Below, in pieces: positions 1 through 47,380 of a stretch of 47,380 bases of DNA. This stretch comes from Stramenopiles sp. TOSAG23-2 (lineage: Eukaryota): positions 1-47,380 of the forward strand of contig LT649276.1 in assembly GCA_900128395.1 (NCBI GenBank), read 5' to 3'. Under the pieces are notes generated by a model that saw nothing but the letters and a program-made list of their open reading frames with translations, made no database searches and had not been told where the DNA came from. The number at the start of each line of letters is the position of its first letter. The first letter of the stretch is position 1. Made by a program: the position numbers and the translations under genes.

Positions 1-1
1 T

Positions 2-3000
2 ACGTGTGTTATTTTAAATGACGATACAGTGAAATGTTGGGGGGGCTGGGGGGGGTGGTTGGGTGATCGAGGAGATAATCCTAATGAAATGGGAGATAAT
101 TTACCAACGGTTGATTTAGGAACAGGTAAGACGGCAAAACAACTTGTTGCTGCCATGGAACATGTGTGTGTTTTATTAAATGATGATACAGTGAAATGTT
201 GGGGTTCTGGAGAAAAAGGGAAACTTGGGTATGGTGATACAACCCATCGAAACACATATGATTCCAGTAAAATGGGAGATAATTTACCAACAGTTGATTT
301 AGGAACAGGTAAAACAGCAAAACAAATAGCTGCTTCTTTGTTTCAGAATCATAATTGTGTTATTTTAAATGATGATACTGTTAAATGTTGGGGGTGGGGA
401 GCCTATGGGCAACTTGGGTATGGTGATACAAATGACCGAGGAGACGAACCCAATGAAATGGGAGATAATTTACCAACAGTTGATTTAGGAACAGGTAAGA
501 CAGCAAAACAAATCGTTGCTAGTGGCGACCATACGTGTGTTATTTTGAATGATGATACGGTGAAATGTTGGGGGCGGGGAGCCTATGGGAAACTTGGTTA
601 TGGTAATACATATTCTCAAAAAGATGCATCCAACGTACCAACAGTTAACTTAGGAACAGGTAAGACAGCAAAACAAATCGTTGCTGGTGATGGGCATACG
701 TGTGCTATTTTAAATGATGATTCGGTAAAATGTTGGGGTTGGGGAGAAAAAGGGCAACTTGGTTATGGTAATACAAATAATCGTGGAGATGAACCCAATG
801 AAATGGGAAATAATTTACCTGTTGTTTTGCCATATACATGTGTTGCTGGTAAATATTCACCAAATTCACAAACGGCGTGTCAAGATTGTGATGCTGGTAA
901 ATATTCTACTGCTACGGGTGCAACGAGTGATGCGACATGTCAAAATTGTGATGCTGGTAGTGTGACAGATACATTGTCCTTATCTGGTGGATCTACGTGT
1001 ACCTCGTGTGTAGCTGGGCAATATTCACCAAATTCACAAACGGCATGTCAAAGTTGTGTTGCTGGTAAATATTCTACTGCTATTGGTGCAACGAGTGATG
1101 CGACATGTCAAACTTGTGTTGCTGGTAGTGTAACAGATACATTATCATTATCTGGTGGATCTACATGCACTCCCTGTGTCGCTGGAACATATTCACCAAA
1201 TTCACAAACAGCTTGTCAAGATTGTGATGCTGGTAGTGTGACAGATACATTATCCTTATCTGGTGGATCTACATGCACTCCCTGTGTCGCTGGAACATAT
1301 TCACCAAATTCACAAACAGCTTGTCAAGATTGTGATGCTGGTAGTGTGACAGATACATTATCCTTATCTGGTGGATCTACATGCACTCCCTGTGTCGCTG
1401 GAACATATTCACCAAATTCACAAACAGCTTGTCAAGATTGTGATGCTGGTAGTGTGACAGATACATTATCCTTATCTGGTGGATCTACGTGTAGTCCCTG
1501 CATAGCTGGACAATATTCACCAAATTCACAAACGACGTGTCAAGATTGTGATGCTGGTAGTGTGACAGATACATTATCCTTATCTGGTGGATCTACGTGT
1601 ACTCCCTGTTTAGCTGGACAATATTCATCGAAGGCTCAAACGGCTTGTCAAAATTGTGATGCTGGTAGTGTGACAGATACATTATCCTTATCTGGTGGAT
1701 CTACGTGTACTCCCTGTGTAGCTGGACAATATTCACCAAATTCACAAACGACGTGTCAAGATTGTGATGCTGGTAGTGTGACAGATACATTATCCTTATC
1801 TGGTGGATCTACGTGTACTCCCTGCATAGCTGGAAAATATTCACCAAATTCACAAACAGCTTGTCAAGATTGTTATGCTGGTAGTGTAACTGATACATTA
1901 TCCTTATCTGGTGGATCTACCTGCACTGCCTGTGTAGCTGGAAAATATTCACCGAACCCTCAAACGGCATGCCAAAATTGTGATGCTGGTAGTGTGACAG
2001 ATACATTATCCCTATCAGGTGGGTCTACATGTACTCCCTGTTTAGCTGGACAATATTCATCGAAGGCTCAAACGGCTTGTCAAAATTGTGATGCTGGTAG
2101 TGTGACAGATACATTATCCTTATCTGGTGGGTCTACCTGCACTGCCTGTGTAGCTGGAAAATATTCACCGAACCCTCAAACGGCATGCCAAAATTGTGAT
2201 GCTGGTAGTGTGACAGATACATTATCCCTATCAGGTGGGTCTACATGTACTCCCTGTTTAGCTGGACAATATTCATCGAAGGCTCAAACGGCTTGTCAAA
2301 ATTGTGATGCTGGTAGTGTGACAGATACATTATCCTTATCTGGTGGGTCTACCTGCACTGCCTGTGTAGCTGGAAAATATTCACCGAACCCTCAAACGGC
2401 ATGCCAAAATTGTGATGCTGGTAAATATTCTACTGCTACGGGTGCAACGAGTGACGCGACATGCCAAAATTGTGATGCTGGTAAATATTCTACTGCTACG
2501 GGTGCAACGAGTGACGCGACATGTCAAAATTGTGATGCTGGTAGTGTGACAGATACATTATCTTTATCTGGTGGGTCTACATGTACTCCTTGTGTAGCTG
2601 GACAATATTCACCAAATTCACAAACAGCTTGTCAAGATTGTGATGCTGGTAGGTATAATAATGTAACTACTGGTGCTACTAACTGTAAAGCCTGCTCACC
2701 TGGGCGTTACTCTGATGCGGAAGCGGAAATCTCTGAAAGTAGTTGCATTGCATGTGCTGCTGGAAAATATTCGATATCTGGTGAAGGACAAACCTCTGAA
2801 AATGTATGCATTGCATGTGTTGCTGGAAAATATTCAACACTTGAAGGACAAACCTCTGAAGACGTTTGTGTAGATTGTCCAATAGGTAAATTTAGTGATA
2901 AAGATAGCCAGACCTCTGAAACTGCATGCACGCCATGTTTACCTGAAACATACAACGATGTAATAGGGCAGACAGAGTGTACATTGTGCTTACCTGGAAC

Positions 3001-4807
3001 TCTGAACCCGCTAACTGGCGCAACAACGGCAGATGTTTGTTGCGCTGCTGGTACATACACAAATGAAGCAGCAAATAACTGCATGACATGTCCAAAACCA
3101 CAACATTGTTTAGGGGGTACGACATGTGCCAATAATCGCGATGGATTGGGTTGCTCAAAATGTAAAAATAGACATTATACAGTGGATGGGGAATTTTGTA
3201 CTCCTTGTCCCGAATCAAGTATTGGGCAGTGGGTTTTGGCTATTTTTATAGTAATGCTATTAGTGAAAGCAGTTTACAGCATATTAAAAGAAAATTTTTC
3301 AGAGGATGAGGAAAAAAAGCAAAAAGGAAAAGAAAACAAAGAAGTGAAACGCCAACATAGCCGAGGCACATTTGAAGATGGAATTGGAGATACAGTTGGT
3401 AAATCAAACCATATACAATCAGTGTCGGGTACACTTCAGAATACAATTAATCACTCCCGTCATCGATTGTTGTCAATGGCGGGTTTGATTTCTATATTGG
3501 CAAAGCATATGTTGGTAATGGCATTTCAATTTCCATCATTTCCATTTATTCATCTTCCAGCTGACATACGTCAATTTTTACAATCCATACTAAGTTTATT
3601 TACATTTGATTTAAGCGGTTTTGTGTCATCTCCAGAATGCGATTGGGACTTACCAACCGTGGAAAAATTTATTATAAAAATGTTTTTACCACTTGTATTT
3701 GTGATTAGTTTTACTTTGTGGTATGTTGTTGGTAAAATGGTAATTAAACAAAACAAACGTCGTAATTTTTTCAATCGTGTCATTGGTGTTACCTCTTTTT
3801 TATGGATAACAACATTGTATAGTTTAAATTTGTACCAAACAATGTCTGCATGGGATTGTACAGAGGCTGAAGGCACTGCTACGTTAGATTTGGATCCAGA
3901 TATTGAATGTCAAACTGGTGATCATGGAATATTTATTGCATTTTCATTACTAAGTCTAATGCTCTACACGGTTATGCCTGCTATATTGAGTTATTTAAAA
4001 CATAGAAATCATGCATGTGGAAAATACGGCTCCTCCTTGCTTCAATTGAAAATGCCAGAATGGGAAGATCCTCATAATTGTTCAAAATATACTGAATTGT
4101 CCAAACCGTGTTATGACTGTGAAGATTGCGATTTAAGACAACGTTACAGTTGGTTTTATAATAAATATCATACATCGTGCTTTAATTATGAATGCATCGT
4201 TTTTTTACAAAAAGTATTTATTGGCGGAATTGGTTTGTTTTTCACAAACCGTATAGATATAGCTATGATTTTGATGATTGTGTGCAATTTTATATTTATA
4301 GGTATTACTGTTTATTTTCAACCATATTTGACGGATGCAGAAAGTTTGATAATTCGCCAGGAAGGACGCGCGCATGCAAATATTGACCGCGAAAAGTGCT
4401 CTAAAAAAGGTTGTGGTGTTAATAATAGTTTAGATGTTTTGTTATTGAGTGCAGAAATATGTCTATGTATTTCTGCATTGTTAACATTTAATTTAAAACA
4501 AACATTAAATTCTAACAGTAGTTGCGTCAGCCGTAAATTGATAAATGGTAGTGTTACACTTGTCGAAATGCCATTGAATGAATGTATCATAAAAAAATAT
4601 CCAGCAGAAGATGGATTTATAGCATTTTTTGAATTCATTGGATTGATTGTTTATATAGTTGGATATTTATATGTGTTAAAATTTGCAATCGTGTTTTTCC
4701 ACAGGAAATATTTTAAAAAGAATGTTGAAAAGAAAGATCGCAAGAAAGAAAATGATATGGGGACACCTGTACCGAATTCATACGTAAAACCTACTGAAAT
4801 GATTTAA
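2..4807 (+). CDS. RCC1-repeat + Cys-rich (GCC2/GCC3/TNFR-like) repeat multi-pass membrane protein, 5'-partial
   Basis: The frame is open from base 2 (TCVILNDDTVKCWG). It has RCC1-type repeats (HTCVILNDDTVKCWGxGxxGQLGYG...LPTVDLGTGKTAKQI), a long CxxCxAGxYS repeat array and several hydrophobic C-terminal segments. Stop at 4805-4807. Confidence 0.85.
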   Translation, partial: TCVILNDDTVKCWGGWGGWLGDRGDNPNEMGDNLPTVDLGTGKTAKQLVAAMEHVCVLLNDDTVKCWGSGEKGKLGYGDTTHRNTYDSSKMGDNLPTVDLGTGKTAKQIAASLFQNHNCVILNDDTVKCWGWGAYGQLGYGDTNDRGDEPNEMGDNLPTVDLGTGKTAKQIVASGDHTCVILNDDTVKCWGRGAYGKLGYGNTYSQKDASNVPTVNLGTGKTAKQIVAGDGHTCAILNDDSVKCWGWGEKGQLGYGNTNNRGDEPNEMGNNLPVVLPYTCVAGKYSPNSQTACQDCDAGKYSTATGATSDATCQNCDAGSVTDTLSLSGGSTCTSCVAGQYSPNSQTACQSCVAGKYSTAIGATSDATCQTCVAGSVTDTLSLSGGSTCTPCVAGTYSPNSQTACQDCDAGSVTDTLSLSGGSTCTPCVAGTYSPNSQTACQDCDAGSVTDTLSLSGGSTCTPCVAGTYSPNSQTACQDCDAGSVTDTLSLSGGSTCSPCIAGQYSPNSQTTCQDCDAGSVTDTLSLSGGSTCTPCLAGQYSSKAQTACQNCDAGSVTDTLSLSGGSTCTPCVAGQYSPNSQTTCQDCDAGSVTDTLSLSGGSTCTPCIAGKYSPNSQTACQDCYAGSVTDTLSLSGGSTCTACVAGKYSPNPQTACQNCDAGSVTDTLSLSGGSTCTPCLAGQYSSKAQTACQNCDAGSVTDTLSLSGGSTCTACVAGKYSPNPQTACQNCDAGSVTDTLSLSGGSTCTPCLAGQYSSKAQTACQNCDAGSVTDTLSLSGGSTCTACVAGKYSPNPQTACQNCDAGKYSTATGATSDATCQNCDAGKYSTATGATSDATCQNCDAGSVTDTLSLSGGSTCTPCVAGQYSPNSQTACQDCDAGRYNNVTTGATNCKACSPGRYSDAEAEISESSCIACAAGKYSISGEGQTSENVCIACVAGKYSTLEGQTSEDVCVDCPIGKFSDKDSQTSETACTPCLPETYNDVIGQTECTLCLPGTLNPLTGATTADVCCAAGTYTNEAANNCMTCPKPQHCLGGTTCANNRDGLGCSKCKNRHYTVDGEFCTPCPESSIGQWVLAIFIVMLLVKAVYSILKENFSEDEEKKQKGKENKEVKRQHSRGTFEDGIGDTVGKSNHIQSVSGTLQNTINHSRHRLLSMAGLISILAKHMLVMAFQFPSFPFIHLPADIRQFLQSILSLFTFDLSGFVSSPECDWDLPTVEKFIIKMFLPLVFVISFTLWYVVGKMVIKQNKRRNFFNRVIGVTSFLWITTLYSLNLYQTMSAWDCTEAEGTATLDLDPDIECQTGDHGIFIAFSLLSLMLYTVMPAILSYLKHRNHACGKYGSSLLQLKMPEWEDPHNCSKYTELSKPCYDCEDCDLRQRYSWFYNKYHTSCFNYECIVFLQKVFIGGIGLFFTNRIDIAMILMIVCNFIFIGITVYFQPYLTDAESLIIRQEGRAHANIDREKCSKKGCGVNNSLDVLLLSAEICLCISALLTFNLKQTLNSNSSCVSRKLINGSVTLVEMPLNECIIKKYPAEDGFIAFFEFIGLIVYIVGYLYVLKFAIVFFHRKYFKKNVEKKDRKKENDMGTPVPNSYVKPTEMI
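839..2650 (+). repeat. Intragenic coding tandem array, ~108-nt (36-aa) unit, with interspersed 60-nt KYSTATGATSDAT units
   Basis: The motif SVTDTLSLSGGST occurs 14 times, with near-identical nucleotide copies. Confidence 0.95.
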
Positions 4808-5584
4808 TAAATCTGAGTACAAAACAGAAGCAAACCAAAAGCAAGCTGATTCATTGTATAGTGTGGTGGGAAAATATAAAAGAGGGGGAATAAAATTTTG
4901 TGATTATAATATTTTCTAACTGAACTAATTTTCAACCACCTTCAGCAATGTATGTTGTATATTTTCCCTTCCAAAAAAAACATTTATATAGGAAAATAAA
5001 TTTAGTGTACAAACAGTACACATATAGTTTTTGGATATTTCCATCAATTTTAAGGACTCATGAAAAAATACAGTCTTGATCTGCTGGTGAAAATATTTTT
5101 TCTTTCGCTTTTGATTAGCATCTACATACCATTGAAAAATGAAAAAAAATTAGGAAATCGAAAACAAAATCTGCCGTTCATAGTCGCTAGCAGGCAGATA
5201 GCATCGAATTATGTTACAACATGATCGCAGCAAGGGATACAAGCGTCAAAATGTTTCATAGTGTGAATTGGAGAAGATATTTAGGGTGGTGGGGAAAAAA
5301 AAATCCAGAGTTCATCAGTCCGGTCGGTCCATCAAATGTCCAAATCTCCGGTTTTTCCTCAAAAATACTATTAGCTACCAGGTATTATTTCAATTATATA
5401 CTACATAATAACCACACCAATAATCATCTCTCCTCCTCCCCCCGTTCTGGGTCCTCAACGAAGCATATATTTTAAATAATAATAGTGCAATACAGTAAAA
5501 ACAACAATATATTCAATATAGATAGTGAGATATATTATAGAACATATATATATATATATATATAAATAAATGCGATAAAACACA

Positions 5585-6049
5585 ATGAATGAAAATAAAG
5601 ATAGTGAGATTGATAAAAGTTTAACACCACTTATTGCTCAGACGGAATATCAATTAATAGAGAAAGATAAAAATGCATTAGTAGAAAAAATTGAACAATT
5701 AGATGCTGAAATTCATAGTTTAGAAACAGCTTATTTTAATAGGTCAGAAACTAAAACTGATAGTTATAATGCAATTAGGGGTTGGGATGGCTTTCTCGAT
5801 GCAAAGTTGGATGGTAATAATAGTGGTAAAGAAAAAAAGGTTCCTGAAGGTGAGCGATATTTTTCAAATTCTTCTATGAAATCGAAGTATTCATCTGGTA
5901 GGATTGTTGGACAAACTGCTTTTGACAAAGATGATTCAGATACTAATGGAAAAGGTAAAGCAAAAAATAAATCAAAACGTGGTAAAAATAATTCAAATAG
6001 TGGTAGTAGTAGGACTAGAAAAGATGGCAGGAAACGAAAACGATATTAA
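5585..6049 (+). CDS. EAF6: NuA4/NuA3 histone acetyltransferase subunit Eaf6 (MEAF6)
   Basis: LxxLDAEIHSLETAYF...NAIRGWDGFL...ERYFSNSS matches the Eaf6 signature (LE..I...E..Y..GN.I.GWD...R.FS.SS); basic C-terminal tail. Confidence 0.85.
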   Translation: MNENKDSEIDKSLTPLIAQTEYQLIEKDKNALVEKIEQLDAEIHSLETAYFNRSETKTDSYNAIRGWDGFLDAKLDGNNSGKEKKVPEGERYFSNSSMKSKYSSGRIVGQTAFDKDDSDTNGKGKAKNKSKRGKNNSNSGSSRTRKDGRKRKRY

Positions 6050-6275
6050 TATATATATATATATAATTATAAATGTTTTAAAATTTTTGTACAGAGTAAT
6101 TTAGGTTGAACATACACTAAAAACTTTTACGAAAAAATATATTTTATTTTTATTTATTTAAATATTTAAAATATCATATGACATATCATTATAATTTAAT
6201 TGTCAATAACATATTATTAATATCATAACTCCTGTGACAGAAATTACCGATGGAGGTAAATCAGATGTTATCAAC

Positions 6276-6423
6276 CTTCTGTTGTGGTGTATATATTTTA
6301 TTCTTTTACTATATTAAGTTACATACTCATACAACGTTGGATAATCATACTTCTGTTGTGGTGTATATATTTTTATTCTTAATATTATATTAAGCTACAT
6401 ACTCATACAACGTTGGATCATCA
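6276..6423. repeat. Diverged ~75-bp tandem duplication of the cullin 3' end and 3' UTR
   Basis: CTTCTGTTGTGGTGTATATA...ACATACTCATACAACGTTGGAT occurs twice (6276, 6350) with several mismatches. Confidence 0.85.
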
Positions 6424-8762
6424 TCACTTCGTTCTAAATAGTCTCTGGATATTAAATCTTCTATACGTGGTTTTATTAATTCAGCTTTTGCTTGAAATAA
6501 TGGTTTCAACATTTTAATCGTTTCTGCAACTAAAGCATCATGTTTAACGGTCTCTTTTTGCTTCATAATACGTACTATTGTTGCTTCCATTTGATGCTTC
6601 CTACGTTCACGCACATCACCACTTGTATCATCACGTTCTTTATCTGATGTTTTCGCAACTGCCAATGGTATACGAATGCGTCTTTGCTTATCTGAAAATT
6701 GATGATTTACACATACACGTTCAGAACTTGGTAAAGATGGACCTGTTATACCATCATTGACAGTTTTTAAAATTTTATATTTACCAAAGACTAAAGGCAT
6801 TAATTGTTTGTTCAAATCACTTATACTCATCTTCAACGCTTGTGCGATTCCAGTTGGACTTTGTGCATCCCAACGGTTGAATAACAATAATATACAAGCT
6901 TGAAATGTTGACATCGTCATTTCTCCCGTGTAACCGGTTACGGAGCCGCTATTGAAAGCGCCTTGGACGACGATTGATCCTAACGTATGTACCCATCTCA
7001 ATTTACGATTAGCTGTTCGTAAGCAATAAAACTGTTCAAAGACATCTTTCGCTATTTGTAAATCTTTTGCCATAGCAAAATCAAGATGTTTATACGATGG
7101 CCAGAATCCTTGCGTTAATACATTCACGCTTAAGGCTATTTGCAATTGGCTTGGATCAACAGGTTGTGCTTTCTTTTGCGGAGATTTATCCTCCGTAGAT
7201 GATGCAAGCTCGCCTTGGGTCTTTTCCATTAAAGATTCTGGATCAGCTAGATAATCCGTGAAATCGTTTTGAACATCTGCAGCTAATCGCATATCGTTCA
7301 ACATACCCTCATATTTAGCAGTATATTGTGCACCACAACGAGCTTTTAAATTGGATAAAACACGTTGTTCCATATCATCACCACCACTACGTCCTAATAA
7401 CAAGCGTTTTGCAAGTTGTTTCCTATAAAATTCAGAGAAAATATCTTTATCGCGCAAATACACGAAGATTTTTGTTAAATTATCCAAATATGCTAATGAT
7501 CCAATGCCACCAAAGGATTCGCCACCACGTGCAGATTTTGGCTTTGAGCGCAACGCACGATCAATAGCATCTGCAACTAATTCGGTCATCTGTTTCTTCC
7601 CTTTCACCTTCGTATTAGCTGATTTTTCAAAACCAGAGTTCATTGCCTCTTTGAATACATTGTCTCCATGGAAACATTCTTCCCCCAAACGTTCGAAGCT
7701 TGCTAATAATTTGATTAAATGATCGATTAGCTCTTTTGGATGGACAGAACTAATAGTTTGCATAACTTCTGTTGTCACATATAAACGGAAATGTTTCGCA
7801 GCAACCTCTAATCCATTCGGTACTCTGGAGTATAAACGGTATAAACGTAACAAATCTCGTCGGCAATATCCTTTCAATAGCTCTGCCATACCTCCGCTAG
7901 ATTCGTCTCCTAATACATCCTCTTGTGCATTTGTCAAAAGCTCTTCCTCGCATGCTTTCACTAATTTTGGTAATGTCGATTTACGCAAATAATAATGAAC
8001 ACGATCTGTTTCTTCTTCCAAACGTGATTCACAACGTTGTAAATAATTTGCCAAACCATATTTTGATGCCCAGTTTTCAGAATCACTTTTGCTTTCTTCT
8101 GTTGCTGCCAGTAATATTGGTTTCTCCAAGAATTCCTCATACACACGCTCATTGCCATTGCCCATGACTAAGTACATTTCCGTGACATCACGTATAATTC
8201 GTTGATCCAGTGCATTTGATACGCCGTTATTACGTTCTCGTGCAATAAGCTGTACAACAGCTTTTGCGGCTAACGTTTTGCCTTGTTGGAATACAATTTT
8301 TTGAAATGCTTTCATACCAACCGTATGCAAATCATCAATTGCTAAACGACGAACGTAAAATCTATTGACATAAGCAAACATTTTACATTGCCATTTCAAT
8401 AATAATTTATGGTTAACCCAACGTTGGTGTAATTCTGTTAAAAATGCTTCCGTAGAGTGTTTTTTTCCCATACATGCCGGTGCAACTGTATCAGTTAAAT
8501 ATTGTTCAATACTTTTACGATGAGCAAAATATAGTTTACCACTCCAATTACTTGGTGCTTTTTGCGTACACATTTTGTATATTGTAGTATACAAATCTAC
8601 AAAATCTTCATTTCTGTATTTGATATTTGAGCCACGTTCAACAATTTTTTGTAAACGTCGAATACCTTTTTTCTCTATAACTGACCATCCATCTTCAAAC
8701 GATATAGGCTTAATACCTTTTGGTCCAGGAGCAACATTCATAGCACGTGGTGCAAGCGCCAT
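6390..8762 (-). CDS. CUL1: Cullin (CUL1-like E3 ligase scaffold)
   Basis: Cullin repeats (LYTTIYKMCTQK), cullin homology domain (DKDIFSEFYRKQLAKRLL; VLTQGFWP), neddylation motif EATIVRIMK and C-terminal IEDLISRDYLER...YEYVA. Confidence 0.92.
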   Translation of the reverse strand: MALAPRAMNVAPGPKGIKPISFEDGWSVIEKKGIRRLQKIVERGSNIKYRNEDFVDLYTTIYKMCTQKAPSNWSGKLYFAHRKSIEQYLTDTVAPACMGKKHSTEAFLTELHQRWVNHKLLLKWQCKMFAYVNRFYVRRLAIDDLHTVGMKAFQKIVFQQGKTLAAKAVVQLIARERNNGVSNALDQRIIRDVTEMYLVMGNGNERVYEEFLEKPILLAATEESKSDSENWASKYGLANYLQRCESRLEEETDRVHYYLRKSTLPKLVKACEEELLTNAQEDVLGDESSGGMAELLKGYCRRDLLRLYRLYSRVPNGLEVAAKHFRLYVTTEVMQTISSVHPKELIDHLIKLLASFERLGEECFHGDNVFKEAMNSGFEKSANTKVKGKKQMTELVADAIDRALRSKPKSARGGESFGGIGSLAYLDNLTKIFVYLRDKDIFSEFYRKQLAKRLLLGRSGGDDMEQRVLSNLKARCGAQYTAKYEGMLNDMRLAADVQNDFTDYLADPESLMEKTQGELASSTEDKSPQKKAQPVDPSQLQIALSVNVLTQGFWPSYKHLDFAMAKDLQIAKDVFEQFYCLRTANRKLRWVHTLGSIVVQGAFNSGSVTGYTGEMTMSTFQACILLLFNRWDAQSPTGIAQALKMSISDLNKQLMPLVFGKYKILKTVNDGITGPSLPSSERVCVNHQFSDKQRRIRIPLAVAKTSDKERDDTSGDVRERRKHQMEATIVRIMKQKETVKHDALVAETIKMLKPLFQAKAELIKPRIEDLISRDYLERSDDDPTLYEYVA

Positions 8763-9539
8763 CTTTGTATTATTCTAATTTTCTAATATTTTTTTCTTCT
8801 TTATAATACAACTTGTATATGTATGTATATTAAAAATTACAATTGCAGCGCACGAAAAAAAATATCAAACTATCTAAAAAATATCTAGATACCTCTTTCT
8901 TACATAACAATATTTCTTTCCTCTCTCTTTCTTGTGTAATTTTTCCAAATATGTATTGTTTTTGAAATAAGATGATGATGTGTGGTGCTACACGACATTT
9001 AATAATAATAACGTCTCAATTCGAACACAACAAATAATATTCAAAATTCATCAACAACAAAAAATAAAAAAAAGTACCAAGATCCAAGATCATATACGAG
9101 CTCGTACATAGTAGTATACCACCAAGGTGGTAGGGGTAGCTAACTAGCTCTAGCTCTAACACACCAGGTTAAGGTGGTAGCTCGCTCTAGTTTTCTTTTT
9201 GTTTTCTGCAGCCTTTTTTTTTTTCGTCGTCAGCATTTTTGCATATTAATGATGTGCGGTGAACCAGGTGGTGTGCTGGTGTGCTGGTGGTGTGCCAGGT
9301 GTGCTATGTCCGCGAAAAACGTTTCAACTTTTGTATTTTTATTTTAATAAATGCACAAATGATTATAATATCATTATATATAGTCTCATACATAATTCAT
9401 ATGTAATTATAGTATATATTTACAAATTGTACATTTTATTTTTAAGATAATAGATAATTTTACGCGATAAGCAAATTGGAATACAATAATTAAAGAGCCA
9501 TTTGGAAGTTTTAACACTTTCACCCAATTTATTGAAAGT

Positions 9540-11414
9540 ATGGCGTTTACTGCATCTACTAGGAGTGCAGCGCCAACCAAAGAAATGTTTAGCCCAAGAC
9601 AATTAGAAGGTTCCAAAAATATGGATGGTCGTGTTATTAAAAGCAACGAAATTGGCTCTGTAGAACGATTTGCCACTACTTCACGTTCTTTCTATACTAA
9701 TGAATCGACGGGTATGGATTATACACTCCGTACTAGTGTTTCATCGTTACCCTCGCCATTAAAAGCCTATTCAACAAGCTCACCAAACGTAACTGCTAAT
9801 AAAGTTCAAATGAAAGACAAGGATAACAGACTTAATTTAATACGAGGGACAGCTGATTATGGCTTTGGCAAAGGAGAGGAGCAATATACAGGAGGAAGGC
9901 AATACAACCAAGCAAAACATTATTTAGGGGGAGTATACCAACCACCTTCATTTACCCATAGACACTATATCGATAGAGAAGGTTCAGGATATACACCATC
10001 GAAATACCATCAACAAATAAAGCAGCGAGTATGGGAGCAAGATCATATTACAGGAGAAATTCGACGAAGTCCACAACGAAAGCCGCGAGACTTAGGAATT
10101 GGAGATATAAAAGATTATAAATTGCATACGGTAAGAAGCGATAATACAAGTAGCAACAATAACAATAGTACGACAAATCGGTACGTGCCCACACCACCAT
10201 GGGTAAAGAAGAAAAAGAAATTGGAGCAGTCAAATCGACGTTATCAGGAGATGATTACTACGGGAAGTCCACGATCTAGGAGACATTTAATTACATGTAT
10301 TAAAACAACTGATGTTGCTGATAAAGAATTACGTAAACGCCCATATAAAAACGTTCCACCATTTGAACCTGAGCAATGGCCATTTGATTTCATGCCACCA
10401 CCGCAAAATAATAACGTTCAATCGATAGATACCACAACTAGAAACATGAATACAGCTAGTAGACCTCCAACTAGACCAGCAGTGTTTGACGTCGTCCATG
10501 ATGGTACTTTGCCACGCAATCCATCAGAGCAATTTTTAAACAATGTCTTTGGGCATACATTATTGCGAAGTGCAGAAGAGCATTTAATTGATCAAGTCGG
10601 AAAATTTCAGTACATTAAACATGATGATGAAAGACGAAAAATGCAATTGTGGGAAAAAAATAGAGTCATAATACAACATTTTTTGATAAATGAAGGTGGA
10701 CGAAGACACATAAAAGAAGTAGATTTTGAAACATATAAAGGTAAACATATTGGTGATATGGTCAATATGATAAGTGAGAGGGAAGATTTTGAGGAATATA
10801 TGAATTGGCTAGTCCATCATGTTTCACACGTCGCGTCTAAACAGAAAGTTGATACCATTGATCTGGATGGTGATGGCAATTTGGATTCTGAAGAAGTCTA
10901 TGCATCGTCTAGGATAGGCTATTTCAACGAGATTCAAGATCCAGAAGAGAAGAGACGGTTGCAGTTATATGAAGGGAGATATTTAATGGTATTATATTTT
11001 GTTAATAGTTTCAGGCGCAGTATGTGGAGGTTTGATCCTAGATATCGAACAATGTCACAAAAAGAAATTTTAGAGGACATGATAAATTCAAATAATTATA
11101 ATGCAATAATGAATGATTTTAGGAAGAAAGCACGTGCACTGCAAACGACATCCTCAGACCAAGTACAAACAACGATGGGTGGTAGTAAAGATTATATGCC
11201 TGTGAAAAAAGAAGTAACTTCTAGAACAGAAGAAGCAATGAACAAGGCATGCATGGACTGGGCATATGATCGAATTGTTGATCATGAAAGTGCATTTTTG
11301 AAAAAGCATCAAGGTTATTCAAATATGTCTGGGTGGGCTCACCAATTGAAACAACAAACCATGGCATTTGAAGCATTAGACAAGATGATCGAAAAGAAGA
11401 AGAAGTTTGGTTGA
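9540..11414 (+). CDS. Uncharacterised protein with one EF-hand loop between two related helical repeats
   Basis: 624-aa ORF; canonical EF loop DLDGDGNLDSEE at 10860-10895. Confidence 0.7.
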   Translation: MAFTASTRSAAPTKEMFSPRQLEGSKNMDGRVIKSNEIGSVERFATTSRSFYTNESTGMDYTLRTSVSSLPSPLKAYSTSSPNVTANKVQMKDKDNRLNLIRGTADYGFGKGEEQYTGGRQYNQAKHYLGGVYQPPSFTHRHYIDREGSGYTPSKYHQQIKQRVWEQDHITGEIRRSPQRKPRDLGIGDIKDYKLHTVRSDNTSSNNNNSTTNRYVPTPPWVKKKKKLEQSNRRYQEMITTGSPRSRRHLITCIKTTDVADKELRKRPYKNVPPFEPEQWPFDFMPPPQNNNVQSIDTTTRNMNTASRPPTRPAVFDVVHDGTLPRNPSEQFLNNVFGHTLLRSAEEHLIDQVGKFQYIKHDDERRKMQLWEKNRVIIQHFLINEGGRRHIKEVDFETYKGKHIGDMVNMISEREDFEEYMNWLVHHVSHVASKQKVDTIDLDGDGNLDSEEVYASSRIGYFNEIQDPEEKRRLQLYEGRYLMVLYFVNSFRRSMWRFDPRYRTMSQKEILEDMINSNNYNAIMNDFRKKARALQTTSSDQVQTTMGGSKDYMPVKKEVTSRTEEAMNKACMDWAYDRIVDHESAFLKKHQGYSNMSGWAHQLKQQTMAFEALDKMIEKKKKFG

Positions 11415-12381
11415 ACACAAAAAATCTCTATGTAGATCGTGATTAGCTATCATATTATCATATGTATTGAATATTTATATATATAACATTTTATATTATA
11501 TATTATGATAATCATATAATTAAATTTATTATGCCAATTTTAATTTTTTTATCTCACTAAAATCGAAGTCAGATGATACATCGTAATATTATATTTAAAT
11601 ATGACATAGTAATGCTCTGTAAAAAAATATACGACGACGACGGCTCGTGTATTTTTTCTACATAATATTTACATTGCCATTCTCCTTATAGCCTTCAGGT
11701 TACAAAGGCTGCCCTAGCCCTGACCCTGGCAAGGAAAATCTCTGGGTCCAGAGTAGGCTGGCCCAGCTGGCCCACAGCTGGCCGCTGGCCTCGCACGCGA
11801 AAATCTTTGGGGTTCCGAGAATCCACGCACATCATATCCGGGGTTTTTTTGTGTGTCCATCACACCTTTTAGCTAGCTACTGAGCATACTCGTAGTACTG
11901 TACTGTATGTATTAATATGTACAGTATTATAGACTGTAGATAATATCACCACAGCACCAGCAAAGTAGGAGCTAGCTAGCTCTAGCTACTGTAGTCTATA
12001 CTATCACCACAGGTACTGTAAGTTTACAGCACAAGTCTGCTTGTTGTGTGTGCCTGCTGCTGGCTGGGCTGCTCGTTGCTCGCTGGCTCGTGCTTGTGAT
12101 GATGGCCTGCAACCTTTGTTGCGAAGTGCATCCAAAATACTGTACCACATTGGTGGGCTGTATCTTTTATTATATACATGATAGATTGATAGATAGAGAG
12201 AGAGACAGGACAAACATAATTTATCCATTGAAGACATTCAACATATACTATACAGTTTTGAAACGTGGAACGTAAGTAAGTATACACTTATCATTCAAAT
12301 TGTTTTATTTTTTCCGTTTCTATATATTTAATTGTTTTTTATCTATTAGAAAAACAAATTTTTGAGTTAAGGAATTTCAAC

Positions 12382-15300
12382 ATGGATGCACCGGGAAATG
12401 TGGAGTTTTTGGTACAAAAGTACATGGCTACTGTGTCGCTACATTTAGGTAATACATATCCACATATTTATAATCTTTTTTTGAATACAATGGGCAATTT
12501 TCACAATAATCATATAACTGCAAAACAGTGTTTAAAAAAAATACGTCATTTGTTTCGTAATTTTCCTGCATTAATTCAAGGCTTTGAGGCAATGTATGGT
12601 ATGCTTTTAAAAAAGACTACAAAATCATCTTATGTTCATAAAGGAAAAAGAAATAGTAATAATAATAATAATAATGATAACAATAATGATAATAATAATG
12701 ACAATAATAATAATAACAATAATAATGATAACAATAATGACAACAATAATGATATTAATAATGATATTAATAATAATATTTCGGGTGCTATTGCACATAG
12801 GAATACAAAATTGAAAAACAGAGACAAATGGAAACAAGTTGTACAAAGCAAAAAATATAAGACACGGTTGGAAGCAACCTCGCAGGCTCGTAGGCAGATA
12901 AAAAGAGCGCATCACTCAGCAAATTCTCATGGGCGTACATACAAATCTCCAAAAGAGGAAAACAATGCAATACCAACTTCCATTTTACCACCGCAACATA
13001 AATTCAATGTTCAAAGCGGCAAATTGGTTGCAAAAAAAACTATAATAGTGCCTACTAGAATTGATTACGATGACTCCCTTGGTTCCAGTGTCAGTGGTAG
13101 TGGTGATAGTAGTAGTAGTAGTAGCAGCAGCAGCGACGACGACGCTGATGAAGACGAGGAGGGGGGGGAGGGGGAGGAAGAAGAAGAACACAAAAATAGT
13201 GATCATACCACAATCAAACAAGAAGATTTTTACGTAAAAAAATCTACTACTGCAAGACAGAGAGCTATGGTACTTAATAAAAAGCAGAATACTGATTGTG
13301 ATCATGATGACAAAATTGATTCTTCGATTTCTTCATCTAATTTATCAGAAGGGAATATATCACCATCATTAGATGATACGAAGCCAGCAAAAGCATTAAT
13401 GTATCCAAGAGCATATGACATTTACGATCAAATGGTAAAGAAAGGTAGTAGTGTGAGGAATAATACAGAAATTAAAGTTGGCAACACTGTTATTGAAAGT
13501 TGTGCTGTTAGAAACCTACCGAAAAAATTGAAGACGATCCAATTTCAGGATACATTAATTTCTGGGCCAATCACTGAAGCGTTGAAGAAAGCCAAAGTAG
13601 AAGAAATAGCAATTAATGAAAAATTCGATTATGAACATGATGATAATGATATTGAAGAAGAGCAAAAAAAATTAATTGAGAAGAATGTTCTCATTTCTAT
13701 GAGAAATGAGTTGGTAAAGAATATCAAGACATGCCTTGATACACTTTTTCGGGAAGTTCGACCAACAGATATATTATATGCTATAAAATTACAACATCTT
13801 GAAAATATAGAATCGATGGAAGATGGGAGAGACGAGGAGGACACTCAAAATGAAGTTTCTGATGTAGGAAAGGTTCAAAATGACATCTCCGATGATGGCA
13901 CTAGCGCTAAAATAGAAAATAAAGATGAGGCAGAAAATGCTACAATAGATGATAATAAATATAAAATTTCTCAACAGATAAAGAATGCTTTTCAAAACCT
14001 AAAAGACATGTTAATGAAATGGCATGACAGACAGTTGCGAAATAATATATTAAAAAAAGATGCAAATAATCTATTCAAATACCTAAGCTACGTTCAAGTT
14101 ATGAAGGATATTAGACGTAAAAATTGGAAATTAAGTATTGAGGATACGGAGATAACTTCGTGTCAACGTGTAAAATCGGTTGCAAAATATTTATCAGGCA
14201 AATTCAAGCAACCAGTGGCAGCAAAGAAGCGCCGAATTGTGCCTGTGGTGGGAACGCGTATTATTTACGGTCGTGGTTCGTCATACAATGACACATACTT
14301 TCATGATGCGATCCCATACCCACTTTTTCCACCAAACCCATTATCAGCACCATACATTACATTAACAAGCAATTTTTACAAAGAAGATGAAAATGTACTT
14401 CGTTTTATACCATATTTTAGCGATAAGGAACTTGAAGAGGTTGTAGATATTAATGCTTACGATGTTGTTCCAGGTGAAGAACGAACGCCAATTAGGCATG
14501 AGGTAGATGATTATTTAGCTATCCTACTCACATTTGGTCTTACAAGAGCACTGCAACACCATCAAAGTAATCTTAAAATCAAAGACAAGAAAAGACCACT
14601 TTCAACATCTAGTGGTAGAAAAAAGATAGATCGTGGTGGTGGGGACGACCAGAATGATGAAAAATTCGACAATACTAGTGATGACATTCCTATTATTATT
14701 CACAACTTGCATACATTTCGTAATATTCCAAAATATATTTTCGATATGGTGGGTGAAATTATGAATTTTGATGGCCAAATAGTTTATCATCGAATAGAAA
14801 AACTGGCATTCAAAGATCGAGGTACGTACTTCGATGGGACTGGCCTTTACAAATTGTTGGATGACTGGTCACTACATGTGAAACATAGGAGCGTTTGCGT
14901 AAAATATATAGAGGGTTCCGCATTGTCAATACAAAAGTGGAAGAAGGTATATGGCAGTGACTATATGAGACTATTGAATAACAATGTGAATATTGATCTT
15001 TCACAGGAAACAAAACTTAATAATGTAAAAAAAAATAATCATACAATTCTCAAGCCGATATCTAAAAAATTTGAGCTTTCAAAATTTTATACCTTGTATT
15101 CAAATGCGGAGACAACATTGTTAAAAACTGTCGAGAAAAAGAACAAGACAACTTCGCCAACTGTGTGTGAAAAAGATGGTGGCGAAGAAATTAAGCAAAA
15201 TCAGGTTGAATGGGTCAATGATTCTTACTCTACGTTATTTTGCCGTAGATGTTATGTGTATGATTGCCAAAAGCATGGAATTTCACAACCGCAACCGCGA

Positions 15301-16845
15301 TTTTTATCGTTTACCTCCACTGAAAATGCTTTACCATGTTCCGGCGCAAATGGTTATGGTTGTTATCTACACGACATACCGACAGAGAAGCAAATGTTCA
15401 AATATTTCAAATCAATCAATTTAAAGAATGAATATCCTGACTTTAAGAACCGTTTCCATAATATGTCAAGACGGCGCAAAAAATCAATTGCCGTTTATTT
15501 GCAAAAGCATATTGATCGAAGTGTATATCAATCATGGCTAGGGGACGATTCGACTCAATCTAATAAGCAGAAGATAGGAAGGATCTTGAATTGTAAATTT
15601 GATAGAATCATGGATCAATCCATCGTCAACAATTTAACAGATATAAATAGTAATGATAGCAAAAGCGAATTGCCTGCAAGTGCGGCTCCATTTATACGTA
15701 AGGTCTTAAGTACCACAAATGGCAACATATGTCAAGCAGTAAAAATATTAGGAAAATATTGGAATAAAAAGGAAAAAATTGGTTTGATTAATTGTCAAAC
15801 GCTTTTTGCATTTCTATGTAATTATGACTTGGAATTGATAAATCCATCAACCGATTTTTCGTATGGCAAAAATAGGAAAATGCGTAGACGTAAGAGAAAA
15901 GGGACTAAATTTTCACAACAATGGTCAAAACGTAATATTTTGCATCAATTATACCAACCTTGTGATCATCCAGGTTCGTGTACAGCAGCAAATGGTTGTC
16001 CTTGCATAGCGAACAACAATTATTGCGAGAAATATTGTGCCTGTTCGATAAAGTGCTCTAATCGTTTCAAAGGTTGTGGTTGCCATCTCAAATGCAATAC
16101 GCGTACTTGTGCTTGTTTCGCTGCAAACCGGGAATGCGATCCAGATAATTGTAATCGTTGTATTCATGATGGAAGCTGTTTAAATAGCCATAAAAAAAAT
16201 CGCAATGATAAACAACGCATAATAATGGGGCATTCATCTATCCATGGTTGGGGAGCATTTACTCCTAGTTTTATCAAAAAAGGCTCATACGTATATTCTT
16301 ACGTTGGCGAATTGATTTCTCAAAACGAAGCAGATCGACGAGGCAAAATTTATGACAAACTAAAATGTAGTTTCCTGTTTAATTTAAATGATGATCAGGT
16401 TATTGATGCCACGCGGAAAGGCAACAAATTAAAATATGCAAATCATTCACACGAATATGCAAATATGAAGCCAAAAGTTGTCATGTCAAATGGTGATCAT
16501 TGTGTGCAAATGTATGCAATACGTAATATTGAGCCTGGAGAAGAGTTGTGCTTTGATTATGGATATGGGAAAGATGTTGCCCCAGATTGGGCTAAACGTG
16601 GTGTTCGAAAATTTAAACATGGCAGTAGTAAAAAGCATGCTACAAAAGAAGTGAATGAGGATGGCGATGAGGAATTATCGGAGACTAACGGGAATTTTAG
16701 TGGTGAAAGCTTGGAAAGTGGCAGTGACGATGATGACGATAAGGATAGTAGCAGTGATAGTAGTACTAGTGCCGGTAGTGAGAGTAATATTAGTTCCAGT
16801 AGTAGCGATGATGACGAGGACGGCGAGGATAAAGATGACAAGTGA
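12382..16845 (+). CDS. E(z): Enhancer of zeste (PRC2 H3K27 methyltransferase) with N-terminal PAH-like domain
   Basis: SAL/SRM-like NFYKEDENVLRFIPY, MCSS LFCRRCYVYDCQKH, CXC (YQPCDHPG..CEKYCAC..CACFAANRECDPD) and SET (YVGELISQNEADRRGKIYD..SFLFNLN..DATRKGNK..ANHS..GEELCFDY). Confidence 0.95.
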   Translation: MDAPGNVEFLVQKYMATVSLHLGNTYPHIYNLFLNTMGNFHNNHITAKQCLKKIRHLFRNFPALIQGFEAMYGMLLKKTTKSSYVHKGKRNSNNNNNNDNNNDNNNDNNNNNNNNDNNNDNNNDINNDINNNISGAIAHRNTKLKNRDKWKQVVQSKKYKTRLEATSQARRQIKRAHHSANSHGRTYKSPKEENNAIPTSILPPQHKFNVQSGKLVAKKTIIVPTRIDYDDSLGSSVSGSGDSSSSSSSSSDDDADEDEEGGEGEEEEEHKNSDHTTIKQEDFYVKKSTTARQRAMVLNKKQNTDCDHDDKIDSSISSSNLSEGNISPSLDDTKPAKALMYPRAYDIYDQMVKKGSSVRNNTEIKVGNTVIESCAVRNLPKKLKTIQFQDTLISGPITEALKKAKVEEIAINEKFDYEHDDNDIEEEQKKLIEKNVLISMRNELVKNIKTCLDTLFREVRPTDILYAIKLQHLENIESMEDGRDEEDTQNEVSDVGKVQNDISDDGTSAKIENKDEAENATIDDNKYKISQQIKNAFQNLKDMLMKWHDRQLRNNILKKDANNLFKYLSYVQVMKDIRRKNWKLSIEDTEITSCQRVKSVAKYLSGKFKQPVAAKKRRIVPVVGTRIIYGRGSSYNDTYFHDAIPYPLFPPNPLSAPYITLTSNFYKEDENVLRFIPYFSDKELEEVVDINAYDVVPGEERTPIRHEVDDYLAILLTFGLTRALQHHQSNLKIKDKKRPLSTSSGRKKIDRGGGDDQNDEKFDNTSDDIPIIIHNLHTFRNIPKYIFDMVGEIMNFDGQIVYHRIEKLAFKDRGTYFDGTGLYKLLDDWSLHVKHRSVCVKYIEGSALSIQKWKKVYGSDYMRLLNNNVNIDLSQETKLNNVKKNNHTILKPISKKFELSKFYTLYSNAETTLLKTVEKKNKTTSPTVCEKDGGEEIKQNQVEWVNDSYSTLFCRRCYVYDCQKHGISQPQPRFLSFTSTENALPCSGANGYGCYLHDIPTEKQMFKYFKSINLKNEYPDFKNRFHNMSRRRKKSIAVYLQKHIDRSVYQSWLGDDSTQSNKQKIGRILNCKFDRIMDQSIVNNLTDINSNDSKSELPASAAPFIRKVLSTTNGNICQAVKILGKYWNKKEKIGLINCQTLFAFLCNYDLELINPSTDFSYGKNRKMRRRKRKGTKFSQQWSKRNILHQLYQPCDHPGSCTAANGCPCIANNNYCEKYCACSIKCSNRFKGCGCHLKCNTRTCACFAANRECDPDNCNRCIHDGSCLNSHKKNRNDKQRIIMGHSSIHGWGAFTPSFIKKGSYVYSYVGELISQNEADRRGKIYDKLKCSFLFNLNDDQVIDATRKGNKLKYANHSHEYANMKPKVVMSNGDHCVQMYAIRNIEPGEELCFDYGYGKDVAPDWAKRGVRKFKHGSSKKHATKEVNEDGDEELSETNGNFSGESLESGSDDDDDKDSSSDSSTSAGSESNISSSSSDDDEDGEDKDDK

Positions 16846-16888
16846 ATATTTGAATATTTGTAAAATAAAAAAAAATATTATATTAGTC

Positions 16889-16927
16889 TATCATGAGTAA
16901 ATTAAAACAATAAATTATGCGTAAATT
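16889..16927 (+). repeat. Solo copy of the dispersed 3' element that forms the 31835-32173 inverted repeat
   Basis: TATCATGAGTAAATTAAAACAATAAATTATGCGTAAATT is near-identical to the arms of the inverted repeat. Confidence 0.85.
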
Positions 16928-17039
16928 AAATTATATATCTCTCTAAATATTTATATTATATATTATGCATATCATATAAAATAGACTTCGTATTTTAAAT
17001 ATATATATGTATATGTATATATAGTATTATATACGAACG

Positions 17040-17073
<34 letters not shown>

Positions 17074-17216
17074 ATTATCTTGCCAGGCTTGCGGCGGCGC
17101 ATGAGAGCTTTATCATAGTAGGATTAAATTCTTTTCTTAGATTGAGTATTGAACCTAGGTATTCGAGCTATAACCTGATGAAAAATGTGCATACTTTTAC
17201 TTGAGTATTTATTTTT

Positions 17217-17486
17217 TTAATATTCTTCAACACCACCACGTAAAAACATTGAAGTAGCGTTAGTGCAGGAGTACACACCTGGTGGCAATCTAGCAGCATC
17301 AGCAGTTGTGTAACATGCTGATGGTACCGCTTCGCATTGACACCAAGCACATCCACCGCCAGTTTTCGTATCGGCTAAACATGATTTCTTATCTGGATGG
17401 TCTGTATTGCACGGGTCGGTTTGAGCTGATATGCATGATAATACTAATATAAACATGAATAAACACGTTAAAAATGTGTTTGACAT
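17217..17486 (-). CDS. Small secreted cysteine-rich protein (PSI-like Cys spacing)
   Basis: Hydrophobic signal peptide followed by C..C..GGGCAWCQC..C..C; 89 aa; more GC-rich than its flanks. Confidence 0.75.
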   Translation of the reverse strand: MSNTFLTCLFMFILVLSCISAQTDPCNTDHPDKKSCLADTKTGGGCAWCQCEAVPSACYTTADAARLPPGVYSCTNATSMFLRGGVEEY

Positions 17487-18042
17487 AGTTAATTCTTGAA
17501 TAATTTATTTTCTCTTTCTCGAAACTTACTACTGCCGCAAACTACTTTTTTTTGTTTCGTCCTTTTTAAAAATCTTTGATTGGTTATGATTTGTTTTATT
17601 TTTATTTTTATTTTTATATATATAATATAATCTATATAATAATAAAGCTAAAAAAAAGGCACCACGGAAAAAAAGAAGAAGATGATATTATATTATCATG
17701 GAGACGTGCAGACGTGCAGACCTGATACATGTATATTTTTATTATGTATCATATTAGGCCTTATCTTCTATTATTTTGTACAAGTACAAAAAATACCTAA
17801 TCTGGCCTATCAAATATAGCAAACACTACAAATCTACTGAGTATATGAAAAGGACTACATTAAGTACAAATATGATAGGAAATGAAAAACAGAAAACTCG
17901 GCAGAAAAACACAATTTTCAAGAGTAAAATGTTGAAAGGCCTGTGTCCATGCTAATTTCTACATGCTATTTCCATATATTAAAAAAACTTCATAGCGAAA
18001 ATTATCATTACTATAGAAAACAACAAAAAATCTCCATACTAT

Positions 18043-18174
18043 AGTTTTAAGTACTCTAACAAAAATATGTAAATTAGACTACCAAATTTATACTACAATT
18101 ATATAACAAGTTTTAAGTACTCTAACAAAAATATGTAAATTAGACTACCAAATTTATACTACAATTATATAACA
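18043..18174. repeat. Perfect 2 x 66-bp tandem duplication
   Basis: AGTTTTAAGTACTCTAAC...TATATAACA starts at 18043 and again at 18109. Confidence 0.95.
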
Positions 18175-19017
18175 CCTCAAACACAAATATTTTTGCCAAT
18201 TTTATTTTCAATTTCAGAAGTTCCGCTAAAGTGGGTACAAAAATTGAGAAATTTCATCAAATATATAAAATTTGCATTACGTCTCACAACATCATTCCCC
18301 AAATTTTGAACTCATATAAAGTTCCACATCCTTTCTTCATATATATAACTTGTATCTCTAAACTCCAACCAAAATAAATATTACATTTACATGAAACGCT
18401 AGACCCAAAGTGAATTTTTACTAAAAAATGCACATTTTTGGACACTTTTATTAAGGTTTTACAAGCCTATTCCATAGTAAGGGTACTTTGACATGCAATT
18501 GAAACGTCGTTAGTAAAGTATGTTCCTGACACTCAGTTGTCATCAACTTACTCTTAAGTTTGGCTCTATACATATCAAAATGATATCCCATACAACTTTT
18601 CTATTAAAATTTTAATTGACTTGAGATATATTGTTTCGATTATACCCCATTTTGCAATGTATTTGAACATGCCTGAAAAAGACCTAGAATTCCAGATTGA
18701 TTTTCATTCACATAAATTCTAAATGAAGCTAGAAATCTTCATTTTAAACACGAAACATAAAAATAACTTTTCTCCGAGAGTTTACGTGTAAAATTATGTT
18801 TTTAAAGAAAAGTGCTGAGATTTTTTTTAAAATCGTACGTTAGCATGGAGTTAGTATTAGACCACTTTTGCATTGAGATGGTGAAAATCATGAAAGGTTG
18901 AAAATTTTCATTGAAGTTATACATATTAGACTTTGAAACGTTGCATATCTGTTGTTTATCATGTATGCAATGTCTGTAGCTCGTGGTCTGGGGAGTTTAA
19001 CAGTAGAACCTTGCTTA

Positions 19018-19359
19018 TGAAAAATATCGTGCATTTTGATCATTTACATTAGGGTTAGAGATGCTAGCATTACTCAGCATTGCGGGGTCATACCCGTACA
19101 TGACGGGACCTCTCACTCTATTTTTCAGCACCCACATATACTCACACGAATGCCATTTCTACACTTTCCTATTATATACAAAGCTGAAAAAAAATATCGT
19201 GCATTTTGATCATTTACATTAGGGTTAGAGATGCTAGCATTACTCAGCATTGCGGGGTCATACCCATACATGACGGGACCTCTCACTCTGTTTTTCAGCA
19301 CCCACATACACTCACACGAATGCCATTTCTACACTTTCCTATTATATACAAAGCTGAAA
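19018..19359. repeat. 2 x ~170-bp tandem duplication with 3 substitutions
   Basis: AAAATATCGTGCATTTTGATC...AAAGCTGAAA is repeated. Differences: CCCGTAC/CCCATAC, CTCTATT/CTCTGTT, CATATA/CATACA. Confidence 0.95.
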
Positions 19360-20110
19360 CCAATACCTAAAAGTCGTATACTGATCACCTAAACAATTCC
19401 CGACCATTCTCCTGTCCATACACCGGATATAAGTCGAGCTTTACACCGATATGTGATTTTCAAGATCGGGTTAGTTTAGGGTTATAGACCAAAAAATGAC
19501 CAAAATATTGAAATTTTTTCAGAAATATCACCAAAATACAATGTGTCGATTTTTTCTATCTAAATCTTCTACAAATTAATCCGTTATAAGACACACCTCT
19601 TAACACATGTCTAACGGAAAGAAGTACATGAATATTTTGATCTAATTATGTTTCAAATGAAACTTATACTGTAACGAATTTTTTTCAAAATGGTGATTTT
19701 TTTCAAATTAGTATGGACATAGGCTGGACTAAAACTGGAAAATTTGAAAATTACAAAAGGTAGTTTTTTACATATACAGATACATGTCTTTAGCAAAATA
19801 AGTATCCACGATCAATTTGTATATGTTTAGTAATAAATAAACGAAATACACCAATATTCTTGTATCTACTTCATATTTGAATAACCGTTAAAAGTTGAAA
19901 AAAACGCGTAACCCTATAGCTGTAACACTACTTGATAGGTGGATTTCACTTGTAGTGTCGGCTCTGTCTCACACAATTTAGTACAAAAATATTATACTAA
20001 ATGTTTGATAGGTTTCAATATTCCAAAAACGATATTTACAATTTATGTAAAAAATGACATTTCCATCTAAAATATGATATTTCGTAATGATATCATATTT
20101 GGTGGTATTC

Positions 20111-20253
20111 ATATGTAATTTTAAGAAAAGGATGAAATTGTTAAAATGACGAGTAATTTTTACATGTATTTTGTGTTTGTATTTATATGTAATTTTAAGA
20201 AGATGATGAAATTGTTAAAATGACGATGTAATTTTTACATGTTTTTTGTGTTT
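20111..20253. repeat. Diverged 2 x ~74-bp tandem duplication
   Basis: ATATGTAATTTTAAGAA...TTTTGTGTTT starts at 20111 and again at 20185. Confidence 0.85.
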
Positions 20254-20960
20254 TATAAAATGGATATTTTTATAATTTAATGATTTCTATGAATTTTATA
20301 ATTTATTTTAGTCATTTCGGTAAATTAATAATTTATTTAAGTACAAATTTTAGTGTAAAAATTTGATGCCAGAAATTCTGCTATCCCTAATTTCTGAAAA
20401 CAAGAAATGTCAAAATTATTTTGCCAATTGATAGGAAAAATAGTATACTAGTGGAGCCTAAGTTTCAAAAGGTATTTTCACTGTTTTTCGTTTGTTTTCA
20501 TGTAATGAAATGAAAAATCCATGTGATGGTAGATGAAAATAGAAAATTTATGCAGTAAAAGCTGAAAATGATAAAATTTTGATGAAAATTTCCCTGTTGA
20601 TCACCAAAACGCTATTAATTGAATTTTTTTCCCATTGTTATTAGTTTTAAAATGGCTTAAATCCCCAGCTTCCCAAAAAGACCTGAAATCTCATTTTCCC
20701 AAAAGAATACGAAATAATTATATTTAAGTACGATTTTTCAATCATTTGATAGACTACCTACAGGTTTTTAGGAGTTTAAGGAGTTTGGTGAAAAACAGCA
20801 CGAAGTACTCGTAGCATACAAATAGGCTTACGAAGTTGACTTTATTTTTGGGGGTGCGTGGTGGTTAACCAGGTTAACCTTCTTTTTTTTTTTTTTTTTA
20901 ATAATTAATAAAAAAATTTTTATTACCATACAATTCTAGAACAATACTTGTTTGTGATTA

Positions 20961-20990
20961 TTAGACTCTTTCTTTCGAGAAAGAGTCTGA
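20961..20990 (+). other. Stable hairpin with TTCG tetraloop upstream of the GPI-PLD gene
   Basis: TTAGACTCTTTCT-TTCG-AGAAAGAGTCTGA: 11 Watson-Crick pairs plus 2 outer pairs. Confidence 0.6.
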
Positions 20991-21098
20991 CGACGCAGAC
21001 TAACTTGTGATAAACATATATAATAATCACATAATTTAGATCGATATTTGTTTGTGTTTTAGCATCAGCTACATATCAATAATTACCCGTTGTAAAAA

Positions 21099-23960
21099 AT
21101 GTATGTACGATTAGTTTTATTCATACTTGTTACATTTTACAATTACGGTGGTATTTTGGCTGCTGGAATGTTAGCACATACTTTAGTTGGATATCGTACT
21201 ACCAAATATTTTGCTGAAGTTACACCAACTGCATCACCCAGAAATTTTAAAAAATACAATGATGCAATCATAAATAATTTTGAAGCTGTTGATGGTGGAA
21301 GCGATTTTCCAGATTTTTTATACGCATGTGGCAAATACAGTGATCATCATGATGCCGCTGAAGCGGCACACTGGCCACCGTTTCATGCTGCGTTCATCAA
21401 TTATATTCGATCATCTGTTCCTAATTTCAGAGAGGATGACTGGAGTGAGGAAACAAAAAAATTAGTTGCATTTCTATATGGTGTAGCTGTGCACTACAAT
21501 GCAGATGAAATATGGGAAGGTCTCACCGATGAACTTGGGAATGGATATGGATTCATTCGTGCATTGGCCATTATGAATGAAAATGCACCCGGAACCAGCG
21601 GAGCATTAGAAGGTCCTGCCAACAATGCAGCTGATTTTTATATCAGTTATAACTATGATTTAGATCATATCAAACCATGGGATAGATATTTTCCACTGGA
21701 AGATATGGTTAACGTATTTCATTTAACGCCAAAGAATAGTACTAATAATTTTACAGATGTTACATTGCAATCGTTAAAAAATTGTAGAATACTGTTTGAC
21801 TTAGGATTGTGGGCGGAGAAAGTGTTTGGAAAATTCATGTTTCATTTGTATGTTGCCGAAATCAAGCAACTACCATTTGTCGCAGAAAATCTTTTGAATT
21901 ATCCCATCGGTGGACTAGACTACATGTCTTTAAGGGCTAATTATGTATGGCAACGAATTGCAAGATGGCTTGATGTTGGAGCACCTGCAATGCCCCCACC
22001 AAATGTAGATGATGATGATCAAGACGATCGAACAAATCACAAAATTTTCCAATCAATGAAAGAATTTCTTCCATATACTAGTAAAATAAAAAAATTTATT
22101 ACCTCGTTGAAAATTAAGAACATGCATGCTGGAGAGTTATTTGATTTTATTGATATAAAAAATGTCAAAAAAGGCATATTTTTCAAAAAGAATAATACAA
22201 TACTAGTAACAGAAGAAATGGAAGATGTTTTATGTAATATGCTTTTAAAATTGATCCAAATAAAGCTTAATTACAGTATTGACGTAAAAATTTATAGACG
22301 GAGAGATTTAATTCCAAAAGAATCATTGTTAAAATTTAAAGGTAGTAGCTTTAGAACGTTTGATAGCATAGCCAGCGATTCAACAATTGTTGGTGGTGTT
22401 GAAAATGTTGGTTATACTGGCCACGCTATTGCATCCGGAGATTTCAATGATGATGGCATACAAGATTTTGTATACAGTGCTTATGGCGAAGGCATTAAAG
22501 GCACTTCACCTCAGTCCGGAAATGTTTATATTTGTTATAGTGGCATTGATTGCAATGGAACGAATCAAAAATCACTACAAGTATTGTATGGGGATAAGTT
22601 GAAACAAGAACGATTTGGATTTACGTTGGAAGTGTTGGATTATAATCTAGACGGAGTAGATGTAAGTAAAAAGTAATATTTTTTCTTTTTGGTCCTTCTA
22701 ATACTAAAAGTTTCTCTAACATTGTATATTCGTTTATTTCATGTTTGAAAACTTCAATAGGATCTTGTTGTTGGTGCGCCGCTTTCTTCTTTTCAAAATT
22801 CTGAAATTCCCGTCCCGTTTGATTCACAACCTGACTATAGAGCTTACGGAAAAATTTATATTTATTATGGGCGAAAAGGTACCGGATTAAGTAATGGAAA
22901 TCGTATTGATTTATATACAAAGAAACGTTTTAGTGTGATAGGTTCCGTACTGTCTAAAGGTGATGTTGACTTAGACGGTAATGACGATCTAATTGTAGCG
23001 GCTCCATACTCACCAATGGATGTTAAAAATAATAGTAAAGTATTTGAACCTTTAACAGGATCACTTTATGTTATAAAATCTTCACCAACGAATACAAATA
23101 AAAACGAATTTAGTACCGACGGTGTGACAAGCACGTATGATATATCCACCATTGCTTATGCAGTGATAAATGGTGGATCGAAATATGATTTATTTGGCGC
23201 GTCAATATCAATTGATAACGAACGGGTATATGTTGGTGCTCCAGGCCATCGTGCTCAATACAAAGGAGACAGTTCTAACACAACAACTGTTGGATGTATA
23301 TATGGATATAAGCTACCCTTAATACCTTCAAATCATGAAAACAGTGATTTTAGTATTATATCACCAATTCTCCAAATAATTGGTAAGGATAGATTAGGGG
23401 AATTTGGAAAAGCAATAGCGAAACCTCTTGGGCACAATTATTTAATAGTAAGTGCCCCAGCATCTACGATAAGTGAAAAAGTAAAGCAAGCTGGATTAAT
23501 TTATGTTTTCGAAAATATCAATGGAACGAATGGAATTGTTGACTTATTCAATTCACCTTTGATATCACTCTCACCTGTATCATACAGTGTCATTGCAAGC
23601 TCTACTTCATTTGCCAGATTTGGTCAAAAATTATTTATGCATGATATAGATAATGATGGCAATTTAGATTTGTTAATTTCATCACCAATGTTTACAAGCG
23701 ATATGGCAATTTTTGAAAAAAGAGAACTTGGAGCAGTTTATGTATACAAAAACTTCGACCATTTCTTTCTGGAAAAAAATCTAACATCAAATGACGCAAG
23801 CATAATTTTGTATGGACGTAATAGAGGTGGACGTTTTGGCTCTGCAATTTGTAGTGGCAGAAACAGCAGTAAGAATAATTTGTTGATGATTTCATCTCCA
23901 TATGCGAGTGTAAATAATTTAGAGATGAATGGCATAGTAGAACTATACGTGGATGTATGA
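21099..23960 (+). CDS. GPLD1: GPI-specific phospholipase D-like protein (Zn-dependent PLC domain + FG-GAP repeats); exons 21099-22661 and 22761-23960, ~920 aa
   Basis: Signal peptide, GSDFPD, EAAHWPPF, FLYGVAVHYNAD and several FG-GAP repeats. Splicing joins LDYNLDGVD to DLVVGAP in frame with the 22935 ORF. Confidence 0.85.
22662..22760 (+). other. Spliceosomal intron (99 nt, phase 0)
   Basis: GTAAGT donor at 22662, T-rich body, AATAG acceptor ending at 22760. Removal restores an FG-GAP repeat. Confidence 0.9.
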
Positions 23961-24036
23961 TAGGATAATTAAAAAGATGAAAACTACGAAAAAGATTGTT
24001 TTTTTAATATGCATTAATACAATGTGTACGCGTATT

Positions 24037-26172
24037 TTAGTTTGCTGAAGGAAGCTTTCGTGATGCCTCCCTTGTTACCTTATTTACAAAAAAATCCGAC
24101 CCATCAATATGAACATGTCTCTCCCAACCTTGTGGTGGTGCCATGCGTTCTCGACTTTGACTTGATTTCCTAGATTGTCTTGACAATGATCTAACTAATT
24201 CCATCGGTCCTCCAGCATGATTGTTTTTCATTGTAGCGGAAGTTGACATTCCTAGTTTCCTTCTGTAGCCAAATCCTACAACAGGTGATTTGTCATGTTT
24301 TATTGCTGGAATAGGAACAGTATATTTATTCCCTATGTGACTTGCCGATCGACTCTTTCTTAATGTGTCAACTGGATGAAAAATTGAATCACGAGATCTC
24401 TTCTTATTATTAGAATGTTTTGTTGTTTCCAATTTACTGTTGGTGTTTTTAGTACTACGTTTCAATGCTAACATATGTGCTTTTAGCTCTTTTTCCTGTT
24501 GTTTTGAATATACCTCGTCTTGAATCAATTTCTCTTCGCTAGTTGAGATCGCCTTTTTATTTTCTTTTAGCATGTACAATAACTTTAATCGCATAACTTC
24601 TTTTTCATATTCCATAATTGCTTGTTTTGATGGTCCTAAAACCATATCGTTCAGGTTGCCGATTGGCATTCGTATGGGTTTTGGATCACTGTCAAGTTTA
24701 TACATAGGATTCATTTTTTTAGTTTTAGGGTCCATTTTCAAACGTTCCCCAGAACCTTTTGATCTTTGACGAGATATTTTCATACCTTCTTGAACCAGCG
24801 TAGCGTCAGAATGATCCCAAGGGAGAAGGATGCTACTGCCTTCTTTTTTAATGTAATCATCTTCAGCTATATTATTACTAATAATGACGCTATTATTGAC
24901 ATCGATGGGCTGTGTGTCTTCCTCTTTTTGTTCATTTGCAGGATTTTCTACATTACCAATAATATCTTTGAGAGGATTCTTATTGTCATCGTTGCTTAGA
25001 CTTACTTCCTTTTCTTCCTTCGATTCATTGGCTGACTCAGATTTGCTTACTGCACGTTTAATTTGAGCTGCTTTTCGCGTGGGACTAGTAATGTTTAGTT
25101 CGCTAGCATTTCCATATATGCGCTGTCTTTCAAGTTCACTTACTGCGCCTTCGATATCTATGTGATTATTATTTTTTCGTTGTGGTGAGCCTTTCCTTAT
25201 TTGATTCATTGATAAGTTTGGTTTACTTCTACCGCTTTTAATAGACTTCTTCAGCATAAGTGAATCATCATTTCCTATCGTTTTAAATCCCGGAGACCCA
25301 AGTTCTTTACTCCAATCTTCTAGTAATCCTGGTGTTTTGCTATGTTTTAACTTCGTGGCCGGAGCGGATGATGGGCGTTTTGTATATATTTTTTTATCCA
25401 TTAAAGTATCTTTGATGGATGGCTTCGTCATTTCCCACTCTAAATCCCTTGGACTTGTATTCATTAAATCAATCTTAAAATCACCAGTTTTAATTTTTGA
25501 TCTTGTGACAGTAACTTTATATTGTTTTACATCAGTTTCTCCTTCCGTAATACCCATTATCATATTTTTATTATCATTAATTTTATTTTTGCTTGATTGT
25601 GTGACAATTCTTTTCGTTGGTTCTGATACAACATATGGCTTACGACGAACTTTTATTTTCTTTCTTCGTTTTATTTTTTTCACTTTCAGTGGCGATTGAT
25701 ATCGTTTTATACTATTTAATCTACTTTCTTTTTCTGCTTTCACTTGGTCTAATGATTTATGAGTAATACCAGGTCTAAAAGACAACATTATCAACAGCCG
25801 TTGCTTCTGTTTATTTACCATTTCGGTCATACGCTTTTCCCTTGCTTTTAATACTGTTCCATATAATTCTGCAGACTTAAGCTCTTCGCTCATGCTATTT
25901 TCTTCGGGCCAATGCTTTTGTACCGGCGTATGCGCAACTCCCTTCCGTATACCAGAAGATGATCTACTAATCCTAAAAGTTTCACCTTCAATAACAGGCC
26001 TTGGAGGCCAAGTGAATTCTTCAGCTACTTCGTTTTGAAGCACCATCGCTTGTTTTGGAAATGAGACTAAAACTTTCTTCACAAATCCGTCATTTGTAAC
26101 TTGGACAGCCCCCAGCCCAGTGTCACTTCCAGCATCCATATGATCATCTAAGATCTCGCTATCATGAATCAT
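24037..26172 (-). CDS. Low-complexity basic protein with C-terminal WW-like domain
   Basis: 711-aa ORF ending PPQGWERHVHIDGSDFFVNKVTREASRKLP; the second Trp is replaced. Confidence 0.7.
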   Translation of the reverse strand: MIHDSEILDDHMDAGSDTGLGAVQVTNDGFVKKVLVSFPKQAMVLQNEVAEEFTWPPRPVIEGETFRISRSSSGIRKGVAHTPVQKHWPEENSMSEELKSAELYGTVLKAREKRMTEMVNKQKQRLLIMLSFRPGITHKSLDQVKAEKESRLNSIKRYQSPLKVKKIKRRKKIKVRRKPYVVSEPTKRIVTQSSKNKINDNKNMIMGITEGETDVKQYKVTVTRSKIKTGDFKIDLMNTSPRDLEWEMTKPSIKDTLMDKKIYTKRPSSAPATKLKHSKTPGLLEDWSKELGSPGFKTIGNDDSLMLKKSIKSGRSKPNLSMNQIRKGSPQRKNNNHIDIEGAVSELERQRIYGNASELNITSPTRKAAQIKRAVSKSESANESKEEKEVSLSNDDNKNPLKDIIGNVENPANEQKEEDTQPIDVNNSVIISNNIAEDDYIKKEGSSILLPWDHSDATLVQEGMKISRQRSKGSGERLKMDPKTKKMNPMYKLDSDPKPIRMPIGNLNDMVLGPSKQAIMEYEKEVMRLKLLYMLKENKKAISTSEEKLIQDEVYSKQQEKELKAHMLALKRSTKNTNSKLETTKHSNNKKRSRDSIFHPVDTLRKSRSASHIGNKYTVPIPAIKHDKSPVVGFGYRRKLGMSTSATMKNNHAGGPMELVRSLSRQSRKSSQSRERMAPPQGWERHVHIDGSDFFVNKVTREASRKLPSAN

Positions 26173-27018
26173 GATGTAAACTTATTATATTGTATATCGC
26201 TTTTAACTATTTCTTGAAAATAATAAATGGTGTATATCCAGCACAAAATGTAATTATATAAATAAAAAGATTTAACCAATATTTTGCACTTTTAATAAAT
26301 TAGATAAATATATATAAAAAAAAATAATAATAATAATATTTTTTAAAAAAATACTGGAATAATAATAATATTAGTATAAGTAGTGAACTAGTATTACAAT
26401 ACAGTAGTGATAGCACAAAATAGATATAATAGGAATGGGCCCGAGCCCGAGATACTACACGAGGAGTAAAAAGTCATTAAAATGTTTAACCGTATAATAG
26501 AAAAGTCTGTCCAGCTGTGTGCTGCTGGTGTGTGTGCAGGTGTGGGTTTTTATAATATTAATAGTATCAAGTTAAAGTGTGCATTCTTCTAATTTTTTTT
26601 CTATGCTATGCCAGTATGCCAGTATGCACCTATATTATTATTATATTTTTTTTTTCTTATAATAGTACCAGGTAAAGCTGGTAGCTAAGCTGGTATGCTG
26701 CTAAGTGCTCAATAATAATATCATCATCAATTAAATAAAAAAAATATTATTAAAGTCTAAATAAATGTCTTATATAAAAAAGTGCCATACATACTATACA
26801 TACTATTAACACATACTATACTAAATAAAATCATCATTACATCATTTTCAAAATATAGTAACATAGACTTCAACTCTATCAAAAGTAACGAAAATCTAGA
26901 ATTTCAAACTATCATATCTAAGCACAATTACAAAACCTTGCATTCCCATTTACAATTAGAACTACTCATGGTTACTGACGTCCAGTCCAGAAACGAAAAA
27001 CCATAGATTTAGTCCGCA

Positions 27019-29697
27019 ATGTCCGTAAACGCTGATGGTGTGTATAAAAGTGCAAAGTTAGGGAAAGCAGCGGGGAGAAAAGACGATGGTACCTACAAAA
27101 TCAAACCAGTTCCAAAGATTCATATTGATGCTGGGGATGCATATTTTCTAGCTAAAGGCAGTCGTCCATTTGGTAGAAGGAAAGGAGGACCATTATTAGA
27201 TGAGTTATCAATAGCAAATGAAAAAATGAGGAAAGAGCAAATAGAAGAGGAGGAACGTATGAGAAAACAAAAGGAGGAGGACAGAATACGCATGGAAAAA
27301 GAGGCTGATGAGTTTGCAAAGCAATTAGAAGCAGAAGCACTGGAAAATGTCCACGCACCACCAAAAAAAGAGAGAGATTCTAGTGAAAATACCAACAAGG
27401 TTAAAAATGATAAGAAAATGAAAAAAAGGGATAAAAATATACTAAGTGAACAAAAAGACATAGAAAAGTCTCAAATTGACGAAAGCCCAGAAAGTGTTGA
27501 TGATGACAGACCAATCGTAAGAGAACTACCATTGAGTGTTTTAGCCCCGCGAAATGAATTACCAACCTCTCCATTTAAAGCTGATTTATCTGGTTGGTTT
27601 CAAAAGCTAGAAGGTTTACAAAAAGACTTGACGCAAGTAGAAAGTGTACAAGTTAAACCGTTGAAGGAGAAATTAGAAAAAATAGTAGAAGAATTGAAAC
27701 GTTCAAAGGACTTGGCAAGTAAATACAAAAGTAGATCTCATACCTTGGATAGTGATGTCAAACGACTTCAAAAACAATATGCTAATGTAAAAGAAAAATT
27801 CAATAAGTTTAAAGACGAATCACATTATGAAGTAACAGGATTAAAGTTTAAAGTGGAAGAATTACAAAATATTGTGAATAAAGGAACAAAAAAATTAGAG
27901 GCAAAATTAGAGAATGTAACAAAAAAATATAATGATACATTTGGTCTTTTAAGACTTGAACAAAAAAAAGGTCGGGATAATTTAACAAAACTGAAGAAAG
28001 CAGAAGCCATGAGTAGGTCTTTGAGTGAGAAAGCAACGAAAAGTGAAGAAGTAACTAAGAAAATAAAAAAGCAAGCAAATGTAATGAAGATGAAGCTTGC
28101 TGCAATAAAATCAAAGGTACAAGAATTGGAAAATGTAAAGGATCTGGTAAGCAAACAAGCCGAAAATGAGGAGAAATTAGAAAACGAGCGGAAAAAGCTT
28201 TTAAATAAGATTTCTGATTTGGAAAATGATATAATTAAACGCGGCAAAAAAGCTGTTGAAGAACGTGAAAAATTAGAGTTTGAAATTGCAGAATTAAAAG
28301 TTCAATGTGCAAAGGGAACAGCAACAGAGTCACGCGGAAAAAAACGGTTTGAAAAGAAAATCAGACAATTGGAAAGTATGACCAAACAGACAGAAAAGAG
28401 CAAAGTAAAAATGGAACTGCAATATAAGGAGAAGTTGAACAAAACAATATCTGAAAGCAAAACTATTATTTCAAGTCTAAAATCGAAATTAAAAGTCAAA
28501 GAAGATACGCTACGTCAAACACATTTAGAATTGAAGGATATGGAACGTAAACGACAAGATGAAACAAGTCATTTAAGCAAGGAATTAGGAACATTAGATG
28601 CAACGTATGCACACTTGCTTGTTAAACATAAAAAAATTGTAAAAAATTATACTGGCGAAATTGAAAGTTTAGAACATAAGTTTGTAACTGCAAATCGTTT
28701 AAAAGAAGAAGAAGCAATATATTTAAACAAAAAAATAGAATCGCTTGAAAAGAAAATAAGGGAATCAACTTCTATTAATATGGCATCTACGGAAAAGCAA
28801 ACAAATGAAATAGAACGCTTACGAAGTTGGAACAAAGAGCTGGAAAGTCGCATGGTGATTGTGAGAAAGGAATACGAAAGTAAAGAAGAAAATATTAAAA
28901 ATGAACTATCGCAACAAGTAGAATTGTTGCAACAAAATGTAAATACACAAACAGCAGAAATTGATTTATTGACAAAGCGAAACCAATTGTTACAAGAGGG
29001 AAACGAATCTTTGCGAAAGGCAAGAGAGGATGAGAAGAAGAAAATGCTAAAAGAAATGGAACAGCTTGAAAATGATGCATGTGCAAAAATGGATACTTTA
29101 AGTCAAGAAAATGATGACTTACGAGAACATATATCAGTATTAAATTTTGGCATAATAGAAACTGATAAATCATATCAAGATGAAAAACAATTATTAAATA
29201 GACAAATCGAAATACTGAAAACCGAAAAGAAGGATGCATATGCATTTAAATATATGGACGATGAAGATAGTAAACTTATGAAAGCTGTTGTACAACTTGC
29301 AGAGGCACAATCAAAAGCAAAATCGGCCATCGTAGAAGCTGATGTCATTAAACAGAAGCTGAAATATATTCAAGAAGATTTTGAAAAAGAACGTGCTGAC
29401 TTTAAATTAAGAGAACGTATGTCCATGAAAAAAAATATTGATATGGGTGAACAACTTTCAGCTGCAAAAGAAGAATCTTATAATTTGTTAGATAAATTGA
29501 AGAAGAAGGATGAATCATTGCTACAAACACAAAAAAAGTTGGATACGGAAATTCATCGTGGAGATTGTTTACAAACAAAATATGATACAACTGTTGAAAG
29601 AATGAAAGAAGCTTTAAAAGAGGATGAAAGAAAAATCATATTATTATCGGAGCAAATTGCTATTTTTTCAAATGATAGTTTTCGATTAATATTGTAA
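27019..29697 (+). CDS. Long coiled-coil protein of unknown function
   Basis: 892-aa E/K/L-rich ORF with heptad periodicity. Confidence 0.75.
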   Translation: MSVNADGVYKSAKLGKAAGRKDDGTYKIKPVPKIHIDAGDAYFLAKGSRPFGRRKGGPLLDELSIANEKMRKEQIEEEERMRKQKEEDRIRMEKEADEFAKQLEAEALENVHAPPKKERDSSENTNKVKNDKKMKKRDKNILSEQKDIEKSQIDESPESVDDDRPIVRELPLSVLAPRNELPTSPFKADLSGWFQKLEGLQKDLTQVESVQVKPLKEKLEKIVEELKRSKDLASKYKSRSHTLDSDVKRLQKQYANVKEKFNKFKDESHYEVTGLKFKVEELQNIVNKGTKKLEAKLENVTKKYNDTFGLLRLEQKKGRDNLTKLKKAEAMSRSLSEKATKSEEVTKKIKKQANVMKMKLAAIKSKVQELENVKDLVSKQAENEEKLENERKKLLNKISDLENDIIKRGKKAVEEREKLEFEIAELKVQCAKGTATESRGKKRFEKKIRQLESMTKQTEKSKVKMELQYKEKLNKTISESKTIISSLKSKLKVKEDTLRQTHLELKDMERKRQDETSHLSKELGTLDATYAHLLVKHKKIVKNYTGEIESLEHKFVTANRLKEEEAIYLNKKIESLEKKIRESTSINMASTEKQTNEIERLRSWNKELESRMVIVRKEYESKEENIKNELSQQVELLQQNVNTQTAEIDLLTKRNQLLQEGNESLRKAREDEKKKMLKEMEQLENDACAKMDTLSQENDDLREHISVLNFGIIETDKSYQDEKQLLNRQIEILKTEKKDAYAFKYMDDEDSKLMKAVVQLAEAQSKAKSAIVEADVIKQKLKYIQEDFEKERADFKLRERMSMKKNIDMGEQLSAAKEESYNLLDKLKKKDESLLQTQKKLDTEIHRGDCLQTKYDTTVERMKEALKEDERKIILLSEQIAIFSNDSFRLIL

Positions 29698-29805
29698 AAA
29701 AAATTCAGGGGAACATAAAACTTTTCATGTACATGATAGATCCCTTAAATACTGAGTCCCGTTATTATACCTTAAATATAAATTTAAATTGATCGTCGTA
29801 TCGTC

Positions 29806-29823
29806 CAGAGAGAATTCTCTCCG
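29806..29823. repeat. 18-bp near-perfect palindrome flanked by an imperfect 9-bp direct repeat
   Basis: CGTATCGTC-CAGAGAGAATTCTCTCCG-CTTATCGTC. Confidence 0.6.
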
Positions 29824-30403
29824 CTTATCGTCGTCGATCGTTCAGGAGATATGATGTATGCTTATTAGGAATTCACCTAAATATAAAATTCATATACTAA
29901 GCACCCTCCCTGTGTTCAACTGATTGGCTATATACAATCAACCCGGTCATAGGCACTTCCATTTTTCCTATTCTATACATATTAACACAGCACTGCAATA
30001 TAAAAATATCCGTATCAATATGAAATTGTAGGCTTGTTACTATATAACGGTCATGGATTTTAACTGATTTGGTGTGATTATTTTTATTTCCCATTGTATT
30101 TCAATGCTAATTTCTGCCACATGCAGCTAATTTATTATTTTTGATTCCCTTTGCCAATTTGTACCAAGTATAGCAACTAGAGCAACTGCTAGACGACTAC
30201 TCAGTATTATAAACAAAAAACTTCCCAATTTAAAGCTCCACGAGATCTCCACTTTTGTAAGAGGAAAAGTTCTGAAATTAATTTTTGAGCTCGAGTCACT
30301 GCTTCAAAAAAATTGTTTAAAAGCTTAAATAGGCTACTATATATTTCAACATTGGCTAAATAAATGGTAAAACTTAAAACACAGCCAGAAGAATTGACAG
30401 AAG

Positions 30404-31540
30404 ATGACATCTTATATACTCCCATCATCATTGCCACTGGAGCATGTCGTAAAAGTCACGCCATTTCCCAATCCAAAAGTGACAAATCACGTAGTTAGTT
30501 TATCAGAGATAACTAGTGGAAAACCGTCAGTATTACATTTGTATACTGGGTGAGGCGGATGCTGGCCGTGTGCTTCCTTCATGGAAGACCTTGCGTCCAG
30601 CGAAAAATATTCAAAAGTAAATTTTGTCACAATATCATGTAGTGGACCTCAACATGCTACGGTATTTGCATCACGTTTGCAACTACAGCATGTAGTGAAC
30701 ACTGTAGCTACTGAAAATCCAGCTTGGGGGCAGCTTGGCTGTAGCGGCTATATTATTTTAGATAAACGTGGAAACGTTGTATGTGATAAGACCATGGCGT
30801 TTATGGAATATCAAGAATCAGCTTTTGAAAATCTTATGGATACTCTTGATATTGTTATGACTCCAGGAGCCTCGACGGAAACAATAGTAGAGCGTTTACA
30901 AAATATGTCGAAACAAGAAACAAAGACGAATGCTAATAATAATAATAATAATACTTGTTCCAATGGAATGTGTAGCTTACCAACAAAAAATGCAAAAAAT
31001 GAAGAAGCAAAAAAGAAAATATCATCATGTTCCTCTAATAATGGTGGTGGTTGTTCAAATGGTAATTGTTCTATAGAAGCAAGGAATAAGAGCGAGGAAG
31101 CTGTTCCAGAATTAGCAGATATTGTCTCTGTACAAAATGCTGAGCTTGATCGGCAACATCGTTTATGTGCTGATGCACTTGAGCAATTGCGTCTGAAAGG
31201 GGATACCTCTAGTCTTAAAGAAGTTTTACGATGTTATAAAATGCACTTTGAATATGAAGAAAATCTGCTTGATGTGCATTTATATAAAGACATCATTGGT
31301 GAAAAAAATCAAAGCAATGGTTTTTCAGCTGCCGATGGTGCTCGAAAAAGTCATTACAGGGATCATGAAAGGCTGATAAGTGATATTGAAAAAATACTTA
31401 GCAATATTGAATGTAACGAGGAGGATAATAATCCATGTCTGTCGTCAAAGTTTATTTCTGAAGTCCTTAGAAACTTTGAACGTCATGCAAATGTTTATGA
31501 TGATAGCTATGCAGATGCATTAAGCACTGCTTTACAATAA
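30404..31540 (+). CDS. Selenoprotein: thioredoxin-like (UxxC) domain fused to hemerythrin; 378 aa, Sec at codon 50 (TGA 30551-30553)
   Basis: The frame upstream of the 30581 ORF reads MTSYILP...GKPSVLHLYTG-TGA-GGCWPCASFMEDL. The C-terminus has the hemerythrin ligands H, HFEYE, HYRDH and HANVYD. A SECIS lies in the 3' UTR. Confidence 0.88.
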
Positions 31541-31616
31541 ATATTATATAAGGCAAAAAAATATTCGTTATGGTTTTTATTTTTCTTTCTTTTTGAATTA
31601 TCATTATTATAATATT

Positions 31617-31696
31617 GAGGCAAAGATATGACGGAATTATTTTTTAAAAAAAAATATTAAAAAATATATAAGAAATATTTCCCGAGCTTTTGCCCT
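31617..31696 (+). promoter_or_regulatory. Eukaryotic SECIS element (probably type II)
   Basis: Helix I GGCAAAG/TTTTGCC; core ATGAC (31628-31632) and CGAG (31683-31686); 13-bp helix II GGAATTATTTTTT/AAGAAATATTTCC with one mismatch; apical A-run and ATATT/AATAT mini-stem. Confidence 0.88.
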
Positions 31697-31834
31697 TTTT
31701 TTTTATGGATAACACGTATATCAGGGTATAAATTATTAGAGATGAGAGAGAAAAGGAGTTTGTATTAAATATTATGATATCAAAAAGAAGTCTTTTATTT
31801 TATTTATAATAACGTGTATTATAATATTGAATTT

Positions 31835-32173
31835 ACGCATAATTTATTTTTTAATTTACTCATGATAATTCCTACTTCTTCAAAAGAATAAGGCAATAAT
31901 ATCTAGATCTCACACTATCATATGATATATTATTATATATACAAAATATATGAGTAAGAGAACATTTTATATATACTTCTTCGTATATATTTCGTAATAT
32001 ATATATATGATTATACAACTGCAAGTTGATACTCAATCTATTTACCTTCATTGGTATTCTCTATTATGAGAACATCAACACACCAGTATGAGATAGATAT
32101 TATTGTGTCAGTTATTGTATTCTTTTGAAGAAGTAGGAATTATCATGAGTAAACTAAAAAATAAATTATGCGT
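31835..32173. repeat. 56-bp inverted repeat (55/56 identical) around a 227-bp spacer; MITE-like or paired 3' elements
   Basis: 31835-31890 is the reverse complement of 32118-32173 with one mismatch. Confidence 0.9.
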
Positions 32174-32298
32174 GTAAAATTAAATTAATATTTTAATAAT
32201 ATATATCATAATATATATATCATATTTCGTATATATATATATATATCATATTTTATATATATATACTACACACACATCTTACACACATCTCATGAACA

Positions 32299-33429
32299 CT
32301 AATGTCGTTTAAATGTCGCATTACCAATAGACCAACCTTTTCCATCATCAACCCACAATGGTGAGTTTTCATTATTTTTTCTCTTCTTATTTTCAATAGT
32401 TGTATATTTTGTTAAATCACGTTTTCCTTCAACATCAACATAATTGTCATCAAGCCAAGGGGCAACTCTACGTATTGCATTTGGGACTAATGTATGCCTT
32501 CCCTCTAACGTAACACGATGTAATATACGCAGCCCGTTGCTTTCTGGATCCTTAAATGCACTTTTTTCAGCTCGATGACAGACTGTTATATTGTTTGACA
32601 TGATCATATCACCTTCTTCCCAAATATGCATATAAAAATTATTATTCGCAATATCATATATAGGTTTCATAACTTCATAAATTTCGTCCTCTGATAATAA
32701 TTGCGTTTCAAGATTACTTGTGGTATTATCAGGAATCAATCTTATAATACCAGCCAACTGATATGGATTTGCAAATGTTTGCAACCGCTTTGTGACTGGG
32801 TGTGGAAACAACATTGGGAGTAGATTACCGCTATGAGCGTTAACTGTGAATAAATTTGCCATTTTACTTAAATGTTCATTTGTTAATTGGTCGCAAATGT
32901 TGCCCATGTGATTGAAGCTAGTAGGCCCTCCATTCAAAGGGACTTTTTGTAGATGATACGAGACATGTCCAAATGGGGCATCATTATGCAAGCCATCATG
33001 ATGAAATCCTCCACCGACTTGAACAAAACCATGTTCTTCATTGTTAGACAAACGGAAGACGGCTTCATGCTCTGCTGCTTTATGTATTGCATGGGTGCTA
33101 AAAATACGATGAGTTCCAAATTGACCCACCGCGTTTAACTGTTCTTTTGCTGTAAAATATTTTTTATCACCCCCTTGACCTTTAAATATGATTATTCCAT
33201 GGACAGCCATAATCGCTTCCAAATACGCACGTGTTTCGTAGCCAACTGTTTCCAATGACAGATCAATACCTGTTACCATTACTCCAAAGTATGGTTTATT
33301 TCTTGTTAATATTAAATTTGGATGTTCTTCTTTTATCGTTTCTGGTAAGTCACCCGTTAACATATGCTCCCATGTTGGAAGTGTTTTAGATGTCCAATAT
33401 CCAGGATTGTTTAATTGTACTCTGGACAT
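32299..33429 (-). CDS. TauD/TfdA-family Fe(II)/2-oxoglutarate dioxygenase
   Basis: FGVMVTGIDLS, HGIIIFKGQ, HxD motif (FHHDG), HPVT, HIWEEGDMIMSNN..CHRA and LHRVTL. Confidence 0.88.
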   Translation of the reverse strand: MSRVQLNNPGYWTSKTLPTWEHMLTGDLPETIKEEHPNLILTRNKPYFGVMVTGIDLSLETVGYETRAYLEAIMAVHGIIIFKGQGGDKKYFTAKEQLNAVGQFGTHRIFSTHAIHKAAEHEAVFRLSNNEEHGFVQVGGGFHHDGLHNDAPFGHVSYHLQKVPLNGGPTSFNHMGNICDQLTNEHLSKMANLFTVNAHSGNLLPMLFPHPVTKRLQTFANPYQLAGIIRLIPDNTTSNLETQLLSEDEIYEVMKPIYDIANNNFYMHIWEEGDMIMSNNITVCHRAEKSAFKDPESNGLRILHRVTLEGRHTLVPNAIRRVAPWLDDNYVDVEGKRDLTKYTTIENKKRKNNENSPLWVDDGKGWSIGNATFKRH

Positions 33430-33437
33430 TTCTTTCT

Positions 33438-33474
33438 TGTGTGTGCGCGCGCGCGCGTGTGTGTGTGTGTGTGT
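33438..33474. repeat. Alternating purine-pyrimidine tract (TG)n(CG)6(TG)n
   Basis: Seen directly, just upstream of the TauD start codon. Confidence 0.9.
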
Positions 33475-33549
33475 TTGTATCCCCTCTTATACAAATACTT
33501 GATACAATTCTATATAATAACTTTTTAAACTTCTTTTTTTGTACAATCG

Positions 33550-33552
<3 letters not shown>

Positions 33553-33600
<48 letters not shown>
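33553..33600. repeat. (TC)24 microsatellite
   Basis: Seen directly. Confidence 0.95.
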
Positions 33601-33604
<4 letters not shown>

Positions 33605-34195
33605 ATTTTTATTTTTTTTTTAATTTTAGAATAATTATTATTCGTCGTTAGACACAGCAACCACACTCTCTGCTGGTCTGCGTACGATCCCACTAGCTGA
33701 GCTACTACTGGCCTGTATTGTAGTGTGTGTAGCTACTACCTTACTACCTACAACCCTTCTTATACTACCAAGTACAACCATATACGAGGTAAAGTACAGT
33801 ATACTTGGTAGACTATGAAATGAGGAGTGGTGTATGGTGCCTGGTGGTACGTGGGTAGTAATTTCTAGCACAAATATATTCTTCTTGCAACTTTTCTTTC
33901 ATTTTTTAGCTTTAATAATCTAATTTAATGACCAACCAATTTAAATTATGTGTGTTATTGCTAATACACAGTACCTTATGTACACGCTTTACTGAATATA
34001 TATATATTTATTATAATAAATAGATGATGTACAGAATGTGGAAATAAATAATATTATACATAAAAATACTGTATATATGTTGATCAATACATCAACACAA
34101 ATATATATATATATACGTTTATTTTAATTCATAAAGTATAAATAATAATATAGTATATCTTCCCATCATATTATATAAATATTGTAAATAAATAG

Positions 34196-36919
<2,724 letters not shown>

Positions 36920-37672
36920 ATATATAATATTAGATATATATATGTTATCTAGAAAATGTAAAATAAAATTTTTGTGTGTGTAAAACAAAAAAGAATATGT
37001 AAATTATGCGTGATGTATGGCTTTAAAAAATACCTGTAAGGCTAAAAAAAAAGAAAAAAAATACACTCAACAAATATAATAATTATAAGTACGGTAAATT
37101 AAAATTGCAAAAAATATATATACTGGTCTATAAGTAGTAGCTGGCGGCTACCAAGCTACAAGTATAATTATTTTTCCAAAAAAATTATTATACTGTTACC
37201 TTGTACGAGATTTGTATTACACATTAACATATAATTACTAAGCTGGTAAGCAGAATATTAATAGTTGCTATAGCTATCAGGTTAAATATCACACACACTC
37301 CCAGCACTCTGCTGGCATTATTATTAAATTAAAATACTACAGTACCTGGTATGATAGTTATTCTTTAATAAAAATATCATAGTACCTGTGATAAATCTCA
37401 AAAGTAAATTGATAATCAAAATCGAAATTATAACAATAACAAGTAACAAAATAAGCTCTGTATATTGTTAATTTTTTGCTATTCAGTACACTTGGTATAT
37501 GCACACTCCATTTAGTGTCAAAATAAAAATAATAGTACACAGACATAAATATTTACAATGAGTAACAAGTGTATGTAGCAAAAACTCTTATAATACGAAG
37601 TACTCTCCTCTTGCACAATCAGATTTGTAATATATTTCTTCAACAACAGAAAAAATAACTTCCGAAAAGAAA

Positions 37673-40600
37673 ATGTCTACAATCGATATCTTTCGCTTCA
37701 GTACTTTGCAAGTCGGTACCTGTCGAAAATGTGCAAAATCACAAAGAAAAGCATGGGGTAGTAAAAATGGTTCTCCTGATTTATGTAAGCATCAAAAGGC
37801 TAAACTGCGTAAGTCTATTGAAGGCAGATTTTTAATAAGTGCTTCAACAACGAAAGAAACCCTTCAAAGTAGAACTCGTAAGCGATATCGAACGAAGCGA
37901 AGAGCGGCTAAGTCATTGAAACCAATACAGCGCCCTTCTCACTCAACCCGTAAAACAAATTCCTATTACAACCTCACCAAGCATCAACGTCGTATTACAG
38001 TGTCTAAAACATTGCCAAAATTACGCGGAGCCCATCACTTAAATAAAAATGCTAAGAAATTAACCTGGCGAGGTGGGCTTTTTGAACCAATGGAAATTAA
38101 TGAAGAAGCATTAATTGAACACATTTTTGACATATGTGATGAATATGGATTAGGCTTTATACATAGAAGTACATTTTTGACAACATTAAAATTTAACGAA
38201 GAAATTCAAGCTGCTGTAACAGGATCTAAAGTTTTAAAACGGTTAGCAAATGAGGAAGCTATTCAAAGTAAATTTATGAGGTTTCGGACAAGGCATGTTC
38301 AGAATATGAAATTAGATGAATTGTTTCGCTTTTTAGGGAAAAGACCAGAAGATACGCACCATTTTAAAATCAATGGCAGTCATGATTCATTAAAAAATGG
38401 TTATAAAACAGCTGATGGTTCTATTCGCTTTGGAACACCTGATACGATTGTCTCAACTGCACTATATACGGCACGTAAGAAAGTTGCTACTACTCCACCA
38501 GTTGATCCTGCATATGTATTTTCAAAACAAGGTATTATAAACCGTAAATTAATGTTCCATCAACAACATTTAATGTCTTTAAAACGGAAATTAATAGATA
38601 TCATACGTTATAAAATACAAGAAAAAACAGTCATGCAGAGAGTATATGAAGCTGGTGAATCTTATAAAACTTGTTTAAAACTATTAAGTTGTATTTTTGA
38701 TGACAATGGAAAAAGCAATAGTAATGAAGAAGATGATGATGATGATAATAAAAATAATGATAATAACAATATGAACAACAATGTAAATAAGAAACGTAAG
38801 AGGAATAGCGAATCAAATAAAATAAAGAGCATCCTCAACAACAATAATAATAACAGCGATGGAAGCAATTCAACGACACCATCGTTGCTATCGCCACCTT
38901 TATCTACATTTAATGCAAAAAACATCAATCTTAGTGAAAATTTACTGCTTGCTGTTGGTCCAGTCCTTTCTGCAACAGGTTTACGTATACATACAGTCGA
39001 TAAGTTAATCTACTTGTATGAAAAACATAAAATTATGAAGGCGAAAATACCTAGATTTCATTTTTTAAATTATGAAATTGGTGAAAATTTTCGTAAAAGT
39101 ATAGTAGCATTAGAGAACGATTTGCATTTAGCGCTTGGTATGGGAAATTATACCGAAAAACAACTTTCAGCTGCAGAATTGAAATATATATATATAGCAT
39201 TGGATGAAAAATATCAAGCGTTTGAAAAACGTGCTAGTGATATGTTGTGGGTGTTAGAACGGGACAATTGGCCAAATAATTATCGAGTTAGAATGGCTGC
39301 GACTGGCTTTCAAAATTTATGGCGTACTATGAAAGCGAAAGAGAAATATAACAAAAAGAAAAAATTATTATTAATACTACAAAATATTATGTCAAAACGC
39401 ATAACGCGATGGCTACGAAAGCGTATAGCAATAATGAAGCAAAGAAAATTCACCAAAATATTGAAACGTCTAATGGCAACCAATATACAGCGATGTTATC
39501 GGGGTAAAATTGGAAGAAGACATAGTATTAAAAAAAATAGGAGACACTTAGCAGCAAAAAGGATACAACTTGCATTTAAATCAAGAAAGTTGTTGATGCG
39601 TTTAAAAAAAAAAGTACGACGACTTCGCGCGACAAAGAAGATACAAAAAGCTCATAGAGACATGCTTGTTAGAATTAAATACAAGAAGCTAAAAGCACGT
39701 CGAGCACGTGTATTATTGTACAAAAGGCATGTTTTTGATCAAAAAGTTCAAGATTGGAAACGATCACGAATGAAGAAATTTGCAACACAAAAATTGCAAA
39801 AAGTATATCGCAAATGGAGAAAGAAGAAATGCGAATTAGAAAAGATTGAAGCAATGTTACGTGAAAAACGGAATGTATCAGCGTTAATTATCCAAAAAAA
39901 CTGGAGAGTATACTTAACATATTTAAGATTAAAACGTTTAAAATATGCAATAAGAAAGTTACAACGTTGGCATAAAGCAATATTAGATAGATGGCATTTT
40001 ATAATATATCGTGAAAAAATGATTATAATACAGAAATTATGGCGAGGACGAAACGGAAGGGAGAAAGCTAAAAACGTACGCAATGAACATATCAAAAAGC
40101 AAAGAAGACTTCAAGAGAAAAGAATAAATGCATCGATATCAATTCAAAAAGAAGCACGTAGGTACGTTGCAGTGAAAAAATATAAACAATTACAATTTCA
40201 CACAAAATCAGCAGTAACCATACAACGTCAAATGCGCGGGTCCATAGCTCGTAAAATCAAAATACCAAAGAGAAAAAAATCCATAGTAACAATTCAACGA
40301 TATGGAAGAGGTATGACGGGAAGAAGGCGTGTCAATAATATTAAAGATCAACAGCGTTTTGTGAAACGGCATAACGCAGCAACTCGTATACAAACTACAA
40401 TGCGCGGTATATTAAGTCGAAATCGTGTGAATGCAATCAAAGAACAGAAACGAATTGATTTTTTGAGGCGTAGAAATAAAAATGCTATTCTCATCCAGAG
40501 ACACGGCCGTGGATACATAACAAGGAAGAGAATGATTGAAATAAGTTTAAAGAAGAAGAAAAATGAAGAATTTGCCAAGGAGCTAAATGAACGAAGGAAA

Positions 40601-41851
40601 CAGGCTTCAATTACAATACAAAAAAATGCCAGAGGGCGAATAACTAGGAATAATCTAAATGAAAAAAAACGAAAACAAAAGGAAAGGGAAATATATGCCG
40701 CTATTCAAATACAAAAGCAAGGTCGTGGCATGTTATCTCGCAAGCACGTGAAAGAAAAACAGCAGAAAATTTTACTAGACTTGTGCATAGAGGAAGACGA
40801 CGATGAAAAAAAATTGGAGAAATCGTTCAAAGAAAATAATGCATCTGTTAAAATACAAGCACTTGTACGTGGTCACCTTGATAGAAATTTAGTTGAACGA
40901 AAAAAGGAAAGCAATGCAAGAGAAAACAAAGCAGCAAAGGATATACAAAGAATAGTTCGTGGAAAACAAGGCCGAAACAAAGCAAAACGAGAAGTGCTAG
41001 TAAAACAAACACAAGACAAAATACGAGCGATGGCAGCCGAGGATATCCAAAAAATTGTACGTGGTCATTTAGGAAGATTAGCCGTTGCAGATTTAAGACT
41101 AGAGAAACAAACTAGAGCACGGTTTGAACGGGAACAAAAAGCAAAAGAAGAGGAATTTTTGAGGAAAGAGAGGGCGAGTGAAAAAAGTGCACGCGAAACT
41201 ATGTTTGAAATGGAAAAGGAATCTAGAGCAAATGAAGACTGGTTACGAAGACTTGCAGACCAAGCCGAAAAAGCTCGAATAGAAAGGCAAAAGGAGAAAG
41301 AGCGTGAAAGATTGGAAAAGAAAAAGAAATCAGAGGAAGCTTATATCAGACAACGCTTGGAAGGAATGCGCGACGCATTGTCAAAAGCAAAGGACAAAGA
41401 GTCCATTGAAGCAATTGCATTTTTAATCCCAGATAATGAAGGTGATGAATTTTTAAAGCTGAAGAATGAAGCAATGAAAATGATCAAAAAGCTAGAACAA
41501 GGAGAAAAAGAAAATGCATCCACTTTAGAAAGAAATCAAATGTCACAAAGAGCGGACGAAGAGGAGTGGATAGAAGCATATGATGAAGATTCTGGTATGA
41601 CTTATTACATCAATGTGAATACTGGTGAAACATCTTGGACAAAGAATGATATAGATGCACATAATAATAATACTGGTGAAACATCTTGGACAAAGAATGA
41701 TATAGATGCACATAATAATAATAATGATAATATCAATAATGATAATGTTGATTCCAGCCAAGCAAATACAAATTTAGCAACATCTGATAGATCATCAAAT
41801 ATATTTGAAAGAGTAGTAAAACGTGTGGAAGAAGAAGGGGTTGATTCGTAG
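37673..41851 (+). CDS. Multi-IQ-motif calmodulin-binding protein with N-terminal EF-hand-like region and C-terminal WW domain
   Basis: Many IQxxxRGxxxR motifs, IFDICDEYGLGFI, and WIEAYDEDSGMTYYINVNTGETSW. Confidence 0.85.
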   Translation: MSTIDIFRFSTLQVGTCRKCAKSQRKAWGSKNGSPDLCKHQKAKLRKSIEGRFLISASTTKETLQSRTRKRYRTKRRAAKSLKPIQRPSHSTRKTNSYYNLTKHQRRITVSKTLPKLRGAHHLNKNAKKLTWRGGLFEPMEINEEALIEHIFDICDEYGLGFIHRSTFLTTLKFNEEIQAAVTGSKVLKRLANEEAIQSKFMRFRTRHVQNMKLDELFRFLGKRPEDTHHFKINGSHDSLKNGYKTADGSIRFGTPDTIVSTALYTARKKVATTPPVDPAYVFSKQGIINRKLMFHQQHLMSLKRKLIDIIRYKIQEKTVMQRVYEAGESYKTCLKLLSCIFDDNGKSNSNEEDDDDDNKNNDNNNMNNNVNKKRKRNSESNKIKSILNNNNNNSDGSNSTTPSLLSPPLSTFNAKNINLSENLLLAVGPVLSATGLRIHTVDKLIYLYEKHKIMKAKIPRFHFLNYEIGENFRKSIVALENDLHLALGMGNYTEKQLSAAELKYIYIALDEKYQAFEKRASDMLWVLERDNWPNNYRVRMAATGFQNLWRTMKAKEKYNKKKKLLLILQNIMSKRITRWLRKRIAIMKQRKFTKILKRLMATNIQRCYRGKIGRRHSIKKNRRHLAAKRIQLAFKSRKLLMRLKKKVRRLRATKKIQKAHRDMLVRIKYKKLKARRARVLLYKRHVFDQKVQDWKRSRMKKFATQKLQKVYRKWRKKKCELEKIEAMLREKRNVSALIIQKNWRVYLTYLRLKRLKYAIRKLQRWHKAILDRWHFIIYREKMIIIQKLWRGRNGREKAKNVRNEHIKKQRRLQEKRINASISIQKEARRYVAVKKYKQLQFHTKSAVTIQRQMRGSIARKIKIPKRKKSIVTIQRYGRGMTGRRRVNNIKDQQRFVKRHNAATRIQTTMRGILSRNRVNAIKEQKRIDFLRRRNKNAILIQRHGRGYITRKRMIEISLKKKKNEEFAKELNERRKQASITIQKNARGRITRNNLNEKKRKQKEREIYAAIQIQKQGRGMLSRKHVKEKQQKILLDLCIEEDDDEKKLEKSFKENNASVKIQALVRGHLDRNLVERKKESNARENKAAKDIQRIVRGKQGRNKAKREVLVKQTQDKIRAMAAEDIQKIVRGHLGRLAVADLRLEKQTRARFEREQKAKEEEFLRKERASEKSARETMFEMEKESRANEDWLRRLADQAEKARIERQKEKERERLEKKKKSEEAYIRQRLEGMRDALSKAKDKESIEAIAFLIPDNEGDEFLKLKNEAMKMIKKLEQGEKENASTLERNQMSQRADEEEWIEAYDEDSGMTYYINVNTGETSWTKNDIDAHNNNTGETSWTKNDIDAHNNNNDNINNDNVDSSQANTNLATSDRSSNIFERVVKRVEEEGVDS
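41618..41719 (+). repeat. Perfect in-frame 2 x 51-bp duplication (NTGETSWTKNDIDAHNN)
   Basis: Copies start at 41618 and 41669. Confidence 0.95.
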
Positions 41852-42111
41852 TACGTGTATTGTAGTATATTACTATATTTTTTAGATATTAATGAACCGG
41901 GCACCGGGCACCGCATCAAAGCTACAAAGTTAAAGTATTCGCTCATACCACATAATATCAGAAGATAGAGTCTCTTCTGTTGTGGTATACCAGGTATATT
42001 AAAGCTACCACCGTGGTATGTGCGTATATTATAGCGCTCTAGCTCTCCATATTATAATATGTACTGTACCTAGTAGATGTTGCTACCAAGTACTGTAATA
42101 CACAGAGTACA

Positions 42112-42145
42112 CGTGAGCTTAGAGAGGATCCTCTCTACGTGAGCT
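42112..42145. repeat. Perfect 18-bp palindrome flanked by a perfect 8-bp direct repeat (TSD-like)
   Basis: CGTGAGCT-TAGAGAGGATCCTCTCTA-CGTGAGCT. Confidence 0.8.
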
Positions 42146-42401
42146 GGTGAGCATATTTTATTACAGTAATATACCAGAAATTACCTCGGTATTAGTCTTT
42201 CCTCGGAAGACTCTGCGCTTGGGCTTGCCAGAGTACCTCGGTATAATTGCAATTCTTCTAAAATAATACCAAAAAAAATAAATACAAAACTACGAGGTAT
42301 AGACGACTATTAATCTAATTAACCAATGCACAATACATAATCTAAATAAAAAATTAAAACTATTTTCCATATTCTCCCTGATACATAGAATAAATAAAAT
42401 C

Positions 42402-42623
42402 GACGATAGAAAAAAAACACGATACGCACACATATATGCATACATTGTTCATAACGAATTCTTAAATCATGACTTCCGTTGCATCATCAACAACATCAAA
42501 ATTTAAACATTTGACGATAGAAAAAAAACACGATACGCACACATATATGCATACATTGTTCATAACGAATTCTTAAATCATGACTTCCGTTGCATCATCA
42601 ACAACATCAAAATTTAAACATTT
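42402..42623 (+). repeat. Perfect 2 x 111-bp duplication spanning the GGACT start codon
   Basis: GACGATAG...AAACATTT starts at 42402 and 42513; creates an upstream ATG at 42469. Confidence 0.95.
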
Positions 42624-43377
42624 ATTTGTATATGGTACGTTGAAAAAAGGTTATACAAATTATACTAGATATCTAAAGCATTCAAAAAAATTAGGACGTG
42701 CAAAATTTATATCACCAGCCATAACAGTAGAGAAATATCCTTTAATCCTACGCCCAACAAATCGACTGCCAAATACAAGAGGGCCTATATTGATGACAGC
42801 ACACCAAGAGGATAAATCAAAGTGGTATCATATTGAAGGTGAATTATGGAAAGTTGATGAAATAACCATGAAAGCTTTGGATATCTTAGAGGGTGTGAAT
42901 AGAACCAATCAGTATCATCATGAAAATATTCAGGTAATTCATAAGGATAATAATAATATTATCAATGATTGTACATGTTACTTTTATACAACATTGGGTA
43001 TGGATGATGAATTGTTGAAAATTACTCCGTTACTACCATCATATGATGATAAGGCTCATAATGAATATAAACCATCAAATGAATTAAATACTGAAATATT
43101 AAAAACCATTTATACAGATACAATAACATGTAAAAGATGTAAGCAAAAATATGTAAACGAATATAATACTAACAAGTCATGTAAACATCATAGCGAATCG
43201 TATGCTGGGGAAACGAAACAACGATGGCAATTACCTGGAGATACTGATGGTAGTGCTGAGATACATTTTTTTTACAGTTGTTGTGGTAATTATGATGAAA
43301 ATAGTGAAGGTTGTCATACTAGCAAACATATTTCTTACGATGAGGATGATACTATACTTTATAAAGAGTATGATTGA
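42580..43377 (+). CDS. Gamma-glutamylcyclotransferase (GGACT/AIG2-like) fused to a C-terminal Cys/His zinc-binding domain
   Basis: LFVYGTLKKG, IEGELWKV, LDILEG; C-terminal CKRC..SCKHH..YSCCG..GC....H. Confidence 0.85.
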   Translation: MTSVASSTTSKFKHLFVYGTLKKGYTNYTRYLKHSKKLGRAKFISPAITVEKYPLILRPTNRLPNTRGPILMTAHQEDKSKWYHIEGELWKVDEITMKALDILEGVNRTNQYHHENIQVIHKDNNNIINDCTCYFYTTLGMDDELLKITPLLPSYDDKAHNEYKPSNELNTEILKTIYTDTITCKRCKQKYVNEYNTNKSCKHHSESYAGETKQRWQLPGDTDGSAEIHFFYSCCGNYDENSEGCHTSKHISYDEDDTILYKEYD

Positions 43378-43555
43378 GTGTTTTTTGTTAAATAATAATA
43401 ATATTTTAAATTTAAATGCATATTTAACTTTAGTTGTCATACTAGCAAACATATTTCTTACGATGAGGATGATACTATACTTTATAAAGAGTATGATTGA
43501 GTGTTTTTTGTTAAATAATAATAATATTTTAAATTTAAATGCATATTTAACTTTA
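43310..43555 (+). repeat. Perfect 2 x 123-bp duplication spanning the GGACT stop codon
   Basis: GTTGTCATACTAGC...TTAACTTTA starts at 43310 and 43433. Confidence 0.95.
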
Positions 43556-43719
43556 AAAGACATATTATAAACATTTTTTTAAATATATCATATATATATA
43601 TATATATATATAAAATGTTCTCTTACTCAATATATTAATATTAAATATATAAATTTCTTTTACTCCCGTTCATTAACATCTGAAATCAAAAATGATTTAT
43701 AAAGTTTAGTAAAAATTAT

Positions 43720-44477
43720 TTAGTATTCAAAAGATTGTTCCTCTGTCTGTGATTCAGAGTTAAGTGAAAGAGCTACTCCTTCATAAAGTTGTAAATCACA
43801 TTCTTTAATCAATCTAAATGTTTTTGTATTGTCGTTATCCAACTTAACTTTCAATTTTCCATCCTTACGTGAGGTCGCCTCAATAACTGTCCCTCTGCTT
43901 CCCTGTTTAAATGTTGCATGACCTGTTAAAAATATATACTTATATATAACACATATATATTATGCACAAATACGTAAAAACAATAATATGGTACATAGGT
44001 AATTACTTCTCTCTTTCTATCTCTTAACAAAACACAAAAGCATTATCAACGTTTGAAATTACACATTTTATATATATATATATATCAAAACTTTTTTTTT
44101 CAAGTGTTTTGCACTTTTTAAAATATTTGTGTTTTGCATTTCAATCATGTCATCTAATCTAATTATGAAAAGAGTTCATTTGTATAATCATATTACATCA
44201 TACCAAAAGAATAAAGAATAAATATCACAGTCAATGGTAAAAAACAAAAAGCGCAACATACTACAGGTGCAGCATATGTACCTTCTGATGTTAAATATCA
44301 TACAATTTCATCATATACATATTTCCAATATTCTTTATTTTTCTCGTTCATCTTCCAATAGTTTTCATTTGGTTCTTTTATTATATTATTAATTCTAGCG
44401 TCCTTGATTTTCTCTTCCATACCAATTAAAAGTGGTGTATCCGGGTTCATCTTGATTTCTCCCTTCTCGTGATTCAT
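43720..44477 (-). pseudogene. Possible small spliced membrane-protein gene with an in-frame TGA (exons 44477-44204 and 43922-43720)
   Basis: ATG 44477 reads MNHEKG...YVYDEIV*YLTSEG...CCAFCFLPLTVIFILYSF. A phase-compatible GTATGA...TTTTAACAG intron leads into GHATFKQGSRGTVIEA...KLKVKLD...EY*. Confidence 0.45.
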
Positions 44478-45270
44478 TTTGTTTATTTACATGTACTATG
44501 GTTCTCATTCATACATCATATATACAACTATCTACCACTACATGTATTTTCTATATTATACCAACAGTTATTGATATCTCTCATCTCTCATACATGTGTA
44601 TACGTATTATATATATATTTTATAGTATATACTTTACAATAGTACTATACAGTAGTATATATTTTTTATTACAGTTACAGATAATATTATACTTCTTTTA
44701 AGGGATTTCTGATGGCAAAAAATAAACTGTTGATAAACTTGTACATATGTTGCATATCGGATACGAGGAGCAATCAGGCAATCAGGCAATAGAAACGGGA
44801 CAGCCAGACGACAGCTGGACAAAAAGCTACACTTGCACACTACTGACAACCGGACAACAACCTGGCTTCATTACGTCGTCGCAAGCCAAAGCAAGCCCGC
44901 AAGCTGGCAAGGTGCATTATTATCATTTTTACATTCAGAAACTAATAGAATTATTATTAAGTCATATGCACATATAGTACACAAATTAAAACAAAGGAGA
45001 AGATACTTTCTTTTGTCGTTTTGGATTACATATTGATTTATCACCATTTTTAATCAAGTGTGTACGTTTCTCTTTGATAATCCAGTCCACCTTGCCATTA
45101 ATTCTCGTTACGATAATTAGTTAATATATATTGTTGTGTTACATATAAATTTCGTTGAAGGAACCCCTATTATAGGTTCTTAATATTTTTTTTTTTAGTT
45201 AGTGTATATATATATATATCTATATATTAATTGTCACATTTTATAAAGTATATATATATATATATTCATC

Positions 45271-45852
45271 ATGTCAAGTTTAGTTTTGGAAGAGATAAAG
45301 AAAGAGGATGAAGAAGAAGTAGAAACGTTTGATTTAAATAGTAGCGATACAAGTATATCAAGCGTTGATTCATTAGACACAACTTTATCATCAGTCACTG
45401 ACACTGATTTTTGTATTATGTCAAACTTTACAAATACGCTGCTCAATATATTATCAAACAATGAAGATAATAAACGGTATACACCTGATATACTTGCAAC
45501 AACATTTAATAATTTTGTAAATAATCATATTCATTGTTTGGATAACATAGAAATATTGAATATTGATAAAAAAATAATTGTAAATATATGTCGTGATATT
45601 AAAGTTCAACATCCACATTTATGGACAAAAGATATTGCCAAACTATTTGGTGCGTTATTGAAAACAATTTCTAAAGCAAAATTACATGCGTTGAAAGCAC
45701 CGGAGGAACCTGTTGAAGGTTCATATGTTGAAGCATTTTGGGCAAATAAATCATGGTGTTGTGGACAAATTCAAAAAGTACATTATTACAATAGTGATGG
45801 TACTGCAGCAGGAACTGCAGGAGGAACAACGTTAACATCATCGGTATCAACA

Positions 45853-45883
<31 letters not shown>

Positions 45884-46545
45884 TAAACAATTCGAAAAGG
45901 AATAGTACGACAGGTAAGATTGTAAAATATGATATCTCGTATTTAGATTCATCCACAGAAAAAGATATTAGTAGAGACAGAATACGATTGCTAGACAATA
46001 AAGCTAAATATTTAGCAGAAGCGGTAAAAACAGAAAATTATTCATTATTATTTCAATATATGGCAGAATTTCAAAATGATGCTAATACAGAACGTATTGG
46101 ATGTGGTTTAATGGCATTGATTGTTTATAGTCCAGAGTGGAGACAAAATATTGGCGATTCCCATAAATTACCATTGCTTCAAATGGGTGCTGGAAAAACG
46201 TTGGCACGAGTCATCCAACGTAATAGTGTGGTTCCTTATACTAATGAAGATATAAAAGAGGCAACGGATGAAATTAAAAATAGTGTTGCTGCAATTGATA
46301 AAGCACTTCGTGCAATGTATAATTTTACATTTCACCAAGTTGATAGTGTGCAAGATACATTAGTACGCACATTATTAACTGATGGAGCAAACGAGGTGTT
46401 GTACGACGCATTGCAAGCGTTTCCACATGTTCACGATGTGCAACGTTGGGGACGGTTAACATTGCAACGTTTACATAATAATTCCAGGTATCATAGTGAT
46501 AGTGATCGAGATGGAAGTTGTAGTAGTGAAGATATCGAATCGTAG
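45271..46545 (+). CDS. Tudor/Agenet-like domain + armadillo-like repeats protein
   Basis: PVEGSYVEAFW..WCCGQIQKV [low-complexity insert] KYDISYLD.STEKDISRDRIR; ARM-like GANEVLYDALQAFPHVHDVQRWGRLTL. Confidence 0.65.
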
Positions 46546-47068
46546 TGTGTATGTAATCTATTATAGCCGCGTAGCCGCCTTAAAAAAGTAGATATAGGGT
46601 TGATTTGTATGCTACTCGTAAAATATATACTTTAATCAGGAATAATATATAGTTGGAGCCGTTTGAACACTGAATCTATCTCGGACTTCTTTTTTTTTTT
46701 TCAGGAGACTTTTTTAAGGTCAATCTTCCACACCCTCAATGTCCGGGTTCAAAATGGAATAGTAATAGCACTTACGAAAGATGAAAGAAAACACATTAGT
46801 GCTACTTAACGATATCATTATAAAAAAAAAAACGTTTTGACGGACCAATCACAATACTGTGTGTTATAATAATGAAACAATATTAATTTATATATATATC
46901 ATCATAACCTCATATTTAAACAGGAAATTATATGTGTACATAAAACATAATATCATAAAAAAAGAATAACGAACATAATTTCATCTATCTATCTATCTAA
47001 TTAGATTAATATCACTTATTAATATTTCAATATATATTTAGATTATTTTACTGTACAAGGCAAAAAAG

Positions 47069-47380
47069 ATGTTGTACAATAAATTATTCATATTAACGTT
47101 TGTATTATTTGCATTATCATCAGATCATGTTGTATATACAAATGCATTAACGGTATCTTCAGCACAAGTTGCAAATGGTGCACCAACGAAATTAGTAATT
47201 ACATTATCGGCAGCTGTAGATGCTGCTGGTAGTACTTTGGTTGCTAGCGAATTTCAAGTAAACATTGCAGGTGGTGGATTTGTAGCCCCATCTGCTGCAA
47301 ATGTTGTTGGTGGTAGTCATTTCTTTTTATTTACATATTATACGACCAAACTTTCGCCTTGATTTTTATTATTATATTGC
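47069..47380 (+). CDS. 5' part of a secreted/surface protein with a beta-sandwich-like repeat; probably continues past an intron or the window end
   Basis: Signal peptide, then SAQVANGAPTKLVITLSAAVD...FQVNIAG; the sequence turns T-rich and intron-like after ~47310. Confidence 0.5.

Follow-up and report, generated by a model that had tools for sequence, protein, structure and literature searches.

A PAH1-like domain at the N-terminus of a predicted E(z)-type histone methyltransferase from an uncultured stramenopile

A gene within a 47,380-nt stretch of DNA from Stramenopiles sp. TOSAG23-2 (contig LT649276.1; "the window", meaning the whole stretch analysed) encodes a predicted histone methyltransferase of the E(z)/EZH type with a PAH domain, the helical docking module of Sin3, at its very N-terminus (Table 1). 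To our knowledge, PRC2 targeting has received much study in animals and plants and is almost unknown in unicellular eukaryotes. The arrangement, which is common to three environmental proteins, suggests that direct recruitment of a silencing enzyme to its targets may occur. It also shows a Sin3 docking domain redeployed onto a histone methyltransferase, a link between two repressive systems that are usually treated separately. No description of a PAH-E(z) architecture was found in the literature searched.

Table 1. Features of the PAH-E(z) gene, in window coordinates.
Feature	Residues	Position	Strand	Basis
Whole PAH-E(z) gene	1-1487	12382..16845	+	Uninterrupted ORF, 1487 codons plus stop
PAH domain, PAH1-like four-helix bundle	6-75	12397..12606	+	Pfam, PDB phmmer, AF2, Foldseek, VIA
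Pfam PAH match proper	28-70	12463-12591	+	PF02671
Low-complexity linker rich in Asn, Lys, Ser, Asp, Glu	76-540	12607..14001	+	Composition
Asn/Asp-coding tandem repeat within linker		12652-12778	+	Tandem repeat search
Start of conserved E(z) body, helical	541-648	14002..14325	+	Collinear conservation with P0003, P0127
SAL (SET activation loop) motif region	649-701	14326..14484	+	hhalign; phmmer sub-alignment to EZH2
MCSS zinc motif	947-972	15220..15297	+	PF21358 (Ezh2_MCSS), 31.3 bits, cut-off 27
CXC (pre-SET) cysteine clusters	1189-1260	15946..16161	+	PF18264, PF21509
SET catalytic domain	1289-1394	16246..16563	+	Pfam, 67.2 bits
Ser/Asp/Glu-rich C-terminal tail	1406-1487	16597..16842	+	Composition; absent from P0003, P0127

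The preliminary description of this DNA, made from the letters alone, had placed a PAH domain in one uninterrupted ORF with the SAL, MCSS, CXC and SET elements of the enzyme, and the reading frame bears this out, with an in-frame TAA at 12277 ahead of its first ATG. A closely similar locus matches the window at 98.6% identity in a single alignment spanning 12109-16930, in which the frame is preserved and the only length changes inside the ORF are -6 and +6 nt; joints inside the ORF numbered zero in each of the four runs compared. Across the 465 codons of the linker, the coding frame contains no stop, whereas the two remaining forward frames have 24 and 94; the mean in 2,000 shuffled versions was 39.1, and none of these was open. 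Because two divergent environmental proteins (P0003 and P0127) have the same architecture and the linker is stop-free, the fusion of PAH and E(z) is not a gene-model accident. An Rfam search of the window gave no match. The gene is neighboured by one for a cullin with relatives at 85-89% identity and a EukProt entry at 67%, and the named matches of this cullin, from a haptophyte and from green and red algae, all lie at or below 37%.

The N-terminal domain is a genuine PAH domain as judged by an HMM match above threshold and a predicted four-helix fold, the two features whose absence, according to the preliminary description, would have refuted it. PF02671 scored 27.9 bits (E 2e-6) on the whole protein, above its curated gathering cut-off of 21.3, and 32.9 bits (E 5e-8) on residues 1-90 alone; the segment originally singled out as PAH-like corresponds to K13 to F68 of the translation. 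At E <= 10, a phmmer search of the PDB with residues 1-90 returned 13 distinct sequences, each of them a Sin3/Pst chain and one an MBP-Sin3 fusion. The best match was to residues 227-282 of yeast Sin3, i.e., PAH1 (whole-sequence E 1.1e-9), with 21 of 57 aligned positions identical as counted from the alignment, and among the yeast Sin3 repeats PAH1 scored 26.9 bits and PAH2 10.4 bits. Every match among those listed in an ESM Atlas search with the PAH part contained a PAH domain. A word-index search with residues 1-90 against proteins of 817-2603 aa, a method that requires shared 5-mers, gave 11 candidates, none of which was scored. In all three PAH-E(z) proteins the chain begins at most 12 residues ahead of helix 1, and V18, L22, Y30, F33, L34, M37, F40, L57, F58, F61, P62, L64 and F68, which form the hydrophobic core and cleft, are invariant.

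AF2 modelled this region as helices at residues 6-25, 27-41, 47-57 and 62-84 with a pLDDT of 85-90 over residues 11-70, and two independent aligners found Sin3 PAH domains as the best matches of the predicted bundle. With Foldseek, rows 1-12 were Sin3 PAH domains or chains of Sin3 complexes, the top three at an rmsd of 1.2-1.5 A over 59-65 columns, with TM scores to the target of 0.75-0.82 and a weak best E value of 0.015. With VIA-align, the top six of 48,161 chains were Sin3-family PAH domains at Z values of 8.0-9.8, which lie below the level that is safe for helical bundles on their own. PAH1 of mouse Sin3A and Sin3B was among the top structural rows.

The remainder of the protein is, as far as its sequence can tell, a complete and catalytically intact E(z)/EZH-type histone methyltransferase. 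Its body is collinear with P0003 from residue 268 of the latter onward (32% identity), and an hhalign comparison to animal EZH aligned only the SAL and the C-terminal half. The SAL matched residues 111-169 of animal EZH with a probability of 94% (E 1.4e-7) in an alignment that extends into the start of the SRM. The Cys/His columns of the MCSS are invariant in two alignments of relatives, and the CXC region is recognised by PF18264 (preSET_CXC; 30.4 bits at residues 1231-1260, cut-off 23.3) and by PF21509 at 23.4 bits over residues 1189-1209, under its cut-off of 27. Aligned with human EZH2 (E 4e-69), the protein retains Y1307, A1343, A1353 and Y1393 as equivalents, counted from the alignment, of what we take to be Y641, A677, A687 and Y726 of EZH2, so that the retention of three of these residues (Y641, A677 and Y726) noted at the outset holds; in the alignment table, the numbering of chain 9koh_I is shifted by +8 relative to 5hyn_A. 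Ahead of the SAL, the start of the body corresponds in place to the EED-binding helices of EZH2, and P0003 is modelled with a long helix at residues 245-298; no homology between the EED-binding domain of EZH2 and residues 541-648 was detected by hhalign with full profiles or N-terminal sub-alignments.

A survey of E(z) relatives for PAH domains showed that the architecture recurs in P0003 and P0127 and is absent from the other relatives examined. At E <= 0.01 in Pfam, 55 of 60 aligned relatives were without PAH, and the remaining five comprise the window protein, P0127, P0003 and two near-identical cluster mates of P0003. PF02671 scored 26.8 bits in P0127, above the cut-off of 21.3, and 20.8 bits in P0003, just under it. 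The latter is encoded as a single 1003-aa ORF, uninterrupted in DNA, at a locus (L002) of a 45%-GC genome that shares no neighbours with the window. None of 120 E(z) matches among those listed had PF02671 in its precomputed domains, and an ESM Atlas search of clusters of at least 50 members with whole P0003 found ordinary E(z) clusters only, none listing PAH. In a free quick tree P0127 did not group with the window protein (P0001) and P0003, whereas a tree constrained to hold the three together gained 40 log-likelihood units (p-AU 0.85); a single origin of the fusion is thus not rejected, and neither one nor two origins are proven.

How might such an enzyme work? The linker equivalent of P0003 (residues 79-207) is without predicted structure (pLDDT ~30), and these models place the PAH domain on a long, presumably disordered tether joined to the enzyme body. 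According to PMC6168491, the ligands of PAH1 domains are single SID helices that carry an LxxL motif, and PMC8788455 states that PRC2 has no DNA-sequence specificity of its own and depends on partners. On balance, we therefore favour the reading that the protein is a catalytically competent E(z) whose tethered PAH1-type domain docks a partner helix for targeting. Its hydrophobic cleft would capture a short amphipathic helix of the LxxL type from another protein as Sin3 PAH1 does; this partner would most likely be a repressor that binds DNA or a different chromatin factor. In this way, the methyltransferase complex could be brought to particular loci via its own catalytic subunit, not only via accessory subunits, and deliver H3K27 methylation there. 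We infer this role as a recruitment module for PRC2 from what PAH1 domains do in Sin3. More tentatively, and with more doubt than conviction, one may picture that the fusion had a single origin within a small clade of marine, uncultured protists and that PRC2 is targeted there by Sin3-type docking of a helix in a cleft; DNA-binding repressors with SID helices would then recruit H3K27 methylation directly, possibly with deacetylation in parallel, and without the accessory subunits of animals.

Among other explanations, the PAH domain could work inside the complex by clasping a helix, either from the enzyme's linker or from a different subunit of PRC2, in auto-inhibition, dimerisation or assembly, and so regulate activity and not targeting. 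A helix-like segment that contains an LxxLF-type motif is indeed common to the linkers of the window protein (residues ~441-460) and P0003 (residues ~208-228), and an altered mode of assembly is conceivable because no conservation of the canonical EED-binding helix was detected. However, the shared segment is modelled at low confidence and not conserved in P0127, and an alignment of the linkers of all three proteins showed no position that is meaningfully conserved throughout. A complex prediction of residues 1-80 with residues 425-485, run without controls or custom alignments, gave a score of 0.01 and a mark of 0.34 and weighs neither for nor against this idea. We consider such an internal role unlikely.

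It appears less likely still that the domain connects the methyltransferase specifically with Sin3-HDAC biology by way of the same repressors or Sin3-associated proteins, so that deacetylation and H3K27 methylation would be co-delivered to, or compete at, the same loci. The resemblance to Sin3 PAH1, with the yeast domain as best sequence match and those of mouse Sin3A/B ranking high structurally, would fit this idea, but PAH domains vary in partner specificity despite sharing one fold (as PMC6168491 describes), and therefore likeness to PAH1 does not predict shared partners.

Transcript data bear on the PAH codons in part. Contigs of poly(A) RNA from three runs in two studies cover the gene from 12807 onward, a point inside the linker and ~1.2 kb before the conserved E(z) body begins, with linker contigs at 12807-12997 and 13204-13411. 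The expectation that transcripts would join the PAH codons to the SET region was thus borne out as far as the linker and not over the PAH codons themselves, where (12382-12681) runs X2, X3 and X5 had no RNA contigs at a depth of mostly 1-6 with many empty bins. As cover is thin throughout the gene, this gap is not evidence of absence. A further run, X1, whose label as RNA is a guess, covers 12109-12636 and has a loose end that looks like what is presumably a cDNA template-switch adaptor. With the PAH codons outside the reach of the RNA contigs, a shorter isoform that starts downstream of the domain may exist. Strain differences were synonymous in 10 of 35 cases and, relative to the 98.6%-identical locus, in 8 of 28, with 19.5% (~20%) expected at random; this bias to synonymous changes is weak, too weak to use. 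Two replacements between strains, K52E and H56R, lie in the PAH domain. That the domain is an artefact or dispensable relic, its codons untranslated or decaying and the functional protein starting downstream of the Asn-rich linker, would agree with RNA that begins only at 12807 and with these two replacements, but is highly improbable given a frame that stays open over the linker far beyond chance here and at L002 (no stops in 165 codons versus a mean of 9.6 in shuffles), a PAH core conserved at the same N-terminal position in three divergent proteins, RNA that is thin across the whole gene, and a next methionine after the domain, M296, that lies downstream of the contig at 12807-12997.

The targeting role that we favour would give a concrete handle on PRC2 targeting, in the form of a built-in docking module with a well-understood binding mode. 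The 75-residue PAH domain could be made recombinantly as a bait for ligands, and its partners are predicted to carry short helices of the LxxL type. The scope of this proposal is three lineages with the architecture, whose hosts are uncultured and for which function is inferred.

Among known systems, the catalytic half is related most closely, as far as named proteins go, to short E(z) proteins of a stramenopile, Chrysophaeum taylorii (P0123, 554 aa), and a choanoflagellate, Salpingoeca rosetta (P0128, 508 aa), at 51-52% identity to P0003; pelagophytes and a choanoflagellate are the source of the nearest named E(z) relatives. Such short E(z) proteins of ~500-550 aa differ in that their N-termini are bounded by in-frame stops ~100 aa before the SAL (at L003, L004, L017 and L028), and Pfam found no PAH at L003 and L004. 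Like canonical E(z), EZH1, EZH2 and CLF, the window protein has the SAL, MCSS, CXC and SET elements arranged in that order and keeps the catalytic Tyr and Ala residues. Its identity to animal EZH is 41% over 375 aligned profile columns, and the model of the P0003 body finds human EZH2 of solved PRC2 as a match at E 3e-30. It differs from them by an N-terminal extension of ~540 aa beginning with PAH (~245-270 aa in P0003), and a Pfam scan at E <= 10 found no PRC2_HTH_1, EZH2 WD-binding, SANT/Myb or plant HTH_CLF_N domain.

With Sin3 (yeast Sin3, mouse Sin3A/Sin3B, S. pombe Pst1), the common ground is the PF02671 match, the four-helix fold and the pattern of core and cleft residues, with PAH1 the closest of the repeats. 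The window protein is not itself a Sin3, as it has a single PAH domain where Sin3 has three or four, and no HDAC-interaction domain, Sin3 co-repressor or Sin3 C-terminal family was found by Pfam at E <= 10; its PAH domain sits on a methyltransferase, whereas those of Sin3 scaffold a deacetylase. The logic that we propose is that of PRC2 recruitment in plants, in that a DNA-binding repressor would contact the catalytic subunit. PMC8788455 describes how VAL1/2 and TRBs contact CLF/SWN directly and so place H3K27me3, and PMC9266683 reports that Arabidopsis VAL1 also binds the Sin3-like SNL proteins. The contact surface of CLF/SWN is not a PAH domain, whereas the enzyme described here carries a putative helix-docking module of its own.

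The N-terminal domain of PAH-E(z), the protein encoded by ORF 12382..16845 (+), is a PAH domain, an identification that we make because its sequence, predicted fold and features agree. Pfam (PF02671) places it at aa 28-70 with 27.9 bits against a curated cut-off of 21.3, and with 32.9 bits (E 5e-8) when aa 1-90 are searched alone, which confirms the Sin3-type domain proposed for this end of the protein in the preliminary description. All 13 distinct sequences that aa 1-90 match among the PDB chains at E <= 10 are Sin3/Pst, one of them as Sin3 fused to MBP. Residues 227-282 of yeast Sin3 match best (E 1.1e-9), and the window domain is PAH1-like because the first PAH repeat of yeast Sin3 outscores the second (26.9 versus 10.4 bits). 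From a six-row alignment of effectively three different sequences, AlphaFold2 predicted four helices (aa 6-25, 27-41, 47-57 and 62-84) with a pLDDT of 85-90 across aa 11-70 and a mean of 77.6 over aa 1-90. The four-helix PAH fold anticipated earlier is borne out by comparison of this model with PDB in Foldseek, where rows 1-12 are either PAH domains of Sin3 or chains from Sin3-HDAC complexes and the top three show an rmsd of 1.2-1.5 Å over 59-65 columns with TM 0.75-0.82 normalised to the target. None of the Foldseek rows reaches E <= 0.001 (best 0.015); weak E-values are usual in Foldseek for a domain as small as PAH. Independently of Foldseek, VIA-align over 48,161 chains gave Sin3-family PAH domains at ranks 1-6 with Z 8.0-9.8, values that for helical bundles are unsafe alone when under about 13; harmonin-homology domains come next (Z about 7). 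All clusters listed in a protein-language-model look-up of aa 1-85 carry PAH.

The E(z) body of the protein is intact. Pfam finds the Ezh2 MCSS at aa 947-972 (31.3 bits), CXC at aa 1231-1260 (30.4 bits) and SET at aa 1289-1394 (67.2 bits), each above its curated cut-off, and aa 931-1397 align with human EZH2 at E 4e-69. Together with the SET activation loop motif, for which hhalign aligns aa 649-701 with animal EZH 111-169 (probability 94%, E 1.4e-7), all of the SAL, MCSS, CXC and SET elements named previously are thus present. For the EZH2 EED-binding helix upstream of the SET activation loop, hhalign gave no alignment of the region; a helical stretch at this place is conserved in the window protein and in P0003 and P0127, two divergent environmental E(z) proteins with PAH. 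For the P0003 body as a whole, the model finds EZH2 of solved PRC2 structures with E 3e-30. Counted along the EZH2 alignment, with the chain offset read from the same result, Y1307, A1343, A1353 and Y1393 correspond to what we take to be EZH2 Y641, A677, A687 and Y726, and the three of these whose retention had been claimed (Y1307, A1343 and Y1393) are indeed kept.

PAH and SET belong to one protein, on which the open frame, the relatives, another assembly from this species (L001) and RNA agree. The uninterrupted ORF seen initially stands: it comprises 1487 codons in the standard code, and an in-frame TAA at 12277 precedes its first ATG. The linker between the two halves (aa 76-540, 465 codons), abundant in Asn, Lys, Ser, Asp and Glu, holds no stop in frame versus 24 and 94 in the other two forward frames, and shuffling it gives a mean of 39.1 stops with 0 of 2000 shuffles open. 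L001 aligns with window 12109-16930 in one piece (98.6% identity), and its reading frame is preserved: within the ORF the length differs by net -6 and +6 nt, only two events and both in low-complexity runs, while indels of lengths not divisible by three occur in both flanks. An AAT-rich tandem repeat at 12652-12778 (period 6/15, about 21 copies) codes for an Asn/Asp run and differs in length by net 6 nt between the window and L001. The tether is predicted to be disordered, with aa 79-207 of P0003 modelled without structure at a pLDDT of about 30.

This stretch was found in 22 listed runs of 11 marine or seawater studies, 13 of them recorded as RNA, and contigs of four of these runs, aligned to the gene, contain no joint inside the ORF. 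RNA contigs patchily span 12807-16875 (from X2 and X5, poly(A) metatranscriptomes of one sample, and from X3 of another study), and those at 12807-12997 and 13204-13411 fall within the linker, some 1.2 kb 5' of the conserved E(z) body. Because RNA depth is low (mostly 1-6), the question of a transcript joining PAH to SET is half answered: patchy RNA cover extends from 12807 in the linker through the gene, and the PAH codons carry no X2, X3 or X5 RNA contig. The first Met after the PAH domain, M296, is downstream of contig 12807-12997. Over the AT-rich 3' flank at 16889-16937, short RNA contigs with many loose ends sum to a very high depth (bin 16819-17015: 97.9 in X2 and 153.2 in X3; L001 ends at 16930), which may mark the region of a poly(A) site or reflect unspecific matching of AT-rich sequence.

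P0003 (1003 aa) is collinear with the window protein, with identities of 37% in the PAH, 32% in the N-terminal body and 53% in the catalytic part, though its PAH scores slightly below the Pfam cut-off at 20.8 bits. It is encoded by an uninterrupted ORF at 4052..7063 of L002, a contig of 45% GC that has no gene in common with the window besides PAH-E(z); its linker of 165 codons is open, and shuffles average 9.6 stops. The more divergent P0127 (1053 aa, Ala-rich) has a PAH at aa 25-66 (26.8 bits) as well as MCSS, CXC and SET. In all three proteins no more than 12 residues separate the first Met from the start of the PAH.

The architecture is real and conserved, but rare, and its hosts are uncultured. 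Only P0003 and P0127 match the PAH segment among 269 other proteins from two E(z) searches (some of them N-terminally incomplete fragments), and Pfam at E <= 0.01 detects PAH in 5 of 60 aligned relatives, namely the window protein, P0127, P0003 and two near-identical cluster mates, and not in the other 55. Across 35 related metagenome loci, a three-sequence PAH profile finds L001 and L002 only, negatives being limited by introns and the small profile. Seven further loci reach the SAL region with at least 900 nt upstream; all seven N-termini are closed by in-frame stops, and Pfam PAH was found in 0 of the five checked, within the limits set by introns. Long N-terminal extensions without PAH also exist, as seen in an environmental E(z) (L006, ORF 147-3872) whose 483-aa N-terminal extension has no Pfam match. 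P0135 (1043 aa), which is related to E(z) and has a C-terminus matching Meckelin (88.5 bits), probably represents two merged gene models.

For a CXC-SET tree, 233 of 270 scored proteins cover at least 190 of 220 query residues and 121 were kept; the 112 left out are animal and plant E(z), seven such proteins being retained as named landmarks. The window protein groups with P0003 as its sister (support 100), and P0127 is placed without resolution. The tree constrained to join all three, the best found, scores 40 log-likelihood units above the quick free search (p-AU 0.85), so that a single origin of PAH-E(z) is compatible with these data, though not proven.

The window comes from a eukaryote, taken here to be a marine protist, whose ORFs are long and intronless and whose GC content is about 33%, and its cullin shares 37% identity or less with proteins of named organisms.

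Pfam-annotated genes around the PAH-E(z) gene
Feature	Coordinates	Strand	Source
RCC1 repeat protein with ephrin-receptor-like repeats	89-4807		Pfam
Cullin	6390-8762	minus	Pfam
Zinc-dependent phospholipase C-like protein with FG-GAP	21099-22676		Pfam
DEAD-box helicase with CCHC zinc knuckles	34232-36919		Pfam
IQ-repeat protein with WW domain	37673-41851		Pfam

Long ORFs at 9540-11414, 24037-26172 and 27019-29697 have no Pfam match. Directly upstream of the PAH-E(z) gene lies a GC-rich island (11680-12110) that reaches as much as 65% GC per 100 nt where the rest of the intergenic region has 17-38%, with no second copy in the window. Upstream of 12109, both other assemblies of the species diverge from the window: the contig of run X1 skips 12022-12108 and has many non-3n indels at 11586-12021, and L001 opens with 96 nt that do not resemble the window. 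On the other side, a small Cys-rich ORF at 17217-17486 (-) encodes 89 aa with a hydrophobic N-terminus resembling a signal peptide, and X2 and X5 RNA contigs lie on 17146-17400 at a depth of 14-25. The following 17500-21099 (about 3.6 kb) lack any ORF of at least 150 aa in a window otherwise dense in long intronless ORFs.

PAH domains have a hydrophobic cleft that accommodates a single amphipathic helix bearing an LxxL motif, and partner specificity differs for each PAH (PMC6168491); PRC2 itself is not specific for any DNA sequence and is dependent on partner proteins (PMC8788455). By analogy, the tethered PAH would most likely capture an amphipathic helix of a partner, either a repressor that binds DNA or a chromatin protein, and through it PAH-E(z) would deliver H3K27 methylation. 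A rival, less likely reading is that the PAH would act internally by binding a helix of the enzyme's own linker or a PRC2 subunit. The PAH might also couple the methyltransferase specifically to Sin3-HDAC partners, a reading that has the PAH1-like sequence on one side and the differing specificity of individual PAH domains on the other. A dispensable or untranslated remnant, which the uncovered PAH codons would suit, is the least likely, in view of a linker frame open here and in L002 and a PAH shared by P0003 and P0127.

A PAH within E(z) itself is absent from the literature as far as its accessible parts go: titles and abstracts found by full-text searching of open-access papers and bioRxiv contain no PAH-bearing E(z), and papers joining the PAH phrase with E(z) or PRC2 terms are, by title, cancer or general reviews. 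PAH and Sin3 are unmentioned in the available main text of a PRC2 phylogenetic profiling paper (PMC9018016), whose domain architectures of E(z) clades in Fig S5/Table S10 may already include a PAH-bearing E(z), and in the available passages of a Phaeodactylum H3K27me3 preprint and of a PRC2 evolution review (PMC8788455). Both the domains and the enzyme are known; their combination we rate as new, and it carries a clear functional implication, with the function itself being one that we infer.
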